Source: an uncultured bacterium (GTDB taxonomy: Bacteria; Patescibacteriota; JACMRA01). From it: a DNA stretch of 64,000 bases. The stretch covers positions 32,001 to 96,000 of the forward strand of contig CAWAQU010000009.1 in the NCBI GenBank assembly GCA_963784355.1, read 5' to 3'. The notes beneath the pieces were generated by a model. That model was given only the letters and a program-made list of their open reading frames with translations, was not told the origin of the DNA and searched no databases. Positions 1 to 64,000 of this stretch are shown one piece after another (positions within the stretch are counted from its first letter, which is position 1; each line of letters starts with the position of its first letter). The translations under genes and the position numbers were made by a program.

Positions 1-537
1 CTTGTAGTTTTGACTCACTTCCAGATCAATTTTTAGTGCAGCAAAATCTTCCGGATTTCCCAAACCATAAATACACGACACCGAAGCTACAATTAATACA
101 TCTTTTCGAGTCAAAAGTGACTGAGTTGCCGCGTTTCTCAACCTATCAATTTCTTCATTTATCTGAGTTTGCTTTTCAATATATGTGTCTGATCTTGGAA
201 TGTAGCTTTCCGGTTGATAATAATCATAATAACTGACAAAATAGTGGACTGCGTTATTTGGAAAAAACTTCTTAAACTCCTCAGCAAGTTGTGCCGCCAA
301 AGTTTTATTATGGGCAATGACCAGAGTAGGCTTTTGTAAATTCTGTACAATTGAAGCCATCATAAAGGTTTTGCCCGACCCTGTAACACCCAAAATCGTC
401 TGTTCTTTGTTATTACTTTCTATACTTTGAGTGATTTCATCAATTACTTTGGCTTGATCTCCGGCAGGCCCATAAGGTGAGACGAGCTGAAAATGACTGC
501 CACTTTGACTTTGAGAATACACTAATTTGTCATCCAT
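1..537 (-). CDS. uvrB: Excinuclease ABC subunit B, N-terminal part (runs off window start)
   Basis: Manual translation from ATG at 537: MDDKLVYSQ...[12 protein letters not shown]...[10 protein letters not shown]...[10 protein letters not shown]...[15 protein letters not shown], which are UvrB motifs. Not in the ORF track because it is truncated. Confidence 0.96.
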
Positions 538-545
538 AAATTCAC

Positions 546-574
546 ATAATAATTTTTAAACTAGGCTATGTCAA
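546..574 (-). promoter_or_regulatory. sigma70-type promoter of uvrB
   Basis: On the minus strand TTGACA (574-569), 17 nt, TATTAT (551-546); the -10 ends 8 nt before the ATG. Confidence 0.6.
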
Positions 575-713
575 GATTGTTTTACTTTTTTAAACTAAAT
601 CACGCAAACAATAAATTTACCCTTAAATAAAGATTATTAGGCCATTATGTTATGTAAGAAATTAATATTTATTAATAATCAGAATACCTAGTTATTTGTA
701 ACTATATTTGTAA

Positions 714-3485
714 CTAACCCTTCAAAATACCTGCAGGCACTATGTCTGGACTGATTTTGAAAATAGTTGCAGCAGCTTCTTGGTCAATTTCTTCCAATAA
801 ATTCATAAATATGCTCATACCATCTTGCTTAAACTCTACCAAAGGGTCCTTTTGAGAATAACCCCTCAAGCGTACAGAATCCTGCAAATGATCAATAGTA
901 ACTAAATGCTCTGTCCAAAGTATGTCTATTGCTCTTAAGAACATAAATCTAGCTAAAGCAGACTGTACTCTGTCTTCGTAAATCTCCCATCTGGTTTTCA
1001 ATTGATAGTTTAGTTTTTCCGCTAAAATTTTAGCAACTTTAGAATACTTAAACTTATGATCTTTCAAAAGTACAGAAATTACCCCTGTATCAAAATCGGC
1101 TAAATTCAAAATGTTTTTCAATATATTGCTAGCTTCTTTTAATTGCTCTTGATTGATATTAGATTTTCTACCTGTTGGCTTTTTAACTATAGTTAAAGTA
1201 TTATAGACAGCATTGTAGATACTCTTTTCTATTTCTTTTTGCCATTCAAAACCTTCATTTAAGAGTACTTTTTTACGTCTGGAGTAAATCACACTTCTCT
1301 GTTTGTTAATTACGTCATCGTACTCAGTAACGTGCTTACGTACATCAAAGTTTTGTCCTTCAATTTTCTTTTGAGCTTCTTCTATCAAACCTGAAAGTAA
1401 TTTATTCTGAATTGGTTCATCATCAGGGATTGGTAAGATGTTCTTGTAGTAACTCATTCTATCACCTCCAAATACTCTCAAAACATAGTCTTCAAGTGAG
1501 ATATAAAACTGACTCATACCCGGATCTCCTTGACGTCCACTACGACCTCTCAACTGATTATCAATACGTCTACTCTCGTGTCTTTCAGTACCAATTACAA
1601 ATAAACCTCCTAAATTTTTGACTTCTTCATGGAGTTTTTTCCACTCTTCTTTTTTTGTTTCATCATCAGGAATTTCTCCACCTAATTTAATATCCACACC
1701 ACGACCCGCAATATTAGTTGCCAAAGTCACACTCCCCTTTTTACCGGCTTCAGAAACAATTTTTGCTTCCTGCTCGTGATTTTTAGCATTTAAAACTTGG
1801 TGTGGGACACCTGCTTCTTTTAATTGTTTGCTCAGCTCCAAATTTTTATCAATAGATGTAGTACCAATCAAAATCGGCTGCCCGGTTTCATGTATAGCTT
1901 TTATATCTCTTACAATGGCTTGGAATTTCCCCGCTTCAGTTTTAAAAATTTTATCTACATAGTCTTTTCTGACCATTACCTTATTTGTAGGAATAGTAAC
2001 TACTAAAAGCTTATAGATTTTAAACAATTCCTCAGCCTCAGTAGCAGCCGTACCTGTCATACCTGACAATTTATTATATAGTCTAAAGTAGTTTTGGAAT
2101 GTAACTGTAGCCACTGTCTTGCTCTCGGGTTGAACTTTCAGCCCTTCTTTGGCCTCCAATGATTGGTGTAGACCTTGATTGTATCTTCTACCAAACATCA
2201 ATCTACCTGTAAATTCATCTACAATGACTATTTCTCCATCCCTAACTACATATTCTTTTTCTCTATGAAACAAGGCCCAAGCTTTCAAGGCTTGATCTAA
2301 ATGGTGGATTAAAACAACATTTTCAGACGATCCGTAAAGTGATTTTATACCCAACATTCTCTCTACTTTTTCAATACCAAATTCACTTAAAGTTACAGTT
2401 TTGCGTTTTTCATCTACCTTGTAATCAACTTCAGGATTCAACTTTTTAACCAACTCGGCAAACTGTTTATACCTAGCAGAAGAGTCTGCATCTTGAGAGG
2501 AAATAATCAACGGAGTTCTAGCTTCATCAATCAAAATAGAGTCAACCTCGTCTACAACGGCTACTGTCTGACCGGCTTTTTGGACAATTTCCTCAGGAGT
2601 GTTAGCCATGTTATCTCTTAGATAGTCAAAACCGAATTCGGAATTTACCCCATAAACAATGTCTACAGGTTGATTAGCTTCTTCGTCCCAGTAGGCTCTC
2701 TTCCTATCACAATGAACCAAATTTTCAACATCCAAAACCGCCCTACTGTCATCCAAACTACCATCTTCGTACGTATCTACCAGTCCGGCATTTCTTTTTT
2801 TATCTTCAACAGATCCCGCTTGAGCGCCCAATTTAAAATAAAAGCTTGCTTGATTCTGAATAATTCCAACAGTCAGTCCCAAAAAATCATAAATTTTACC
2901 CATCCAACTAGCATCACGCCTCGCCAAATAGTCGTTTACAGTAACTAAGTGTACTTGGTTGTTTTCAGGAAGGGCATTTAAATATACAGCTAAAGTAGCT
3001 ACCAAAGTTTTTCCCTCTCCTGTTCTCATTTCAGCTACGCGGCCATCATTTAATACCATACCACCAATCAACTGAACCGGGAAATGTTTTTGCCCTATAG
3101 TTCTCCAAGCAGCTTCCCTAACTACAGCAAAAGCTTCGGGTAGAAGTTCGAGCAATTTTTTCTCCATTTCTTTTTCCTTCAAGCCTTTCAATTTTTCTCT
3201 AAATTCAAATGTTTTAGCTTTAAGCTCACTATCTGAGAGACCTTGCATTTTTGCATCAAAATCCTCAATTTTTTTAACTACGGCTAAGTATTTATTGATT
3301 TCTTTTTTTTCACCAATTAAATTGTCCAGAAATTTTTTAAATTGACTTCTGTCTTTTACAACAGTTCTTTGCTTGGTTGTGGTACTTTTAGCTTTAGTCT
3401 GAGGATTATTATCTGCAGGCACATTAATGTTTGTAGTTTCTGTCTCTTTTACAGCTACATCATTATTTGGATTAGAAGAACTCAT
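714..3485 (-). CDS. secA: Preprotein translocase ATPase SecA
   Basis: MRTGEGKTL, VTVNDYLARRD, VDEVDSILIDEARTPLIIS and GTERHESRRIDNQLRGRSGRQGDPG motifs; no C-terminal Zn-binding motif. Confidence 0.99.
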   Translation of the reverse strand: MSSSNPNNDVAVKETETTNINVPADNNPQTKAKSTTTKQRTVVKDRSQFKKFLDNLIGEKKEINKYLAVVKKIEDFDAKMQGLSDSELKAKTFEFREKLKGLKEKEMEKKLLELLPEAFAVVREAAWRTIGQKHFPVQLIGGMVLNDGRVAEMRTGEGKTLVATLAVYLNALPENNQVHLVTVNDYLARRDASWMGKIYDFLGLTVGIIQNQASFYFKLGAQAGSVEDKKRNAGLVDTYEDGSLDDSRAVLDVENLVHCDRKRAYWDEEANQPVDIVYGVNSEFGFDYLRDNMANTPEEIVQKAGQTVAVVDEVDSILIDEARTPLIISSQDADSSARYKQFAELVKKLNPEVDYKVDEKRKTVTLSEFGIEKVERMLGIKSLYGSSENVVLIHHLDQALKAWALFHREKEYVVRDGEIVIVDEFTGRLMFGRRYNQGLHQSLEAKEGLKVQPESKTVATVTFQNYFRLYNKLSGMTGTAATEAEELFKIYKLLVVTIPTNKVMVRKDYVDKIFKTEAGKFQAIVRDIKAIHETGQPILIGTTSIDKNLELSKQLKEAGVPHQVLNAKNHEQEAKIVSEAGKKGSVTLATNIAGRGVDIKLGGEIPDDETKKEEWKKLHEEVKNLGGLFVIGTERHESRRIDNQLRGRSGRQGDPGMSQFYISLEDYVLRVFGGDRMSYYKNILPIPDDEPIQNKLLSGLIEEAQKKIEGQNFDVRKHVTEYDDVINKQRSVIYSRRKKVLLNEGFEWQKEIEKSIYNAVYNTLTIVKKPTGRKSNINQEQLKEASNILKNILNLADFDTGVISVLLKDHKFKYSKVAKILAEKLNYQLKTRWEIYEDRVQSALARFMFLRAIDILWTEHLVTIDHLQDSVRLRGYSQKDPLVEFKQDGMSIFMNLLEEIDQEAAATIFKISPDIVPAGILKG

Positions 3486-3616
3486 AATTGTTGTGATTTG
3501 TAGTTAAAAATAAGTTGTTTAATAGGGTTTGTCAAGTTACAAACTTAAGTGTAATAGCCTGGTGGCTCATGAATTACTTGTTTGACATAAAATCAGCTAA
3601 AATACAAAATACAACT

Positions 3617-4528
3617 GTGATTTTAATTAGTTTGTTAGGACAAACATGCAGTGGCAAATCCGAAATGGCAGTAGAAATAGCTAGGTGGCTGGGTAATTGC
3701 TGCATAATCAACTGTGACTCTAGGCAAATCTACCAAAAATTAAATATTGGTACTGGCAAAATCAAAGGTAGTTGGAAAGATAACAATTATTTTTACAAGA
3801 CTATCCCTCATCTTCTAATTGATTACGTCGATCCCCAAGAAAAAAATTATTCACTTGCTAATTATATTAACGATTTTAAAAACTTGCAAACTAATATAGA
3901 AAGTCAATTCAAATACGCAATTTTGACAGGAGGTACAGGTTTATACGCTAAGGCCATTACTGACAACTACCAAATTAGCTCTGTAAAGCCTGAATATGAA
4001 AAAGATTGGCAAGATTTAAGAAAAGAATTATCCAAAGATTCAATTTCAACTTTGCAACAAAAATATCTAACTTTAAACTTAAGCCCTTTAAATCATTCCG
4101 ATTTTCACAATCCCAGACGATTAATCAGCAAACTCTTGGATTTTGAGGGAAAAAGTAAAGGTTGGTACGAAACTATTCAAAATGAATTTAAATTTGATAA
4201 AAGCCTCAATTTTGCAATTCAAGTGGACCAGACTGAGTTAAAACAAAAAATTTTAATTAGGTTGAAAGATAGAGTAACTGAGGGCCTTACTGAGGAAATA
4301 GAGAGTTTAAATTATTTGGGTACTCAAAGATTACTTGATTTAGGTCTAGAATACCGCATCTCCCAACTTTACTTGTTAGGATTTCTAACCGAAGATGAAT
4401 GGATCAACAAAATGTATCTGGAAAATTGTAAATATGCCAAAAGACAGCTTACTTGGCTACAAAAACAAGATTTTACTTGGATCAGTAATACAGAAGAGAC
4501 AAAAAGAAGGATTACTTCCGCAATTTAA
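3617..4528 (+). CDS. miaA: tRNA dimethylallyltransferase
   Basis: GQTCSGKS P-loop, DSRQIY, GGTGLY, YAKRQLTW. Start moved to GTG 3617, just downstream of TTGACA at 3582 (the track starts at 3515). Confidence 0.92.
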   Translation: MILISLLGQTCSGKSEMAVEIARWLGNCCIINCDSRQIYQKLNIGTGKIKGSWKDNNYFYKTIPHLLIDYVDPQEKNYSLANYINDFKNLQTNIESQFKYAILTGGTGLYAKAITDNYQISSVKPEYEKDWQDLRKELSKDSISTLQQKYLTLNLSPLNHSDFHNPRRLISKLLDFEGKSKGWYETIQNEFKFDKSLNFAIQVDQTELKQKILIRLKDRVTEGLTEEIESLNYLGTQRLLDLGLEYRISQLYLLGFLTEDEWINKMYLENCKYAKRQLTWLQKQDFTWISNTEETKRRITSAI

Positions 4529-4530
4529 AT

Positions 4531-4974
4531 CTACACTTTGCAAAGTGGTTCAAAACCGAATTGGCTGTTTACTTGTACATTTTCTTGTTTAATTGTACTT
4601 CCAAAAAAACACATCTGCCATCTTTGAATATTATTAAACTCCTGTTTCTTTTTCTCAGGAATATAATTCGGGTTTTGGTTATCAACAGTTTCTAATAAAG
4701 AAGTATCCAATACCTCCTCACCTTTTTTCTTGTAATTTATCTCTTTAGCATACTTTTCTTGGTACAAAGCACTGTTGTAGTAATCCTTTTCGTTTTTAGA
4801 CTCATTATTTTCTTGAATCAGTTTTTGAAAGACTAAAGACTCTGCATTAGCTTGAGCTTGAATACGATATAAGTTGTAAATATTGTATATGTTAGCTAAA
4901 AAACCGCCCACTAGTAATAAGTGAACGGTAAATTTTACACTGGGTATTTGAAAAAAACGTTGTAGTGAATTCAT
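4531..4974 (-). CDS. FtsB/DivIC-like septum formation membrane protein
   Basis: One N-terminal TM helix, a coiled coil, and EKYAKEINYKKKGEEV resembling the FtsB E..AR..LG..KPGE motif. Confidence 0.5.
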   Translation of the reverse strand: MNSLQRFFQIPSVKFTVHLLLVGGFLANIYNIYNLYRIQAQANAESLVFQKLIQENNESKNEKDYYNSALYQEKYAKEINYKKKGEEVLDTSLLETVDNQNPNYIPEKKKQEFNNIQRWQMCFFGSTIKQENVQVNSQFGFEPLCKV

Positions 4975-5000
4975 TCAAAATCAAAAATTATTGGATATGA

Positions 5001-5441
5001 CTAACCAAACAAACCTGTAATATTTGTACTAGTTAGACCACTAATAAAGTTAACAATTGTATATGCAATGATTGTGATAATTAAACCGTATAAAGCATTG
5101 AAAAGTATTTTCTTTCCTTTTTTTGATCTAGCTTCATCACCATTATCAACAATGATAAGGAAACCTCCATATACTAAGAATAGTACTGCTACTGCTCCAG
5201 CTATATAAGTAAGGAATTTGGCAATGTTAAGAATAAAACTGGCTATACTGCCTCGACCTCCAATAAAACTTGAACCCTCTGTTGCACCCGTAACAGGACA
5301 GCTTCCACCACATAGCTCGGTTACACCTGGAATTTTTACTTCTGTTGCACTCACTGAAGGAGCTACAACTAAACTAAAAGCAAATATTGCAATTAATGAA
5401 AATGAAAATAGTTTTGTAAGTATGTTTGCAAATGCTGACAT
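5001..5441 (-). CDS. VirB2/TrbC-like (CPR-type) pilin, copy 1
   Basis: Signal peptide ending VSA, Cys-pair loop, two hydrophobic helices separated by the charged loop DNGDEARSKKGKK, then LYGLIITIIAYTIVNFI. Confidence 0.8.
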   Translation of the reverse strand: MSAFANILTKLFSFSLIAIFAFSLVVAPSVSATEVKIPGVTELCGGSCPVTGATEGSSFIGGRGSIASFILNIAKFLTYIAGAVAVLFLVYGGFLIIVDNGDEARSKKGKKILFNALYGLIITIIAYTIVNFISGLTSTNITGLFG

Positions 5442-6123
5442 AAGAATAAGATATTGTTGTTTTTTGTAACTTGTTTTTGTTAGTTAAATAAAAGTATAAC
5501 TTAGATTATTTATTTGTGCAAGTGGAAGATTTTACTTAAGCTGTTCTTAGTTGCATTTTACTCAGATGTCCCTCCAAACAAACCTGTAATATTTGTACTA
5601 GTTAGACCACTAATAAAGTTAACAATTGTATATGCAATGATTGTGATAATTAAACCGTATAAAGCATTGAAAAGTATTTTCTTTCCTTTTTTTGATCTAG
5701 CTTCATCACCATTATCAACAATGATAAGGAAACCTCCATATACTAAGAATAGTACTGCTACTGCTCCAGCTATATAAGTAAGGAATTTGGCAATGTTAAG
5801 GATGAAGGTAGCTATATTGTTTTGACTTCCGTTAGTCCCTAGAAATTGCGATCCGGTTGCTGAACCCGTAACAGGACAATTACTACCACATAATTCTGAA
5901 CGTGAAGGTAGTGACACTGTGCCATTTGCGGCAGTGGAACTAGCAGCACTCACTGAAGGAGCTACAACTAAACTAAAAGCAAATATTGCAATTAATGAAA
6001 ATGAAAATAGTTTTGTAAGTATGTTTGCAAATGCTGACATAAGAATAAGATATTGTTGTTTTTTGTAACTTGTTTTTGTTAGTTAAATAAAAGTATAACT
6101 TAGATTATTTATTTGTGCAAGTG
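5005..6123. repeat. Tandem duplication of pilin gene plus upstream region
   Basis: 5005-5231 matches 5574-5800 (227 bp) and 5347-5524 matches 5946-6123 (178 bp), identical by eye; the intervening segments differ. Confidence 0.93.
5558..6040 (-). CDS. VirB2/TrbC-like (CPR-type) pilin, copy 2
   Basis: Same architecture as 5001-5441, with identical signal peptide and TM region and a different mature N-terminus. Confidence 0.8.
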   Translation of the reverse strand: MSAFANILTKLFSFSLIAIFAFSLVVAPSVSAASSTAANGTVSLPSRSELCGSNCPVTGSATGSQFLGTNGSQNNIATFILNIAKFLTYIAGAVAVLFLVYGGFLIIVDNGDEARSKKGKKILFNALYGLIITIIAYTIVNFISGLTSTNITGLFGGTSE

Positions 6124-6166
6124 TGGTATATTTTTTATGTTTGTGTCAAGTGAAGTTTTCCCCATT

Positions 6167-7375
6167 TTAGCTGCTTTTATAGTAATTTAATATCCCTGAA
6201 AGACCTATCATTACGGCATTATCACCGGTCAAGCTAAGATTAGGAATAAAAATATTTTTGAGTCTGTTTTTTACTTTTAGCTCTTCAATTTTTTGTCTAA
6301 GTAACAGATCAGCAGATACGCCACCGGAAAGACCTATTGTAATAGGTTTGTATTTTTTTATCCCCAGTTCAAATTTGTTGATAAGTTGCTTGGTTACAAC
6401 AGTTCTGGCAGATACACACACGTTATAAATAAAGTCTAATTTTTGGTTTTTTTCAGAAGGATCCAGATTTCTGTAATTCATTAGTTTTTTTATTTCGTCA
6501 GGACCCAACTGTTTCTCAAAAGCAAAATTTGGAATTTTTTGATCCTGGATATGATATCTCACAGCAGTTTTTAATCCTGAAAAAGAATAGTTTAGATCTG
6601 CACTTTGCTTCATCCCTACCGGAAAATTGCAATAATTACCTTCAAATAAACCTGATATTTTTGCTACATGCATACCACCTGGATATGGCAAGCCCAGCAT
6701 ACGACCTACTTTATCCAAACACTCCCCGGCTGCATCATCTAAGGTTTTACCTACTATTTGCCAACTATTCCAGGAATTTAGAAGGATTATTTGTGAATTT
6801 CCACCGGAGACTAAAAGATGTAGATGAGGAAATACTTCTGATTTTATTTCAATTTCGGGATTGTAAAAGCTACTTGCCACATGCCCTTTCAAATGATTTA
6901 TCGAGCATACCTCTATTGCTTTATTTTGTCTTTCTCCTATATAAAAACTCATACTTTTAGCAAATTCCATACCTACCCTAAGGGCAGAAATTAGTCCGGG
7001 CTCAGTTGTGACAAATATTTTATCGACTTGAGACAGTAAATCTAGGTCTTCAGCATCAAGCGTAATGGAGTCAAATGATAAATTTTCATCCAAGTTATGT
7101 TTTAAGTTTGAAACTGTGTTGTTTTTAATACTTTCCTTGACCTCCTGAAGTAGCATTTTTAATAAAAAGTGGATTTGCTCAGCATGTTTTCTAGCTCCAA
7201 TTTCAGGGATTACACCCCCATATTCAGCGTGAATCTTGATTTGAGAAGAAACAATACTACCTAAAACTTTAAATGAATTTAAATATGCATAAAAATCTAA
7301 ATTAGCATTCAAATCCCCTTCTACAACAGCTAAGGAAGTCTCGTCACAACTGGTCTCAATACTCAGGTAAAGCAT
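6167..7375 (-). CDS. tsaD: tRNA N6-threonylcarbamoyltransferase TsaD
   Basis: IETSCDET, YGGVIPE, NHLKGH, LLVSGG, TLDDAAGE, SFSGLKTA, DNAVMIG. Confidence 0.97.
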   Translation of the reverse strand: MLYLSIETSCDETSLAVVEGDLNANLDFYAYLNSFKVLGSIVSSQIKIHAEYGGVIPEIGARKHAEQIHFLLKMLLQEVKESIKNNTVSNLKHNLDENLSFDSITLDAEDLDLLSQVDKIFVTTEPGLISALRVGMEFAKSMSFYIGERQNKAIEVCSINHLKGHVASSFYNPEIEIKSEVFPHLHLLVSGGNSQIILLNSWNSWQIVGKTLDDAAGECLDKVGRMLGLPYPGGMHVAKISGLFEGNYCNFPVGMKQSADLNYSFSGLKTAVRYHIQDQKIPNFAFEKQLGPDEIKKLMNYRNLDPSEKNQKLDFIYNVCVSARTVVTKQLINKFELGIKKYKPITIGLSGGVSADLLLRQKIEELKVKNRLKNIFIPNLSLTGDNAVMIGLSGILNYYKSS

Positions 7376-7380
7376 ATAAT

Positions 7381-8964
7381 TTAGTTTATTTTAGTTTCCT
7401 CAGGACTTTTTGTTATTCTTTTTTTAGCTGATTCAAGCTGCCAAAACGGTACCCACTGCCTTTTGCTTAGCTCCTTGTCAGTTATAGGTATATAGTAAGT
7501 AAGTGGACTGAAAAATAGAAATGTAGCAAATACTATGAAGCAAGTACCGCTTAAAACTCCGTACAAATAAATTCTGACTTTAGGTATTTCAAGGTATGTT
7601 TTCATTGTATATTGGAAAATTAAAGCAGCCAAAATGTAACTAAGCGTAAGAGGAATTAAATAGTGATAGAGATACATTGCCCTAGGGATTAAAAACATGA
7701 TAATCATGTAAAATAAATACAATGCCAAAAATAATTTAATTTTTTCAAATAGCTTTTGGTCAGTAATTTTTAACCCAAACACGTGTTTGCTTAAAATCAA
7801 GACAATACTCAACAACATTCCTAAAAGCCCGATCAGCCAAGACACTGGATTACCTTGCAAATAAATATATCTTGCACTTTCACTATTGTATTCATAAGCA
7901 TATATTACACTTCTAGCACCAATTGGCCAAGTAATCGGGAAACTTGGGTCGGAAAGAGTCTGATAATTAGAGGGATTCAAGCTTTCTACATTTATATGGT
8001 GCTTAAAAATATAGAGTATGTTGATTGCGTAGAATTTTAAGACTCCACGTGCAGTTAAATTTTCTTGACCTTCCAAAGAATTTTTATAGTTTGTGTTATT
8101 TATATATTTTGCGTAAGTATCTCCATGTATCTCTTTTCCAAGCAATCCGTGAAGGCCATAAATTAAAGCAGTTGATAGAATAATTGCCGAAATAAAAACA
8201 ATTGCTTTCGATACAAAACCCTTAAAGTATTTGGGTTGATTTATTTTTTTTATAAAATTTTCTTGATTCAGATGACTTAAGTTTTTATCTTTTAAGTAAA
8301 TTAATACAAAACAAAGTACTAGAAATAAACCATTTACCTTAACTAAAATCGGTAGAGAAACAAGCAAGCCTAAAATAAAATATTCCTTAAATGATACAAA
8401 GTTTAATTGTGGCTTTCCAGAAGATAGGCTATCCCACAATTTCATAAAGTAAATTAGAGCTAAAAATATAAAAAACAACTGGGTACTTTGCAATAGTGCG
8501 GCTCTTGTATCTACAATTATAGCATTGTCAAATAAATAGACTAGTGAAAAAAAGAAGGCCAGGGTATTATTTTGTAGTAAAATACATAAAAGCCAGAAAA
8601 AGAGTGTAGCAGCCAAAATACCAAAGATTATAGGAAAAAATCTGGCTCCGGTGTAATTGTAAGTACCGGGAATATTCTCTACACTATATTCAGTTGTTAA
8701 AAATTCTTCTGGAATGTTGGTATTTCCGTTGAAAATCTTTTCCCCTAAAGCTATGAATAATTTACCAAGTGGTGGATGATCTTGTAAAAAAGCAACTCCA
8801 TGGACATATTTTTGAGCAGCCGGAATAAAATAAGCCTCATCCCAGATGCTTTTATTGGGTTGGTTATAATTTGGAAAGTACACACATACAGCCATTAAAA
8901 GTACCGCAAGCGTGTACAAAAACAAACTGTTTTCCACTAAGTATTTTTTAATAGAAGCTAGCAT
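7381..8964 (-). CDS. Protein O-mannosyltransferase-like GT-C (PMT/GT39) membrane glycosyltransferase
   Basis: Polytopic protein with WDEAYF (DE motif), DHPPLGKL, GNP, and YLYHYLIPL, typical of the PMT and PMT_4TMC domains. Confidence 0.8.
   Translation of the reverse strand: MLASIKKYLVENSLFLYTLAVLLMAVCVYFPNYNQPNKSIWDEAYFIPAAQKYVHGVAFLQDHPPLGKLFIALGEKIFNGNTNIPEEFLTTEYSVENIPGTYNYTGARFFPIIFGILAATLFFWLLCILLQNNTLAFFFSLVYLFDNAIIVDTRAALLQSTQLFFIFLALIYFMKLWDSLSSGKPQLNFVSFKEYFILGLLVSLPILVKVNGLFLVLCFVLIYLKDKNLSHLNQENFIKKINQPKYFKGFVSKAIVFISAIILSTALIYGLHGLLGKEIHGDTYAKYINNTNYKNSLEGQENLTARGVLKFYAINILYIFKHHINVESLNPSNYQTLSDPSFPITWPIGARSVIYAYEYNSESARYIYLQGNPVSWLIGLLGMLLSIVLILSKHVFGLKITDQKLFEKIKLFLALYLFYMIIMFLIPRAMYLYHYLIPLTLSYILAALIFQYTMKTYLEIPKVRIYLYGVLSGTCFIVFATFLFFSPLTYYIPITDKELSKRQWVPFWQLESAKKRITKSPEETKIN
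7776..7789. repeat. Palindrome CAAACACGTGTTTG (copy 1, inside the PMT gene)
   Basis: Perfect 14-bp palindrome; the same 12-bp core occurs at 29374, 40732 and 45640. Confidence 0.75.
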
Positions 8965-8986
8965 GATTTGGAAATTATTTGTTAGG

Positions 8987-9071
8987 TTTATTAGTAATCA
9001 GAATATCTGGTTGCTTGCAACGGGGTTAAGTTTTTGTTTCCACAGCTTTGGTGCTCTGATACAAGCTCATT
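8987..9071 (-). repeat. Dispersed ~90-bp non-coding repeat, copy A
   Basis: Minus strand AATGAGCTTGTATCAGAGCACCAAAGCTGTGGAAACAAAAACTTAACCCCGTTGCAAGCAACCAGATATTCTGATTACTAATAAA aligns with 44792-44887 and partly with 28160-28227. Confidence 0.8.
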
Positions 9072-9984
9072 ATGAGATTTTAGTATTTGCCCATTTTTCA
9101 GCTACAAGGGAAATTGGTCTGAGTGAATCAATTTTATGAATTGTATCTTCACTGTTAATTACAGTTAAAAGTCTTTCAAAACCCATACCTGTATCAATAT
9201 TTTTCTTGGTTAGTGGTTCTAGATTAATCGGTTCATGATTTTCTCCCCACTCTCCTTGAAATTCCATAAAAACATGATTCCAAATCTCTACAATTTCTTG
9301 ATCTATAAAGTTTTCAATTTCTACCTTAGCCATATTTGGGAATAAACTTGTTTCAAAATCTATTGAGTTATGGTTTAAAAGGTAGTAAATTTCGCTACAC
9401 GGCCCACATGGCCCTCTGTAAGGAAGCCCCCACCAATTATCTTTACCACTCTTTTTTGTGATTCTATAAATATATTTATCGTTTTGCTCAGTGTTATTTT
9501 TGAAGTCGTATTCTTCTCCAACTGTAGCTTCAATACCTACTTTGGCAAATTCTTCAGTCCAAAATTCAACAGCTTCTTTATCTTCGCCAGCCTCTGTAGA
9601 GCCTTTATAAACAGTCACAAATAATCTTTTCGGATCCAAGCCAAGCCATTCTTTGGAAGTTAAAAATTCAAAACCCCAGCTAATAGAATCTTTTTTAAAA
9701 TAATCTCCAAGACTCCAACTTCCAAGCATCTCAAATAAAGATAAATGTCTATTATCACCCACTTCTTCAATATCTAGAGTACGAATACATTTTTGCGAAT
9801 CGGCTAGCCTGACACCGTCCGGATGTTTTTCTCCCATCAAATAAGGTACAAGCGGATACATTCCGGAATTCACAAACAATAGAGTCGGATCCTCTTTTGG
9901 CAATATACTTGCAGATGGTAGAATAGCGTGGCCCTTAGAAGCCATAAAATCAAGGAAAAGTTGTCTAAGCTGTTTTGAGTCCAT
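9070..9984 (-). CDS. alaS: Alanyl-tRNA synthetase, catalytic domain only (split or truncated AlaRS)
   Basis: DPTLLFVNSGM, SQKCIR, HLSLFEMLG, GPCGPCSEI, EIWNHVFME, DTGMGFERL; stops about 33 residues after motif 3. Start is 9984 or 9996. Confidence 0.88.
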   Translation of the reverse strand: MDSKQLRQLFLDFMASKGHAILPSASILPKEDPTLLFVNSGMYPLVPYLMGEKHPDGVRLADSQKCIRTLDIEEVGDNRHLSLFEMLGSWSLGDYFKKDSISWGFEFLTSKEWLGLDPKRLFVTVYKGSTEAGEDKEAVEFWTEEFAKVGIEATVGEEYDFKNNTEQNDKYIYRITKKSGKDNWWGLPYRGPCGPCSEIYYLLNHNSIDFETSLFPNMAKVEIENFIDQEIVEIWNHVFMEFQGEWGENHEPINLEPLTKKNIDTGMGFERLLTVINSEDTIHKIDSLRPISLVAEKWANTKIS

Positions 9985-10153
9985 ATATAAACTCATTTTT
10001 GAAATATTTATTTAAAACTGGCAAGTACAGAATCACTAAGACCAATTTTTTTGTTTGCAATATAGTTGTATGAAAATAAAGTCTTGACAAATATTAGATT
10101 CTACAATATTAATCAGTATTAACGGTTTACAATATTTATTAGTTAATGTTTGC

Positions 10154-10465
10154 ATGTCTACGACTAAAATGAGAGTCAAAATATACTCCTTTGATCATAA
10201 AATTTTAGAGGAAGCAGTAAAAAAGCTGGTCCAAGTGGTCATAAAGTCCGGTGGTAAGGTCAAAGGTCCAGTACCTTTAAAGACCAAAAAGAAAATTTTT
10301 ACTTTGCTCAGATCAACCTTTATTTACAAGAAATCTAGGGATAAGATAGAGTGCCGCATCCACAAAAGATTGATTGATATTGATGACGTAAACAGTGACA
10401 TTATAAATAATTTATCAACTTTATCTCTCCCCGCAGGTGTAGATTTAAGTATTGAAACAGTCTAA
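10154..10465 (+). CDS. rpsJ: 30S ribosomal protein uS10
   Basis: GPVPL, HKRLIDI, LPAGVD. Confidence 0.96.
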   Translation: MSTTKMRVKIYSFDHKILEEAVKKLVQVVIKSGGKVKGPVPLKTKKKIFTLLRSTFIYKKSRDKIECRIHKRLIDIDDVNSDIINNLSTLSLPAGVDLSIETV

Positions 10466-10481
10466 ACAATTTAATTCAGAT

Positions 10482-11096
10482 ATGTCCCTTGGTTTTGCAA
10501 AAAAGATTGGAATGACAAGACTCTTTATAGATGGTAGAAATACCCCTGTAACAGTACTTGAATTTAAAAATAATTATTTACTTCAGAAAAAAACTACCCA
10601 AAAAGAAGGCTACAATGCTATTCAAGTGGGTTCTGTTAAAAAAGTAAGCTCTAGTAGAGCCGCAAAAGGCCATGTTAAAAAATATACTGGTTTAGATCAT
10701 AACTTTAGATTCATTGAGGAATTCGATATTGATAATTTGCCTGAAGATAAAAAGATTTTTGATATCAATGATTTTGCTGCAGATGACTTGCTTGATATAT
10801 CAGGTACTGTAATAGGTAGAGGTTTTGCAGGTGTAGTCAAAAGACATGGCTTTGCAGGACAACCAGCTAGTCACGGTCACGATCATGAAAGAGCTCCTGG
10901 TTCAATCGGTTCTAGATGGCCACAAAGAGTTTTACCCGGAAAGAAAATGGCCGGTAGAATGGGTGGTAATATAACTAAAATCAGAAAAGTGAAGATAGTT
11001 GCTGTGGATTCTGAAAACAATTTACTTTTTGTCCATGGTTCAGTCCAGGGAAGTAATAGCTCATATCTCAAAATTCAAAAAGTTTCTCAAGATTAA
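10482..11096 (+). CDS. rplC: 50S ribosomal protein uL3
   Basis: KKIGMT, GRGFAGVVKRHGF, PGKKMAGRMG; start at ATG 10482. Confidence 0.97.
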   Translation: MSLGFAKKIGMTRLFIDGRNTPVTVLEFKNNYLLQKKTTQKEGYNAIQVGSVKKVSSSRAAKGHVKKYTGLDHNFRFIEEFDIDNLPEDKKIFDINDFAADDLLDISGTVIGRGFAGVVKRHGFAGQPASHGHDHERAPGSIGSRWPQRVLPGKKMAGRMGGNITKIRKVKIVAVDSENNLLFVHGSVQGSNSSYLKIQKVSQD

Positions 11097-11120
11097 TAAT
11101 AAAATATAATATAATTAAAG

Positions 11121-11756
11121 ATGTCTCTCAAAATTCAAATTATAGACGATCAGATGGATAAGACCATTGAGGCTTTTGCTTCACTTAATGACTACGAGGT
11201 AAAAGCAATATTGCTTGCCCAGATGGTTAGAAGTGAGATGATGAATCTGAGATCCGGTAATGCTCATACTAAAACTAGAGCAGAAGTAAGAGGTGGAGGT
11301 AAGAAACCTTGGAAACAAAAAGGTACAGGTAGAGCAAGACACGGATCCATCAGATCTCCTTTATGGGTTGGTGGTGGTGTCACTTTCGGTCCTAGAAATA
11401 TCAGAAACTGGCATTTAAAGATCAATAAAAGCGCTAGAGTATCAGCTTTAAAATCAGCACTAAAAGATAGATTAGTAGACAATGCTGTATATCAATTTGG
11501 TGAAGGGTTTGAATTTTTAAAGACTAAGTCTGCAGTAGAAGTTTTAACTAATTTGGAAAACAAGACTCAGTCCAAGTCAAAAAATATGCTTATATTCTAC
11601 ACTGCAGATGATAAAAGCAAATTATCAGGCTTTTTGAGTACTGAGGCTAAACTTATGAATGCTGAGAATATTAAAATTTTTAAAATATTAAATGCGACCA
11701 ACCTTATCCTCACACCTAAAGCTAAAGAAATATTAGAAACCCGAATAAGTAAATAG
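11121..11756 (+). CDS. rplD: 50S ribosomal protein uL4
   Basis: TKTRAEVRGGGKKPWKQKGTGRARHGS. Confidence 0.97.
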   Translation: MSLKIQIIDDQMDKTIEAFASLNDYEVKAILLAQMVRSEMMNLRSGNAHTKTRAEVRGGGKKPWKQKGTGRARHGSIRSPLWVGGGVTFGPRNIRNWHLKINKSARVSALKSALKDRLVDNAVYQFGEGFEFLKTKSAVEVLTNLENKTQSKSKNMLIFYTADDKSKLSGFLSTEAKLMNAENIKIFKILNATNLILTPKAKEILETRISK

Positions 11757-11760
11757 TAAA

Positions 11761-12075
11761 ATGACTACCTGCGTTTTAATCCAAACCGAAAAAGCATACG
11801 TTACACAAGTAAAAAATACTTATACTTTAGCTTTTCTAGAAAAACAGTACAATACCAATAAAATTGAACTTGAAAAACTTTTAAAGCAAGTTGGTTTAAC
11901 TACAGTAAAAATAACTACCACTAATACTCAGCAAAAAACTAAGAAAAGAGGTAAGACAGGTAGAACAATACTGCAATTTAGACCACAGAAATATTATGTT
12001 CGCCTAAAAGCCGGAGAGACTATTACTGAAGATACTATGAAATCAATCAACGAGAAATTAAATTCAAAAGAATAA
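11761..12075 (+). CDS. rplW: 50S ribosomal protein uL23 (divergent)
   Basis: TEKA, NKIEL, KYYVRLKAGETI; located after rplD. Confidence 0.85.
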   Translation: MTTCVLIQTEKAYVTQVKNTYTLAFLEKQYNTNKIELEKLLKQVGLTTVKITTTNTQQKTKKRGKTGRTILQFRPQKYYVRLKAGETITEDTMKSINEKLNSKE

Positions 12076-12089
12076 TAACCTAATCTAAA

Positions 12090-12362
12090 ATGTCCAGATC
12101 ACTTAAAAAAGCACCCTATTGTCTACCCAAACTAGTACTTAAAGTAGCTAAGTACAGAAGTAGTGGATCTTCTACTGCGATCAAAACCTGGAGTAGACCA
12201 AGTACAATTTTACCTGACTTTGTAGGAGTTAAGTTTGCCGTACACAATGGTAGAAAGTTTGTAGAAGTATTGATAACCGAAGATATGGTTGGACACAAAT
12301 TAGGTGAGTTTGCACCTACTACTACTTTTAAATCTCATGGTGGTAAGAAAGCAGGTAAATAA
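12090..12362 (+). CDS. rpsS: 30S ribosomal protein uS19
   Basis: [29 protein letters not shown]. Confidence 0.98.
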
Positions 12363-12374
12363 TAATTGCAGAAT

Positions 12375-13208
12375 ATGTCTAGAATAAAAGTATATAAACC
12401 TACTACCAACGCAAGAAGAAAAACTTCAGTAGTTGCATATAGTGAGGTGTTGACCACAAGTGATCCATATAAAAAATTACTGATCCGCAAACCTAGAAAA
12501 GCAGGTAGAAACAGCTCTGGAAAGATTACCGTTAGACACCAAGGTGGAGGCTACAAAAAAATGGTTAGAATTGTTGACTTTAAAAGAGATTTTCAAGCTG
12601 GTTTTAAAGTTTTAACTGTCGAATACGATCCAGGAAGAAGTAGTTTTATTTGTTTAGTTTCTGATTTAATAACAGGAGAAAAAAAATATATCTTACACAG
12701 TAAGGGCATGTCAGTTGGAATGAGACTTAATGTTAGCAAAGAAATTACTGATGGTAACCAGGTTACTTTAAACACTCTACCAATCGGTACCTTTGTATCT
12801 CAGATCGAACTAAATCCGAACCAAGGAGCTAAGCTAGTAAGATCAGCCGGAAATTACGCCATAGTAACAGCTAAAGAAGATAAGTGGGTGACACTTAAAT
12901 TACCTTCAGGCGAAATAAGAAAATTTTTGGGAGAGTGTAAAGCTGTAGTAAATAGAGTAGGAAACGAAGCTAATGAATTAGTACGATTGGGTAAAGCAGG
13001 TAGGGTTAGAAGAATGGGTGTAAGACCTACAGTTCGTGGTAAAGTTATGAATCCTGTTGATCACCCTCATGGTGGTGGAGAAGCTAGAAATTCAATTGGT
13101 CTTAAATATCCTAAGACTCCTTGGGGTAAACATGCTTTAGGTGTTAGAACTAGGGATAAGAAATTGTCCAGTAGCAAGTTTATAGTAAAGAGAAGAAATA
13201 AAAAATAA
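12375..13208 (+). CDS. rplB: 50S ribosomal protein uL2
   Basis: GRNSSGKITVRHQGGG, EYDPGRS, VRGKVMNPVDHPHGGGE. Confidence 0.98.
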   Translation: MSRIKVYKPTTNARRKTSVVAYSEVLTTSDPYKKLLIRKPRKAGRNSSGKITVRHQGGGYKKMVRIVDFKRDFQAGFKVLTVEYDPGRSSFICLVSDLITGEKKYILHSKGMSVGMRLNVSKEITDGNQVTLNTLPIGTFVSQIELNPNQGAKLVRSAGNYAIVTAKEDKWVTLKLPSGEIRKFLGECKAVVNRVGNEANELVRLGKAGRVRRMGVRPTVRGKVMNPVDHPHGGGEARNSIGLKYPKTPWGKHALGVRTRDKKLSSSKFIVKRRNKK

Positions 13209-13245
13209 TAATTAATTATATTAATCCATAGATAACATTACGAAC

Positions 13246-13578
13246 ATGTCTACAAAATTTACTGCTTCTACAATACTAAATTATAGTCCAAGAAAGACCA
13301 GATTAGTCATAAATGCTATTCGAGGTAATACTTTAGGTGCTGCCCTAGATGATTTAAAAACAATGAACAAGGGCAAAACTAAAAAGATCTATAATTTATT
13401 AAAGTCTGCGGCTTCTAACTTAAAATTGACTGAAGCGGAATATCCTCAGTACAAAGTAAGCTCTATCATAGCTGAAGAGGCTCAGAAACTCTACAGAATG
13501 GTACCAAGAGCTAGGGGATCAGCTTTTAGAATCAGACGTAGATATAGTAGAATTAAAGTGTTATTAGAACATCTATAA
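13246..13578 (+). CDS. rplV: 50S ribosomal protein uL22
   Basis: SPRKTRLV, LLKSAASN, PRARGSAFRIRRRYS. Confidence 0.95.
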   Translation: MSTKFTASTILNYSPRKTRLVINAIRGNTLGAALDDLKTMNKGKTKKIYNLLKSAASNLKLTEAEYPQYKVSSIIAEEAQKLYRMVPRARGSAFRIRRRYSRIKVLLEHL

Positions 13579-13614
13579 ATTGACAAAATTACTTTTCTTA
13601 ATTTAATTATAATT

Positions 13615-14295
13615 ATGGGCCAGAAAATTTCAATCGCGTTATTTCGTGCTAAAAAAAGATTGAGCAATACAGATGCAAGTGGAGATCCTAGTCAGATGCA
13701 AAAATCTCTATGGTTTGCCACAGGCAGAAGTTATTCAAAACTTTTATTTCAGGATAAAGAAATCAGAGAATTCCTCAAAAAAGAGCTGCAGTCCGCTGGT
13801 TTGGTAGAAATTATAATCAAGCGCTATTTTAGAAAAGTTGAAATTATTTTATACGTTACTAAACCTGGTATAGTAATTGGCCGCTCTGGAAGTAGCATTA
13901 ACAAATTAAAAGAAGACTTGGTTGCTAAGTTTAAACTACCTTCTGATCTAAGATTAGATATTCAAGAGTTTAAAGATCCAAACAGATCAGCCCAGGTTAT
14001 TGCTAATGAAATCTCAGAAGCTCTAAAACGAAGTGTACCTTATCGTAGATTAGCTAAAGGATATCTTGAAAAAATCAGATACTCTGGTATAATGGGTGCA
14101 AAGATTAGCTTAAGCGGCAGACTTAATGGTGCTGAAATTGCCAGAAGAGAAGAGTTTCCATTCGGAAGCATCCCTAGACACACAATTGACGCAAATTTAG
14201 ACTACGCTCAAATTCACTGCAAAACTAAAGCCGGCATTATAGGTATAAAAGTGATACTGTACAAAGGTGATAAATTTAAAAACTATACTTATTAA
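13615..14295 (+). CDS. rpsC: 30S ribosomal protein uS3
   Basis: MGQK, KPGIVIGRSG, SGRLNGAEIAR. Confidence 0.97.
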   Translation: MGQKISIALFRAKKRLSNTDASGDPSQMQKSLWFATGRSYSKLLFQDKEIREFLKKELQSAGLVEIIIKRYFRKVEIILYVTKPGIVIGRSGSSINKLKEDLVAKFKLPSDLRLDIQEFKDPNRSAQVIANEISEALKRSVPYRRLAKGYLEKIRYSGIMGAKISLSGRLNGAEIARREEFPFGSIPRHTIDANLDYAQIHCKTKAGIIGIKVILYKGDKFKNYTY

Positions 14296-14306
14296 TAATT
14301 AGAGAA

Positions 14307-14522
14307 ATGACTGGTATAATAAGCTCAAACAAGATGATGAAAGCACTAGTAGTTACAGTGTTTACAACTAAATTGCATCCAAAATACAATAAAAGGTATA
14401 AAAGTAAAAAAAGATATACTGTAGCTTGTAGCGATTCTTCAAAATTTAAAATTGGGGATACTGTAGAAATTCAATCTACAAGACCTATTTCAAAAACCAT
14501 AAGCTTTAAAGTAGTAGAGTAA
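14307..14522 (+). CDS. rpsQ: 30S ribosomal protein uS17
   Basis: HPKYNKR, GDTVEI, TRPISKT. Confidence 0.93.
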   Translation: MTGIISSNKMMKALVVTVFTTKLHPKYNKRYKSKKRYTVACSDSSKFKIGDTVEIQSTRPISKTISFKVVE

Positions 14523-14523
14523 T

Positions 14524-14949
14524 ATGCTTAGTCCAAAGAAAATAGTTCATAAAAAAGTTTTTAATCGATATGGCCAAAAGAGAAGAGGTCAGTTAACTCG
14601 TGGATCTACTTTGGTATTTGGAGAATACGCTTTAAAAGCTACTTCAAGCTCTTGGTTAACCAGCAGACAAATTGAATCTGCAAGAAGAGTAATCAGTAGA
14701 AGATGTAAAGGTGCTAAGATATATATTCGTGTTTTTCCATCAAGACCTGTAACTTCAAAAGGTTTAAACATTCCTATGGGTACTGGTGTAGGAAGCATTG
14801 ACTATTTCATGTTTCCAGTTAAACCAGGCAGAATTATTTTCGAGGTTAGAGGTGTTGCTGAAGAAAAAGTTAAAGAAGCTTTCAGAATCGCAGGGCACAA
14901 ACTTCCATTTGGAACTAAAATGGTTCAAAAAGATAAACATCAATTTTAA
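14524..14949 (+). CDS. rplP: 50S ribosomal protein uL16
   Basis: QIESARR, IRVFP, MGTGVG, VKPGRIIFE. Confidence 0.96.
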   Translation: MLSPKKIVHKKVFNRYGQKRRGQLTRGSTLVFGEYALKATSSSWLTSRQIESARRVISRRCKGAKIYIRVFPSRPVTSKGLNIPMGTGVGSIDYFMFPVKPGRIIFEVRGVAEEKVKEAFRIAGHKLPFGTKMVQKDKHQF

Positions 14950-14967
14950 TTTATTTATTAGACTAAT

Positions 14968-15339
14968 ATGCTTCAAGAACGTACAATTGTTGATGTAGCC
15001 GATAACTCAGGGGCTTCTAAAATCATGCTTTTCGCTGTAAACGGTAAAAATAACCGAGCTTCGGCAGGTATTGGTGAAGTTGTTGTAGGATCAGTTAAAA
15101 AAGCTTCCGTAGGTAGTAAAATTAAAAAAGGATCGGTAGTTCATGTTTTAATTGTTAGAACTAGAAATAAAGTTCAACGTAGAGACGGAAGCAGTATTAA
15201 ATTTTCTGATAATGCAGTTGTGGTTGTAAATAAAAACACTAAAGAACCTGTAGCTACTAGAGTTTTTGGTCCTGTAGCTAGAGAATTAAGAGAAATGGGC
15301 CACTCTAAAGTAATTTCAATGGCAGAAGAAGTATTATAA
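14968..15339 (+). CDS. rplN: 50S ribosomal protein uL14
   Basis: VADNSGA, FSDNAVV, TRVFGPVARELR. Confidence 0.98.
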   Translation: MLQERTIVDVADNSGASKIMLFAVNGKNNRASAGIGEVVVGSVKKASVGSKIKKGSVVHVLIVRTRNKVQRRDGSSIKFSDNAVVVVNKNTKEPVATRVFGPVARELREMGHSKVISMAEEVL

Positions 15340-15355
15340 ATTTTCGATTAAAATC

Positions 15356-15754
15356 ATGTCTATAGCAAAAATTCAAACAGGAGATCAAGTGAAAGTTATT
15401 GCAGGTAACTATAAAGGTAATGTGGGTCAAGTACTCAAGGTTGTTAAAAGGAAATCTGCCAACGGAAAAGTTATAAAGATCAGAGCTGCTGTAAGTAATG
15501 TACCAAAGATTGCTAAATATCGCAGATCAACAGTAGTTCAGGGTCAATCTTATCCTGGTATGAAAACTGAAACAGACAGATTTATTGATCTTTCAAACCT
15601 TAGTTTAGTTACATCTGATCAAAAATACTCAAAGGTAAAAATTGCTTTAGATGAGAAAGGTAAAAAAATTAGAGTTTTAAAGAAAACAAACGAAACTGTA
15701 GTTAAGCAAATCCTACCTAAAATCAAACCCGCAACTGACGATTTAAATCAATAA
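15356..15754 (+). CDS. rplX: 50S ribosomal protein uL24
   Basis: KOW motif GDQVKVIAGNYKG; located after rplN. Confidence 0.9.
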   Translation: MSIAKIQTGDQVKVIAGNYKGNVGQVLKVVKRKSANGKVIKIRAAVSNVPKIAKYRRSTVVQGQSYPGMKTETDRFIDLSNLSLVTSDQKYSKVKIALDEKGKKIRVLKKTNETVVKQILPKIKPATDDLNQ

Positions 15755-15790
15755 TTTGACTAAAATTAAAAAATATTAAGAATTAAAAGA

Positions 15791-16342
15791 ATGGCTTCAC
15801 TCGAATTATCTACAGAAAATTACTTTTTAGAGTCTAAACAGGCTTTAGTAAATGCTTTTCCTGATACCAATCCGTTTGCTTTATCTGAACTAAAACAGAT
15901 ATCTATCAACGTAGGTGTGGGAAATGTTAAAAAGTTTGATGCAAAGCAAAAGCAAGAAATTGCTGACTATTTAACTAAACTAACTGGTCAAACTCCAAAA
16001 CAAATTGGCGCCAAAAAAGCAGTTTCAAATTTTAAGACTAGAAAAGGTGATTTAGTAGGTTTAGCTGTTACTTTAAGAGGTAAAAAGGCTAAAGATTTTT
16101 TGTTACACTTAGTTTATATTGCATTACCTAGAACTAGAGATTTTAAGGGAGTAAAAACTGAAGCTTTCGATAAAAACTATGCTTTTTACAGTCTTGGAAT
16201 TGAAAACTCTTCAATATTTCCAATTGTAGGCTTCGATGCATCAGTAAACTTTGGAATGCAAATTAACATTGTATTCAAACAACCAAAAAAAGAAAATGTA
16301 ACACTTTTAGAAAATTTAAAATTCCCGTTTAAAAAAGATTAA
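15791..16342 (+). CDS. rplE: 50S ribosomal protein uL5
   Basis: INVGVG, LTGQTP, VTLRG, ALPRTRDFKG. Confidence 0.96.
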   Translation: MASLELSTENYFLESKQALVNAFPDTNPFALSELKQISINVGVGNVKKFDAKQKQEIADYLTKLTGQTPKQIGAKKAVSNFKTRKGDLVGLAVTLRGKKAKDFLLHLVYIALPRTRDFKGVKTEAFDKNYAFYSLGIENSSIFPIVGFDASVNFGMQINIVFKQPKKENVTLLENLKFPFKKD

Positions 16343-16348
16343 TTTATT

Positions 16349-16534
16349 ATGGCACGTAAAGCGTTGATTGTTAAAAGCAATAGAGTACCAAAATTTTCAA
16401 GTAGGAGAATTCACAGATGTAAAGTTTGTGGTCGTGCTCGTGGCTACTATAGATTTTTTGATATGTGTAGAATCTGTATCAGAGAAGCTGCCATTAGAGG
16501 TGAGTTAAACGGTTTTTTCAAAAGTAGTAAATAA
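16349..16534 (+). CDS. rpsN: 30S ribosomal protein uS14, zinc-binding type
   Basis: 61 aa; RCKVCGR...MCRICIRE. Confidence 0.96.
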   Translation: MARKALIVKSNRVPKFSSRRIHRCKVCGRARGYYRFFDMCRICIREAAIRGELNGFFKSSK

Positions 16535-16543
16535 AATAATAAT

Positions 16544-16918
16544 ATGTCATTACAAGATTTACTCAGTGATTATGTAGCAAGATTAAACAATGCTGTGCTA
16601 GCTAAAAAACCCGTTATTCAAGTGTTAAAGAATAGAGTTGTGGTTAATGTGTCAAAAAAACTAACTAGTCTAGGTTATATTGAAAGTTTTGAAGATACCG
16701 GTAATAATATTTTATTGCTTACTTTAAACTTAAATAGAATGAATAGAATATTTAGAATCTCCAAGCCAGGGCACAGAGTTTATATAGCTCATAATAAAAT
16801 CCCTAAAATCATAGGTGGAAAAGGTTTTAACATCATTTCTTCTTCAAAAGGAATAATCACTCACGTCGAGTCAAACAAAGAAAAATTAGGTGGAGAATTA
16901 CTATTCCAAATATACTAA
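16544..16918 (+). CDS. rpsH: 30S ribosomal protein uS8
   Basis: RISKPGHRVY, IISSSKGI, GGELL. Confidence 0.95.
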   Translation: MSLQDLLSDYVARLNNAVLAKKPVIQVLKNRVVVNVSKKLTSLGYIESFEDTGNNILLLTLNLNRMNRIFRISKPGHRVYIAHNKIPKIIGGKGFNIISSSKGIITHVESNKEKLGGELLFQIY

Positions 16919-16970
16919 ATTTTAAGTTTCTTGACAATTTACAAAGAATAGCAATATTATTAATGATATT

Positions 16971-17510
16971 ATGTCTCGTATAGGGAAAAAAACAATCACC
17001 CTGCCCAGTGGAGTTAGCTTTAATTTTGATGAGCCAAATAAAGTAGTTACTGTAAAAGGTGCTTTAGGTGAACTCAAAGCAAAGGTTACATCTTTTGTTG
17101 GTTTTAAAATTGAAAATAACGAATTATCAGTACAAATCTTAAATCAAGAGAATGATTTCCAGAAAGCAATTTGGGGCACAACCAGAAGTATTGTAAATAA
17201 CATGGTTGAGGGGGTAAACAAAGGTTATACTAAAGAAATTGAGCTAAACGGAGTAGGATATCGTATGGAGCTAGGTTCAGATCTAACTTTACACATAGGT
17301 TATTCTCACCCTGTAAAAGTAGTTATCCCTTCAGGAATCAAGCTAACTTTAAATAAAAACTTATTGACTGGGACCAGTATTGATAAGGAACTTTTAGGTA
17401 ATTTTTTCAGCCAAATTTTTCATTTAAAACCTTGTGACGTTTATAAACACAAAGGATTCAAATTCCCAGGTCAATTCTACAGAAAGAAAGTTGGTAAAAA
17501 AGGTAAATAA
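16971..17510 (+). CDS. rplF: 50S ribosomal protein uL6
   Basis: MSRIGKK, GTTRS, GVGYR, GYSHP. Confidence 0.97.
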   Translation: MSRIGKKTITLPSGVSFNFDEPNKVVTVKGALGELKAKVTSFVGFKIENNELSVQILNQENDFQKAIWGTTRSIVNNMVEGVNKGYTKEIELNGVGYRMELGSDLTLHIGYSHPVKVVIPSGIKLTLNKNLLTGTSIDKELLGNFFSQIFHLKPCDVYKHKGFKFPGQFYRKKVGKKGK

Positions 17511-17528
17511 AATTTAATATAATTTCAA

Positions 17529-17855
17529 ATGGCTAAAATCGCTACATATAAGAAAGCACGTTCCAAAAATAAGATAAGCTATAATGAGCATGTACTTGTG
17601 GTATCTAGATCAAATAGAAACATTTTAGTACAAGTTTTAGAGCCTGTTACCAAAAAAACTTTAGCTACCTTTACTTCATATAAAACTGAAGGCATGGCTA
17701 AAACAGATAAATCTAAAAAAGTAGGTGGAGAAGTAGCTGAATTTTTAAGTAAGAACAATATCAACAGATTAGTTTTTGATAGAAATGGTTATATTTATCA
17801 TGGTCGTATCAAAGCTATACTTGAAGAAATTCGTACCAAGGGAATAACAATTTAA
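17529..17855 (+). CDS. rplR: 50S ribosomal protein uL18
   Basis: VFDRNGYIYHGRIKA. Confidence 0.95.
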   Translation: MAKIATYKKARSKNKISYNEHVLVVSRSNRNILVQVLEPVTKKTLATFTSYKTEGMAKTDKSKKVGGEVAEFLSKNNINRLVFDRNGYIYHGRIKAILEEIRTKGITI

Positions 17856-17867
17856 TTTTTAGGTCTA

Positions 17868-18548
17868 ATGTCAGAAAATACTCAAAACACTACAACCAAT
17901 AATCAATCTCAATCTGCACCAAGAAGAGATTTCAGTCGCCATGGTCAACAAAATAGACCAGCTGGTCCAACAGGTGCTGGAGCTCCCGGTCAACAAAACC
18001 GAAGCTTTGGAAGAAGGCCTTTTGGTAGTGGAGGTGGAAATTTTAAACCTGGAGAGAAAAAATTCGGTGGTCCAAATAAAAGATTTTCTAGAGATAATAG
18101 AAAACCTAGAAGTGAAGAAAATAGCAATATTGAAAGTCGAGTTATCTTAGTTAGAAGAGTTACCAGAGTTGTAAAAGGTGGTAAGCGTATGAGATTTTCC
18201 GCCTTGGTTATTGCTGGTGATAAAGCTGGAAAAGTAGGATATGGTTTAAAGAAAGGTTTAGATTTTCAAGATGCAGTAGCTAAAGCAACACGCCAAGCTC
18301 AAGAAAATTTGATTACTGTTAAAATCAATCCTGAAGGTAGTTTAGATTTTCCTTCTAAGCAGAAATTTAAAGCTTGCGAATTGATGTTGAAGCCTGCTAA
18401 AACAGGTACAGGTTTAATTGCAGGAGGATTTTTACGTCCAGTACTAGAGTTGGCAGGAATACAAAATATTTATTCTAAAATCATAGCTAGCAGAAATAAA
18501 GTTGCCGGAGTACAAACAGCTTTTGAAGCACTTAAAAAATACACTTAA
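17868..18548 (+). CDS. rpsE: 30S ribosomal protein uS5 with disordered N-terminal extension
   Basis: RRVTRVVKGGKRMRFSALV, GTGLIAGG, VLELAG. Confidence 0.97.
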   Translation: MSENTQNTTTNNQSQSAPRRDFSRHGQQNRPAGPTGAGAPGQQNRSFGRRPFGSGGGNFKPGEKKFGGPNKRFSRDNRKPRSEENSNIESRVILVRRVTRVVKGGKRMRFSALVIAGDKAGKVGYGLKKGLDFQDAVAKATRQAQENLITVKINPEGSLDFPSKQKFKACELMLKPAKTGTGLIAGGFLRPVLELAGIQNIYSKIIASRNKVAGVQTAFEALKKYT

Positions 18549-18558
18549 ACTCACTAAC

Positions 18559-19149
18559 ATGACTAATATTGAATTAATAAAAGCTATACGCTATAAAACT
18601 GGTCTACCTTTCAAAGATATTAATAAAGCAATTGATGCTTTAGGTGCAGTTGATGAAGAAAAAATTATCACCTATTTAAGAGAGCAGGGGATTTTAAAAT
18701 CTCAAGCAAGGCAAGATAAGGAAACAAACAATGGTGGTATCTTTTCTTATACACATGATAATAGGCTCGGAGTAATGGTGGAGATTAAATGTGAGACTGA
18801 TTTTGTATCTAGATCTGATGTATTTAAAGAATTTGGTAACGACATTTGCTTACATATTGCAGCTTATCAGCCAAAGTTTATATCTGAAAGTGAAGTAAAT
18901 GAAGAATTTATCGCAGGGGAACTAGAAATTGCTAAGTCTCAATTGGCAAATGAAGGCAAAACTGAAGAAATGATCGAAAAAATCCTTTCTGGTAAAAAAG
19001 CAAAAATTGTAAAAGATTTTAGTTTACTGACTCAAACCTATATTAAAAATCCTGACATAACTGTAGCTGATTATCTAAATCAAATATCTCAATCCACAGG
19101 AGAAAAGATTATGATCACAAGATTTACAGTATTCAACCTTAATTCATAG
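18559..19149 (+). CDS. tsf: Elongation factor Ts (short form)
   Basis: VEIKCETDFV, LHIAAYQP, ITRF; start at ATG 18559. Confidence 0.93.
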   Translation: MTNIELIKAIRYKTGLPFKDINKAIDALGAVDEEKIITYLREQGILKSQARQDKETNNGGIFSYTHDNRLGVMVEIKCETDFVSRSDVFKEFGNDICLHIAAYQPKFISESEVNEEFIAGELEIAKSQLANEGKTEEMIEKILSGKKAKIVKDFSLLTQTYIKNPDITVADYLNQISQSTGEKIMITRFTVFNLNS

Positions 19150-19158
19150 AAAAATTAT

Positions 19159-19809
19159 ATGGCACACGTTAACTTATTAGTGAAAAATAGAACAATCATA
19201 GGTAATAAAGTAAAATCTATTAGGCGAGATAATATTATCCCTGCTGTAATATATGGTTTAAACGCAGAACCTAGAAATTTATCTATTGAAAAAGGCTTAT
19301 TCCGCAAAGTTTTCAAAGAAGCTGGTAAGACAAACGTAATCGACTTAACTCTCGATGATGATAAAACTAAGTTGGCTTGTATAATTCAAGATCTAGACAT
19401 ACATCCTGTTACTGGAGATATAAGACATGTTGACTTTTTAGCAGTTAATTTAAAGCAAAAAGTACACGCCTCAGTACCTGTAGTATATATTGGTGAATCA
19501 AAAGCAATAAAAGAATTAGGTGGTGTATTAAACACAACTGTGAGTGAATTAGAAGTTCATGCTTTACCAGATGAAATCCCTTCAGAAATTGAAATTGATA
19601 TTTCAAAAATCGAAAACTTTAATGATATAATTAAAGTTCAAGATCTCGGTATTAATGCGAAGTACGAAATTGATGCTGACCCAGAATTACTACTAGTTTC
19701 AGTTACTGCACCTTCCGGTGAAGATGATGGTAAAGGAAGTGATGATGTAGTACCAGCTGAAGTAATAGCTGAAACTCCTACCCCAGATACTAATAACGAT
19801 AATAAATAA
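19159..19809 (+). CDS. rplY: 50S ribosomal protein bL25/Ctc
   Basis: IPAVIYG, HPVTGDIRHVDF, IPSEIEIDIS. Confidence 0.95.
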   Translation: MAHVNLLVKNRTIIGNKVKSIRRDNIIPAVIYGLNAEPRNLSIEKGLFRKVFKEAGKTNVIDLTLDDDKTKLACIIQDLDIHPVTGDIRHVDFLAVNLKQKVHASVPVVYIGESKAIKELGGVLNTTVSELEVHALPDEIPSEIEIDISKIENFNDIIKVQDLGINAKYEIDADPELLLVSVTAPSGEDDGKGSDDVVPAEVIAETPTPDTNNDNK

Positions 19810-19814
19810 CTTAT

Positions 19815-20240
19815 ATGATTAACTTATCTAATTTACCAAAAACCATATTCCAAACCAAGAAAAGAGTTGGTAGAGGTGAAGGTTCCAATAGAGGTAAAAA
19901 CTCTGGTAAAGGACACAAAGGTCAAAACAAGCATGGTCAAGGCGTGAGAATTGGCTTTGAAGGAGGGCAGAAAACCTTACTTAGAAGAACACCTAAGTTT
20001 AGAGGTTTCAAAGCAATGGATAGAAAGAACAAAGCTGAAATAAATTTGGGAGTTTTAGATAAATTTTTTGCTGAAAATGAAGTTGTTTCTTTGCTAACTT
20101 TACAATCAAAAGGGGTTGTAAATCAGTTTATAAAAAAAGTTAGAGTTATAAACACAGGTACATTAAACAAAGTTTTACAATTTGAAGAAGGGGGCAATTT
20201 ATATTTGACAAAAGGAGTAAAGTCAGTACTTAATAAGTAA
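19815..20240 (+). CDS. rplO: 50S ribosomal protein uL15
   Basis: RVGRGEGS, GKGHKGQ, GFEGGQ, PKFRGF. Confidence 0.96.
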   Translation: MINLSNLPKTIFQTKKRVGRGEGSNRGKNSGKGHKGQNKHGQGVRIGFEGGQKTLLRRTPKFRGFKAMDRKNKAEINLGVLDKFFAENEVVSLLTLQSKGVVNQFIKKVRVINTGTLNKVLQFEEGGNLYLTKGVKSVLNK

Positions 20241-20272
20241 ATGGCTTCAGCGGTATTTAATCATACTGCCAA

Positions 20273-20349
20273 GGGTGTGTAGCTCAGTTGGTTAGAGCAC
20301 TTCACTGATAATGAAGAGGTCGGAGGTTCGAGTCCTCCCACACCCACCA
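20273..20349 (+). tRNA. tRNA-Ile (GAU)
   Basis: Cloverleaf: acceptor GGGTGTG/CACACCC, anticodon arm CTTCA-CTGATAA-TGAAG, T-loop TTCGAGT, encoded CCA. Confidence 0.97.
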
Positions 20350-20399
20350 CACACTCAAAACAAAAACAGAACCAACCTTTCAATTCTATACTATTACAT

Positions 20400-21347
20400 A
20401 TGATCTTAAACTACAGCTTAGCTCAGCCAACATTAAAAACTAGCTTGAAATCTGAAAGTGATACAAAGCACACACTAGTAGTCGAGCCATTACTACCTGG
20501 TTATGGCTATACACTTGGTAATACTATTAGAAGGGTATTACTTTCATCTATTCCTGGTTCAGCCGTAACACGTATTAGAATAAACGAAATAGCACACGAA
20601 TATCAGCCAATTGATGGAGTTGTTGAGGATGCTTTAGATGTAGTCTTAAACTTAAAACAAATTAGATGTAAAATTCTAACAAATGATGATAAAGTTATTC
20701 TTACTTTAAACAAAAATAAGGGAGGAGAAGTTACAGCAGCAGATTTTGCTAAGAATCCTAAAGTAGAGTTAGTAAATCCTGACGCTTATATTTGTTATTT
20801 GAATGATTCTAGTAAGCTTGAGGTTGAAATTGAAATAAGCAGAGGCATAGGTTATTTGTCTATAGAAGAAATTAATTTAGCAGATAATACAAATCCTCAA
20901 GATATCTATATTGATGCATCATTTAATCCTGTTACTAACGTAGCTTTGAATGTTGAGCAGGTACGTGTTGGAGAAAAAACTAATTACGATAAGTTGGAAA
21001 TTACTTTTGAAACTGATAAAAGTATTGAGGCTCAAGAAGTGGTAGATTTTGTATTTAGTAATTTGATTGATTTATTTAATAAAATCTTATCAGGTTTGCA
21101 ATCTTCAACCGACAATCAAGCATTTGTAAAATCTCACTCAACTACAACACCTAGTGATACTCAAGAAGTAGTAAATACTATAAATGAAGAGATAAATCTG
21201 CCTGCTAGAATAAAAAGTATTTTAGAAAAGAATGGAATTACTACTAATTCTGAATTAACTAGTAGAGTATCAGAAGTAGAAAGTTTCGCAGGAATCACAG
21301 AAAAGTCTTTTTCAACAATTCAGGACTATATTAAAACTATTTCTTAA
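20400..21347 (+). CDS. rpoA: RNA polymerase alpha subunit
   Basis: EPLLPGYGYTLGNTIRRVLLSSIPG, LNLKQ, IDASFNPV, YDKL. Confidence 0.97.
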   Translation: MILNYSLAQPTLKTSLKSESDTKHTLVVEPLLPGYGYTLGNTIRRVLLSSIPGSAVTRIRINEIAHEYQPIDGVVEDALDVVLNLKQIRCKILTNDDKVILTLNKNKGGEVTAADFAKNPKVELVNPDAYICYLNDSSKLEVEIEISRGIGYLSIEEINLADNTNPQDIYIDASFNPVTNVALNVEQVRVGEKTNYDKLEITFETDKSIEAQEVVDFVFSNLIDLFNKILSGLQSSTDNQAFVKSHSTTTPSDTQEVVNTINEEINLPARIKSILEKNGITTNSELTSRVSEVESFAGITEKSFSTIQDYIKTIS

Positions 21348-21352
21348 ATATT

Positions 21353-21784
21353 ATGTCACAAGTAGATTGGTCAAAGCTAGGTGATATAAAGTACTGGCTT
21401 GAAGGTATTGCTGGTGGAGTTTCTATAACTCCGGTAATTGAAAAAGGTAGTTTCTTTTTCTGGTTCTTTTTATATCTATTTTCAATACTACTTTTTTTAG
21501 GTATAGCACTTAGAGTAGCTCAAGCATTTTTACATCCCAATCACCCATTTCAAAATAAATTTCCTTTTTGGGGCAACAACTTCATCTGGATGGGTTTATT
21601 AGGCTTTTTTTGGTTTACCTTAAGAGAAGTGAGTGTAGCTTTCTTAGGGGCTAGAATATGGCTTTTAGTAGGACTAGTTTGGTTTTTAACTATTATTGCT
21701 TTCATTATAAGATATTTTATCGTATTCTTCCCTCTTGAAAATCAGTTTTACATAAAAACATATAAGTCACCTTTGCAAAAATAG
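21353..21784 (+). CDS. Hypothetical membrane protein (about 3 TM helices)
   Basis: Long aromatic/hydrophobic segments; starts 5 nt after the rpoA stop. Confidence 0.75.
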   Translation: MSQVDWSKLGDIKYWLEGIAGGVSITPVIEKGSFFFWFFLYLFSILLFLGIALRVAQAFLHPNHPFQNKFPFWGNNFIWMGLLGFFWFTLREVSVAFLGARIWLLVGLVWFLTIIAFIIRYFIVFFPLENQFYIKTYKSPLQK

Positions 21785-22040
21785 TTAGGATTAGGTAGAT
21801 AAGCTATTAAATTTAGCATAACTTAACTTTAAAAGGTAGTGTATTTGATATTTGATGTATAAGATCAAAACTGTTTAATTCTGGCTCACAAATGCTTTTA
21901 GGGCCTTTTAATATTACATCTACTGCTTGCTTTAACGTTTATTCTACGGGTATGAAGTACCTCTGTAATATAAAATAACAAAACAATTTTATCTTCAGGC
22001 AAAAAGACACCTAATTCTATAAATTTATATAATGACCTTT

Positions 22041-23159
22041 TTAACTTTTGGTGATTAAGTTTTGCCAGAGATTGTACATTTGATCTTTTACTTCAGGTAT
22101 AACCTGCTTTTCTTGCTCTTCCTGTTTAAAATCTTCTATTACTTTTTCATAAGCAAGTATATACTGTTTAGCCATATTGCGATAGTTGAACAACATTCTA
22201 GCTCGACTAGATATATATCGCCTATCCATTGCAAAGCATTTCTGAATTTGATGATAGCCTTCTATAAAATCTTCAACTAAAATCCCTGTTCTTTCTTCTT
22301 CAATCAGTTCAGGCATTGAGCCTCTATTTAAAGCTAGTGTGGGCGTTCCACAATAAGCAGACTCCAATACACTCAAGCCAAAAGGTTCGCGGAAACCGGT
22401 AGGGTGCAGGTTACACTTAGCCTTACTCAAAAGTTCAATCTTTTCTTCCATACCAACTTCACCAATAAATTCCACAAGTGGATGGTTTTCATACTGTAAA
22501 CACTCTTCTTTGTAATAATCCGAGCCACCAAAGTCAATTTTACCTGCCAATTTAATTTTCATTCCTAAATTGATTGCTAGTTGGATTGCTAAGTGCGGTT
22601 GCTTTTCCCTATCAAACCTTCCCAGAAAACACAGGTAGTCTTCAGGTTGTGCGTTGAATAAAAAAGGCTGCGGATCTAAGCCATTATAGGCTACACCGAC
22701 ATATTGCAAGTCGGGAAAAGCTTCTTGTTGGTTTTTTGAGATTGAGGCATAGTACAAGCCTTTTCTTTCTTGAAAGTAATTTAAATTAGAAAAATCAATA
22801 GGCCCATGTATTGTAGTTAGGTTAGGAAAGTCCTGAAATTCTAATAAATCTAAACCATGTGAATGAATAATATCAAATTTATCTAGGCTATGTCTCAACT
22901 CTGTTTTAGTCACTTCTATAGCCGCCTGTCTTAATGGATCTAATTTTTTATCTTCCTCTCTATCTTTTAAGTAGGGTATTGCTTTATCACAAATAGGGAA
23001 AACTTTACAGTTAACTTCCGAATCAGCAGTAGCAAAGAGAGTTACTTCATGTCCCAATTCAACAAGCCCCTTAACTAAAAAATATATTACTCTCTCAGTG
23101 CCACCGTATTTCTTTGGAGGAACCGGCAAATATGGCAAAGAGATTATTGCTATTTTCAT
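22041..23159 (-). CDS. Glycosyltransferase family 4 (GT-B)
   Basis: PPKKYGGTERV, GHEVTLF, EPFGLSVLE, GSMPE. Confidence 0.92.
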   Translation of the reverse strand: MKIAIISLPYLPVPPKKYGGTERVIYFLVKGLVELGHEVTLFATADSEVNCKVFPICDKAIPYLKDREEDKKLDPLRQAAIEVTKTELRHSLDKFDIIHSHGLDLLEFQDFPNLTTIHGPIDFSNLNYFQERKGLYYASISKNQQEAFPDLQYVGVAYNGLDPQPFLFNAQPEDYLCFLGRFDREKQPHLAIQLAINLGMKIKLAGKIDFGGSDYYKEECLQYENHPLVEFIGEVGMEEKIELLSKAKCNLHPTGFREPFGLSVLESAYCGTPTLALNRGSMPELIEEERTGILVEDFIEGYHQIQKCFAMDRRYISSRARMLFNYRNMAKQYILAYEKVIEDFKQEEQEKQVIPEVKDQMYNLWQNLITKS

Positions 23160-23308
23160 ATTTAATTTTTGTATTCTATCAATAAAACTACCTTTTATGG
23201 TTGCTTTATATAGCTAATTAATACACTATTACTAGCTTATTGTCAAGAATATTGACTTTATTTGTAAAGTGGGTAATGTTTCCAAAAAATATAAAAACTA
23301 TTCTAATT

Positions 23309-23896
23309 ATGAAAAATACACCATTAACAATTCTAATAATAGGCTTAACTTTTGTAAGTATATTGGTAGCTTTTAATAATCCTGGTACGCAAAAAGAGTT
23401 AATTAATTATTTAGGACTTGAAAATACAAATACCCCTACACAAAGTAAGGCTAAAGTTGCTGGAGCAAAAATTGAAAGAGGCAAAGTCCAAAAAGTTACT
23501 GATGGAGATACTATCACTCTTGATACGGGTAGGACAGTAAGATATTTAAATGTTGATACACCCGAAACTAAAAAACCTGGCACTGCAGTACAATGCTACG
23601 GCCCTGAGGCAAGCAAATTTAATAAAGAACTAGTAGATGGAAAAGAGGTTTTGTTGGTTTCTGATAAAGAATCTGAGGATAGGTATGGTAGAGATTTACG
23701 CTTTGTATTTTTAAGTGACCAAAATACAGACAATATGGAAAATAGTGTAAACGCTAAACTTGTTAAATTAGGATATGCAAGAAGTATTTCATATAAGCCA
23801 AACACAACTTACACTAAATTTTTTGATGAATTAGCTGCTAAGCCTAAAGAACAAAAAATCGGCGTCTGGAGCTGTCCTAGCCCTTTTGAACAGTAG
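23309..23896 (+). CDS. Membrane-anchored thermonuclease (SNase family)
   Basis: VTDGDT, VRYLNVDTPE, DRYGRDL, LVKLGYA; N-terminal TM helix; start at ATG 23309. Confidence 0.92.
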   Translation: MKNTPLTILIIGLTFVSILVAFNNPGTQKELINYLGLENTNTPTQSKAKVAGAKIERGKVQKVTDGDTITLDTGRTVRYLNVDTPETKKPGTAVQCYGPEASKFNKELVDGKEVLLVSDKESEDRYGRDLRFVFLSDQNTDNMENSVNAKLVKLGYARSISYKPNTTYTKFFDELAAKPKEQKIGVWSCPSPFEQ

Positions 23897-25862
23897 TTTT
23901 CGTATACACATTGGTTACATCCTTAACCAGCTCGTTAAACTCCTCATATTCTAGAACTTCTTTCTCAATTAAAGTGCCGGCAATTTTATCTAAATACTGT
24001 CTGTAAGTAACAATAATATCCTTACAAGTAAGATAACAATGATTTAGAATCTTTTTAAGTTCCTGATCAATTATTTTAGCAGAGTCTTCACTATAATGTT
24101 TGGATTCAATCATGTCCTTACCTAAGAAAGTCATTCCTTTATTCTCGTCAAAGGAAATTGGACCTAATTCACTCATTCCATATTTTGCAACCATATTTCT
24201 GGCTATTTCAGTAGCTTTAGCCAAGTCATTTGAAGCTCCTGTGCTAACTTCACCAAAAACAGTTTCCTCAACCACGTAGCCACCAAACAAAGAGGTAATA
24301 TCAGCTAAGAATTCACTCTTAGTTCTTGTAATAGCATCATTTTCTCCGTCAGCTGCAAAAGTGTATCCAGCCGCTCGACCTCTTGGTATAATAGTTACCT
24401 TTTGAACTTTATTGGACTTAGGCATTACTGTTTGTACTAGAGCATGTCCAGCTTCATGATAAGCGGTCAATTTCTTCTGTTCCTCAGTAATTACTTTACT
24501 CTTTAACGAAGGGCCTAATATTACTTTTTCAATTGCCTCTCGTAAGATCTCATTATTAATTTCAGGTAATTTTTCTCTAACAGTTAAAATCGCAGCTTCA
24601 TTAAGTACATTCATTAAATCTGCAGCTGAAAATCCTGCTGTTCTTTTAGCTACTATAGATAGGTCAATATCTTTGGCCAATTTTTTATTTCTAGCATGTA
24701 CTTTCAAAATTTGCTCTCTTTCTTTTCTATCTGGAGCAGTCACGGTAACCTGCCTATCAAACCTACCCGGTCTTAACAAAGCAGGGTCCAAAACATCTGG
24801 TCTGTTGGTGGCACCGATTACAATTATATAGGTGTTTGGCTCAAAACCATCCATCTCTACCAAAATTTGGTTTAATGTTTGCTCTCTTTCGTCATTTCCA
24901 CCACCCAATCCAGTGCCTCTTTGTCTTCCTACAGCATCAATTTCATCAATAAAGATTACACATGGTGACTTCTTCTTGGCTTTTTTAAACAAATCTCTTA
25001 CCCTACCCGCACCTACTCCTACAAACATTTCTACAAATTCAGATCCAGATACGTACATAAATGGTACATTAGCCTCTCCTGCAATAGCTCTAGCCATCAA
25101 AGTTTTACCATTTCCAGGCGAGCCTACAAGTAAGACACCCTTTGGAATTTTAGCTCCCATTTTTTGGTAATCTTCAGGTCTTTTTAGAAAATCCACTACT
25201 TCATTTAATTCCTGCTTAGCTTCTTCATTACCTGCTACATCTGCAAAAGTAACTTTTTCCTTATTATCTAGATCATCATAAGATCTTGCCTTGCTACTTC
25301 CGAAAGAGATTGTACGATTATTTGTATCGCTAATTCTTCTTATTAAATAAGCACCTGCAATTAAGATCAAAGAAATGATTACTAAGTTTTGTACTAAACC
25401 GTTATTCAGAAAATCCACATACCAAGGTTTTACTCTAGCACTTAAAATAACTTTACCGGGCTCATTTCCGATTTCTAGCTTGTTATCTGAACCTACAGCT
25501 GTATTTATATCTTCTACCAGAGAATTTTTTCCCTCAGTGCTGATATTGGTATACACTCTAGTTTCTGTGTTAGACCTATTCTGGGACTCATCTTTATATA
25601 TTTTACCGTAAAGCTTGTCCTTGTTCTCAGATATTTCAATTTCACTTACTTTTTTATTTCTAATTTCAGTTATTAACTCAGACCAATCCCTGGTTGTGTT
25701 TGATTGATTATCTAGTCCTTGAGTCAACATTACAATTCCTGCAATGGCAGCTAAACACAACACTAAGTATGCTAGATTATTCAGTATTTTTCGGTTTAGG
25801 TTCTTCGGATTATTATCAGGACCTTGATCAGGATTTTGGTTGTTGTCTTTATTAGTATTCAT
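23877..25862 (-). CDS. ftsH: ATP-dependent zinc metalloprotease FtsH
   Basis: Two TM helices, [43 protein letters not shown]. Confidence 0.99.
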
Positions 25863-25982
25863 AAACTAAAAATTGAAAGTAATTATTTAATTGTAATAAG
25901 TAGTTTTTTAGGGGAGTTTTGTCAAGATAATCTGAGCTATTGACATTTTTGTTCTTTTCCGTTAGTTTTTTATTTAAATAAT

Positions 25983-26056
25983 GCGGGTATGGTATAATGG
26001 TAGCACACGACCTTGCCATGGTTGAAACGGGGGTTCGATTCCCCCTACCCGCTCCA
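25983..26056 (+). tRNA. tRNA-Gly (GCC)
   Basis: Acceptor GCGGGTA/TACCCGC, anticodon loop TTGCCAT, T-loop TTCGATT, TCCA end. Confidence 0.95.
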
Positions 26057-26071
26057 ACTTGTATACACCCA

Positions 26072-26515
26072 ATGTCAAAGGATACTTTAAAAATAATAAA
26101 CATACTGCATCTAATTTCTGAGGCTATAATAGTTGTATGTTACGTTGCAAGTATTTTACCTGGAGCTTACTTCGGGTTGTTCGCAGTTGTTATACCTCTT
26201 GTTATAGTCAATTTAGTCTTTGCTGTAATTAAAAAAGATACTACGTTAACTTATACACTAGTTAATTTAGCAATGAGTATATTAGCCTTTATTCCAATTC
26301 TTGGTTGGGGTGCAATTGCAATAGGTATTATAATGTCTGTGATGTCAATCCAGGTTATTATGAAAGAATTGCCTGAGGAAGTAAGTAAAGTGAAGGATGC
26401 AATTAACATCGTTGATGTTGAGGTGAAAAAGCAAACTAATAAAGAAACAAACAAAGCAGAAACCAAAAAAGAAGAAGTAAATTCTGAAACTTCAGATAAC
26501 ACTAACAATAAATAA
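26072..26515 (+). CDS. Hypothetical membrane protein
   Basis: About 4 hydrophobic segments (FIPILGW) and a charged tail; start placed after the tRNA at ATG 26072. Confidence 0.75.
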   Translation: MSKDTLKIINILHLISEAIIVVCYVASILPGAYFGLFAVVIPLVIVNLVFAVIKKDTTLTYTLVNLAMSILAFIPILGWGAIAIGIIMSVMSIQVIMKELPEEVSKVKDAINIVDVEVKKQTNKETNKAETKKEEVNSETSDNTNNK

Positions 26516-26537
26516 ATTTGATTTAATAACCACCTTT

Positions 26538-26810
26538 ATGCCAAATACTAAGTCTGCAAAGAAAGCCCTAACTGCATCTTTAAAAAAGAGAGATTACAAT
26601 CTTGAGAAAAAGTCTAAAATAAAAAATTCTTTGAAAGAATTAAGAAGAGTACTCTCAACCACACCTGATAATTTCCAAGAGGCATTATCTAAAGTATATT
26701 CTACCCTTGATAAAGCAGTAAAGACAAAGTTCATTAAAAAGAACAAAGCAGATAGAAAAAAAGCTAGAATGGCCGCTCTCGTTAAAAAAGTTTTAAATCC
26801 TTCTTCTTAA
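26538..26810 (+). CDS. rpsT: 30S ribosomal protein bS20
   Basis: MPNTKSAKK, LDKAVK, NKADRKKAR. Confidence 0.96.
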   Translation: MPNTKSAKKALTASLKKRDYNLEKKSKIKNSLKELRRVLSTTPDNFQEALSKVYSTLDKAVKTKFIKKNKADRKKARMAALVKKVLNPSS

Positions 26811-26835
26811 GATCATTTTTTAATTTACCTTTCCT

Positions 26836-26856
26836 GTGGCTTTTGAGCCACTTTTT
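26836..26856 (+). terminator. Intrinsic terminator after rpsT
   Basis: GTGGCT-TTTG-AGCCAC hairpin followed by TTTTT. Confidence 0.75.
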
Positions 26857-26979
26857 CTTGTTTTAAAACTTAATTAAACTAATCAATATTTTGCTAGTGA
26901 TAGCAATAATTACCATTTTGTCCTTAAATTTCTAATACTAAAATGTTAGTACGATTAAAGAAATTCCGGTAAAATACAA

Positions 26980-27007
26980 TTGACTAAAGTAAAATAGAAA
27001 GTAAAAT
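26980..27007 (+). promoter_or_regulatory. sigma70-type promoter of ruvB (leaderless geometry)
   Basis: TTGACT, 16 nt, TAAAAT; ATG begins 6 nt after the -10. Confidence 0.55.
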
Positions 27008-27013
27008 TTAAGT

Positions 27014-28066
27014 ATGATTGTATCGTCACAAAATCAGACCAGTAAACCTAAGAAGGAGCCAAAAAAGAAGGAGCAAGACGAGATTTTAGAATTAAATCAA
27101 GAAGTACAGATACCCTCAGAATTAAGACCTCAGGAGCTTGCTCAGTACATAGGTCAGAAAAAGATGATATCCCAGTTAAAAATTATAATTGAATCCGGTA
27201 AAATTAGAGACACTCTGCCTGAGCACATCTTATTTTATGGGCCTCCCGGTCTTGGTAAAACTACAATTGCCAGCTTGATTGCTAGAGAGCTAAATGCTAA
27301 CTTTAAAATCATTGCTGCTCCCGGATTGCAAAAAACCGGAGATATGGTAAGTCTATTAGTCAATTTAGAGCCCAAAACAGTTTTGTTTATTGATGAGATA
27401 CACAGGCTTAAAGCCCCACTTGAAGAAACTCTCTATAGTGCTATGGAAGACGGGAAAGTAGATTTATTAATGGGTAAAGGGCAGGGTGCTTCTGTAGCCA
27501 GACTTGATTTAAGCGAATTTATTTTAGTTGGTGCAACCACACAGTTAGGTAAGCTGTCTAAGCCATTAAAAGATAGATTTCCTACTATTTTTCAGCTAGA
27601 GCCTTACCAGGAAAGAGAGATTTTAGAATTGTTAGACAGAAATACAGACATTATTAAATTGAATCTGGATACTGATGCAAAAATTTTCATCGCTCAGAGA
27701 TCAAGAGGTGTACCAAGAATTGCAAATAACATTTTAAAAAGGTTGAGAGATTATCAAATCGTAAAAAAATTAGTAAAGATTGGTCTTTTTGAAGCAAAGG
27801 CATTTTTGGAAGAACTTGGTATACATGACCTTGGACTCACAAAAGCTGATTTAAAATACATGCAAGCTCTATTAAGCGGTAGTGTTTCTTTAAAAACCTT
27901 GGGCGGGATATTATTAGAAGAGGTAGAGACAATAGAATTGGTTATTGAGCCATATTTGATTCACTTAGGGTTTATTGATAAATCTAGCGAAGGCAGAAGA
28001 TTGACGCTGAAAGGGAGGGATTATATTGAGAAGTACGTTAGAAACGGAAATTTAAAATTATTTTAG
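27014..28066 (+). CDS. ruvB: Holliday junction branch migration helicase RuvB
   Basis: LRP, YGPPGLGKTT, FIDEIHRL, GATT, SRGVPRIAN, IEPYLI. Confidence 0.98.
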   Translation: MIVSSQNQTSKPKKEPKKKEQDEILELNQEVQIPSELRPQELAQYIGQKKMISQLKIIIESGKIRDTLPEHILFYGPPGLGKTTIASLIARELNANFKIIAAPGLQKTGDMVSLLVNLEPKTVLFIDEIHRLKAPLEETLYSAMEDGKVDLLMGKGQGASVARLDLSEFILVGATTQLGKLSKPLKDRFPTIFQLEPYQEREILELLDRNTDIIKLNLDTDAKIFIAQRSRGVPRIANNILKRLRDYQIVKKLVKIGLFEAKAFLEELGIHDLGLTKADLKYMQALLSGSVSLKTLGGILLEEVETIELVIEPYLIHLGFIDKSSEGRRLTLKGRDYIEKYVRNGNLKLF

Positions 28067-28159
28067 ACTCCAGGTAGCTAGTGTTTAGTAATTATTGCAC
28101 AATAAAATCAGTACATATAGAATTTATTATCAAAAATATAAGTATTTGTTCTTAAAGTG

Positions 28160-28227
28160 GCTTGTATCAGACACCAAAGCAAACTTTGATCTTGTTATCT
28201 AGAATGAGGTATTGTGATTACTAATAA
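28160..28227 (+). repeat. Dispersed non-coding repeat, copy B (internally divergent)
   Basis: GCTTGTATCAGACACCAAAGC...GGTATTGTGATTACTAATAA matches both ends of copy A. Confidence 0.65.
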
Positions 28228-28303
28228 TCAGCTTGTTGCTGATTTAAAACTAAACTGTAGCTTGACAATTACTTAATTTATGTGTTTTGTATTAGATATT
28301 AAC

Positions 28304-28690
28304 ATGGCTATTACACGCAATAAAAAAGACTCATTAGTCGACGTTGCTCTTACTGCTGACAAAGTTTTAGGTGATGACAAAAAGTCTATTGGAAATAAAT
28401 TGGGTACCCAAATCAACAAACCTTATAAAGAGGCCAAAAAACCCGGATTTATTAAAACTACAATTGAAGAGTTGAGAAAAGTAAATTGGCCTGGACTTAG
28501 CTATGTTTTACGCTGGTCTAGTATAATTATTTTATTTACTGTTTTAGTTTCACTTAGTTTAGGACTATTTGATCACATATTTACAGGTGGCATGAAATTT
28601 GTTGATTGCACAAGCCCTTCAGGCCGTAAACAGACTGTTCAAAGCTGTGGCCAAGAACTATCCGAATATCTAACTTTTAGAAGATCTTAA
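28304..28690 (+). CDS. secE: Preprotein translocase subunit SecE
   Basis: EELRKVNWP motif followed by a TM helix; directly upstream of nusG. Confidence 0.9.
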   Translation: MAITRNKKDSLVDVALTADKVLGDDKKSIGNKLGTQINKPYKEAKKPGFIKTTIEELRKVNWPGLSYVLRWSSIIILFTVLVSLSLGLFDHIFTGGMKFVDCTSPSGRKQTVQSCGQELSEYLTFRRS

Positions 28691-28691
28691 T

Positions 28692-29285
28692 ATGGCAGTA
28701 AAAACAGTTCAAAACGAGGAATCAATTGGAAAAGACTTACAGACTAGATGGTATATTTTACAAACCTATGTGGGCTTTGAAGATGCTGTAAAAAGAGCTC
28801 TTGAGTTAAAGATGCAAAATGTACCTGGCTTATCTGATAAAATTGTAGAAATCTTTATACCTACAAAAAAAGTGTTGAAGTTGGATCGTAAAGGTGAAAG
28901 ACAGGAGAAATTTCAAAAAGTGTATCCTGGATATATCTATCTGCACATGTTATTGGATAAAGAAACTGGATATGTTATTCAAAATACTCAATATGTTTCA
29001 CGCATAGCAGGTACAGGAGACTTTGCTGTGCCATTAGAGCATGGTTACGTAGAAAGATTGAAAGAGCAGCTTTTGAAAGACAATGAAGATGCACAAACAG
29101 TTACCAAAGTAGACTATAAAGTAGGAGATTTAGTAGAGGTAACTGAAGGACCTTTTAGAGATATGCGTGGTAAAGTTAGTGGACTTGATCCTCAAAACTC
29201 CAGAATTATTGTTTTATTAACTATTTTTGATAGAGAAACCAGTGTGGAATTAGATATTCTTGAAATTAGAAAAGTGATTTCCTAA
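28692..29285 (+). CDS. nusG: Transcription termination/antitermination factor NusG
   Basis: WYILQT, YPGYI, KOW motif GDLVEVTEGPF, IFDRET. Confidence 0.97.
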   Translation: MAVKTVQNEESIGKDLQTRWYILQTYVGFEDAVKRALELKMQNVPGLSDKIVEIFIPTKKVLKLDRKGERQEKFQKVYPGYIYLHMLLDKETGYVIQNTQYVSRIAGTGDFAVPLEHGYVERLKEQLLKDNEDAQTVTKVDYKVGDLVEVTEGPFRDMRGKVSGLDPQNSRIIVLLTIFDRETSVELDILEIRKVIS

Positions 29286-29310
29286 AATTATACCATTCTA
29301 GTTAAATTTT

Positions 29311-29338
29311 GCCCTCTTTTGAGGGTTTGTTTATTTTT
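29311..29338 (+). terminator. Intrinsic terminator after nusG
   Basis: CCCTC-TTTT-GAGGG followed by a T-rich tract. Confidence 0.65.
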
Positions 29339-29372
29339 AAATTAAGGTTTGCGTAATATCTAAGACTAATGT

Positions 29373-29386
29373 GAAACACGTGTTTG
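29373..29386. repeat. Palindrome GAAACACGTGTTTG (copy 2, intergenic)
   Basis: Perfect 12-bp core AAACACGTGTTT. Confidence 0.75.
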
Positions 29387-29543
29387 GAAAATTTGTTTAC
29401 CAGTAAGCGTATTAGTTTGATTCAAATATACTCGAATATAAATTGTAAAGTCCACACCTATTTTGCTTGTTATGACTTCTTTAATGATAACTAAGCATCT
29501 AAACTTACTTTACAGCTTTATTAAAAACCTTTATAGAAAAAAT

Positions 29544-30062
29544 ATGTTATTTGAACCAACTACTTACACCTCATATATGTTTGGGCCTGTAAATTATGAA
29601 TCATGTAAAAAAATTATTCAGGACATTGATGCTGCCAATAAAGATGAAAAATATAAGGAAATTTTACTAATTATTTGTAGTGGTGGTGGAAGATTATACC
29701 CTGCTTTTGCAGTTTATGAACACATAAGATTGTCTTTAAAACCAGTTATTTGCTTAGCTGAATCTGAGTGTGGATCTGCTGCCGTGCCTATTCTTCAAGC
29801 TGGAAAAGAGAGATTGTGTACTAAAAATACTAGATTTAAATTACATTCAAGTACTCACTCTTCTGAAAACCTTCCTTACGAAGAATTAGAAAGGTTTACT
29901 GTAAACTCACATATGTCATACAACCATTTTGTTGATTTAACTATAAAAAGAAGTGGAGCTACCAAGGCTCAATTTGAAAAAGAATGTATCCCGGTAAAAT
30001 ATTTAACCGCTGAAGATGCTTTGAAATTTGGGAAACATGGCTTGATTGACAGGATTATCTAG
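29544..30062 (+). CDS. ClpP-like protease-fold protein (divergent)
   Basis: CSGGG, GSAAVPILQAG, FKLH, YLTAEDALKFG...GLID. Confidence 0.8.
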   Translation: MLFEPTTYTSYMFGPVNYESCKKIIQDIDAANKDEKYKEILLIICSGGGRLYPAFAVYEHIRLSLKPVICLAESECGSAAVPILQAGKERLCTKNTRFKLHSSTHSSENLPYEELERFTVNSHMSYNHFVDLTIKRSGATKAQFEKECIPVKYLTAEDALKFGKHGLIDRII

Positions 30063-30113
30063 TTTTGCAATTAAACTCTGTAACTCATTTACATTATTTA
30101 TATTTAAAATTAT

Positions 30114-30506
30114 ATGGAAATAAAACTTACTAGCGTGTATATTTCAGACCTTGATAAAGCATTAAAATTTTACACTGAAGTACTAAATTTTGTTAAAAAG
30201 CAAGATATTGACCTTGGTGGTGGCAATAGATTTGTTACGGTGGTTTCCCCTGATGATTTGGATGGTACTGAGCTACTTTTGGAACCGAATGGTGAAATTG
30301 ACTATGTAAAAAATTTTAAGGAAAGCATATATAACTCAGGGCTACCTTTTACTATTTTCTTCACAAAAGACATATATGGGGAATATGAGAGAATGCTTAA
30401 ACTGGGGGCAAGATTCACATCAGAGCCAACTGAACAATTTGGAGCTATTATGACTACTTTTGATGATACTTGTGGCAATCTGATCCGCTTATATCAAGTC
30501 AAGTAA
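30114..30506 (+). CDS. VOC/glyoxalase family protein
   Basis: DLDKALKFYTEVLNF, LLLEP, FDDTCGNLI. Confidence 0.9.
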   Translation: MEIKLTSVYISDLDKALKFYTEVLNFVKKQDIDLGGGNRFVTVVSPDDLDGTELLLEPNGEIDYVKNFKESIYNSGLPFTIFFTKDIYGEYERMLKLGARFTSEPTEQFGAIMTTFDDTCGNLIRLYQVK

Positions 30507-30712
30507 ACAATTTTATCCAAACGCTTAGGAAATCATTATTTCAGTTAGTAATCTTAACAACTAAAGTAAAATTTTTTGAATGGTCTTGCAATTTTTAAAA
30601 GTGAGCTTGTAAAAAACGAAATAGCTGGATTGAAACGCCCAAAAAATAAACCCGATTTCTCGGGGCTATGTTTATGTGTGATTATTTAATTTGTGTTTTT
30701 ATAATCAATAAA

Positions 30713-30798
30713 TGGCGGAAGTAGTGGGATTCGAACCCACGAAGCTTTCGCTTGACGGTTTTCAAGACCGTTGCCATAAACCACTAGGCGACACTTCC
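30713..30798 (-). tRNA. tRNA-Ser (UGA)
   Basis: Minus strand GGAAGTG...ACGGT-CTTGAAA-ACCGT, variable arm AAGCGAAAGCTT, T-loop TTCGAAT, GCCA end. Confidence 0.96.
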
Positions 30799-30900
30799 AA
30801 TTAGTAATCTTAATGTCTTCTGAAAAATTGTCAATATAATTAGTTTTCTTGACTTTTTTGCTAAAATGTATAAATGGTGCTACACTGCTAACCGAAATTT

Positions 30901-33156
30901 ATGTTAATTATTGTAGAGTCACCGGCAAAGGCTAAAACCATATCCAAAATTGTGGGTAAAAAATACGTGGTGAAAGCTTCTGTAGGTCATGTCCGAGGCC
31001 TTAGCGATCAGAAAAAAACCAAGGAAGGAAAAAGTTTAGAGATCAGTGGTATTGATATTGATAATGATTTTAGCCCGATTTATGAGGTTGATTCAGCCAA
31101 AAAAGATATTGTTGTTGAGTTAAAAAAGATGGCCAAAGCTGCCAAAGACGGAATTTTATTTGCAACTGACTCTGACAGAGAAGGAGAATCAATTTCTTGG
31201 CATTTAGCGGAAATTTTAGGTATTAAAGATAAGTCAAAAATCCAACGCCTTGAATTTCACGAAATTACTGAAAAAGCAATCAATGAGGCAATTAAAAATC
31301 CGAGAGATCTGAATCTGGAATTAGTTCATGCTCAACAAGCCAGACAGGTACTGGATAAACTGGTAGGTTATAAATTATCTCCGGTGCTTTGGAATACCAT
31401 GAGCAACTACAAGTTGTCAGCAGGGAGAGTCCAATCTCCGGCACTTCACATTATTGCTGAGCGAGAAAAAGAAATTCAAAAGTTCCAATCAGAAGAATAT
31501 TGGGAAATTTTCGGAAATTTTGATGATAATACCATAAGTCAAAGCAAAGAAATAGTATATTCTGAAGATCAAGAACAAGATAAGGATAAAAAAGAAAAGC
31601 CCAATAAGCAGTTCAAACTATTTAAAATCAAAGGTACAAAAATACCCGAAACCATCAAAAGCCAGAAAGAATTAGATTTATTAAAAGACGGATTGAAAGA
31701 TAATCCACAGTTTACTATTGTTGAAGCAGAAGAAAGTTTTGAAAAATCTAGCCCAAAAGCACCTTTTATTACCTCTACCCTCCAGCAGGCAGCCTCTTCC
31801 AAACTTGGCTACAATCCAAAACTCACCATGCAACTGGCTCAAAAGTTGTATGAAGGTATAGATATAGACGGTTCTCCAACTGCATTGATCACCTACATGC
31901 GTACAGATAGTACCACGCTTTCACAAGAGGCCGTAGAAGCCGCTCGAAGCTATATTGCGACCTTTCATCCCAAATACCTGCCTAAAGCTCCTAGAGTATA
32001 CAAATCAAGGAGTAGAAATGCTCAAGAAGCCCATGAAGCTATCAGGCCTGTAAATATAAACTTACTTCCGGATAAATTAAGAGCTAAATTGGACCCTAAA
32101 CTTTTCAAACTATATGAGTTGATATGGAAACAGACTGTAGCTTCTCAAATGACTGAGGAAATCCGCAAAAGATTGAGCTTTGTACTTCAAAATACCCGAA
32201 AAGACGAATTTAGAGGTTCTATAAGCTGGACCATTGAACCTGGATTTAAAATTGTCACCGGAGATAACATGGAAACCGAGCCAAAAATATCTTTCAAGCA
32301 GAATCAAAAATTATATTTACAAGAGATTTTGTATTTCCAAAAATTTACTCAACCACCAAGTAGGTATTCACCGGCTAGTCTAATCAAAAAACTTGAGGAA
32401 CTAGGAATTGGTAGGCCAAGTACTTATGCTAGTATCATTACCACTCTTACTGACAGAGAATATGCTGAAATCAAACAAAATATTATTCACCCGACCACTC
32501 TAGGCCTAAAAATCAATGATTTACTAACTGATAATTTTAAAGAGATCACTAGTGCAGACCTAACAGCCAAAATGGAGGAAAGTTTAGATGAAATAAGTCG
32601 GGGAGAAAAAGAGTACAAGCAAGTTTTGAGCGATTTTTGGTGGGATTTCAAAAAAGAGGTAGAAGAAAAATCCAAGTCACTGACTCAAGACAAAAGCAAA
32701 TATAAATCTACGGAAACTGACGAGGCTTGTCCGGTTTGTAACAATAAAATGGATTTAAGGATAGGTCGTTTTGGGGAGTATTATCAGTGCCAGACCAATA
32801 AAGAACACATGTTCCCTAAAAACTTTAAGGAGTACGAACAGGCTTTAAAATTAGCAACTGAAGAATTTGCAGGCCAAACCAAAGATAAAACTTGTGAATT
32901 TTGTGGTAAAGACCTGATTGTTCGAGTTTCTAAATCTTCTTTAAAACCATATATTGCCTGCCCGGAATATCAAGTCGGTAACAAACACACAGTTTCACCA
33001 ATTAGCCTTGGTCCATGCCCTAAATGCGCAAAAGAAGGTAGAATAAATAAGGAAGCAGGTGTACTAATTCAGAAAAAAGGTTTTAGGGGTAAGGGCTTTA
33101 TCGGCTGCTCCTTACCAAAAGAAACTTGTGGCTATATCCAGACTGAAAATCGCTAA
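30901..33156 (+). CDS. topA: DNA topoisomerase I
   Basis: IVESPAK, ATDSDREGE, SAGRVQS, ITYMRTD, GIGRPSTYA, C-terminal Zn ribbons. Confidence 0.99.
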   Translation: MLIIVESPAKAKTISKIVGKKYVVKASVGHVRGLSDQKKTKEGKSLEISGIDIDNDFSPIYEVDSAKKDIVVELKKMAKAAKDGILFATDSDREGESISWHLAEILGIKDKSKIQRLEFHEITEKAINEAIKNPRDLNLELVHAQQARQVLDKLVGYKLSPVLWNTMSNYKLSAGRVQSPALHIIAEREKEIQKFQSEEYWEIFGNFDDNTISQSKEIVYSEDQEQDKDKKEKPNKQFKLFKIKGTKIPETIKSQKELDLLKDGLKDNPQFTIVEAEESFEKSSPKAPFITSTLQQAASSKLGYNPKLTMQLAQKLYEGIDIDGSPTALITYMRTDSTTLSQEAVEAARSYIATFHPKYLPKAPRVYKSRSRNAQEAHEAIRPVNINLLPDKLRAKLDPKLFKLYELIWKQTVASQMTEEIRKRLSFVLQNTRKDEFRGSISWTIEPGFKIVTGDNMETEPKISFKQNQKLYLQEILYFQKFTQPPSRYSPASLIKKLEELGIGRPSTYASIITTLTDREYAEIKQNIIHPTTLGLKINDLLTDNFKEITSADLTAKMEESLDEISRGEKEYKQVLSDFWWDFKKEVEEKSKSLTQDKSKYKSTETDEACPVCNNKMDLRIGRFGEYYQCQTNKEHMFPKNFKEYEQALKLATEEFAGQTKDKTCEFCGKDLIVRVSKSSLKPYIACPEYQVGNKHTVSPISLGPCPKCAKEGRINKEAGVLIQKKGFRGKGFIGCSLPKETCGYIQTENR

Positions 33157-33204
33157 TTAAATTCAAAATTGACTATACAAAATAACTAAATTACATTTAA
33201 TACT

Positions 33205-33603
33205 ATGCCCACTAAAAAAAGTAATAAATTGATTGTCATTGGAGCAATTCTAATAATTTTAATAGCTTTACCCATAGTTTTTATATTTAGTAACCTGCAA
33301 TATCAAAGCAAGCAAACTACACAAACAAAAGAAAATACAGAAGCAGTTAAAACCGACACTACACAAACTGAAACGCAAAAAACTCAAGCTGAAGAAACGA
33401 AGGAAACTAGTACAGCTATTCAAAGTAGTCAAAATACTAGTGTCAGTACAAAGGTTGGAACTCCAACTACACAAACGCAAACTAGCACTCCAAAATCAGA
33501 ATCCACTTCCACTGCTAAAACTGAGACCATGACGCAGACTGAATCTGATGATTGGGAACCGGTTATTCCCGGCAACGTAGATTCCGGAGCACCTCAAGGT
33601 TAA
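33205..33603 (+). CDS. Membrane-anchored Thr/Ser/Gln-rich low-complexity surface protein
   Basis: N-terminal TM helix followed by a T/S/Q/E-rich stalk. Confidence 0.75.
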   Translation: MPTKKSNKLIVIGAILIILIALPIVFIFSNLQYQSKQTTQTKENTEAVKTDTTQTETQKTQAEETKETSTAIQSSQNTSVSTKVGTPTTQTQTSTPKSESTSTAKTETMTQTESDDWEPVIPGNVDSGAPQG

Positions 33604-33670
33604 GATTAAATGAAGCTTGTCACACTTTAGTACTATATTAGTGAATAGTAAAATATTATTTATTCTCTAT

Positions 33671-34231
33671 ATGTCTAAAGTACTTATACTTCTTATGGCA
33701 GTTATAACTTTATTAGTTGCTGCCCCAACACAAACCGCCTCCGCTCAGGAATCAGCAAAAGTCTATATTGTAGCTGCTGAAACCGGGTTAAATGTCAGAA
33801 ATAAAGACTGCAAGGTCATTGATACTGTGCAGTACAATAAACAAGTTTACCCAGAAAACGCCAGCGGGAAACAACCTGTAAATATAACATGTAATCTGAA
33901 TAATGACTATATTGTAGAGATGATTTTAGTATCATATAAGGCCATGAGCAGAGACACCGGCTATGTTGCCAAAGAGTTTTTATCTCCAGTACAGGGAACT
34001 TTAAAAGTCTCAGAAAAAATCAAAGCCAATTCTGCTGATGGTTTAAATATAAGGGATAGAAATTGTAAGAAAGTTGCTGCAGTTCCAAACAATACTATTC
34101 TTGAAAATATAACTCGCACAGATGATTTCATAGTTTGCAAAGTACGAAATAATTATTATCAAATGCAGCCTATAGCTCGCAATGGAAAAAGTTTTTTTGT
34201 ATCTTCCAGCTTTGTAGGTGAAGTAAAGTAA
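33671..34231 (+). CDS. Secreted protein with two SH3b-like repeats
   Basis: Signal peptide ending ASA; two repeats, GLNVRNKDCK...GYVAKEFL and GLNIRDRNCK...FVSSSFV. Confidence 0.7.
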   Translation: MSKVLILLMAVITLLVAAPTQTASAQESAKVYIVAAETGLNVRNKDCKVIDTVQYNKQVYPENASGKQPVNITCNLNNDYIVEMILVSYKAMSRDTGYVAKEFLSPVQGTLKVSEKIKANSADGLNIRDRNCKKVAAVPNNTILENITRTDDFIVCKVRNNYYQMQPIARNGKSFFVSSSFVGEVK

Positions 34232-34258
34232 ATAACACCTTAACATTACAACAAAGTC

Positions 34259-34284
34259 AAAAAAAGCCCTCACAATGAGGGTTT
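34259..34284. terminator. Probable bidirectional terminator
   Basis: A-tract, then GCCCTCA-CAA-TGAGGGT, then TT; lies between convergent ORFs. Confidence 0.65.
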
Positions 34285-34313
34285 ATATATTTTGGTATGT
34301 AATTTATGCTTAA

Positions 34314-34430
34314 TCAAATCCTTCCCATAGCTTTTGCATATACAAAAAAAATGCCGATTCCCGCACTCATCCAAAACGCAGCAAATAATATTTGTGTAAA
34401 AATAATTTTTAATTCTTCCTTGATTGACAT
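34314..34430 (-). CDS. 38-aa single-TM microprotein
   Basis: Manual translation MSIKEELKIIFTQILFAAFWMSAGIGIFFVYAKAMGRI*; points into the terminator at 34259-34284. Confidence 0.55.
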   Translation of the reverse strand: MSIKEELKIIFTQILFAAFWMSAGIGIFFVYAKAMGRI

Positions 34431-34491
34431 AAAATGTTTGTTTTTGTTTAAAAATACTACATTATATAAATTGTAATATACTTTTTTACTC

Positions 34492-34980
34492 TTGTCTAAA
34501 AATATTGTTATCGGAATTGATCCGGGTACTGCTACAATTGGTTTTTCCTTAATTACCGGCAGTAAAAAAGATCCTGAGATACTTGAATATGGAGTTTTAA
34601 AGACAATGGCTTTACCTGTAGATATGATGCCCCAAAGGCTTTTAGAGATTGGTTCGGATCTTGAAACTTTGCTAAATACCTACAAACCTAATATGGCAGT
34701 AGTTGAAGATTTATTTTTCTTTAAAAATCATAAAACCGTCATTAGCGTAGCCCAAAGTCGCGGTGTAATTTTGTACCTACTTGCAAAACACGGAATTAAA
34801 ACCCGATCTGTAACACCTCTCCAGGTAAAACAAACAATTTGTGGTTATGGCCGTGCCGATAAAAATCAGGTACAGCAAATGGTTAAACGCATATTCAAAC
34901 TTGATGAAATGCCCAAACCTGATGATGCTGCTGACAGCTTGGCTATGGCTTGGGTTGGTTTAGATCAAAAAAGTTTCTAA
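34492..34980 (+). CDS. ruvC: Holliday junction resolvase RuvC
   Basis: GIDPG, EDLFF, TPLQVK, GYGRADK, PDDAADSLA; TTG start. Confidence 0.97.
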   Translation: MSKNIVIGIDPGTATIGFSLITGSKKDPEILEYGVLKTMALPVDMMPQRLLEIGSDLETLLNTYKPNMAVVEDLFFFKNHKTVISVAQSRGVILYLLAKHGIKTRSVTPLQVKQTICGYGRADKNQVQQMVKRIFKLDEMPKPDDAADSLAMAWVGLDQKSF

Positions 34981-35021
34981 CTTGACACAAGCTTAATAAT
35001 ACGTTATCCATAAAGTATCAT

Positions 35022-35096
35022 CGGGATGTGGTGCATCGGTAGCATGCTTGCTTTGGGAGCAAGAGGTACAGGGTTCAATTCCCTGCATCCCGACCA
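35022..35096 (+). tRNA. tRNA-Pro (UGG)
   Basis: Acceptor CGGGATG/CATCCCG, anticodon arm CTTGC-TTTGGGA-GCAAG, T-loop TTCAATT, ACCA end. Confidence 0.95.
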
Positions 35097-35132
35097 TTAA
35101 ATTAATAATAATTATTTATATATAACAATATT

Positions 35133-35417
35133 ATGGCCAAGAGCGTAAAATACAAATATCACCCACACGCAACAGCTAAATGTGCTAACTGCCAAAGTAT
35201 TTACACATTAGGTTTAACCGTTGAAAATCTTTCACTAGAAATTTGCGGTAACTGCCATCCGTTCTATACAGGACAAGAGACCTTATTAGATACTGCAGGT
35301 AGAATTGAAAAGTTCCAAGCAAGATTAAATAAGATGAATGCTGAGGCAACAGAAAAGAGAGATAAAACAAAAGCTAGGAAAACAAAGCAAAGCTTGGCGG
35401 ATTTAAACCAAGAATAA
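35133..35417 (+). CDS. rpmE: 50S ribosomal protein bL31
   Basis: CANC...ICGNCHPFYTG...DTAGRIEKF. Confidence 0.96.
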   Translation: MAKSVKYKYHPHATAKCANCQSIYTLGLTVENLSLEICGNCHPFYTGQETLLDTAGRIEKFQARLNKMNAEATEKRDKTKARKTKQSLADLNQE

Positions 35418-35576
35418 TTTCTATTTTCTTTAGATACTTAAATTTTAACTCAAGCTTTGGACCTAAAATGTTGAGTTAAACTATTTTTAGTCTTCACAAC
35501 AAGTAAAATATAGCAAAACACTGTATAAAAATTAACTTTTAATTTAAAGCTATTAATATAAATCCAAAACTTGGAT

Positions 35577-36383
35577 ATGCTTTCCGGTAAACAAAAATCA
35601 CAAATAATTACAATTATAATACCAGCCTATAATGAAGAACAAAGAATAGGTGCCACACTTGAAAAATACTTGTCGTATTATACTCAGCAATACCAAGACA
35701 ACTACGAAATTTTAGTTGTTTTAAACGGCTGCAAAGATAAAACTGAGGAAATTGTAGCCAGTTATCACAAAAGCCACTCTAATTTAAAATATTTGGTCTT
35801 TAATGAGGCCATAGGTAAAGGTGGGGCCATCAAAGAAGGGCTTAAAGTTGCTAAAGGTGAATTAGTGGGTTTCACTGATGCTGATAGCTCAACTAGACCT
35901 GAAATATTACATAGACTTTTTGCGATATTGGAACTGGTGCCTAGTGTAGATTGTGTAGTGGGTTCTAGAAGAATGGCCGGATCTATAGTCACAGGTAAAA
36001 CTTTTAAACGGGAAGTACTAAGCTGGGGATTTAACTCTTTAGTTAATTTATTATTTAATCTTGGAATTAAGGATACTCAGTGCGGTGCTAAAGTTATTAG
36101 AAAACATTTGATACCTAGTATTTTACCTAACCTCAGTGTTTCCAATATGGCCTTTGATGTGAATTTTCTAGTGGACACTAAAAGATTGAAGGCTAAAATC
36201 TTAGAAATACCGATAGAATGGGAAGATGATGAAAGAAGCACTATTAAAAGCCCGTTTAAAACATCTACAGCTATGGCCTTTTCAATTATCAGATTGAAGA
36301 TAATGTATTCACCATTAAAAGTAATTTACCCTATACTCGAGCCGATTGGTAGGTTTTTATTGAAGATATTGGTAGGAGAATAA
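35577..36383 (+). CDS. GT2 polyprenol-phosphate hexosyltransferase (Dpm1/Alg5-like)
   Basis: IIPAYNEE, GKGGAI, FTDADSS, VGSR, DTQCGAK, FDV, EIPIEW. Confidence 0.85.
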   Translation: MLSGKQKSQIITIIIPAYNEEQRIGATLEKYLSYYTQQYQDNYEILVVLNGCKDKTEEIVASYHKSHSNLKYLVFNEAIGKGGAIKEGLKVAKGELVGFTDADSSTRPEILHRLFAILELVPSVDCVVGSRRMAGSIVTGKTFKREVLSWGFNSLVNLLFNLGIKDTQCGAKVIRKHLIPSILPNLSVSNMAFDVNFLVDTKRLKAKILEIPIEWEDDERSTIKSPFKTSTAMAFSIIRLKIMYSPLKVIYPILEPIGRFLLKILVGE

Positions 36384-36386
36384 TAT

Positions 36387-36980
36387 CTACACTACATTTG
36401 TAGAAACAAATTCAACAAGTTTAGAATTCAAATTTTTTAGAGTATTTAAATCCTCAGAACTTAATTTTAGGTAAAGGTGGTATTGCTTTCTGCCCATGCC
36501 TTCAGCTAAAGTTTCTTTAGTTGTGTTGAAGTAATCCGTTTTTTGATCAGCAAGTTCTGGCCATACACTAATTAAATCTACTGGAGAAAAAGAGATCAAA
36601 TTCAAAGCTTCATACTGAATGCTGCCTGCTATATTAGGTCTGGTAAGGATTATTAAACTCTGTTCACTAAAATCAGCGAATATATGACTCAGAATTCTAT
36701 CCATCTGCCCCGGTCTTTTTGAAACTGTATGTCCAAGAGTATTTAACTTGATTCCATCTACCTCAAAAATGTAGTTAGGATCCACTATTGCAGCTGCAGA
36801 CAAATTTTTTTCCTCATCTTCCAACCAATAAATTGCACCATCTTTTTGGCTTAAAGATTTTAGATATGTTCTCTCTCTGGCTGAAAATATATCTCCATAA
36901 TATGAAATCAACTTATACAGTTGGCTTATCAAACTGCTTTGATTCCTTGAGCTAAGTTTAGAGAAGCTTTTAAACGCCAT
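36387..36980 (-). CDS. Hypothetical protein
   Basis: Uninterrupted ~197-aa ORF filling the gap; no confident motif. Confidence 0.65.
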   Translation of the reverse strand: MAFKSFSKLSSRNQSSLISQLYKLISYYGDIFSARERTYLKSLSQKDGAIYWLEDEEKNLSAAAIVDPNYIFEVDGIKLNTLGHTVSKRPGQMDRILSHIFADFSEQSLIILTRPNIAGSIQYEALNLISFSPVDLISVWPELADQKTDYFNTTKETLAEGMGRKQYHLYLKLSSEDLNTLKNLNSKLVEFVSTNVV

Positions 36981-37113
36981 ATCAATTCTATAATTCCTTA
37001 TTCTATAACAAACTTTTCGGTTTTTGTAAAGCAATGAAGCCTTTCTTACCCAAATTATAATAAAAAATATAAATTGAGACTTACTGAAAGCAATCTTTAA
37101 GTTAATTGATAAT

Positions 37114-39801
37114 CTAAAATAGTAACTTTGCTCTATCTCTTATTTCTCTTTCTACTTCTTCTCTATTTTTACCATATCTTTGTTTACTATTTTCAATAAT
37201 CCTTTTCTTTTTAGCTTCAGCTTCCTTCATATCAATTTTAAAGAAGTCATCAAATTCAGCATTGATATTGAATGGAGTAGTCCTTTGGCCATCTACAAGT
37301 AAAATCGCATTGTATGTACGTGCCTCCGGATTAGCAATATCTTGAACTGTTAGTGGATTAAACTCCTTTTCCAAATAAGTAGCATCATCTGCACTACAGC
37401 GATAAATAAATTTAGATGCGCAGTTTGCCATAATAGAGTCTTTAATACGCTCATCACCTTGCACAACAACCTGTTTGATAAACTGGTGAGCTAGGTAAAA
37501 CCCTACTTTATATTTACGAATTTCCTCCAGAGCTTTTGGAATAGCATCAAATAAAAAGTTTTGCATCTCATCAATATATACAAAAAATGGAGTTCTTTCC
37601 TGTGGTGTTATTTCTGTAGTTGTACCGTCTAAATTATATTTTAAACCATCACTTCGGCCCATTCCGGCCATTAAAAGGCCTCCTAAAATAACCATACCTA
37701 CCAAATAGGCTGAATTTTCACCGATCAAACCTTTGGCTAAAGAAACTAAAATTATTTTCTTGTTATCCATTGCTTCACGCCAATTGATTGCTGATTTTTG
37801 TTGACCTATCATGGGTTTCAAAAAGTCATTAGTTACAAAAGGGGCCAATTTTGAAGTGATATAAGGTACCATATTTTCCAGACTAGCCTCTCCACCAGCT
37901 TTAGTAGCTTCCTTTTCCCAAAAGTCAATTACTTCTGGCTCATCACACATGGCTAATTTAAAACTTCTAAAATCTTCATCTGCTAAAACTTTGGAGATTT
38001 CCATTAAGGTGCTTCCACTTTCCGGATGGCTCATGACCAAGCGCATGGAGTTTTTCATGTAATTCTCAAACATCGGACCTCCTGTTTTCTTCAAATCATA
38101 TAACTTATCCCAAATCGTAAACAGAGTATCAATTACCAAGGTTTTTTGCGTCGGCTTTAATGGATCACTTTCAAGCATGTTCAAACCAAGTGGCATGTCT
38201 GTAATTGCCGGTGAAAACAAAACTACATCATCCATTCGATGCTCAGGAATACGTCGCAAAATGTCATCTACACCTTCTCCATGAGGATCTACAAAACAGA
38301 TTCCATTACCCATTTCTATGTCTTGTAGCATCACATTCATCATTTCTACAGTTTTACCCGAACCTGAACCACCTAATGAGTAAATATGTCTATAACGATC
38401 CTCCATTTTCATGTAACAGTCTTTACTTTGACCCCTACTTACAGCCCTACCTATATATACGCTGCCCTCAGAAGGACCTGGAACTTCCAGCGGGATGGCA
38501 GGTTTGCGGGCCAAAAGCCATTTAATATTTGGAGTTTGAGTTAGATAATTGGGCAAATGCCAGATCGAATTTACTTCTTCTGTATTCAAAATTTGACTTG
38601 CATCTAAGTTTTGAGTTCTCAGCAAAAAGTTAAGTACTGATTCTTTTACATCACCTTTAGCTTTTTTAAATCCGTTAAAGGGTTTGGTGTCATAAATCTG
38701 AAATGCGGGTACGACACCGTCTACAATTTGTTTTGCTCTTGCCTCAGTAGCTCCACTACCTACAATTCTCAAAGTAAAGTAGAATCCGGGTTTACTAGCT
38801 TTCTCTTCCAATTTTTTAATAATTTCTTGCTGCTGGGGAGTGAGTTGAATATTTTGTTTTTTTCCACTCAAATCTAAATTTTGCTCCCTATCTTTAAGTT
38901 GATTTTTGTTTTCGTCATCTTTTTTTTCTTTGAGAAATAGCTTAAAAAAACCACCAATAAATTTGAATGCCGCTTTCATGAAATCAAATTCAGGGAAAAG
39001 CACATCTTTAGGATTAAATCCTTGATTGATTTTTAGAGCTAGATTTCTAGGTTTCTTTTGCCACCAATCTTCGACAGGAGTTATAACTAACTGTATTCCT
39101 ACTGATTCTTCCTTTGATAATCCTCCCATAGCATTGGTAATACTGTTTAAAGGGTCACCATCAGCTAATTTATATGTTTTAAAGGGCAATTCATATCTCA
39201 AGTTTAATTTCAACTCCTGACAATATGCTACTGTATTTTCTTTAAAAAAGTTTAAATTGGTTATTCTAACAAGGTGGGCTTTATTATAAATAGCAACGAT
39301 TTGTTTTTCCATTACTTCAGCCATGCTTTTATTACATACAAGCCAAAACCTTATCTCCTGATCAATATTTACGATTTCTAAACTAAATCTGGTACCTCCA
39401 TATAGCCAAGTTTCCCTTTTCTTCTTAGCATACTCTGTCATGATACCATAAAGCTGTTCCCCCATTGAAAGCGCTTCTTTATCATCTTTTTTACTATTAT
39501 TTTCTTTCTGGGATTGCTCTGCAGTTTCTTTTGGCACGCTGATTTGGATAATTACAGTCTCTTCCCAATCTTTTATCCTTTTCTTTTCATAAGTTTTTTT
39601 CCTAAAGTATTTAATACCATACCAAATACCTCCAGCCAATAAACCGGCAAATACTAGAAACAACAAAAAGCCTATAAAAAACCCATCTAATCCTACTCCC
39701 GAAGAACTTTGCTGGCTGCTAGAAACTTCAGTAGTGGAGCTAAATGTAGCTGTAGGCCTAGAGTTGTTTGTATTCTGTTGAAAAAGATCATTATCTTCCA
39801 T
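37114..39801 (-). CDS. Membrane-anchored TraD/VirD4/HerA-like ATPase (type IV coupling-protein-like)
   Basis: N-terminal TM helix, Walker A GGSGSGKT, FVDPHG, Walker B YIDEMQNF, RKYKVGFYLAHQ. Confidence 0.85.
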   Translation of the reverse strand: MEDNDLFQQNTNNSRPTATFSSTTEVSSSQQSSSGVGLDGFFIGFLLFLVFAGLLAGGIWYGIKYFRKKTYEKKRIKDWEETVIIQISVPKETAEQSQKENNSKKDDKEALSMGEQLYGIMTEYAKKKRETWLYGGTRFSLEIVNIDQEIRFWLVCNKSMAEVMEKQIVAIYNKAHLVRITNLNFFKENTVAYCQELKLNLRYELPFKTYKLADGDPLNSITNAMGGLSKEESVGIQLVITPVEDWWQKKPRNLALKINQGFNPKDVLFPEFDFMKAAFKFIGGFFKLFLKEKKDDENKNQLKDREQNLDLSGKKQNIQLTPQQQEIIKKLEEKASKPGFYFTLRIVGSGATEARAKQIVDGVVPAFQIYDTKPFNGFKKAKGDVKESVLNFLLRTQNLDASQILNTEEVNSIWHLPNYLTQTPNIKWLLARKPAIPLEVPGPSEGSVYIGRAVSRGQSKDCYMKMEDRYRHIYSLGGSGSGKTVEMMNVMLQDIEMGNGICFVDPHGEGVDDILRRIPEHRMDDVVLFSPAITDMPLGLNMLESDPLKPTQKTLVIDTLFTIWDKLYDLKKTGGPMFENYMKNSMRLVMSHPESGSTLMEISKVLADEDFRSFKLAMCDEPEVIDFWEKEATKAGGEASLENMVPYITSKLAPFVTNDFLKPMIGQQKSAINWREAMDNKKIILVSLAKGLIGENSAYLVGMVILGGLLMAGMGRSDGLKYNLDGTTTEITPQERTPFFVYIDEMQNFLFDAIPKALEEIRKYKVGFYLAHQFIKQVVVQGDERIKDSIMANCASKFIYRCSADDATYLEKEFNPLTVQDIANPEARTYNAILLVDGQRTTPFNINAEFDDFFKIDMKEAEAKKKRIIENSKQRYGKNREEVEREIRDRAKLLF

Positions 39802-39841
39802 TCACAGTAAGTATAGCTCAAAAGTGGTGGTTATGTCAAAA

Positions 39842-41317
39842 CTAGTCTTTTGGCCCTAAATTATACCTAGACAGTGCTTCTGATCTAGCTTTTTGATGAT
39901 CAATAATTAGTTTAGGAGAGTAATCAACAGGTAGCCATTTATTTCTGTAAATCGCACCCTGATCAAATTTATCTGCTTGTAAATAGGGATTAAATATCCT
40001 AATTGGCTTGGGATCAGCCCCTACTGAAGCAGCCCACTGCCAACCACCATTATTTGAAGCCTCATCGTGATCAAGCAAGGTATACCTAAAGTATTCTTGT
40101 CCCCAACGCCAATCCACACCAAAATTTTTGCAAAGCACGCTACCCACAACCATACGCATTCTATTATGCATCCAACCTGTTTTGAGCAATTGATTCATTC
40201 CCGCATCTACTAAATCGTATCCTGTTTGACCGTTTACCCAAGCAACAAATCTCTCAATAGCAATACTCTTTTCAGCCCAGCGTATTTTATTTTGATGCTT
40301 TTCCTGCAATTCCAAATCTAATACAAAAGGGAAGTGGTATAATATGTACCTATAAAACTCACGCCAAAGTAATTCCGAAATATATGACTCTATGTTTTCG
40401 TTTTCCAAAATACTCGTTTGATATTTGTTTTTCAATTTACGAACAATGGTCGTAGGTGAAATCAAACCCCATTTTAAAGCCAGACTTAGGTGACTTGTAG
40501 ATTGTTCTTCAGTATCTAACGCTAAACTATTTCTAGATTCTTTATATTCTAGTATATCGTGACTTACAAAATGGTCTAGTTTATCCAAGGCTTGCTCTTC
40601 AGTATAATACCAGCTATCAAGCAAAATCGGTATTTGTAAGTTTGATAAATCAATAGAAAAATCGCCTAAATGTAAATTGGTATCTTTTTTTGCTACTATG
40701 TTTTCAATTTGACTTCTTAGTTCGTTTTCTGAAACACGTGTTTCGATCATTTTCAGATGATTCTTGCCCTCAGATATATTTTGGATAAATTCAACCTGAT
40801 TTAGATCTGCCTCTAAATAATATTTAGCATTTATAAAATCATTGAGCACAACTTTTTTAAAGGGTGTAAATACCGTGTATACGTTACCTGTAGACGAAAC
40901 AACTTGTTTGTCTATTCTCAATTGGTCTGGGAAACAAAATGCTTTTGCAACACCACTAAGGTTAAATAAATCTACAACACTTCTATCTCTTTTAAGTGCA
41001 TATGGCTCAATATCCTCATTGAAATAAAGTTGAACATCGTAAATATCAAGCAATTCTTTAAATATATCCACAGGTTTTCCACAGAATATCCAAAAATTAG
41101 GAAATTGTTTAGCAAAATTAGCCAGAGCCTTAGCTAAGTAAAGCCTTCGATTAAAGCCAACGTTAGTTCTTGGGTCTACAAGCCCATCATCAATGATAAA
41201 AACCGGAGCAAATTTTACATTATTCTCTCTAGCATATTTCAATGCTTCAAATAAAGCTGGATTATCTAACAATCTAAAATCTCTTCTTGACCAAAAAACT
41301 ACTAGCTTCTGTTTCAC
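39842..41317 (-). CDS. phrB: Deoxyribodipyrimidine photolyase (cryptochrome/photolyase family)
   Basis: RRDFRLLDNPAL, ELLWREFY, TGYDLVDAGM, GWMHNRMRM, NNGGWQW, RIFNP. Confidence 0.93.
   Translation of the reverse strand: MKQKLVVFWSRRDFRLLDNPALFEALKYARENNVKFAPVFIIDDGLVDPRTNVGFNRRLYLAKALANFAKQFPNFWIFCGKPVDIFKELLDIYDVQLYFNEDIEPYALKRDRSVVDLFNLSGVAKAFCFPDQLRIDKQVVSSTGNVYTVFTPFKKVVLNDFINAKYYLEADLNQVEFIQNISEGKNHLKMIETRVSENELRSQIENIVAKKDTNLHLGDFSIDLSNLQIPILLDSWYYTEEQALDKLDHFVSHDILEYKESRNSLALDTEEQSTSHLSLALKWGLISPTTIVRKLKNKYQTSILENENIESYISELLWREFYRYILYHFPFVLDLELQEKHQNKIRWAEKSIAIERFVAWVNGQTGYDLVDAGMNQLLKTGWMHNRMRMVVGSVLCKNFGVDWRWGQEYFRYTLLDHDEASNNGGWQWAASVGADPKPIRIFNPYLQADKFDQGAIYRNKWLPVDYSPKLIIDHQKARSEALSRYNLGPKD
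40731..40744. repeat. Palindrome GAAACACGTGTTTC (copy 3, inside the photolyase gene)
   Basis: Perfect 14-bp palindrome. Confidence 0.75.
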
Positions 41318-41342
41318 TTGCTAAATGATTTTACTTAAAAAA

Positions 41343-41972
41343 TTAATACTTCTTGCTGTACATCACATCCTCCCCTGTTCTAGAGTAGTCTAAACTTGCG
41401 TCATCGCCAAACCACAAATTGATTTCGTTATTTGCTTCTTCAAGTGTCTCGCTAGCATGAAATAAATTATGAATAGCTCTACCTTCCACATTAGCAACTG
41501 CTGGGCTATCAACAGAAAAATCACCTCTAATGGTACCCATTTCAGCTTTAAAAGGAAGTGTATGACCTGCTAATTTTCTCACCATATCAATAGCTTGAAT
41601 TCCTTCAATTACCAAACATACTACGGGGCCACTGGTCAAATAGTCTATTAGTGAATCTACTACTTTAGTACCTATTTTATTTTTGTCACTTGTTCCCAAA
41701 AACTCTTCTGCATTTAAATTTAAATCTGAAAAAGTGCTAAGACCCTTATCTCCCAATCTATCAACCCAACCTTGATTTTCCATAGGCAAGTGCTTCATTA
41801 CGATCTCTCTAGTTGGAACAACCATTTTTAATGAAACAATTTTTAAACCAGATTTTTCAATTCTAGAAATAATTTCTCCTACCAAACCTCTAGCCACGCC
41901 ATCTGGTTTGACCATGGCGTAAGTTCTTTGCTTCTTAATACCTTTTATTGTTGGGTGCATTGTGTTAGACAT
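41343..41972 (-). CDS. ndk: Nucleoside diphosphate kinase
   Basis: KPDGVARGLVGEII, SGPVV, GTIRGDF, NLFHAS. Confidence 0.96.
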   Translation of the reverse strand: MSNTMHPTIKGIKKQRTYAMVKPDGVARGLVGEIISRIEKSGLKIVSLKMVVPTREIVMKHLPMENQGWVDRLGDKGLSTFSDLNLNAEEFLGTSDKNKIGTKVVDSLIDYLTSGPVVCLVIEGIQAIDMVRKLAGHTLPFKAEMGTIRGDFSVDSPAVANVEGRAIHNLFHASETLEEANNEINLWFGDDASLDYSRTGEDVMYSKKY

Positions 41973-42182
41973 ATAATACTAAATCAAGTGTATTTGTATG
42001 TTTTGTCAACTTAAAACACATGTTTCAACTTTAAAACCAAGCTTTTATACTAATACAAAAATAACAGGTTGCTTTTGACTCAAGCAAACTTTTTTTGTTT
42101 GAAATATTGAGCATCTTAGCCATCTTAGTTAGCACACTACATAGGTAGAGTTGGTCTTTGGAATATTCCAACTTAAAATAAG

Positions 42183-42896
42183 TTAGTTAAATTTTTTAGC
42201 ACAGGACCAATGTCCTTTTCCGCCATTAGCGAACATCCATGAAGTAATTTCGATTTGTTGATATGGATTCCAAATATCGGGGCTATCTGTTTTTAGTTTG
42301 CTTGCATAGCCGTAAAAAGTCCTATCACCGAACTGAAATAATCCTTTGTACAAACCGTTACTACTAAGTGCATTGGCTCTACCTCCGCTTTCGCAATACA
42401 TGGTACTAATGAGTTCCTCGGCAACACATCCGTTTTTTTGACAAGCTAAACGTATAGCTGATTCAAAATCCATTCCTGTATACGGCGTTTTTACTACAAC
42501 AGGTTCTTCAACTTTAATAACTGGCTTAATTTGGGCTTGAGCGGCTTTTACTGCAGCTTCCTGTTTAACTAATTCAAGTCTAGCTTTTTCTTCTGCTTCT
42601 TTCTGAGCTAAAATTTTAGCCTGAGCTTCTATTTCCGCTGCAATTTCAATTTGGCGTTGTTTTTCCTGAGCATCTTTTTCTTCTTGAATCTTTTTAGCTT
42701 GTTGTACTTCAAGTTCATTAATCAGTGGTTTAGAAACTGTATGATAGTAATGAAAGCTGTCTGTTTGAACAAGCGCTTTGGAATAACTTATCTGATTTAC
42801 CACTTCTTCTTTCTTTTGATCAACAAGTGATGAATTAACTGGTATGGTGATAAGGTTTAGAAGTGCTATCCCAATAATGAAATTTAAAGTCTTCAT
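42183..42896 (-). CDS. Secreted coiled-coil protein with C-terminal lysozyme-like (SLT/Rpf-type) transglycosylase domain
   Basis: Signal/TM segment, E/K/A/Q coiled coil, CESGGRANA...GLFQF with the catalytic Glu motif. Confidence 0.8.
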   Translation of the reverse strand: MKTLNFIIGIALLNLITIPVNSSLVDQKKEEVVNQISYSKALVQTDSFHYYHTVSKPLINELEVQQAKKIQEEKDAQEKQRQIEIAAEIEAQAKILAQKEAEEKARLELVKQEAAVKAAQAQIKPVIKVEEPVVVKTPYTGMDFESAIRLACQKNGCVAEELISTMYCESGGRANALSSNGLYKGLFQFGDRTFYGYASKLKTDSPDIWNPYQQIEITSWMFANGGKGHWSCAKKFN

Positions 42897-42997
42897 ATTT
42901 TCTTCAGGCGGCAAACCTGAATTACTTATTGCCTTTAGGGTCAATTATACATAGATATAGTTTTTTGTAAAGTTTTGACAAATTAACCGATTTATTT

Positions 42998-43260
42998 TTA
43001 TCCACTAGGCTAGTTTTTATCTGATAAAAAATATTTATTAAATAATTTGAATAAGGTTGTGTTTAATCTGTGTATATCTTGAGTATATTATCTTGAGTAA
43101 TATTTTAATAATTACTGTTATTTTACAGTTGTACATTTTTTCCACAGGTAGACCAAAGTTATCCACAATCTTAACATTTCTTATTACTCAGCTTTATAGC
43201 AATGATTCAAGCTTATCCACAACTTTTATCGACATATATTATTATATTACAAATATTTAT
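42998..43260. promoter_or_regulatory. DnaA-box cluster in AT-rich intergenic region (oriC candidate)
   Basis: TTATCCACA at 43159 and 43213; one-mismatch boxes at 42998 (TTATCCACT), 43138 (TTTTCCACA) and 43226 (TTATCGACA); then TATATTATTATATTAC. Confidence 0.6.
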
Positions 43261-43325
43261 TTAAATAAGAATGTATTGACAATAATTACTAAAAATAAAA
43301 GATTGTACTACATAACAATTTAACT

Positions 43326-44471
43326 ATGGCTAAAAAAGCAAATCAAAATAACGTTCAAATACCTACAGGTATAGAAGATAAGAAAAAGATGGCGGACTTG
43401 ATTATTTCCCAGATTAAAACCACATTTGGACAAGGTTCTATCATGAAGATGAATGAAATAGCAAATCCAGATGTAGAAGTTATTTCCACAGGATCTCTTT
43501 CTGTTGACTTAGCTTCTGGAATAGGGGGTTTACCTAAGGGAAGGGTTGTAGAAATCTATGGACCCGAAGCAAGTGGTAAGACAAGTTTGGCTTTATCTGC
43601 TATTGCTCAATCTCAAAAAGAAGGTGGAATTGCTGCCTTTATTGATGCTGAGCATGCTTTAGATCCTGCAAGAGCAGCAGCCTTTGGGGTTAATTTAAAT
43701 GATCTATACCTATCTCAACCTAATAACGGAGAAGAGGCTTTGGAGATTGTGGATAACTTGGTCAGATCGAATGCTTTTGATATTATAGTTGTAGACTCTG
43801 TTGCTGCATTGGTACCAAAAAGTGAAATTGAGGGCAGCATGGGTGATTCATCAATGGGCGTGCAAGCAAGGCTTATGAGTCAAGCGCTTAGAAAATTGAC
43901 CGGTATAATCTCCAAATCAAACACAGTAGTTATATTTATCAATCAGATACGTTTGAAAATTGGAGTCATGTTTGGAAATCCAGAAACTACCACTGGAGGA
44001 CAAGCACTAAAATTTTATGCATCTCAACGATTTGATGTGAGAAAGGTGGGAAATTTAACATCTAACAACGAAACTGTAGGTGTAAGAGTGAGAGTAAAAG
44101 TTGTGAAAAACAAGATGGCAGCTCCATTTAAGACTGTAGAGTTTGATATGATGAACAGTGAACCAGGTGTAATCTCTTTAGCAGGAGAGGTCGTAGATAT
44201 CGGAACTACTTACGAGGTAGTAGTCAAAACAGGAAATACCTACACTTTAAAATCTGAAAAGCAAGGCGAAGTAAAATTGGGAGTTGGGCGCGAGAATGCT
44301 AAAAAGTATTTATATGAGCGTAAAGAATTGCTTGAAGAGGCTAAAATTTTGATTTTAAAAGAATTTAAGAGGAGAATAAAGGAAGGGGTGATCAACCTTA
44401 CTGAGGTAAATGAGCCAAATGATGAAGATTTTACTAAAGTAAACAGTGATTCAGAAGATTCAGAAGAATAG
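43326..44471 (+). CDS. recA: Recombinase RecA
   Basis: [51 protein letters not shown]. Confidence 0.99.
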
Positions 44472-44553
44472 TAGCCTAATCAGTTGACAAATTCATTTAA
44501 ATATCTTTGATTAAAGAGTAGAAGATACATCTGTATAGTTGTATATCTACTTA

Positions 44554-44640
44554 CCGGAGTTGGCCGAGCGGTCAATGGCAGCAGACTGTAAATCTGTCGG
44601 GATTATCCCTACCCAAGTTCAAATCTTGGACTCCGGACCA
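44554..44640 (+). tRNA. tRNA-Tyr (GUA) with C1:G72 and long variable arm
   Basis: Acceptor CCGGAGT/ACTCCGG, anticodon arm GCAGA-CTGTAAA-TCTGT, V-arm GGGA-TTA-TCCC, T-loop TTCAAAT, ACCA end. Confidence 0.94.
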
Positions 44641-44644
44641 TCAA

Positions 44645-44719
44645 GCGGGATTTGTATAGTGGTTATTACCTCAGGTTTCCAACCTGATGAGAAGGGTTCG
44701 ATTCCCTTATCCCGCTCCA
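44645..44719 (+). tRNA. tRNA-Gly (UCC)
   Basis: Acceptor GCGGGAT/ATCCCGC, anticodon arm TCAGG-TTTCCAA-CCTGA, T-loop TTCGATT, TCCA end. Confidence 0.95.
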
Positions 44720-44791
44720 ACAAAAAACTAAAAATCAAACAAAATTTAAAATAAAGTTAAGAATAAATATAGAAAACATAAACTTCTCCAA

Positions 44792-44887
44792 AATGAGCTT
44801 GTATCAGAAACTAAGGCAAGCTTTGGAAACAAACACTTACAGTTTTTAACCCGTTGCAAGCAACTAGGTATTCTAAGTATTAATAAA
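44792..44887 (+). repeat. Dispersed non-coding repeat, copy C
   Basis: AATGAGCTTGTATCAGA...TGGAAACAAA...CCCGTTGCAAGCAAC...TATTCT...TAATAAA is collinear with copy A. Confidence 0.8.
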
Positions 44888-44957
44888 AACTTTTTTCTGA
44901 TAAAATCAAAGCTAACCTAGTTTTAGCAAGATTAGACGGCAATAATCAATAAAAATT

Positions 44958-45635
44958 ATGAGCAACCAAAAAGTCAGTAATTCCGATTTAGAGAAATTGA
45001 AAAAAAACACGAAAATTAATAGCGGGGATGAAGAAGATTTGGATAAGAACCAAAATATTGATCTAGAGCCTCAAGAAACAAAAGAAAATGAAGTACCAGA
45101 GGTCAATAATAGTAAAAATGAAGACCCTTACACTGATGTAGAAGTAAAATTACTTCAGGACCATATTGCTTCGCTGGAGAGTGAGTTAAGAGTAGCAAAA
45201 TTAGAGACTGATGATTGGAAAATTAGAACTTCCAGGCTAGCTGCCGATCTTCAAAACATGAGCAAGCAATTAGAATTGGATATAATTCAGGCTAAAAAAT
45301 CCAGTAAGAAAAATTCTATCCTTACAACCTTAGATTTTCTAAATACTTTAAATTTAGCTTTTCTGTATCTTCCACAAACTGAAGATGAGAGCATATTGAA
45401 GTTCTTTAACACTTTAAAATTCAGCTTTACTAAACTGATTGAAGATCTTAAAAGTGTTGGAATTGAAATAATTATTCCGGCTACAGGGGAAGTTTTTAAT
45501 CCGGAGTATATGAGTATCCTAAATCCCGAGAAAGCGCAAGAATATGAAAATTCAGATATTTTAGTTGATAAAGTAGTAAGTTGTGGACTAAAAATCGATG
45601 ATCAAGTGGTTAGACCTTCTAATATCCTAATTTAA
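44958..45635 (+). CDS. grpE: Nucleotide exchange factor GrpE
   Basis: RLAADLQN, GEVFNPE, G.KIDDQVVRPS; acidic N-terminus. Confidence 0.85.
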   Translation: MSNQKVSNSDLEKLKKNTKINSGDEEDLDKNQNIDLEPQETKENEVPEVNNSKNEDPYTDVEVKLLQDHIASLESELRVAKLETDDWKIRTSRLAADLQNMSKQLELDIIQAKKSSKKNSILTTLDFLNTLNLAFLYLPQTEDESILKFFNTLKFSFTKLIEDLKSVGIEIIIPATGEVFNPEYMSILNPEKAQEYENSDILVDKVVSCGLKIDDQVVRPSNILI

Positions 45636-45638
45636 TTC

Positions 45639-45652
45639 GAAACACGTGTTTG
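45639..45652. repeat. Palindrome GAAACACGTGTTTG (copy 4, between convergent grpE and rsgA)
   Basis: Perfect 12-bp core. Confidence 0.75.
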
Positions 45653-45827
45653 AGATTATAACCATTTGAATTAACACAGATGATCCAATTTTTATTAAAA
45701 CTTTCAGGCACCTAAATAGCCTTTAATCTTGGTAAGAAATTATAAATTAGATACAATTCGATCTTTTGCAGTCAGTATCAAAGAGTATAGAATCCTAAAA
45801 ATATTAAAATAATATATAGTTACTCAG

Positions 45828-46850
45828 TTACTCTTGTAACATCCGTTGGTAGCTTTGATATCGATAAATATTAATTTCTCCTAGTTCAACTGCATTTTTA
45901 ACTCCACAACCAGGCTCATGATCATGCAAACAATTCTTGTACTTGCAATATTTTGAAAAATTTTCAAACTCAGGAAAAAAGAAGCGAATATCAGCTTTTA
46001 CAATATCTTCAATACCAAGTGAGCGGATTCCTGGTGTATCAATTATATAAGAATCATTGTCCCACCTATAAAGACTGGTTGCTGTAGTTGTATGTCGGCC
46101 TTTTCCTGTCCTCTGACTTACTTCACTAACTTCTAGGTTTACAGCCGGAATAATTGAGTTTGCAAGAGAAGATTTGCCCACTCCACTATTACCTACTAGT
46201 GCCGATATTGAACCTCGGAGTAAATTCTTAAGTGTATCAATCCCCATGTCGTTAACTACAGATGTTTCTATGACCGGAATTCCACTTGCCTTATAAAAAT
46301 CAATTATAGGGTGTCTCTCTGTAGTGAGCTCCGATTTGCTGATACAAATAACCGGCTTTACATTACCGTTTTGAAGTATCATCAGATACCGATCAATAAA
46401 TCGTGGATGGAACTCCGGATTCTTTGAGCTTGCTACAATCACGGCTATATCTAAATTTGCCACAAGAACATGTTGCTGAAGCGCAACTGGTGCATACCGA
46501 GTGCTATCACCTCTCATACGAGCAATAATAGTTTGTCGATCCTCTTTTTTTACTATATAACCTTGGTCCTGAGTTGTTTTTATAAAATGAACTCGATCAC
46601 CGACCACTAACTGCCCTATTGTTTGTAAATATATAAAATCACTTAAGGAACATTTAGTATAGTTGTCATTATTCATGACTATGAAATTTTTATTTCGAAT
46701 TGCAGCAACAGTTCCGATCAAAGTTGCTTCAGGTGGAAAGCTAGATTCTACTTTTAAATGTTCCCTAGAACCTTGTGGCTTAGTATATTTTTTCTTGGTG
46801 CGTGCTCTAGGATTCCCGTATCTATCCCAAAAATCAGTCTTATTGCTCAT
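45828..46850 (-). CDS. rsgA: Ribosome small subunit-dependent GTPase A
   Basis: VGDRV, GNSGVGKSSL, GKGRHTTT, IDTPGIR, CKYKNCLHDHEPGC. Confidence 0.96.
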   Translation of the reverse strand: MSNKTDFWDRYGNPRARTKKKYTKPQGSREHLKVESSFPPEATLIGTVAAIRNKNFIVMNNDNYTKCSLSDFIYLQTIGQLVVGDRVHFIKTTQDQGYIVKKEDRQTIIARMRGDSTRYAPVALQQHVLVANLDIAVIVASSKNPEFHPRFIDRYLMILQNGNVKPVICISKSELTTERHPIIDFYKASGIPVIETSVVNDMGIDTLKNLLRGSISALVGNSGVGKSSLANSIIPAVNLEVSEVSQRTGKGRHTTTATSLYRWDNDSYIIDTPGIRSLGIEDIVKADIRFFFPEFENFSKYCKYKNCLHDHEPGCGVKNAVELGEINIYRYQSYQRMLQE

Positions 46851-46867
46851 AGGTTCCTACTATCTAA

Positions 46868-48157
46868 TTAAATTAACTTGTCTTCTTCTAAAAGTACTGC
46901 TTTCTCTTCTTTGCCAGATTCCAAGGTATCCATAGTGTTACTAACAGTTATTAGACTGCGATTGGCTAAATCATAATTTTGCTGTGCCTGTCTAATTTTA
47001 TCTCCGAGCTTTCTAAATTCATCCTGGAAAACCTTCACATTTTCTTTAATTTTGCTCAAACCTGCAATAATTTGCTCCGCATTTTGGTTGATATTGTATT
47101 TAAACTGGTAAGTTCTAATAATTAATACTAGAGGAAAAATCGTAATTGGTGAAACAGGTGCTACTTTCAGTTTTTGTAAAGCAGTTACAGTAGCTTCATC
47201 ATTGGCTACTTCAGAATACATTGAATCACTGGGAAGGTACATAAGTAAATGTTCCAAATAGCTATCTTTTTGGTATTTCTTTGAGATATCTTCAGCCATT
47301 TCTAATATACTTCGTAAAAAAGCTTTTAAGGCGGCCTTTTTATTATCTTTATCTGCTTCTAGGTAATCATTGTACTTAGTTGCAGGCAGCTTACAGTCTA
47401 TTCCAATTTTTTTGCCGTCAATTTTTATAACAAAATCAATTTTATCATTTGTTCCTGGAATCACTACTTGTTTTTCCCATGAATTAGGATTTAGATTCTC
47501 TGCTAAAATACTTTCCAAATACTTTTCACCAAAATCACCAATTGCTTTACTGTTAGTACGGCTAAAAATAGAATTTAATTTATCAATAGATGTAGTTGAG
47601 TCAATCATAGTTTGGGCAGCAACTTTCATCTCACCCAAATTTCTTGTAACATCCTCAAAAGACTTTAAATGCTGTAAAAAGTTATCATTAAGCCTTTTTT
47701 GCACATCCTGATTAATTTGTTCTAGTTTATCTTGATTTGTTTTACTTAAAAGTTCAAAGTTTTTGTTTGTCATTTCTTGAAGCTTCCCAAGTTCTGTTCT
47801 ATTCATCTCCGAAATTCCTAAAAGAGCTTGTTGCAACCTTTCCTGTACAGAATTTTGAATATTTGAGAGGCCAGTATTTAAACTTTCTTGGGTGGCTGTT
47901 TGTAATAGACTAAATCTTTGTTCCAACTTGATCTGATTATCTTTGATTTCATTTATTTGCTTGGTACTACCCTCTTGTATAGCCTCAAGTAAGCGGCTGA
48001 GACTACTCATTTGAAAATCACCCATCTTCATGATAATAGAGTTGACTATATTAGTTTGATCAGGTTCAAATTGTTTACCAGGACCTTTTACAATCAGCCA
48101 AGCAAGGATCAAAAGTCCGACTAAATTTACTAAGGATATGAATAACAATAAGTCCAT
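46868..48157 (-). CDS. rmuC: DNA recombination protein RmuC
   Basis: N-terminal TM helix, coiled coil, GDFGEKYL, IDFVI, IDCKLP, MYLPSD. Confidence 0.9.
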   Translation of the reverse strand: MDLLLFISLVNLVGLLILAWLIVKGPGKQFEPDQTNIVNSIIMKMGDFQMSSLSRLLEAIQEGSTKQINEIKDNQIKLEQRFSLLQTATQESLNTGLSNIQNSVQERLQQALLGISEMNRTELGKLQEMTNKNFELLSKTNQDKLEQINQDVQKRLNDNFLQHLKSFEDVTRNLGEMKVAAQTMIDSTTSIDKLNSIFSRTNSKAIGDFGEKYLESILAENLNPNSWEKQVVIPGTNDKIDFVIKIDGKKIGIDCKLPATKYNDYLEADKDNKKAALKAFLRSILEMAEDISKKYQKDSYLEHLLMYLPSDSMYSEVANDEATVTALQKLKVAPVSPITIFPLVLIIRTYQFKYNINQNAEQIIAGLSKIKENVKVFQDEFRKLGDKIRQAQQNYDLANRSLITVSNTMDTLESGKEEKAVLLEEDKLI

Positions 48158-48545
48158 AATTATATATCTTGATACTACTTTAGAGATCTATGAAGGTGAT
48201 ATTGTCAATTGGCAGTATAAGCAACTGTACAAAATTTTGCCTGAAAACGGTCGGCTCAACTTAATTGATAGATTTCAAGATATTTGGATAAATATAAAAG
48301 CAACTTTAGACGAAAAAGAAATATATTTTGTTGTAGCAAAACATGCCGGATTTACGGACTCTAGGGTAGTTTATATTTGGCTTGAGACTAATTTTCTGTT
48401 TGAAAATAAAACTTTTAAAGTAGTCAATTTGCCTGAGGGCTTAACTTTTATTGATTTAGATACTTCGAGCTTTACACAGCTGAATAAAGAATCCTCTAAA
48501 AACTCGAGTATATATTCTGCAAAACCCAGGATCGGCCTAAAATAA
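48138..48545 (+). CDS. Hypothetical protein, possibly a minimal TsaB-like protein
   Basis: IIIYLDTT, AGFTDSRV and C-terminal IYSAKPRI loosely recall TsaB (LAIDT, GSFTGLR); start uncertain. Confidence 0.45.
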   Translation: MNNNKSIIIYLDTTLEIYEGDIVNWQYKQLYKILPENGRLNLIDRFQDIWINIKATLDEKEIYFVVAKHAGFTDSRVVYIWLETNFLFENKTFKVVNLPEGLTFIDLDTSSFTQLNKESSKNSSIYSAKPRIGLK

Positions 48546-48603
48546 CTTGACAAAAAGAGTATATAGCAACATTATTCAACAACTTATCATAAGCAAATAA
48601 ACT

Positions 48604-49137
48604 ATGGCTGTTTCCCATGCAAAAAAAGTGGAAATCTTAGATCTACTGCAAAATTCAGCAGCAACCCAAAAAGCTGTACTTTTACTTACAACAAAAGGTG
48701 CTGAAGAGAGCTTAGGATCTGAGAAAAACACTAAAATTAGAAAAGAGGCTAGAAAGCAAGGGGTAGTTATTAAGGTAATTAAAAATACTTTAATCTCTAA
48801 AACCTTCACTGGTGTTCCCGAACTTACTGGTCAAACCTATGTAGCATTTCTTGATCAAGGAGAGCAAGGAGATGAAGTAAGAGTTCCTAAAACTATATCT
48901 GGTTTAGTTTCAAAGGATTTCAAAGAAAATTTTTTGATTCTTGGCTCTGTTGTAAACGGTGAATTTTTTGACTCAGTCAAAACACAACTGTTGGCAACTA
49001 CCCCAAGCCTAGATCAGTCTATAAGCATGATAGCGGGCTCGATTAATCAAATTGCTACTAAATTAGCTTTGGTTATTAAAGAAATACCATCAGGAGTTGC
49101 TAGGGGGGTATCAGAGGTACAGAAAATTAAGTCTTGA
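48604..49137 (+). CDS. rplJ: 50S ribosomal protein uL10
   Basis: IRKEAR, VIKNTL, LTGQT; upstream of rplL. Confidence 0.9.
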   Translation: MAVSHAKKVEILDLLQNSAATQKAVLLLTTKGAEESLGSEKNTKIRKEARKQGVVIKVIKNTLISKTFTGVPELTGQTYVAFLDQGEQGDEVRVPKTISGLVSKDFKENFLILGSVVNGEFFDSVKTQLLATTPSLDQSISMIAGSINQIATKLALVIKEIPSGVARGVSEVQKIKS

Positions 49138-49232
49138 CAAAAAACTATCTTTTGGATTATATCTAGAGATTAGTTGTAGTCCTATATTTATTATACATAC
49201 ATAAGCGCTAAATACTATCATCATTAATTTAT

Positions 49233-49613
49233 ATGTCTAAAGTTCAAACTATTGTAGATGAGTTAAAAACTCTAAGTCTTTTGGAAGCTGCCGAATTGGT
49301 TAAAGCTATTGAAGAAACATTTGGTGTAAGTGCTGCTGCTCCTGTAGCTGTAGCTGCTCCTGTAGCTGGCGGTGCTGCCGCTCCTGCAGAAGAAGAAAAA
49401 ACATCTTTTAATGTAAAAGTTTCAGATGTTCCTGCTGATAAAAAAATCGCAGTAATCAAAGTGGTTAAAAACATTTTAAACATCGGTTTGGCTGAAGCTA
49501 AAACTAAAGTCGAATCAGCCCCATTTGTATTAATTGAAGGCGCATCTAAGGATGATGCTAACAAATACAAGGAAGAGCTTGTAGGTGCTGGTGCTGGTGT
49601 TTCATTAGAATAA
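49233..49613 (+). CDS. rplL: 50S ribosomal protein bL12
   Basis: EETFGVSAAAPVA hinge, EEKTSF, KIAVIKVV, GLAEAK. Confidence 0.97.
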   Translation: MSKVQTIVDELKTLSLLEAAELVKAIEETFGVSAAAPVAVAAPVAGGAAAPAEEEKTSFNVKVSDVPADKKIAVIKVVKNILNIGLAEAKTKVESAPFVLIEGASKDDANKYKEELVGAGAGVSLE

Positions 49614-49633
49614 TTTCAACTAAATTTTAGGTC

Positions 49634-50398
49634 ATGAATAAGCAATTAAGTCTAATGAGTCTTTTTGAAGTAGGAGCTCATAGGGGAAATAAAAAATCTA
49701 AGTTAAATCCAAGATTAAAATCAAAAGTCTACGGCTTTGACAAAAGCTTGTGTTTAATTGATTTGGTAGAGGCAAAAGCCTCAATGGAAAGAGCTGCTGA
49801 ATTAATTTACAAATTAGGCCAAAAAAGAAAGCAAATTTTAATTGTTGGTACTTCTAGACACATCAAGGACTACGTTGTTGAATTTGCATCAACTTTTCAA
49901 AATGGTGCAATGCCTTACGTAGATAATCGATGGTTAGGTGGTACTTTGACTAACTGGTCAACAGTTAAAAAGACCTTAAAAACTTTGGAGAAGTTAGACA
50001 ACATTGAGTCTAACAAAGAATTCTTTCAAAAGCTTGCTCGTAATGAACAGTTAAATATTACAAGAAAAAAAGCTAAAATAAGTAAATTGTTCAAGGGTTT
50101 AGTTAATTTAAAAAATAATAAACCTGGTGCTATTCTAGTTTTGGATGCTAATCAGAACGATATGGCAATTAAAGAAGCTGATAATATGAATATTCCTGTT
50201 ATCACTTTAACCAACACTAATACTCTTGCTTTACCTAAAAACTTGAACTATACTATTGTTACGAACATCAACTCAATCAATGCTATAAAGCTCATTACTG
50301 AACATTTAGGTGCATCTTACAATTTAGGATTAGAAGCCGGTGTTCCACAAGCTATAGAGCAAAAAAATCAAGAAGTAAAACCTAAAGTAGTAGCTTAA
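49634..50398 (+). CDS. rpsB: 30S ribosomal protein uS2
   Basis: GAHRG, IVGT, RWLGGTLTNW, AIKEA. Confidence 0.96.
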   Translation: MNKQLSLMSLFEVGAHRGNKKSKLNPRLKSKVYGFDKSLCLIDLVEAKASMERAAELIYKLGQKRKQILIVGTSRHIKDYVVEFASTFQNGAMPYVDNRWLGGTLTNWSTVKKTLKTLEKLDNIESNKEFFQKLARNEQLNITRKKAKISKLFKGLVNLKNNKPGAILVLDANQNDMAIKEADNMNIPVITLTNTNTLALPKNLNYTIVTNINSINAIKLITEHLGASYNLGLEAGVPQAIEQKNQEVKPKVVA

Positions 50399-50400
50399 TT

Positions 50401-50598
50401 ATGGCTTGGCAAAAAACTAAAATATTATTGATTTCTGTAGAAACTGATGAAAGTACAGGAAAGAAAGTTATTCACAGATACGTTGTAAACAAATCTAAGG
50501 GTAAGGGTAAAAACCAGCAAAGTGCAAAACTAGCTATCAAAAAATATAACCCGATACTTAGAAAACACGTTGTTTACACCGAAAGCAAGTATAAATAA
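50401..50598 (+). CDS. rpmG: 50S ribosomal protein bL33 (Cys-free)
   Basis: KLAIKKYNPILRKHVVYTESK. Confidence 0.9.
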   Translation: MAWQKTKILLISVETDESTGKKVIHRYVVNKSKGKGKNQQSAKLAIKKYNPILRKHVVYTESKYK

Positions 50599-50620
50599 AT
50601 AATCTAAAATTGATGTAACC

Positions 50621-50839
50621 ATGTCTATTAAAAAAATGAGAGCAAAGAGCCATAAAGGAGCCTCTAAGAGAATTAAAGTTACCAATGGAGGTGACATGGA
50701 CAGTGGTAAATTAATCACTAATAGAATAAATAAAGGTCACAGAAATATCAAAAAACAGCGTGAAAGATCTTTAAAAGCTAAGAGAAGTACTACTTTATCA
50801 GCTATTCACAATAAATTAAAGTCTATCTTATCCATTTAA
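50621..50839 (+). CDS. rpmI: 50S ribosomal protein bL35
   Basis: KSHKGASKRIKVT; upstream of rplT. Confidence 0.9.
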   Translation: MSIKKMRAKSHKGASKRIKVTNGGDMDSGKLITNRINKGHRNIKKQRERSLKAKRSTTLSAIHNKLKSILSI

Positions 50840-50857
50840 GAGTAAATTCTAAATAAA

Positions 50858-51211
50858 ATGTCTAGAGTAAAAAAAGGATTATCCGCAAGAAAACATAGAA
50901 AATATTTACTATCCCGTGCTAAGGGTTATTTAAATGGTGCTAGTACAAAATTTAGACAAGCTAAAGAAAGACTTTTAAAAGCTGAATCTAATTCTTATAA
51001 AAGTAGAAGGCTGAGAAAAAGAGATTTCAGAAGTTTATGGATTACTCGTATTAATGGTGCCTTAGACCAAATCAATAGTGATTTAAACTACAGCAAATTC
51101 ATTAATCTTTTGAATAAATCCGAAATCAATTTAAACCGTAAATCTATCTCTGAAATGGCGATAGTAGATATCAATTCTTTCAGTGAATTAGTTAGCACAT
51201 TGCAAAAATAA
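50858..51211 (+). CDS. rplT: 50S ribosomal protein bL20
   Basis: MSRVK, AKGY, RKRDFRSLWITRIN, LNRK. Confidence 0.97.
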   Translation: MSRVKKGLSARKHRKYLLSRAKGYLNGASTKFRQAKERLLKAESNSYKSRRLRKRDFRSLWITRINGALDQINSDLNYSKFINLLNKSEINLNRKSISEMAIVDINSFSELVSTLQK

Positions 51212-51237
51212 GAGTTTATATTTGTATATTTTATATT

Positions 51238-51261
51238 TCCCCATTTTTTGGGGATTTTTTT
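51238..51261 (+). terminator. Intrinsic terminator after rplT
   Basis: TCCCCA-TTTTT-TGGGGA followed by a T7 run. Confidence 0.75.
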
Positions 51262-51351
51262 ATGGCAAACGTTAATTTCTCAAAATTACATAAAACCACT
51301 GTTTTTAATCTTTTTTGACTGTATCAAAATATTGTAGTTTAGTATACAAAT

Positions 51352-52119
51352 ATGACAACAAAAATAAAGCCAGATTATAAAGAATACACAGATCCAAAGA
51401 TGGCTTCAATGTATGACTTTCATAATCAGCACTATCCTTTGGAAAAACAATTCTATTTTGAGTTTGCCAGTGAAATTAAAGCTAAAAAAATTATAGATTT
51501 GGGTTGTGGAACTGGATTACTTACAATTCCTTTGTCTGAATTTGGATATGAAATGATAGGGGTAGAACCTGCTAAATCAATGCTAGATATCGCTAAACAA
51601 AATCCGAACTCAAATAAGGTAAAATGGATAAATGGTGACGCACTTGATCTATCGGAAGAAAATGTGGACTTAACAATTATGACTGCTCATGTTGCACAAT
51701 TTCTATTAGATGATGAATATTTCTTTGATTGCTTAAAATCTATTAATAAATCTTTAAAAAATGGTGGATATTTAGTTTTTGATAGTAGAAATACTTTTAA
51801 ATCGGTTGATGAACTAGGTTGGCCAACAAAAAATAACCCTAAGGAAAGTTATGATCCTATAAATGGAAAAATGCAGTGGTGGGTAAATATTTTACAGGTA
51901 AACGGCAATAGAGTCATCTATGAGATTCATACAATGATTATTGAGACCCAAAAGTTGTTAATATCTATAAATGAATTAATTTTTAGAACCAAAGAAGAAA
52001 TAACTAACTTTCTTTTACAATCAAATTTTGTAGTAGAAAAAGTTTATGGAGATTGGGATAAGCAAGATGTGAAAGAAAGTTCTCCTGAATTCATTTTTAT
52101 AGCCAAAAAGTCTGTTTAA
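51352..52119 (+). CDS. Class I SAM-dependent methyltransferase
   Basis: IDLGCGTG, GVEPA.SML, LKNGGYLVFD. Confidence 0.92.
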   Translation: MTTKIKPDYKEYTDPKMASMYDFHNQHYPLEKQFYFEFASEIKAKKIIDLGCGTGLLTIPLSEFGYEMIGVEPAKSMLDIAKQNPNSNKVKWINGDALDLSEENVDLTIMTAHVAQFLLDDEYFFDCLKSINKSLKNGGYLVFDSRNTFKSVDELGWPTKNNPKESYDPINGKMQWWVNILQVNGNRVIYEIHTMIIETQKLLISINELIFRTKEEITNFLLQSNFVVEKVYGDWDKQDVKESSPEFIFIAKKSV

Positions 52120-52211
52120 ATAGACAGTAATGGTGCTGTACCAGAAATTGAAGGTATTTGATACTCCACCTCTACATTTATCCCACTCAGTACTTGAAAC
52201 CTAAATGTAAT

Positions 52212-54140
52212 CTACTTCACTACAGTTTCATCGTAGGACTCTAAAATGTCTCCTACCTGTACTTTACCTTTACCTGTCACAGAAACTCCAAATTGCTGGC
52301 TTATATTTACTTCACTGGACTTAGATTTATTACGTTGAAGTTCTTGGATTTCTAGTTTACCTATCTCTTCATCGTTTCTAATCAATTTTAGATTCTTATT
52401 TGAAAAGATCTTACCTTCTTTCACCTCGGCTCCAAGTACTTGAATAGTCGGTTTTTCACTCTTGAAAATAGCCAGCACTTCAGCCCTACCCAAAACTTGT
52501 GTTTTGATTTCATGTTTAACATTTTTCAAGATAGTCTCTTCTACCCATTCTAATAATTCATAGATTACATCGCTTTGAACTAACCCGATCCCGGTGGTTT
52601 TTAAAGAATATGTAGCCTTAGGACTTATTTTGGTATGAAAAGCAAGAATTGTAGAATTGGTTGTCTTAGCAAACTCAACATCATTTTCATTTATTTCTCC
52701 AACAGACTCAGCTTTTATATTAATCTTGACTTTTTCCTGAGGAATTTTGATAATACTCTCTTTTAAAGCCTCTAAAGATCCTAATACGTCTGCTTTTAGC
52801 ATCAAATTGATCTCTGCATCATCTCCGGAAGTAGAGCCCCCTAAAATGAGTGTTTTCTTATTCAGCTTTTTAGCTTTTTCAATACTTGCTGATACTTGAG
52901 CTTCTTTTTGACTAGGATATACTAATACAGCTTCACCTATATCACAGACCTCTGGTAATCCGACTAACATTACAGGCTCACTGATTTCAGCTACTTGTAT
53001 ATTTTTACCTTCGCTATTCTCCATTTTTCTAACCTTGCCTACATACTCAGAACATCTTATATAATCACCTACTTTAATTGTATCTTTGGTAACAAGAATT
53101 GAGGCTACTACTCCTAGCTGCCTGTCTAAGTGACTTTCGATTATGATACCTTGACCTTTACAATTTATCTGGCCCTTTAAATCAGCTACTTCAGCATGCA
53201 ATAAAATGGTATCAAGTAATTTGTCGATATTAAGGTTATTTCTAGCTGAAATAGGTATAAATGGGGTATCTCCACCCCAATCTTCCGGAACTAATCCAAA
53301 ACCTGCAATATCTTGTTTTACCCTTTCGATATCACTTTCAGGTAAATCTATTTTATTTATAGCCACAATTACTGAGCTTTTGCTAAGCTTTGCTCTTTCA
53401 ATTACTTCTACTGTTTGAGGTTTTGGTCCTTCTACTGCAGAAACTACCAAGATTATGAAATCGGCTAATTGACTACCTCTAGCTCTCATAGCTGTAAAAG
53501 CTGAATGCCCCGGGGTATCTACAAAAGTAATTTTTTCGTTTTTGTAAGTAATTTGGTAGCTGGAAATATGTTGAGTAATGGCTCCTGCTTCTGTGGCTAC
53601 TACATTTGTTTTCCTGATTGTATCTAGTAAAGTGGTCTTCCCATGATCTACATGTCCCATTATAGTAACTACTGGAGATCTGTGTACATAAGCCTTTTCA
53701 ATTCCTGGAGTATCATCATATTCAACATTTTTTATAAGTTGTAGATCCTGGCTGTTACCCCTATCAAACATTTCAGGGTTCTCCGGAAAAACTTCCACTT
53801 TTAATTCTTCTGCAATCAACGAAGCAGTATCATAATCAATCTTCTCGTTCAAAGTAGCCATTATACCATTCAATAGAAGGGTTTTAACTACACTACCTAC
53901 AGGTCTCCCTATTGCTTCTGCAAACTCATTTACTGTAAGACTGTTAGGTAAATAAATTTTATCGTCATTTTGCAGCTTTGATAGCTTATCAGGTTTTAAG
54001 ACTTTGGTGATTTCTACAGCTGAATTGTAAGGAATACGTGTATTTCGGCCTGAAAATCCATAAATTTCTTTCTTGGTACCAGTTTCTCTTAGTTCATTTA
54101 TACTAACTCCAAGAATTTTGGCTAAGGTGGATATATTCAT
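52212..54140 (-). CDS. infB: Translation initiation factor IF-2
   Basis: MGHVDHGKTTLLD, EAGAITQHI, DTPGH, NKID, KADVLGSLEA. Confidence 0.99.
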   Translation of the reverse strand: MNISTLAKILGVSINELRETGTKKEIYGFSGRNTRIPYNSAVEITKVLKPDKLSKLQNDDKIYLPNSLTVNEFAEAIGRPVGSVVKTLLLNGIMATLNEKIDYDTASLIAEELKVEVFPENPEMFDRGNSQDLQLIKNVEYDDTPGIEKAYVHRSPVVTIMGHVDHGKTTLLDTIRKTNVVATEAGAITQHISSYQITYKNEKITFVDTPGHSAFTAMRARGSQLADFIILVVSAVEGPKPQTVEVIERAKLSKSSVIVAINKIDLPESDIERVKQDIAGFGLVPEDWGGDTPFIPISARNNLNIDKLLDTILLHAEVADLKGQINCKGQGIIIESHLDRQLGVVASILVTKDTIKVGDYIRCSEYVGKVRKMENSEGKNIQVAEISEPVMLVGLPEVCDIGEAVLVYPSQKEAQVSASIEKAKKLNKKTLILGGSTSGDDAEINLMLKADVLGSLEALKESIIKIPQEKVKINIKAESVGEINENDVEFAKTTNSTILAFHTKISPKATYSLKTTGIGLVQSDVIYELLEWVEETILKNVKHEIKTQVLGRAEVLAIFKSEKPTIQVLGAEVKEGKIFSNKNLKLIRNDEEIGKLEIQELQRNKSKSSEVNISQQFGVSVTGKGKVQVGDILESYDETVVK

Positions 54141-54250
54141 ATATAATCAAATATACCCTGAAAATTAATAAAATGTCAATTTAATTGAGCTAAAACCTGA
54201 GGCTGTATATAACTTATTAGAGCTATCTCATTAGTTTAGTTCAAAATTCT

Positions 54251-54688
54251 TTATTGTTGAGTAGTGTCTTTTAAATATTCTGCTTGTACTTTACTAAGAA
54301 TAGCGTGGACTAATGCTACATTTTGACCTCCAATATGGTCCTCACTTAAGCGTATGTACTTTGTAATTATAGTGTCTAAAGCTGGTTGAGGGTCTGTGGA
54401 TGATAGTTCTTCAATTTCTAGTATATAGGTGTAGAGACAAGCTTTTACAACAGCAAAAGTTTTATCCCAGTCTTTTAAATAAGTTTTTAAAGTATCAGTA
54501 TATTCTGCCTTTTTATCAAAAAATCTTGCTATAACTAAAGTTAGCTTGTCTTTATCAGGTTTTTCTTCATCCTTCAAATTTTCTAGAATTACATCTAAGT
54601 TAAATTCTTCTGATCCTGTAGTTTCGTTCCAAAAAAGTACTTGGTATAAAGCAGCAAAAACTGAATATCTAAAACTTTTTTCCCACAC
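54251..54688 (-). CDS. nusB: NusB-like antitermination factor (divergent)
   Basis: ALYQ, LKDW, YIRLSE, LVHAILSKV resemble the NusB fold; GTG start. Confidence 0.65.
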   Translation of the reverse strand: MWEKSFRYSVFAALYQVLFWNETTGSEEFNLDVILENLKDEEKPDKDKLTLVIARFFDKKAEYTDTLKTYLKDWDKTFAVVKACLYTYILEIEELSSTDPQPALDTIITKYIRLSEDHIGGQNVALVHAILSKVQAEYLKDTTQQ

Positions 54689-54692
54689 AAGA

Positions 54693-54878
54693 CTAAATTA
54701 GTTTAGCTAAAACCTTTTTTCCTTTATAGAAGCCACATACACCACATACTCTGTGGGCCATGACTCTGTTGTTGCAGTTGGAGCAAATAGCAGGTTGAAC
54801 TAGAGAAAACTTACCATGTTTATGGTTTCTTCTTTCACCTTGTCTTCTTTTTGTAATGCGTCTTTTTGGTACAGCCAT
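54693..54878 (-). CDS. rpmF: 50S ribosomal protein bL32
   Basis: MAVPKRR, CSNC...HRVCGVCGFYKGK. Confidence 0.97.
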   Translation of the reverse strand: MAVPKRRITKRRQGERRNHKHGKFSLVQPAICSNCNNRVMAHRVCGVCGFYKGKKVLAKLI

Positions 54879-54879
54879 A

Positions 54880-55437
54880 TTATTTTAATTTGATTACTGA
54901 TGTATATGATAAGAGATCGTGAATAGTTTGATTTTTTTCTGTTAGAAGCGCTGTCATTGAATCAATTATTAAGATTAGCATGAGAATTAAGTTTATGTAA
55001 TTCAGATCTATTAGGTTAATAGTAGAGTTGATTTGTAAGCTAGCTATAGTTAAAATCAAAACTGATTCTCTGGCAAATGATTGTAAAAAATTGATTTGTT
55101 TTCCTTTTTGATTTATTACCTTGAGCTTCAAAAATATTTTTCCTATAGTACCATGTAGTTTTGTAATTGGTAATATAGAAAAATAAATGAAAAGTAGGCT
55201 TATGGATATTGTTAAATTAATTTTTGTATCAGGGCCTATAAAATTTGTTATTATATAATATAAACAAAAGTATATTCCCAAATCAATCATTTTTGCAAAA
55301 AGTCTTTTTTCTACTACATCTAAACTATTTTTGTTATTTTCCGGAGTAGGACTAGCTAAAATTACCTTTGGTTCAGAATTGATAATTTTGGCTAATTCGT
55401 CTTCATCTATGGGCTTTTTCAAGACCTCCTCCGCCAT
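54880..55437 (-). CDS. RDD family membrane protein
   Basis: KRLFAKMID, TIGK, QTIHD. Confidence 0.88.
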   Translation of the reverse strand: MAEEVLKKPIDEDELAKIINSEPKVILASPTPENNKNSLDVVEKRLFAKMIDLGIYFCLYYIITNFIGPDTKINLTISISLLFIYFSILPITKLHGTIGKIFLKLKVINQKGKQINFLQSFARESVLILTIASLQINSTINLIDLNYINLILMLILIIDSMTALLTEKNQTIHDLLSYTSVIKLK

Positions 55438-55447
55438 AATATTAAAT

Positions 55448-55735
55448 TTAGTTAGATTCTTCTGCGACGACTTCTAAAAATGTTCTAGTTTGTAAATTTG
55501 AATTGAAAGCAACAACCTTTTTCTTTATAAATCTGACAGTTCCGTCAATTAAAGAAATAAGAGTGTCGTCACTTGTCCTTTTTACATTTTTGCCTGCATG
55601 AAATTTTGTACCTCTCTGCCTTATTAAAATGTTTCCGGCTTGAACTTTCTCACTTCCAAACTTTTTTACACCCAATCTTTTTGATACTGAATCACGATTA
55701 TTTTTTACCGAGCCTCCTGCTTTTTTATGTGCCAT
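55448..55735 (-). CDS. rpmA: 50S ribosomal protein bL27
   Basis: [25 protein letters not shown]. Confidence 0.98.
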
Positions 55736-55764
55736 AATATTTAATTAAAATGAATTATAAGATA

Positions 55765-56163
55765 TTAACGTTTACTCCACTGCTCTCTCTTTCTAGCTTT
55801 TCTAAGTCCAGGTCTCTTAGGTAAAACTTTCCTAATATCTGTGCTTAAATAGCCAAAAGATCTGAGTACAGGTCTAAAACCTTCATCTTGAACTAGTAAT
55901 GCTTTGGATATAGCTAATCTGGCAGCTTCCGCTTGGCCCATAATACCTCCTCCGATCACAAAAATATCAATTTTACCGGTTCTAATACCAATATTTCCAA
56001 GACTTGTTAAGATGATTTGCTTATACATCTCCTGAAAATAATCAGTGATATTTTTCTTGTTTACATTTATCTCTAAGTCATTTTGACCAGGATAATATTT
56101 AGCTCTTGCTGTTGCAGCTTTTCGCCTTCCTACGCCATAGTAGTATTTGGTGACAGTACTCAT
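55765..56163 (-). CDS. rpsI: 30S ribosomal protein uS9
   Basis: GRRK, GGGIMGQAEA, PGLRKARKREQWSKR. Confidence 0.97.
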   Translation of the reverse strand: MSTVTKYYYGVGRRKAATARAKYYPGQNDLEINVNKKNITDYFQEMYKQIILTSLGNIGIRTGKIDIFVIGGGIMGQAEAARLAISKALLVQDEGFRPVLRSFGYLSTDIRKVLPKRPGLRKARKREQWSKR

Positions 56164-56328
56164 ATTAGTTAACAATGTTTGAATTTTAGACAGAAGAAGA
56201 TGCTTTTGTCAAGCGGGCTTCAGCTTTCGTATCAGTATTTTTATATTTCATTCCTGTATAATAATATTGGGAGAGTAGATTTTTGATTTTAATTTAAGAT
56301 TTTAAGAAAAACAAAATCCATTATCTAA

Positions 56329-58935
56329 TTAACTAGAACATGCCTCGCAGCCTTCTTCCAAATTACAAACCATACCGTTTGCTAGTATTTTAATGGGCTG
56401 TACTTCTGCGACTGTTGCTAATTTCTCTTCCTTTATTTCAATCTTTAGCTCTGGTTTTTGGTTGGATGAAGTAAATGATCCACCTAATTCTTTTTTAGCA
56501 TTGCTTGCGGTTTCAGTGTGCATGTAGTAAGAAATACTTTTTAATCCCTTTTTCCAAGCATATACAACTTTTTGAGTGAAAGCAGTTGGTCCTGCCTCTT
56601 CATATTTGGTATAGTGATTGAAACTACCTGACTGAGATACAAAAGCACTTCTATCAGCCATCATATCAATTAATTGCTTCCAGTCAAGTTCATATACAGT
56701 TTGATAGCGATCACGTATATCTGCAGGAATGTCCATAATACCTTGAATACTTCCTTCCAAAGTCAAGATTTTATCATACATTTCCTGATTCCACAAATTC
56801 AATTCCTGTAATTCTTCCACAAGGTATTTGTTTACAACTTGAATTGAGCCACCAATGTATTGTCTGACATAAATATTTCTAGTGAAAGGTTCGTGCATTT
56901 CGTTTTGGGCCATGCGAATAGAAGCGTTAGCTGTTGGGGCAATTGCAGTAACTTCTGAATTACGCACTCCATATTTTGCAACTAGATCTTTTAATTCGTT
57001 CCAGGGATTATTCCCAAATTCTGCTAATAGAGGTAGATCGTTGTTATTTAAGAATGTTGCACTATCTTCAATATTCCACATATTATGTTGAAAAATACCT
57101 TTACTTACTGGGCTACCTTCAAATCCATCATACGCTCCCTCAACTTTAGCTAGCTCCATACTTTCCCACATGCAGCCAAAATAAATACACTCATAAATTT
57201 TTTTATTGATCTCTTTAGCTTTATCTGAGATAAAACTGATTCGCAGCAAATGAAATAGATCAGCTAATCCCTGACAACCAACTCCGATTGCTCTTCTTTT
57301 AAGACAAGAATTTCTAGTCTCAGGGGTAGGGTAAAACTGAAGATCGATAACTTGGTTTAAATGTCTGGTTGCCATGCGGGCCACATTGATAATTTTTTCG
57401 TAATCAATTTTATCAGGTTTTGTGGGATCAAAGTAGCGCGAAATACAGATTGAAGAAAGTACACAAACTGCAGTTTCATCTTCATTAGCTACAAGAGCAA
57501 TCTCAGTACAGACATTAGAGCTTTTCACAGTTCCAATATTTTGCTGGTTGCTCTTTAAATTCATAGCATCTTTGCTGACAATGTAAGGCACACCTACAGT
57601 TTGGAATAAATGACAGATTCTACCCCAGATTTCCATTAGTGGGACAGTTTTTCCAATACCTAAAGACTCCAGGTACTCATATTTTTCGTTAAATTCCTGG
57701 CCATAGTAGTCAGAAAGTGGTTTATCAAGATAATTGGATACAATTGCAGGGTCAAATAGCGTCCATTTAGCCTCAGCCTTATCATTAGTTAGTCTTTCAA
57801 AAAATAAATCATTGGCCCACAGTGCGTAAAATAAATTTTTACAACGTTTTTCCTCAATTGTAAAATGATTTGCTGCATCTAAAAATTCCAAAATGTCCGC
57901 ATGCCAAGGCTCAAGATAGATAGTACAAACTCCAGCTCTTTTACCACTCTGATTTACAGCACTGATAGCTGCATCAAACATTTTCATGAATGGCAGAATT
58001 CCATTGCTTTTTCCGTTGCTACTTCTAATTGTGCTTCCATCAGATCTAATTTCGTGAAAGGCCACTGCAGTTCCTGCGCCACCTTGAGATTGTTTTGCAA
58101 GTTGGGTAAGAGCTTTCATGATACCTCCGACTTTTCCGGTAACGGGATATTCTTCACCAGTCAGCGAATCTGAGCAATATTCAAGGAAACAGCTTGCCAT
58201 CTGGTTTTTTTCAGAACCTGCATGCATTATAATTGGTCCGGGTAAAGAAAGTTCACGCTTAGATAAAATTTCGTAGTAAGCTTGGATATTTTTTAGTCTC
58301 TGCTCGTCGTCCATGCCTTTAAGATGTTTAAAATCAGGCCTCCAGCCGGAATGCTTTTCAAACTCATCCATTTCTTTTTCACTTCTATCCTGAAATACGT
58401 TTAGCCCTAATGATACTCTTAAGAACATTTGACTAGGTACCTCAGCAGTTTGATTATCAATTGTTTCCAAGCCTCTTCTCATCATTCCGGTCAATGCAAA
58501 ATAATCATAATCCTCGAAATCTCTTTCGTAATTAATAATTGATTCAAGTTTAGCGGCATTTCTTTTAGCAAATTGATAAACTGCTTCTGATACTCTAGTG
58601 GACCTTTTACCATTCACTTGATGACTATACAATCTAGTTAAATTTTCGAAAAAAGTTTTATTTGGTATATCCAGAGTCTTATGTAATCTGCTCATCAAGA
58701 TTCTAGAACCTAAAATAGCGTAATCCGGATGACTACTAACCATATTGGCAGCAATTCTAGCAGAAAGCTCATCTAGCTCTTTAGTGCTGATGCCTTCCGC
58801 CATTCCCTGAATGGTTTTTTGGGCAATTATACCCGGGTCTACAACTTTATCCAAACCGTAGCTATATTTAGTGATCTTTTCTAAAATTTTGTTAAAATCT
58901 ACTGCTTCGATTCCGTTACTTGTTTTTACTTGCAT
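56329..58935 (-). CDS. nrdA: Ribonucleotide reductase class Ia alpha subunit with ATP cone
   Basis: N-terminal ATP cone, ASCF, YLEPWH, SNVCTEI (thiyl Cys), AVCVL, APTA, YY, C-terminal CEACSS. Confidence 0.96.
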   Translation of the reverse strand: MQVKTSNGIEAVDFNKILEKITKYSYGLDKVVDPGIIAQKTIQGMAEGISTKELDELSARIAANMVSSHPDYAILGSRILMSRLHKTLDIPNKTFFENLTRLYSHQVNGKRSTRVSEAVYQFAKRNAAKLESIINYERDFEDYDYFALTGMMRRGLETIDNQTAEVPSQMFLRVSLGLNVFQDRSEKEMDEFEKHSGWRPDFKHLKGMDDEQRLKNIQAYYEILSKRELSLPGPIIMHAGSEKNQMASCFLEYCSDSLTGEEYPVTGKVGGIMKALTQLAKQSQGGAGTAVAFHEIRSDGSTIRSSNGKSNGILPFMKMFDAAISAVNQSGKRAGVCTIYLEPWHADILEFLDAANHFTIEEKRCKNLFYALWANDLFFERLTNDKAEAKWTLFDPAIVSNYLDKPLSDYYGQEFNEKYEYLESLGIGKTVPLMEIWGRICHLFQTVGVPYIVSKDAMNLKSNQQNIGTVKSSNVCTEIALVANEDETAVCVLSSICISRYFDPTKPDKIDYEKIINVARMATRHLNQVIDLQFYPTPETRNSCLKRRAIGVGCQGLADLFHLLRISFISDKAKEINKKIYECIYFGCMWESMELAKVEGAYDGFEGSPVSKGIFQHNMWNIEDSATFLNNNDLPLLAEFGNNPWNELKDLVAKYGVRNSEVTAIAPTANASIRMAQNEMHEPFTRNIYVRQYIGGSIQVVNKYLVEELQELNLWNQEMYDKILTLEGSIQGIMDIPADIRDRYQTVYELDWKQLIDMMADRSAFVSQSGSFNHYTKYEEAGPTAFTQKVVYAWKKGLKSISYYMHTETASNAKKELGGSFTSSNQKPELKIEIKEEKLATVAEVQPIKILANGMVCNLEEGCEACSS

Positions 58936-58948
58936 AATAGTTGATAAA

Positions 58949-59911
58949 TTAAAAGTTTATAGCACTAAAGTCCAAAGTTTTGGTCTCAGTTTGTCTTGCA
59001 TAATTTGTACGAGTTTTTTCAAAGAAGTTGTCTTTTCTTTTTTGCCCAATTGTAGTCATAAAATCAAAAGGCTGCTCTACATTAAACATTTTATCACAAC
59101 CAAGTGAAGTCAACCAAGCATCTGCAACAAACTCCAAGTACTGATTCATTAGTTCGTTATTCATACCGAAAAGTCTGTCCGGCAGGGCATGTCTAGTAAA
59201 TTCTTTTTCTAGCTCCAAAGCTGATACAATTATTTCTTTGATAGTTTCTTGGCTTAAATCATTGCAGTATTCTTTGTAGATGGTGCAGGCAAATTCGGCA
59301 TGCAAGCTTTCATCTCTAGAAATATATTCATTAGCTACACCTAGACTATTTGCTAAAATACCTCTATCTCGCAACCAAAATATTGCAGCAAAGGAACCTG
59401 CAAAAAAGATTCCTTCTACAGCTAGAAAAGCTACAAGTCGTTGGCTAAAAGGAGCGTCTTTATGCATCCATTTAAAACACCAGTCGGCTTTCTTTTTTAT
59501 AATAGGGTGGTTGTTGATAGCATCAAACAAATCTTCTCTCTCAGTATTGGATGTGATAAAGGTGTGGATAAGTTGTGAATAAACTTTACTATGCACTGCC
59601 TCCATCATACACTGGAAATAGTAAAAGTACCTTATTTCCGGAATTTGCACCTCCTGCAAAAAATTCATAGCAATATTTTCCCCTACAATACCGTCAGATG
59701 CAGCAAAAAAAGCCAAGATTTGTTTAATATATGATTGTTCTTGCTCATTTAGTTTTAACCAATCTCTACTATCGTGAGTTAAATTTATATCAGAGGCTAA
59801 CCATATATTAGCTTCCTGTTTATCACACATCTCTGTAATTACTTGATTTGCATCTTCAGTAAAAACCGTATACTTATTTTTGCCGGGTTTTAATAGTGTG
59901 GTGGTACTCAT
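58949..59911 (-). CDS. nrdB: Ribonucleotide reductase class Ia beta subunit
   Basis: FFAASDG, EAVHSKVY (radical Tyr), VEGIFF, RDESLH, NFFE. Confidence 0.97.
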   Translation of the reverse strand: MSTTTLLKPGKNKYTVFTEDANQVITEMCDKQEANIWLASDINLTHDSRDWLKLNEQEQSYIKQILAFFAASDGIVGENIAMNFLQEVQIPEIRYFYYFQCMMEAVHSKVYSQLIHTFITSNTEREDLFDAINNHPIIKKKADWCFKWMHKDAPFSQRLVAFLAVEGIFFAGSFAAIFWLRDRGILANSLGVANEYISRDESLHAEFACTIYKEYCNDLSQETIKEIIVSALELEKEFTRHALPDRLFGMNNELMNQYLEFVADAWLTSLGCDKMFNVEQPFDFMTTIGQKRKDNFFEKTRTNYARQTETKTLDFSAINF

Positions 59912-59934
59912 AATTATTAATTATTTAGTTTTAA

Positions 59935-60387
59935 TTAGTCTTTTGTTACTTCTTTAAGTAGTTTATTAAATTCATCTGCACTGGAAAAATTACCAAACAT
60001 AGCCCAATAACATATATAGGCAGCTTCGTCTACTTCTCTAAGGTTTTTTAGTACAATTCGTCCGATTCTGGTTGATTTTATAGGGTTTTTATCAACTTCA
60101 GTAATATTTTCAATTACTCTTTGTAGCAAGCTTGAGATTTTTTCATTATCTATTCTGCGCTTATTAAAAGCTTTTCTAATGCCTCTTTCCAATTTGTCTT
60201 CTGAGAAGAGCTCCACCTGTCCATTTTTCTTTTCAACGTATAAATCTAATATTTTCACTTCTTCTAATGTGCTAAAGCGGTATTCACATTCCTCACACTC
60301 TCTTCTACGTCTTGTTGTTCTGCCATTTTGGGTTACTCTAGTATCATATACTTTAGTGTTTTTATTGTGACATTTTGGGCAAATCAT
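59935..60387 (-). CDS. nrdR: Transcriptional repressor NrdR
   Basis: CPKC, DTR, RRRREC..C..RFSTLE, ATP cone, DEAAYI. Confidence 0.97.
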   Translation of the reverse strand: MICPKCHNKNTKVYDTRVTQNGRTTRRRRECEECEYRFSTLEEVKILDLYVEKKNGQVELFSEDKLERGIRKAFNKRRIDNEKISSLLQRVIENITEVDKNPIKSTRIGRIVLKNLREVDEAAYICYWAMFGNFSSADEFNKLLKEVTKD

Positions 60388-60432
60388 ATTTAAGCAAGTT
60401 TTAGCTCAAGTAGTGTTTGGGATGGGCGGAGA

Positions 60433-60465
60433 CCACTATATTTAGAAAAAATCTATATGTAGTAG
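60433..60465. promoter_or_regulatory. Candidate tandem NrdR boxes
   Basis: CCACTATATTTAGAAA and AATCTATATGTAGTAG resemble acaCwAtATaTwGtgt and lie upstream of nrdR-nrdB-nrdA; spacing is shorter than usual. Confidence 0.55.
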
Positions 60466-60602
60466 TATTAACAGTTCTCTAAGTACTACAGTAAGTAGTA
60501 AGAATAAGAATAGAGGAGTTGTCAAGTAATTTAATCAAATATAAAAATAGCCGATAAACGGCTTAAATACGGGATTATTCCAACTGTATCTTATCTAATT
60601 GA

Positions 60603-60887
60603 CTAGTTATTGGGTTTTGGTAATTCTACATTTGGAGGCTGAGGAGCTTCTGGTGCTTTAAAATCTTGCTCGTTTGACTTTTTGATTTCTGACTCAGTAC
60701 TTTTCTTTTCAGAAGACTGATTGGTTTCAGTTGTATTGTTATTAGTATTGGTTGTATTATTTATTTTAGGTTTAGTACTATTGTAAATAATTAATCCCGT
60801 TACAGCCAAAATTGCTACTGTAGCAACAATAATTGCCAGTTTAATTTTCTGATTGTAGGTGTAGCCCAGTATATTTTTTTGAGACAT
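60603..60887 (-). CDS. Small membrane-anchored Asn/Thr/Pro-rich protein
   Basis: Single TM helix plus a low-complexity tail. Confidence 0.7.
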   Translation of the reverse strand: MSQKNILGYTYNQKIKLAIIVATVAILAVTGLIIYNSTKPKINNTTNTNNNTTETNQSSEKKSTESEIKKSNEQDFKAPEAPQPPNVELPKPNN

Positions 60888-60943
60888 GGTGATTTACATT
60901 TTTAAACTAAAAACTTAACTAATTGTCAACTAAGTTCTAAAAA

Positions 60944-62395
60944 TTATAGATTTAATTTAGGTCCAGCGCTTAAAATCAGATTGTACTCTTGAATTGCTTG
61001 GTTGATGCTATCAGACAAGGGTTGTTTTTCAAAATGAACTCTATACATCATTTGGCCCCACATTCTCTCGACTTTTTGGACATCAGGCTTGTAGTAGTTG
61101 TCTGCATAAAGACTGCCGGCAGCAAAAACTTTTAGATCATCATTACGCTTTAATTGTTCTTGGATAACATATTTATTTGCAGATGGTAAATTAGTATTGG
61201 CAGCAAAAGTGCTTTGCGCAGATTTGGTAGTTAAAAACTTTAAAAAATCTTCAGAAGCTTGTAATTTTTTCTGACTCACCGGATCTTTTGGGTTATTTTC
61301 TGCATTTGTAGCTAATTGTCTATTTAAACCATCCATAAAAAAGAATCCATAAGTTTTTTTAGCATCCTGATCGAGCTGTGGTAAATCAGTTATACCATAG
61401 TTTAACCTATTATTTCTTTGATTGATAGTATCTTTAAAATAGCTATAGTGGATTATATATGCAAGCTTTCCTTCTAAAAATGCCTCCACATTGCTTTTCT
61501 GACTATCATTCCAGCTATATCTATTGGTAGTGATGTCACTAAAATCTGAATAAAATTTAACTGCATTGTAAGTAGCGTTGTCATTACTTAAGTCACCTTG
61601 TAAATTTGATTTAATATCTGTTTTAGCAGAACCACTACCGAATATACTGGTACCAGTTTGATAGTCATATAGCTGGGCTCCATTTTGAAATATTAAGGTA
61701 GCAAGTATGTCCTGAAAGCGGTTTATGTTGCCGCCTTCAGATTTACTGTCAAAACCTGTTCCTAGAGAAATAGCACTTTGTTTGAAATTACCACTCAAGT
61801 CTTTTTTATTTAAGTAGCTTAATTGCTTATCCAAATCTTTCCACGAAGTTGGAGGTAAGGGTATGGAAGCTTGTGACAATAGATTTGTGTTGTAATATAG
61901 CTGCAAGTTATCTACATAGGAAGTTACTGCATAGACTTTATCTTTTACCATTGTATCTCTAACAGCCAAGGGTACAAAATCTCTTTTATATTGATTAAGT
62001 TCATTTTCGGTAAAGGAAGATATGGGAGTCATATACTTCTGGTAGGCAGGTAGATCATCATTCTTTAAAGTGAAAATATCTGGGCCGGAGTTGGAAGCAA
62101 TGTCGGTAATTAAATTTTTGTAATAGTCGTTGTTGTAATTTTTGTTTACTATGTTTATAGTTACGTTTTGATTTCCCGGAGTAGCTTTAAACTCGGTAAT
62201 AATATCTTTGTAAATACTTTCGTCATAAAAAGCTTGCCACCAGGTTAAAGTAACGGGAGTATTATTTACAGCCGCAACTTTGGGCTTAGTAGTATTATTT
62301 TGGGGAAAAGCAATCAGCGCTAGCAAAGCTATTAATAAAAACAAAATAAAACCACCACCAATCAGCAAAATCTTATTTTTAAAAATACCAGGCAT
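60944..62395 (-). CDS. Membrane-anchored extracellular solute-binding protein (sugar ABC SBP-like)
   Basis: VTLTWW, GPDIF, LYYNTNLL, PPTSW, AFLEGKLA, FLKFL. Confidence 0.88.
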   Translation of the reverse strand: MPGIFKNKILLIGGGFILFLLIALLALIAFPQNNTTKPKVAAVNNTPVTLTWWQAFYDESIYKDIITEFKATPGNQNVTINIVNKNYNNDYYKNLITDIASNSGPDIFTLKNDDLPAYQKYMTPISSFTENELNQYKRDFVPLAVRDTMVKDKVYAVTSYVDNLQLYYNTNLLSQASIPLPPTSWKDLDKQLSYLNKKDLSGNFKQSAISLGTGFDSKSEGGNINRFQDILATLIFQNGAQLYDYQTGTSIFGSGSAKTDIKSNLQGDLSNDNATYNAVKFYSDFSDITTNRYSWNDSQKSNVEAFLEGKLAYIIHYSYFKDTINQRNNRLNYGITDLPQLDQDAKKTYGFFFMDGLNRQLATNAENNPKDPVSQKKLQASEDFLKFLTTKSAQSTFAANTNLPSANKYVIQEQLKRNDDLKVFAAGSLYADNYYKPDVQKVERMWGQMMYRVHFEKQPLSDSINQAIQEYNLILSAGPKLNL

Positions 62396-62439
62396 ATGTT
62401 TTTTGATTATACATAGTTTACTTCATTTTATTACCTATG

Positions 62440-63531
62440 TCAATCAGTGTTTTGCTCGGAATTTGCATGCTTCATAGCCCAAATAAAAGGCATAAGCTCA
62501 CCTTTTTCCAAGACATTCTCTACATCTGAGCTTTCGTAATTACTCCTATGGTCCTTAACTAATTTATAAGGGTGTAAAACATAGCTACGAATCTGGCTAC
62601 CCCACTGAGGAGATGAAAACTCCCCCTTAATCTCTTCTTTTAAAGCTTGATTTTGTTTAAGCTGATATACAGCTAATCTATTGGTCAGATATTTTAATGC
62701 CTGTTGCTTATTTTGAACTTGACTTCGTTCGTTTTGGCAGCTGACACTAATATTTGTCGGGATATGTATTACCTTAACGGCGCTATAAGTTGTGTTCACA
62801 CTTTGTCCACCTTTTCCGGACGAGGTTGAGTATTCCCATCTCAAATCTTTTTCAGGTATTTCAGTAATTTTAGCTACTTCATTTATATTAGCTGGTATAA
62901 GCTCTACTAAAGCAAATGAGGTTTCTCGAGTTTTACCTGCATTAAATGGAGAAATTCTAACTAATCTATGTACTCCAGCCTCTTCTTTAAGATAACCATA
63001 AACATACTCGCCTTTAATATCTAAAAAAACAGATTTTGTCCCCCCTTCCTCCCCGGCGGAAAAAGAAATGACCTCCCATTCCCAGCCCTGTTTTGTGCAA
63101 AATGTCTGATACATACTGGTTAGCATACTTGCCCAATCTTGTGCGTCTAGCCCGCCAGCGCCAGCGTGAATAGATAATTGTGCCCCATCTCTATCAAATT
63201 TACCATTGAAATGATTTTTTATTTGTAGTGAATTGTATTCTTTAAGGAGATTATTATAAATTTTATGTATTTCTACTTCTTCATTCAATTCAATGGCAAT
63301 TTGTAGATTATCAAGCTCAGCACTTACACGCTCAAAATATTTTATTTTATCTTCCAAAAACTTTAACTCCTTACTAGTTTCTGTACTTTTCTCAATATTT
63401 GACCAAATTTCAGGATCATTTAACGTATTTTGCTTCTTTAAAATCTCTATTTTAACATTTTCCAGATTAATTTCTTCTAGAGTATCTTTAAAATTTTTTA
63501 TGAAACTGGCGTATTCCTGTTGGGTCAGCAT
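62440..63531 (-). CDS. prfB: Peptide chain release factor 2
   Basis: GAGG.DAQDWA, GVHRLVRISPF (SPF motif), GKGGQSVNTT, WGSQIRSYV. Confidence 0.97.
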   Translation of the reverse strand: MLTQQEYASFIKNFKDTLEEINLENVKIEILKKQNTLNDPEIWSNIEKSTETSKELKFLEDKIKYFERVSAELDNLQIAIELNEEVEIHKIYNNLLKEYNSLQIKNHFNGKFDRDGAQLSIHAGAGGLDAQDWASMLTSMYQTFCTKQGWEWEVISFSAGEEGGTKSVFLDIKGEYVYGYLKEEAGVHRLVRISPFNAGKTRETSFALVELIPANINEVAKITEIPEKDLRWEYSTSSGKGGQSVNTTYSAVKVIHIPTNISVSCQNERSQVQNKQQALKYLTNRLAVYQLKQNQALKEEIKGEFSSPQWGSQIRSYVLHPYKLVKDHRSNYESSDVENVLEKGELMPFIWAMKHANSEQNTD

Positions 63532-63532
63532 A

Positions 63533-64000
63533 TTATTCTTTTTCCTTCACCACTCTTAAATCTATGTTAGATTTTATGCCTGGCATATTAATACCAGAGT
63601 CCTTTTTATCAATATTGGTAATCTCGGGACAATCTTTAGATAAGTTCTTTTTCGCGTCGTCAAACTCTGTACTATTAACTAAATCAACAAATTTTTTCTT
63701 ATCAAAACATGAAGTTTCTAATTTATAATTGTAGAGTATTTTCAATTTAATAGAATCTGTAACTCTTGGGTTGGATTGTATATCTAAAATGTTTATATTA
63801 CTAATTTCTATTTCCTTTGGCCTAGAATCATTTGAGGATAAAATTGTATTTTTTAACTGATCCTGAGTGAGATAGTAGATATCTAGATCAGTTTGAGCTT
63901 TGGCAACTAATTTTTCACTACGGTCCCCGGGAACATTGCTATAACTATATTTTGTATCTTTATATTTGTACCATTCAGAATTTGTATAAACTTTTTCTTT
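63533..64000 (-). CDS. Hypothetical protein, C-terminal part (runs off window end)
   Basis: The frame of track ORF 63533-63745 stays open to 64000 (KEKVYTNSEWYKYKDTK...). Confidence 0.7.
   Translation of the reverse strand, partial: KEKVYTNSEWYKYKDTKYSYSNVPGDRSEKLVAKAQTDLDIYYLTQDQLKNTILSSNDSRPKEIEISNINILDIQSNPRVTDSIKLKILYNYKLETSCFDKKKFVDLVNSTEFDDAKKNLSKDCPEITNIDKKDSGINMPGIKSNIDLRVVKEKE

Follow-up and report, generated by a model that had tools for sequence, protein, structure and literature searches.

Two adjacent genes for small pilin-like proteins, hereafter A and B, raise the question of how a pair of paralogs could come to share two long blocks of identical DNA, synonymous sites and upstream non-coding bases included, when the segment lying between those blocks differs strongly in both sequence and length. 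The genes are located in a window of 64,000 nucleotides, the whole stretch of DNA that was analysed, which corresponds to positions 32001–96000 of contig C9 in a genome of 1.14 Mb assembled as 13 contigs (81% complete, 33–35% GC). The pilin locus occupies the interior of this 156.7-kb contig and has no duplicate on any other contig, and the nearest related genomes are small and of the Patescibacteria type. Translation table 11 fitted the sequence; the use of TGA as a sense codon, an alternative code considered since the record of one homolog was labelled Candidatus Gracilibacteria, was rejected on the basis that ORFs of at least 300 aa on the contig numbered 58 versus 61 and that TGA is absent from both pilin genes. 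Scanning the window with Rfam and TRF and for tRNA genes returned nothing bearing on the pilin pair.

Both genes are read from the minus strand. Gene A (5001–5441) specifies a protein of 146 aa with the C-terminus ...GLFG and a TAG stop, and gene B (5558–6040) a protein of 160 aa with the C-terminus ...GLFGGTSE and a TAA stop. Each matched PF18895, the VirB2-like T4SS_pilin family, at scores (A, 43.4 bits, E 3.5e-11; B, 47.1 bits, E 2.6e-12) exceeding the gathering cut-off of 26.6 bits, and a weak sub-threshold match in NCBIfam pointed to a conjugal transfer family of pilin-like proteins, Mbov_0395. Genes A and B did not themselves reach PF04956 in a Pfam search extended to an E value of 1, and no match to T4P pilin families was recorded for either of them in Pfam at E <= 1. 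A sequence-profile search of the PDB for a solved pilin returned only spurious TM matches (rhodopsin type, E >= 0.0015). Kyte-Doolittle analysis of gene A located hydrophobic stretches at residues 5–33, 73–101 and 111–136, corresponding to a signal peptide and two TM stretches, the latter separated by the basic loop DNGDEARSKKGKK; signal-peptide cleavage after SVSA was placed by eye only. Both genes are complete, each with an ATG, a signal peptide and an identical promoter-like site, and their overall identity is 83–88%. The products also differ by four residues at the C-terminus, gene B carrying four extra codons past the last shared codon.

The pair is located outside any T4SS operon, its neighbours being secA (714–3485), miaA (3515–4528, plus strand), a small DivIC/FtsB-like membrane protein gene (4531–4974, minus strand), which is a conserved downstream neighbour assigned by a weak match of 20.4 bits, below the cut-off, and tsaD (PF00814; 6167–7375, minus strand), the upstream neighbour of the pilin gene that is conserved in related genomes, with a gene for a PMT-family glycosyltransferase (7381–8964) beyond it. 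A recA gene is present at approximately 43395–44162 of the window (RecA match, E 1.5e-124). Elsewhere in the genome, contig C12 encodes a VirB4-like ATPase of 739 aa with domains PF03135, PF19044, PF12846 and PF01935, surrounded by housekeeping genes, and no TrbL/VirB6 (PF04610) was detected in the 81%-complete assembly. Two further pilin loci are present in addition to the A/B pair, one of which encodes a 529-aa protein containing five pilin repeats that matched both PF18895 and PF04956 TrbC and was aligned by hhalign to the A/B family with a probability of 97. The earlier note on this DNA, made from the sequence alone, had described A and B as conjugative-type pilins: the VirB2-like assignment stands, and the term 'conjugative' is doubtful, given the conserved housekeeping locus and the fact that most Patescibacteria T4SS are described, in the portion of PMC12102498 available to us, as having no relaxase.

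The first of the two constant blocks comprises 178 bp, identical at 178 of 178 positions between copy B (5946–6123, minus strand) and copy A (5347–5524, minus strand). It starts three bases ahead of the promoter-like site, takes in 83 bp 5' of the ATG (promoter-like site and leader) plus 95 bp of signal-peptide coding sequence (codons 1–32), and ends with the last signal-peptide codon (..SVSA). The promoter-like site, a sigma-70-like TGCACA-16-TATACT located at 6092–6119 in copy B and 5493–5520 in copy A (both minus strand), is a consensus match only, such sites being no commoner than in shuffles (7 found versus 9.0 ± 3.4). The second block, on the same strand, is identical at 227 of 227 positions between copy B (5574–5800) and copy A (5005–5231), and extends from the hydrophobic, amphipathic lead-in to TM1 (..FILNIAKF..) through TM1, the basic loop (..RSKKGKK..) and TM2 to the last shared codon. 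These blocks, and the divergent segment between them, had been reported in the earlier note and were reproduced with exactly the same coordinates; the next longest identical run in the A/B DNA alignment was only 15 bp.

The divergent segment, or cassette, is 115 bp long in A (5232–5346, minus strand; about 36–38 codons) and 145 bp long in B (5801–5945, minus strand; about 46–48 codons), the latter being rich in S/T (15 of 46 residues) and retaining a conserved C-x3-C-P motif. An alignment of the two over 145 columns contained 66 identical and 30 gap columns, and 19 of the 36 aligned residues were identical in the corresponding protein alignment. The claim that only ELCG..CPVTG had been retained was thus not quite accurate, as GS.F, GS and IA align too. 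On the evidence of hydropathy, the cassette constitutes the entire predicted extracellular N-terminus of the mature pilin. Two Cys residues and one Pro were invariant in all 17 of 17 aligned orthologs, which suggests that the likely disulfide loop is a fixed scaffold inside the variable segment rather than the variable element itself. The proposal that a disulfide-bonded surface loop diversifies consequently survives in respect of the predicted extracellular position of the variable part, but not in respect of the Cys pair, which is constant amid surrounding sequence that varies.

The copies are connected by a joiner of 49 bp (5525–5573, minus strand) that consists of the last four codons and the stop of gene B followed by a spacer, in which neither a terminator-like site nor a stable fold was found, and which has no second occurrence anywhere in the genome assembly. 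Beyond the blocks, similarity between A and B is lost (18 of 37 and 6 of 29 columns identical), and the joiner is unlike both the DNA that lies upstream of copy B and the DNA that follows copy A downstream. Since a recent simple tandem duplication leaves a joiner derived from a flank, this mismatch argues against an event of that kind.

Random placement of the 79 differing columns within the 550-column unit gave, over 20,000 trials, a longest identical run of 31 on average and in no case above 89. Only two synonymous differences were recorded at the approximately 78 sites of the flanks, both of them at block edges, compared with 21 at the approximately 30 sites of the middle (Fisher p = 2.4e-13); dS for the blocks was 0, and the 83 non-coding bases were unchanged as well. 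Analysis of the 38 middle codons by NG86 gave a pS of 0.71, which is saturated, and a pN of 0.33, corresponding to a dS of about 2.2 (saturated) and a dN of 0.44; the resultant dN/dS of about 0.2 gives no positive evidence of diversifying selection, a value above 1 being something that two sequences cannot show. The control genes carried synonymous changes throughout. In the same-genus orthologs G022 and G018, identical residues were specified by the same codon in 19 of 25 cases in the signal peptide, 12 of 26 in the variable segment and 46 of 67 in the TM region, the equivalent counts for a second same-genus pair, G004 and G019, being 9 of 20, 13 of 19 and 22 of 59; control tandem pairs in G007, G023 and G049 exhibited dS values of 1.0–1.8 in both halves of the gene. 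An array survey based on our own ORF calls and a purpose-built pilin HMM covered 257 within-array pilin pairs from 24 loci, and the longest shared nucleotide run was 41, apart from the 227 of A/B. As judged from these comparisons, the habit of the family is a TM core that is constant at the protein level and an N-terminus that is free, nucleotide identity being absent.

Because the synonymous sites of the middle are saturated while the blocks are unchanged, a combination that neither purifying selection nor fast evolution after a recent duplication yields, the gene carries two histories, one recorded in the blocks and the other in the middle segment. The view that a recent duplication alone would be insufficient for so sharp a constant-variable-constant pattern was therefore upheld: a flank dS of 0 against a middle pS of 0.71, set beside controls with changes throughout, calls for recombination. 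To that extent the gene-conversion reading given in the earlier note also gains support from the two-history pattern, and recA lies in the same window.

The wider distribution of the gene was examined in the order to which the genome belongs, which comprises 27 genomes with a best pilin identity among them of 52%. Of the 19 other genomes with a fetched locus (±1.5 kb), six had tsaD adjoining the best-matching pilin, and the DivIC-like gene was also there in four of those six tsaD-linked loci, being inverted in genus g4. A single pilin gene occupies the syntenic tsaD/DivIC-like site in G001, a member of the same genus, and in G004, and three tandem copies are present in G007. A protein homolog search that returned 209 candidates contained 11 proteins at E <= 1e-10, of which A and B accounted for two, and the best of the remainder was 51% identical. 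No relative was recognised by tblastn among 595 pattern-matching stretches in metagenome contigs or 538 in genome contigs. When the variable segment was analysed phylogenetically by itself (37 columns), A and B grouped as sisters (UFboot 93, SH-aLRT 92), with branch lengths of 0.48 and 0.37 (changes per site), which exceed those between species of the same genus. Since A and B are sisters on such long branches, the cassettes would have diverged within the lineage but long ago, and the saturation of the middle at synonymous sites argues that the duplication is itself old.

The explanation that we favour, and which we regard as on balance probable, is that the pair represents a lineage-specific old duplicate of a tsaD-linked VirB2-like pilin gene, the flanks of which have been homogenised by gene conversion with the middle escaping; taken as a whole, it treats A and B as real, tandem, separately promoted VirB2-like paralogs. 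A chromosomal pilin gene next to tsaD would have been duplicated long ago, specifically in the present Patescibacteria (CPR) lineage, and repeated RecA-dependent gene conversion between the copies, a form of concerted evolution, would then keep two tracts identical, one spanning the promoter and the signal peptide, the other the TM hairpin. The middle may escape conversion either because it is too diverged, or too different in length (by 30 bases), for heteroduplex formation, or because converted variants are selected against, or for both reasons. The cell would as a result make two pilins, presumably co-expressed, with a common export signal, membrane insertion and packing core but different outward N-termini. 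The identical hairpin would allow A and B one export route, one membrane pool and one mode of packing, while the cassettes, together with the C-terminal tails, would by analogy with F-type pili form two exterior surfaces that could have a role in host or phage recognition. Conversion as the operative process is something we infer from two sequences of one genome, and its direction, tract ends and recurrence therefore cannot be shown.

A different sequence of events, which we consider rather unlikely, would have the unit made identical once, by recent duplication or by conversion along its full length, and one of the two middles then replaced by the divergent allele of a related strain, through uptake and homologous recombination with the blocks serving as arms. 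This scheme requires only one homogenising event and one exchange, and would accommodate the fact that everything alignable is identical except the middle. RecA is present, the A and B cassettes are mutually nearest, as would be expected for alleles of one population, and natural transformation with homologous integration has been documented in cultivated Saccharibacteria, with competence genes enriched in the phylum, according to the accessible part of PMC11665869. Against this, neither a donor allele nor a related strain was found in the protein homolog search or in the scans of metagenome and genome contigs, and the non-homologous 49-bp joiner speaks against the recent simple duplication. 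Import also presupposes alleles with identical flanks and a saturated middle, a state that itself requires recombination. On one genome this variant cannot be separated from the conversion account.

We attach a smaller probability to an artefact of assembly, whereby cassettes from different strains, or copies in some other number or order, were threaded through the 178-bp and 227-bp repeats, their identity being a product of collapse or polishing. Both repeats exceed typical k-mers, so that the order of the cassettes depends on read pairs or long reads; the assembly is incomplete, at 81%, and contains near-identical stretches shared between contigs (9.8 kb at 96.7%, 5.8 kb at 99.4% and 5.2 kb at 99.5%), which may be either paralogous giant genes or co-assembled strains. 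Collapse of the repeats or polishing of the consensus may likewise have made the blocks look slightly more alike than they are. Against an artefact stands the junction of block 2 with block 1: the unique joiner presupposes a DNA molecule that bears two or more tandem copies and would be absent from a two-strain bubble, so that at least one genome must truly contain the tandem. The interior position of the locus in its long contig, and its single occurrence among the contigs, also tell against an artefact, and even a chimeric assembly would mean that two cassettes between identical flanks exist in the population.

Programmed antigenic variation, whether of the Neisseria pilE/pilS kind or driven by specialised diversification machinery (a DGR or shufflon, for example), is very improbable. 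In Neisseria, the pilin of a type IV pilus is expressed from one locus served by many promoterless silent cassettes in a G4-dependent process, and RecA-dependent non-reciprocal transfer replaces a variable, surface-exposed pilin segment that lies between conserved segments. The constant-variable-constant layout of A/B resembles this minicassette architecture in having conserved segments flanking a variable part of a pilin that is, in A/B, predicted to be exposed. The analogy drawn in the earlier note nevertheless failed: A and B belong to PF18895, a superfamily other than that of the T4P pilins, both are complete genes with identical upstream regions, and no G4 motif was found on either strand between positions 4000 and 7500. 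Nor did a search for more copies of the constant blocks, as that note had suggested, bring silent cassettes to light, megablast, blastn-short and tblastn finding no recurrence of the blocks or the cassettes within an assembly that is 81% complete. The weak tblastn matches of cassette B (E >= 0.027) were discarded because they lie within giant ORFs, in repeats rich in S/T. A DGR was rejected because A occurred at 14 of the 49 mismatches in copy A and 15 of the 49 in copy B, so that the changes are not adenine-specific but involve all base pairs, and because the lengths differ by 30 bp; a shufflon or other inversion was rejected because the inverted repeats found were limited to two weak ones of 18 nt, and no invertible segment was apparent. 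The view that A and B are ordinary duplicates with flanks conserved by selection alone can to all intents be discounted, since, although the TM half of the G023 tandem pair is strongly conserved in protein and its N-terminal half is not (dN 0.06 versus 0.80), dS in that pair is equal in the two halves (1.15 and 1.17, respectively), and selection at the protein level cannot cause the identity of synonymous sites and of 83 non-coding bases seen in A/B.

Patescibacteria depend on contact with host cells, and their many VirB2-like paralogs are unexplained. Under the favoured conversion account, the A/B pair would delimit, to the nucleotide, the portion of such a pilin that may differ, namely the whole predicted extracellular N-terminus except the invariant P...C-x(3-5)-C motif, from the portion held constant, and would show intragenomic recombination acting on Patescibacteria pilin genes, in a single case from a single assembly. 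It also offers a testable idea on the evolution of arrays, that of one core with exchangeable faces. A more speculative extension, to which we give little credence at present, is that the constant blocks provide the homology by which N-terminal cassettes are exchanged throughout the population, by conversion within genomes and by transformation between strains. If that were true, the exposed surface of the T4SS-related filament of an epibiotic CPR bacterium could be exchanged or combined, and with it specificity for host strains or phages, with export and packing left untouched, and the pair would be a first glimpse of cassette-type surface variation in Patescibacteria. In the literature searched, supplements aside, we came across no published account of gene conversion in the pilins of Patescibacteria, and on concerted evolution in the Candidate Phyla Radiation the same literature, bar the reference list of PMC12102498, contained nothing on pilins.

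In their general build A and B resemble the TraA, VirB2 and TrbC pilins, being small proteins in which a signal peptide precedes a hydrophobic hairpin of two helices that enclose a basic loop. A long Cys-containing N-terminal segment of the type present in A/B is not known to be a feature of TraA or VirB2. In the F pilus, according to PMC5018250, the N- and C-termini of the pilin are both exposed on the outside, which is where phages bind, and the loop connecting the helices forms the lining of the lumen.

Comparison with other Patescibacteria rests on a survey (Microb Genom 2025, PMC12102498), the available part of which describes 441 VirB2-like arrays of 2–11 genes, often not beside virB4, with PF18895 among the search profiles. 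Within-array amino-acid identity in these arrays averaged 25% with a maximum of 54%, and the variety of paralogs was proposed to aid adaptation to different host strains; the T4SS was essential in the one Patescibacteria species tested genetically (PMC11665869, PMC12102498). A and B resemble these arrays in Pfam family, phylum, tandem arrangement and location away from virB4, but differ from them in being 83–88% identical, a value beyond the range reported for such arrays, in their blocks of 100% identical DNA, and in a recombination signature that is not described in the part of PMC12102498 available to us.

A further parallel was provided by the Trw T4SS of Bartonella, in which, according to the portion of PMC2883598 consulted (citing Nystedt et al.), trwL, a VirB2 homologue, and trwJ are tandemly amplified with recombination among the copies, and code for variant surface-exposed pilus subunits that are thought to be co-expressed and have been proposed to play a role in host specificity. 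Like trwL, A and B are tandem VirB2-family paralogs with variant, in this case predicted, exposed parts and a signature of homogenisation among copies. The settings nonetheless differ: in Bartonella, a diderm pathogen of animals, trwL belongs to the T4SS operon of a pathogenicity island, and its function has been shown experimentally, as reported in the same source, whereas A and B form a two-gene pair set among housekeeping genes in a CPR bacterium that is uncultivated and has its virB4 on another contig. The phenomenon is thus one already known, from the trwL arrays of Bartonella and the tandem arrays of Patescibacteria, of which the A/B pair is an unusually clean case in a new phylum.

Outside the window, a single open reading frame (ORF) of 529 amino acids was located on the plus strand of contig C7 of the source genome (C7:21961-23550; fetched as locus L002:1342-2931), preceded by a pilin-like ORF of 168 amino acids. 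The longer ORF contained five PF18895 pilin hairpin repeats in succession, three of which also matched PF04956 (TrbC/VirB2), followed by a T/P-rich tail, a sequence arrangement that looks like a fused 'poly-pilin'.

The only VirB4-like ATPase gene found in the 81%-complete source assembly (C12:122396-124615; L066:8397-10616) was adjoined by an ORF of 262 amino acids with no Pfam match, its neighbours being housekeeping genes (an amidase, an S41 peptidase and a sigma factor); no recognisable T4SS partners were present beside it.

Within the window, a gene coding for a PMT-family protein O-mannosyltransferase (7381-8964, minus strand; PF02366 and PF16192) lay two genes away from the pilins. The variable N-termini of the latter were S/T-rich (15 of 46 residues in pilin B), and it is conceivable that the exposed segment is O-glycosylated; no such adjacency of PMT-family gene and pilins was observed at the same-genus locus L059.

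Near-identical stretches, located in part at contig ends, were recorded between C7:125718-135518 and C10:3712-13430 (9.8 kb at 96.7%), C8:1-5797 and C10:1-5790 (5.8 kb at 99.4%), and C2:20242-25471 and C4:14224-19453 (5.2 kb at 99.5%) of the same assembly, and would be paralogous genes for giant surface proteins or, alternatively, variants from different strains assembled together. Frames open for more than 1800-2100 codons (C5:~11000-17500, C10:~10000-15500 and C7:~132500-138500) carried internal repeats of 430-590 bp that were 100% identical, and encode giant repeat-rich proteins, probably located at the cell surface. A 1.32-kb element present in three copies at 99.9-100% identity (C7:6424-7744, C8:10037-11358 and C9:131967-133288) is probably an insertion sequence.

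Among other genomes, G023 carried a tandem pilin pair of the same family (C53; L029:38-948) in which dS was equal between the two halves (1.17 and 1.15), while dN was 0.80 in the N-terminal half versus 0.06 in the TM hairpin. The pair is a clean case of a free or diversifying N-terminus with a purified core, without gene conversion. In G007, from another genus, three tandem pilin genes were located straight after tsaD, the last of them truncated where the contig stops (L041; C40:20280-21801). Either this housekeeping-linked tsaD pilin locus has undergone at least two expansions, or its expansion dates far back.

Follow-up and report, generated by a model that had tools for sequence, protein, structure and literature searches.

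How two neighbouring genes can be identical over two long tracts and strongly different in the segment between them is the question raised by a pair of pilin genes in an uncultured bacterium. The pair lies on the minus strand of a 64,000-nucleotide stretch of DNA (the window); coordinates are counted from its first letter unless a contig or locus is named. The two genes, A and B, and the features discussed below are as follows.

5001–5441, minus strand: pilin gene A, an open reading frame of 146 aa matching PF18895 (E 3.5e-11, 43.4 bits), with the architecture of B and a shorter variable part
5558–6040, minus strand: pilin gene B, an open reading frame of 160 aa matching PF18895 (E 2.6e-12, 47.1 bits)
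5005–5231, minus strand: 227-bp tract, copy in A, exactly equal to 5574–5800; encodes the hairpin (two helices and a basic loop) and reaches the last codon of A
5574–5800, minus strand: 227-bp tract, copy in B, at an offset of 569
5347–5524, minus strand: 178-bp tract, copy at A, exactly equal to 5946–6123, at an offset of 599
5946–6123, minus strand: 178-bp tract, copy at B, from the exact-run scan
5232–5346, minus strand: variable segment of A, 115 bp, encoding the mature N-terminus around Cys-x4-Cys; GC3 7/39
5801–5945, minus strand: variable segment of B, 145 bp; compared with A it has two insertions, of 7 and 3 codons; Ser/Thr/Asn/Gly-rich; GC3 13/49
5280–5314, minus strand: short stretch of the variable part with raised identity (83% to 5858–5892), spanning the Cys motif
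5493–5520, minus strand: promoter-like site of A, TGCACA-16-TATACT, inside the 178-bp identical tract; 9/12 matches
6092–6119, minus strand: promoter-like site of B, TGCACA-16-TATACT, the same site as that of A, inside the other copy of the 178-bp tract
5525–5573, minus strand: junction between the copies, containing the last 4 codons and the stop of B followed by a spacer; a degraded homologue of 6124–6172

With a curated cut-off of 26.6 bits for PF18895 (T4SS_pilin), A and B are, by profile match, VirB2-like pilins. Both are full length, and each has a start codon, a signal peptide and the same promoter-like site. B consists of the signal peptide, the variable mature N-terminus, a two-helix hydrophobic hairpin whose helices are joined by a short basic loop, and a 4-residue extra C-terminal tail. 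An AlphaFold2 model of B, computed with a 19-sequence alignment as input (mean pLDDT 63), predicts helices at residues 2–37 (the signal peptide), 72–107 and 113–155. The latter two form a long-helix hairpin with a pLDDT of 73–83, and the pLDDT lies below 50 at residues 30–44 and 56–71, which make up most of the variable part (residues 32–80). No rows at E<=0.001 were returned when the model was compared with the PDB using Foldseek; the best row, the Aeropyrum pernix conjugation pilus 8dfu, was weak (E 0.61, prob 0.96, TM-target 0.66), and a profile search of PDB sequences gave only rhodopsin and transmembrane-helix noise. The pair of cysteines four residues apart, located right after the signal peptide, is invariant in 19 of 19 aligned family members.

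The promoter scan as a whole was not enriched over shuffled sequence (7 sites found, shuffle mean 9.0). No terminators were found between B and A, and the one terminator-like site, at 4929–4903, lies within the next open reading frame and is at chance level. An Rfam search of positions 4400–6400 at E<=1 gave a single row, SCARNA7, which at 15.6 bits (gathering score 65) is no better than chance, and the RNA fold of the leader and junction exhibited no stable structure (z = 0.93). Reading of TGA as a sense codon was considered and rejected: two long open stretches were separated by TGA twice, compared with 28 times by TAA and 14 times by TAG. Of the long frames, 34/529 end in TGA.

The exact-run scan found zero differences between the copies of either tract. 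The extents given by the earlier note, 227 bp and 178 bp including ~83 bp upstream of the gene, proved to be right. Of the 178-bp tract, 95 nt are coding (signal-peptide codons 1–31 and two further bases), and the other 83 nt precede the ATG. Overall, A and B are 83–88% identical. In a codon-threaded alignment, 51 of the 521 ungapped sites differ, 50 of them within the 115 aligned sites of the middle and one in the final codon, and ten indel codons come on top of these substitutions. When the 51 differences were placed at random, none of 20,000 placements yielded a run of 227 or 178 (longest run, 118). The middle, described in the same note as different in sequence and length, is indeed so (115 versus 145 bp, with 50/115 aligned sites differing), but the accompanying statement that it keeps only ELCG..CPVTG is wrong, because A and B agree at 22 of the 39 residues aligned there. 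Cys-x4-Cys-PVTG is the best-kept piece of the variable part, with variation on both sides of the motif. The patch spanning this motif contains seven consecutive conserved residues with identical codons, among 22 conserved-residue codons (P about 0.009), and shares the rare codon ACG, which accounts for 5% of Thr codons; it could be a third small exchange, or it could be due to chance. The only phase-variable tract seen was a T7/A7 run in the loop-coding part of each copy.

The two kinds of segment differ sharply in apparent age. Nei–Gojobori counts over the 39 aligned codons of the variable part showed that 22.2 of 30.8 synonymous and 27.8 of 86.2 non-synonymous sites differ, giving a dS of about 2.4 (saturated, pS 0.72) and a dN/dS of about 0.18. 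In the tracts, by comparison, no difference occurs at the 75.0 synonymous sites (52.3 in the 227-bp tract and 22.7 in the 178-bp tract), the 237 non-synonymous sites or the 83 upstream non-coding sites. The middle is thus old and under purifying selection, and the tracts are young. These counts bear out the suggestion that a recent duplication alone would not be sufficient to produce the pattern. They do not bear out the view that the middle is diversifying, since its dN/dS and saturated dS look like old divergence under purifying selection. The tracts are identical at synonymous and non-coding sites alike and are embedded in much older homologous divergence, which is the signature of concerted evolution.

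The edge of the 227-bp tract allows selection and recombination to be distinguished. The last five codons on the variable side of position 5231/5232 encode I-A-(S/T)-F-I in both copies, and three of the four codons for the same residue differ synonymously, whereas the next 73 codons contain no differences. Synonymous differences that continue right up to 5231/5232 mean that selection at the protein level is not what sets the boundary, which, on this codon evidence, is a recombination breakpoint rather than a selection edge. Comparison with syntenic orthologues gives a similar contrast. There, no part is less conserved than the signal peptide (22–33% identity), yet A and B match in it at 31 of 31 residues; the hairpin, 32–60% identical in the orthologues, matches at 70 of 70 residues in the pair. 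Each variable part has the other as its closest relative (56% identity versus 22–46% to 7 orthologues), and GC3 is native-like in both (7/39 and 13/49, with 13/75 and 3/31 in the tracts).

Additional evidence comes from the junction between the copies. The 49 nt at 5525–5573 match 6124–6172 at 24 positions, in the same register as the 178-bp tract (null mean 13.5, P about 0.0013); this residual upstream homology is based on just these 49 nt. Downstream of the 227-bp tract and the stop codon of A, the similarity is 10/30 and not significant. The 227-bp tract stops in the last sense codon of A, and B runs four codons further into the junction, of which the assembly contains no other copy. Degraded homology in register upstream and none downstream fits what an old tandem duplication would be predicted to leave behind.

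The pair sits between tsaD (6167–7375) and a DivIC-like gene (4531–4974), with miaA and secA past DivIC and a PMT-type glycosyltransferase and an alaS fragment past tsaD. It does not lie in a T4SS gene cluster: its neighbours are housekeeping genes, and virB4 is on another contig. Among 29 loci of relatives, taken with 1.5-kb flanks, tsaD adjoins a pilin in six, and four of these six have a DivIC-like gene on the opposite side. At the tsaD site, one pilin is present in G001 (same genus), G004, G012, G019 and G002, and three are present in G007. The tsaD–pilin–DivIC synteny, with mostly single pilins, indicates a conserved chromosomal pilin site rather than a mobile T4SS cluster and a lineage-specific duplication. 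The PF18895 family is multi-copy and often tandem, with matches in 57 of the 61 genomes searched, the studied genome (G000) included. Self-comparison of 20 tandem pilin loci from 19 relatives revealed DNA repeats in 12, all in the hairpin region, and none in 8; these loci contain no repeats of at least 100 nt above 84% identity, and homogenisation is therefore not a general habit of pilin arrays. A homologue search of 5.8 billion proteins gave 11 matches at E<=1e-10, two of which are A and B; the next best is 51% identical, and the nearest named homologue, also at 51%, is from 'Candidatus Gracilibacteria bacterium'. No related loci were found among the metagenome contigs and genome contigs scanned.

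Several other features of this neighbourhood were observed. In three related loci (L011:1966–2382, L013:520–1381 and L014:296–1369), the gap between the pilin and DivIC holds other small open reading frames with signal-peptide-like N-termini and no tblastn match to the pilins. A 308-aa open reading frame at 9070–9996 (minus strand) matches just positions 2–257 of 552 in the alanyl-tRNA synthetase core profile PF01411, and 105 bp separate its end from the next gene. This short form also adjoins tsaD in the genome of the same genus (L059:4019–4924; 68% identity over 302 aa), and it may be a split or truncated alaS conserved in the group. The PMT-type protein O-mannosyltransferase at 7381–8964 (minus strand) is two genes away from the pilins, and O-glycosylation of the exposed Ser/Thr/Asn-rich segment of B by this putative enzyme is conceivable as a candidate idea.

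Taken together, these observations argue that A and B are probably old tandem paralogues that were later homogenised in two tracts by gene conversion, with the middle spared. A single ancestral gene at the tsaD–pilin–DivIC site would have been duplicated in tandem, giving units of about 5005–5573 and 5574–6172, and an end of the duplication at the stop codon of A would have provided B with its new 4-residue tail. The copies would then have diverged, and the upstream-most 49 nt of the unit would have decayed. Very recent RecA-type non-reciprocal recombination between the direct repeats, that is, gene conversion, would have produced the two identical tracts, one carrying the promoter-like site, 5′ leader and signal peptide and the other the membrane hairpin, presumed to be the filament core. 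The 115/145-bp middle would have escaped conversion, being unpaired because it is too diverged (57% identity and two indels), and selection for two distinct surfaces may have added to this. The direction and number of the events are what we infer, and it counts against this reading that two tracts around an unconverted middle call for a second event or, with a single one, for later restoration of the middle. The predicted outcome is two pilin isoforms with common expression signals, export and processing and a common polymerisation core but different exposed N-terminal surfaces. The two genes may be co-expressed, and the variable part may be exposed at the surface and play a role in partner or host recognition. 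The host-range or phage-evasion role put forward in the earlier note is likewise a candidate. The earlier note had likewise proposed gene conversion as the process that homogenises the constant parts, and the zero differences in the tracts, the saturated middle and the 24/49 upstream extension make this the best reading. The machinery for homologous recombination is present, with a RecA match of 413 bits at C9:75395–76162.

A different use of the same tracts was also considered, in which they are kept as recombination arms that make the exposed N-terminal pilin module exchangeable. We regard this as rather unlikely. If it were true, cells with A only would arise when a crossover in the 178-bp tract removes B, and cells with only B, now carrying the C-terminal end of A, when the crossover falls in the 227-bp tract; unequal exchange or uptake of neighbour DNA could add or swap modules. 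A population could then toggle between one- and two-pilin states or trade surface modules, which would give an episymbiotic bacterium with a small genome a simple, recombinase-free way to vary its surface.

Four other explanations for the pattern were weighed against gene conversion between old duplicates. The same constant–variable–constant picture, with sharp breakpoints, would be yielded by a recent whole-gene tandem duplication in which one middle was then replaced by DNA originating in a diverged strain or species, taken up for instance by natural transformation, with the tracts serving as arms for homologous recombination, and the presence of RecA makes such homologous recombination possible. 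However, this history predicts a junction that is either identical or unrelated to 6124–6172, and the observed match is 24/49 in register. In addition, a donor with a middle at a dS of about 2 would have had diverged arms, the hairpin DNA of relatives being no more than 84% identical; both middles are native-like in GC3 and mutually nearest; and neither the 5.8 billion proteins (best 51%) nor the contig scans provided a donor candidate. We consider such an import unlikely. An assembly artefact, in which strain alleles or a collapsed repeat were stitched together as a tandem, or similar blocks were equalised by polishing or graph simplification, is quite unlikely. The bin shows contig redundancy, with 87 repeat pairs at >=90% and near-duplicates between C7 and C10 (96.7% over 9.8 kb), C8 and C10 (99.4% over 5.8 kb) and C2 and C4 (99.5% over 5.2 kb), and repeats of 227 and 178 bp exceed the usual k-mers, so that their perfect identity can be exaggerated by graph collapse or polishing. 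A tandem nevertheless needs a real junction, and 5525–5573 is unique in the assembly, is unlike the sequence downstream of A and gives B an intact frame with its own stop, which a simple two-allele bubble cannot make. Collapse would affect only blocks that were near-identical beforehand and would leave their contrast with the saturated middle in place. The assembly could, in a more limited way, have mis-assigned the order of the two variable segments between the copies. The near-duplicate stretches, to which an inverted 6.4-kb self-match at the start of C3 can be added, represent either strain redundancy or large repeated elements.

Programmed antigenic variation, in which silent cassettes or a template repeat feed an expression locus as in pilE/pilS or in a diversity-generating retroelement (DGR), would suit a constant–variable–constant layout in a surface filament subunit, and cassette exchange of the pilE/pilS kind had been put forward for this locus on the basis of that layout. 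It is very improbable here. A blastn search (word size 7) of the 1,138,885-bp, 81%-complete assembly for additional copies of the constant blocks, or of either variable segment, found none; there are thus no silent cassettes within the 81% present, and, given this completeness, cassettes could lie elsewhere. No reverse transcriptase was found in the genome (no RVT_1 match), no G4 motif (regular expression for four G3+ runs, both strands) was found at 3000–8000, and no relevant inverted repeats flank the locus. With no further copy, no reverse transcriptase, no G4 motif and two complete genes that share a promoter-like site, the pilE/pilS analogy is left unsupported. A DGR in particular is contradicted by the lack of an RVT_1 match in the assembly together with the differences between A and B, which are of all types, include indels and are not adenine-specific. 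A recent duplication with very fast diversifying selection or local hypermutation limited to the exposed segment would agree with the frequent action of such selection on exposed pilin segments. This is contradicted by the pS of 0.72 and dN/dS of about 0.18 in the middle and by synonymous differences in unchanged-residue codons right up to the breakpoint, and we regard it as extremely improbable.

The assembly spans 1.14 Mb in 13 contigs at 33% GC. A VirB4-like ATPase is encoded by a 739-aa open reading frame on C12 (PF19044, PF12846, PF03135), located among housekeeping genes, and TraG-D_C-type ATPase domains occur at four places in the genome. One is in an 895-aa frame in the window at about 37339–38430 (G000:C9:69339–70430, minus strand), 32 kb from the pilins, with weak T4SS-DNA_transf/TraG-D_C matches typical of a coupling-protein-like ATPase; three further TraG-D_C matches are on C13, C7 and C3. 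No PF04610 match corresponding to TrbL/VirB6 was found in the genome. More PF18895 genes are present on C11 and C7. Judged from these matches, the gene set fits the T4SS-like system of Patescibacteria as described in the available part of PMC12102498.

Other repeated or unusual sequences in the assembly were noted. A 529-aa open reading frame on C7 (G000:C7:21962–23551, L062:6962–8551, plus strand) contains five consecutive PF18895 hairpin domains (E 2.6e-35 over 5 stretches; TrbC in 3 stretches), one N-terminal signal-like segment and a Thr/Pro-rich tail. Its predicted domain layout is that of a 'poly-pilin', with the units fused in one gene instead of arrayed as separate ones, and a weak single pilin open reading frame (L062:6456–6962) lies directly before it. 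Giant open reading frames at G000:C5:11998–16350 (1450 aa) and C10:10998–14489 (1163 aa) contain 100%-identical internal repeats of 592 and 433 bp; these tandem repeats were considered as paralogue pairs and rejected, because they are internal to the giant frames. The GC content of C13 is 38.5%, compared with about 33% elsewhere.

The nearest described setting for such genes is the pilin arrays of Patescibacteria, a group in which VirB2-like arrays are widespread. The available part of PMC12102498 reports that 383 assemblies hold 441 VirB2 arrays of 2–11 genes, whose members share on average 25%, and never more than 54%, amino-acid identity within an array, and suggests adaptation to different host strains. 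A and B resemble these arrays in belonging to PF18895, in their tandem arrangement, in the presence of a VirB4-like ATPase in the genome and in coming from a family that is often multi-copy. They differ from the arrays as described there in their 83–88% overall identity, in their two tracts of 100% DNA identity and in their position among housekeeping genes away from the virB4 contig. The term 'gene conversion' is absent from the available text of PMC12102498, and a literature search for gene conversion with pilin and CPR found nothing. For the array evolution of Patescibacteria VirB2-like pilins, whose members as reported in that part of PMC12102498 are all highly diverged, the pair indicates that intrachromosomal recombination can act on VirB2-like array genes. 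In a cultivated Saccharibacterium, according to the available part of PMC10633639, the predicted pilins of the T4SS cluster are essential.

VirB2 paralogues of Anaplasma phagocytophilum and A. marginale offer a second comparison. As described in the available part of PMC3556328, they share a signal peptide and two hydrophobic helices, vary mainly in a hypervariable region before the N-terminal cysteine and near the C-terminus, and have been proposed to form an antigenically variable surface organelle. There are 8–15 such paralogues beside virB4 in an intracellular pathogen, compared with only two genes here, in a small-genome bacterium that is free-living or episymbiotic, and the DNA-identical constant tracts that A and B share as neighbours have no described counterpart in that part of PMC3556328.

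The pair marks the signal peptide and hairpin as interchangeable parts and the residues flanking the invariant Cys pair as the distinct part, which is likely to be an exposed specificity segment; it thereby provides a natural two-isoform test case. It represents clean, fairly ordinary concerted evolution rather than cassette switching, a known process that is undescribed in this pilin family, and because the mechanism is a textbook one, its value is local rather than general. In Neisseria, pilE/pilS encode the pilin of the type IV pilus, with one expressed gene, a G4-forming element and numerous silent partial copies that lack promoters. Like pilE/pilS, A and B encode a filament subunit that is constant in some parts and variable in others, and the proposed mechanism is again non-reciprocal recombination, but they encode a T4SS pilin, and neither silent copies in the 81%-complete assembly nor a G4 element at 3000–8000 were found. 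Campylobacter flaA/flaB, Salmonella fliC/fljB and Helicobacter babA/babB are duplicated genes for filaments or adhesins that are conserved at their ends and divergent between them; both paralogues are complete and expressible and gene conversion keeps the parts required for polymerisation, export or anchoring near-identical. No switching device, such as an invertase or a phase-variable tract, was seen at A/B. The pair differs from these three systems in its protein family and organism and in a homogenised tract that includes the promoter-like site and leader, and it resembles them in consisting of two complete paralogues with homogenised core parts and a differing exposed middle.

Follow-up and report, generated by a model that had tools for sequence, protein, structure and literature searches.

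A free-standing alanyl-tRNA synthetase catalytic chain in Patescibacteriota, a probable subunit of an enzyme encoded in two or three pieces

The window analyzed here, a stretch of 64,000 nucleotides from a patescibacterial genome, encodes on its minus strand (9070..9996) the catalytic part of an alanyl-tRNA synthetase (AlaRS), which we call alpha. The open reading frame (ORF) specifies 308 amino acids from its ATG start, or 304 from a second in-frame ATG, the latter being the form in public gene call P0075. It matched PF01411 (residues 10-302 against profile positions 2-257 of 552, E 2.9e-65) and TIGR00344 (positions 2-249 of 847, 237.8 bits, below the full-length cut-off of 457 bits), and its top NCBIfam match was NF002436, the short-AlaRS model. 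The protein consists of a class II catalytic domain (motifs 1-3) followed by one C-terminal helix at residues about 285-303, and it ends 32 residues past DTGMGFERL. Motif-2 R72 and motif-3 D268, G270, G272, E274, and R275 were invariant in 30 aligned sequences. A first-pass annotation of this DNA had remarked on a short ORF with intact class II motifs, a clean end soon after DTGMGFERL, and an unrelated next gene, and our analysis bore out all three. Alphas of the split class share an extra insertion of ~25 residues at residues ~160-185. In addition, the six split-class alphas displayed have a longer, Cys-free segment at residues ~205-235, where the seven intact phylum relatives displayed have a Cys-rich segment ahead of the EIWN motif.

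Directly downstream of alpha lies a gene for a PMT-family glycosyltransferase, identified by a Pfam match (7381-8964, minus strand). It is followed by a gene for a TsaD homologue of 402 aa (6167-7375, minus strand), whose Pfam model was matched in two stretches; this pattern points to some 60-70 inserted residues close to the N-terminal part. Upstream, the ORF layout places rpsJ and the S10 operon in divergent orientation on the plus strand, leaving an intergenic region (9997..10153) that is presumed to serve as the alpha promoter region. Two sigma-70-like matches were found on the minus strand near the alpha start (10024-9995 and 10160-10131), both weak (9 of 12 each). A search 3' of alpha for a terminator found none. 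The first-pass annotation had linked a possible truncation to a repeat at the stop codon; we found no repeat at 9070, and positions 8700-9400 gave just short, weak two-copy matches. Among the relatives compared, the alpha-rpsJ-rplC neighborhood was seen again solely in G001, a genome of the same genus, and a conserved neighborhood of the split-AlaRS genes was largely absent.

The remainder of the enzyme is encoded elsewhere in the same genome (G000; 13 contigs, 1.14 Mb, 81% complete). A TIGR00344 search identified three further AlaRS pieces on contig C13, with alpha being on C9, and found no full-length alaS in this 81% complete assembly. The first of two plus-strand ORFs, beta1 (L003 1552-1884), encodes 110 aa beginning MYNPSYIIADHIRA and matches PF01411 positions 272-370, where the helical tRNA-recognition domain begins. 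The second, beta2 (L003 1929-2591), encodes 220 aa that comprise the remainder of the helical domain and a tRNA_SAD editing domain. Residues 12-83 of beta2 correspond to PF01411 positions 384-453, a synthetase helical segment of ~70 residues, and PF07973 detected the editing domain with E 1.4e-14. The residues of its HxxxH and CxxxH motifs (H79, H83, C186, and H190) were invariant in 30 sequences. The TIGR00344 scores of the G000 pieces were 236.4, 86.4, 27.4, and 133.9 bits; none reaches 457 singly, and their rough sum of ~484 bits is over the cut-off. We found no C-Ala domain in G000, with no match past TIGR00344 position ~690 of 847, and intact relatives likewise end at position 690-725 and lack C-Ala. 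The only other tRNA_SAD match in G000 lies in a 993-aa frame on C3, which we take to be a candidate ThrRS. A split AlaRS with its second half elsewhere had been one of three explanations offered at first pass, and it is the one that the genome supports, with the qualification that the second half is itself in two pieces.

A spacer of 45 AT-rich nucleotides separates beta1 from beta2 in G000. One stop codon lies in the beta1 frame at L003 1882-1884 and another, ahead of the beta2 ORF, in the beta2 frame at L003 1917-1919, so a single indel cannot fuse the two ORFs. At this junction, reads from one DNA run in which the genome has a small share gave a single contig of 203 nt (L003 1685-1887) that stops short of spanning the spacer. 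Upstream of beta1 on the same contig, an ORF for a type II chorismate mutase (97 aa, L003 1256-1549) leaves just 2 nt between its end and the start codon of beta1, a spacing that suggests translational coupling of the two genes. This neighbor of beta1 is not kept in relatives.

We built a hidden Markov model (HMM) of 592 positions from 12 intact relatives and used it to score all ORFs from 19 split genomes. The alpha ORFs (295-321 aa) covered positions 1 to ~257-260. Beta occurred either as a single chain (327-350 aa, positions ~270 to 587) or as beta1 (110-145 aa, positions ~270-275 to ~375-377) plus beta2 (217-226 aa, positions 383 to 587). The pieces are exactly complementary on this model, and only variable linker is missing between them. 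Both breaks sit in linkers whose length varies among the aligned intact enzymes. By alignment to the E. coli chain 3hxu_A, the break between alpha and beta falls at about E. coli residues 265-273, that between beta1 and beta2 at about 383-386. We also considered inteins and trans-splicing as a source of these pieces and rejected both, as alpha ends and beta starts no more than a few residues from the linker and there are no extra domains. The beta1 of G008 has an N-terminal extension of 30 residues, which looked like putative read-through of a tRNA gene.

The split was found across the class, which we sampled with 27 species genomes from one order and two families. A stand-alone alpha, 54-73% identical to that of the window, was present in 26 of these, and beta parts accompanied it in all 26. 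The number of pieces was counted from ORFs in 19 genomes and from open-frame lengths in seven more. Ten genomes have three pieces (G000, G002, G006, G008, G009, G011, G013, G018, G032, and G037) and 15 have two; G035 has contig-edge fragments to which no state was assigned. In G006, G008, G009, G011, and G013, beta1 and beta2 are on separate contigs, away from contig ends. The one-contig genome G018 (1.27 Mb) carries alpha 565 kb away from beta1 and beta2 and has no other AlaRS. Between its beta1 and beta2 are two same-strand ORFs (346 and 284 aa; L061, G018:C1, 2235-4141) with no Pfam match.

The one class genome with an intact AlaRS, G005, encodes a protein of 647 aa that is 41% identical to the window alpha (L019, G005:C27, a 3.5-kb contig). 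This AlaRS clusters in the tree with intact AlaRS of other classes. Judged by its RplB (65% identical), G005 itself belongs to the class. Horizontal replacement and contamination of the bin are the two explanations for its intact gene. The proteins of the 12 intact relatives that we fetched are 599-643 aa long. In a sample of 401 genomes from the phylum, 126 matches outside the class were listed, of which 123 lay in open frames of 584-907 aa; a further 240 matches went beyond the listing. The other three listed are short alpha-like frames (G056:C23, 363 aa; G280:C20, 308 aa; G183:C2, 442 aa), which may stem from truncation at contig ends, from frameshifts, or from splits that arose independently. 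Public proteins extended the pattern, with 72 further stand-alone beta1 clusters (88-179 aa, 50-81% identity), some on contigs of up to 1.27 Mb, and with alpha relatives of which the best 120 listed were all 289-411 aa. A search of longer public proteins found no fused catalytic-plus-editing AlaRS more than 55% identical to alpha.

Some alphas carry additional enzyme domains. In G011, alpha is a 974-aa open frame (L062, G011:C72, 1486-4410, plus strand) whose two catalytic-domain halves are separated by inserted guanylate kinase, Ham1-like, and alpha/beta-hydrolase domains; the insertion site lies in a surface-loop region that already bears an insertion in the class. We rejected an intein as the origin of this insertion given the nature of its domains. 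Since three further public clusters (1287-1340 aa) have the same architecture, this alpha does not look misassembled. A public protein of 543 aa combines the AlaRS catalytic domain with a HAD domain.

Short, dispersed genes in metagenome-assembled genomes raise the concern that an alaS broken by a frameshift or by misassembly, or a pseudogene on its way to loss, has been mistaken for separate genes. The adjacency of beta1 and beta2 in different frames in G000, and the read contig that does not bridge their junction, would fit such an artefact. Against this, the same termini recur in 19 genomes, compared ORF by ORF, and again across dozens of independent assemblies in public data, the pieces lie on different contigs far from contig ends, and the G000 spacer has stops in both relevant frames. 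In addition, all three pieces (alpha, beta1, and beta2) have dN of 0.2-0.4 with saturated dS, indicating purifying selection on every piece. The medians (dN 0.36-0.40, dS 2.2-2.6 and thus saturated, dN/dS 0.14-0.17) are for the pairs that could be computed (59 of 153 for alpha, 45 of 171 for beta1, and 60 of 153 for beta2), with dS being too saturated in the rest. We consider artefact or decay scarcely credible. The first-pass annotation had also raised a recent truncation, which is ruled out by the class-wide conservation and by low dN with saturated dS, and a misassembly at about 9070, which is excluded because the alpha ORFs of 18 other genomes end at the same alignment position.

In AlaRS trees, the split alpha-plus-beta sequences form one clade (SH-aLRT 100) that arose from the ordinary AlaRS of the phylum, a topology consistent with alpha and beta having separated once. 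The history of the second break appears less simple. The three-piece state is scattered both on AlaRS trees and on a tree of six ribosomal proteins, and the backbones of these trees are star-like. Well-supported branches force at least two changes on the ribosomal-protein tree and at least three on one AlaRS tree, mainly because G000 (three pieces, with adjacent genes) is sister to the two-piece G001 with 99/97 support; G010, also with two pieces, branches next. This makes it probable that beta1 and beta2 separated recently and in situ in G000; the alternative is that re-fusions took place. Given the star-like backbone, we count at least two events of change in the beta1/beta2 split state.

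These trees and the genome searches also bear on whether alpha might be a tRNA-independent paralog that only forms alanyl-adenylate, as the first-pass annotation had suggested, with the real AlaRS being unassembled or charging being supplied by a host. The incompleteness of G000 (81%), the large enzyme modules inserted in some alphas, and the NCBI label on relatives such as P0122 and P0151 ('alanine--tRNA ligase-related protein') would be in keeping with a paralog. However, no second AlaRS catalytic domain was found in any of the 26 split genomes, including the one-contig G018, all 26 contain beta parts, the alpha-plus-beta clade derives from ordinary AlaRS, and the longer public proteins searched included no fused AlaRS above 55% identity to alpha. 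We regard the paralog as very unlikely, because neither G000 nor G018 has another AlaRS catalytic domain.

The tRNAs of these organisms retain the standard identity element for alanine. Both tRNA-Ala genes of G000 have the G3:U70 base pair, as do all 23 tRNA-Ala genes detected by ARAGORN in 30 loci fetched from 18 class genomes. The protein residues that contact this pair are less conserved. We mapped the U70-contacting Asn through alignment to chain 3wqy_A (A. fulgidus N359, E. coli N303, part of a 'PSN' motif). None of the 19 split beta or beta1 proteins examined has Asn here, and all carry Gly (as in G000), Ala, or Pro, whereas the Asn is kept in 11 of 12 intact relatives and in the AlaRS of G005. 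The position of the G3-contacting Asp (A. fulgidus D450) is occupied by Gln, a state shared by five of the 12 intact relatives. Because the U70-contacting Asn is replaced in the split proteins, their tRNA recognition may differ from the textbook mode. Its loss need not abolish G3:U70 specificity, since the Tupanvirus mini-AlaRS, which is without the conserved Asn and Asp, is still G3:U70-specific (PMC10036535).

We modeled the three chains of G000 together from input alignments of 30-31 rows. The model gave an ipSAE of 0.86 for beta1 against alpha plus beta2, compared with 0.40 for the best of three controls. Of 80 solved complexes, 58 reached that mark, as did two of 110 mismatched pairs. Contacts agreed between runs by at least 80%, and the pLDDT of the partners was at least 87. 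The modeled contacts of beta1 were with alpha residues 285-303, parts of the catalytic core, and beta2 residues 6-38, and it is on this basis that the C-terminal helix of alpha is predicted to dock on beta1. The high score may reflect, partly or wholly, likeness to solved structures of single-chain AlaRS. As such structures exist, the model speaks for interfaces of the intact enzyme being preserved in the fragments rather than for binding between chains.

Taken together, we interpret the 308-aa ORF as the catalytic subunit of a non-covalent, multi-subunit AlaRS made of three polypeptides in G000, a reading to which we assign a probability of roughly 85%. Alpha would supply the active site for alanine activation and transfer. 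Beta1 and the first ~60-80 residues of beta2 would rebuild the helical domain that reads the G3:U70 acceptor-stem pair, and the rest of beta2 would be the editing domain that clears mischarged tRNA-Ala. In the model, the last alpha helix and the first beta2 helices would pack onto the beta1 helix bundle, and we propose that the location of every break inside the helical domain is what keeps the pieces together. The three chains would then assemble into an enzyme with AlaRS activity. Points against this reading are the dispersal of the piece genes, the replacement of the U70-contacting Asn, the 81% completeness of G000, and the failure of any piece to reach the TIGR00344 cut-off.

The closest known system is the split AlaRS of Nanoarchaeota. 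In the report on it (PMC11392972), N. equitans alpha is equated with the E. coli fragment 368N, which cannot charge tRNA, the fragment 442N is the minimal charging unit, and alpha and beta of N. equitans are both required for G3:U70-specific charging. With breaks at ~265-273 and ~383-386, all three chains would be needed here to rebuild the equivalent of 442N. The same report ascribes a weak, G3:U70-independent activity to N. equitans alpha alone, and this allows for another possibility, namely that the patescibacterial pieces work separately. Alpha would charge tRNA weakly or independently of G3:U70, or just make alanyl-adenylate, while beta2, with or without beta1, would be an AlaX-like trans-editor, and there would be no stable complex. 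The dispersed genes, the lost U70-contacting Asn, and the complete tRNA_SAD domain of beta2, which has a weak likeness to AlaX chains (2e1b, E 9.5e-07), are compatible with this. But the window alpha ends ~100 residues before N. equitans alpha (about E. coli 265-273 compared with 368). It thus lacks the whole helical domain, and E. coli fragments without that domain are described in the same source as unable to charge tRNA. In addition, beta2 keeps the ~70 helical residues absent from AlaX, which are those modeled on beta1, G3:U70 has been kept in the tRNAs, and beta1 is conserved although no role is conceivable for it alone. Separate working of the pieces is, in our judgment, improbable.

Beta2 and AlaX share the editing fold and the HxxxH/CxxxH motifs. 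Unlike AlaX, beta2 has the N-terminal helical segment of the synthetase and branches within the AlaRS split clade. Two genomes encode extra proteins of ~240 aa that consist of the editing part only (TIGR00344 positions ~445-695; G008:C39:241-894 and G013:C2:51756-52469), which may be free-standing AlaX-like factors beside the split enzyme.

Returning to the multi-subunit AlaRS, its likeness to the nanoarchaeal enzyme extends to separate, distant genes in an ultrasmall, symbiont-type genome and to the placement of the catalytic part and editing on different chains. The nanoarchaeal break (about E. coli 368) is near the beta1/beta2 break here, and each of the two separates the half of the helical domain that bears the Asn from the half that bears the Asp. 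In contrast to Nanoarchaeota, the enzyme here is bacterial, its main break is right after the catalytic domain, three pieces rather than two are found in ten genomes, and C-Ala is absent. The U70-contacting Asn, conserved on N. equitans alpha according to PMC11392972, is replaced here and its equivalent position is on beta1. The position of the alpha/beta break is new, and that of the beta1/beta2 break is near the archaeal one. Our literature search, which covered open full texts, gave the Nanoarchaeota split only and no bacterial split AlaRS.

Two single-chain systems are also informative for comparison. The short AlaRS of the phylum (NF002436 type, ~600-650 aa) have the same catalytic, helical, and editing content without C-Ala and are 41-53% identical to alpha. 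They differ in being one polypeptide, in keeping the 'PSN' Asn (11 of 12), and in having the Cys-rich segment before EIWN (in the seven displayed). The Tupanvirus mini-AlaRS (PMC10036535) is likewise a naturally occurring exception to the AlaRS prototype; it differs in being one chain with catalytic and helical parts and no editing domain. The same paper describes AlaRS as the sole synthetase that keeps its prototype architecture throughout biology.

A bolder extension of our reading holds that the enzyme is an obligate heterotrimer across the class, with the G3:U70-reading domain built from three polypeptides, that beta1/beta2 fission was repeated at one linker near the Nanoarchaeota break, and that free alpha is a platform for enzyme modules (guanylate-kinase/Ham1/hydrolase, in four public clusters). 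We hold this tentatively, at a little short of even odds. If repeated fission at one linker is true, it would mark a structural fault line that is universal in an enzyme otherwise regarded as architecturally invariant.

The class-wide bacterial split sets the catalytic core cleanly apart from the tRNA-recognition domain, which is itself cut in ten genomes. It provides a natural dissection of the cooperation among alanine activation, G3:U70 reading, and editing, and it offers testable material on the modular origin of synthetases. For annotators it carries a warning that an 'alanine--tRNA ligase-related protein' is, in this class, a real and essential enzyme, and the class will be misjudged by completeness estimates or metabolic calls that look for a single alaS gene.
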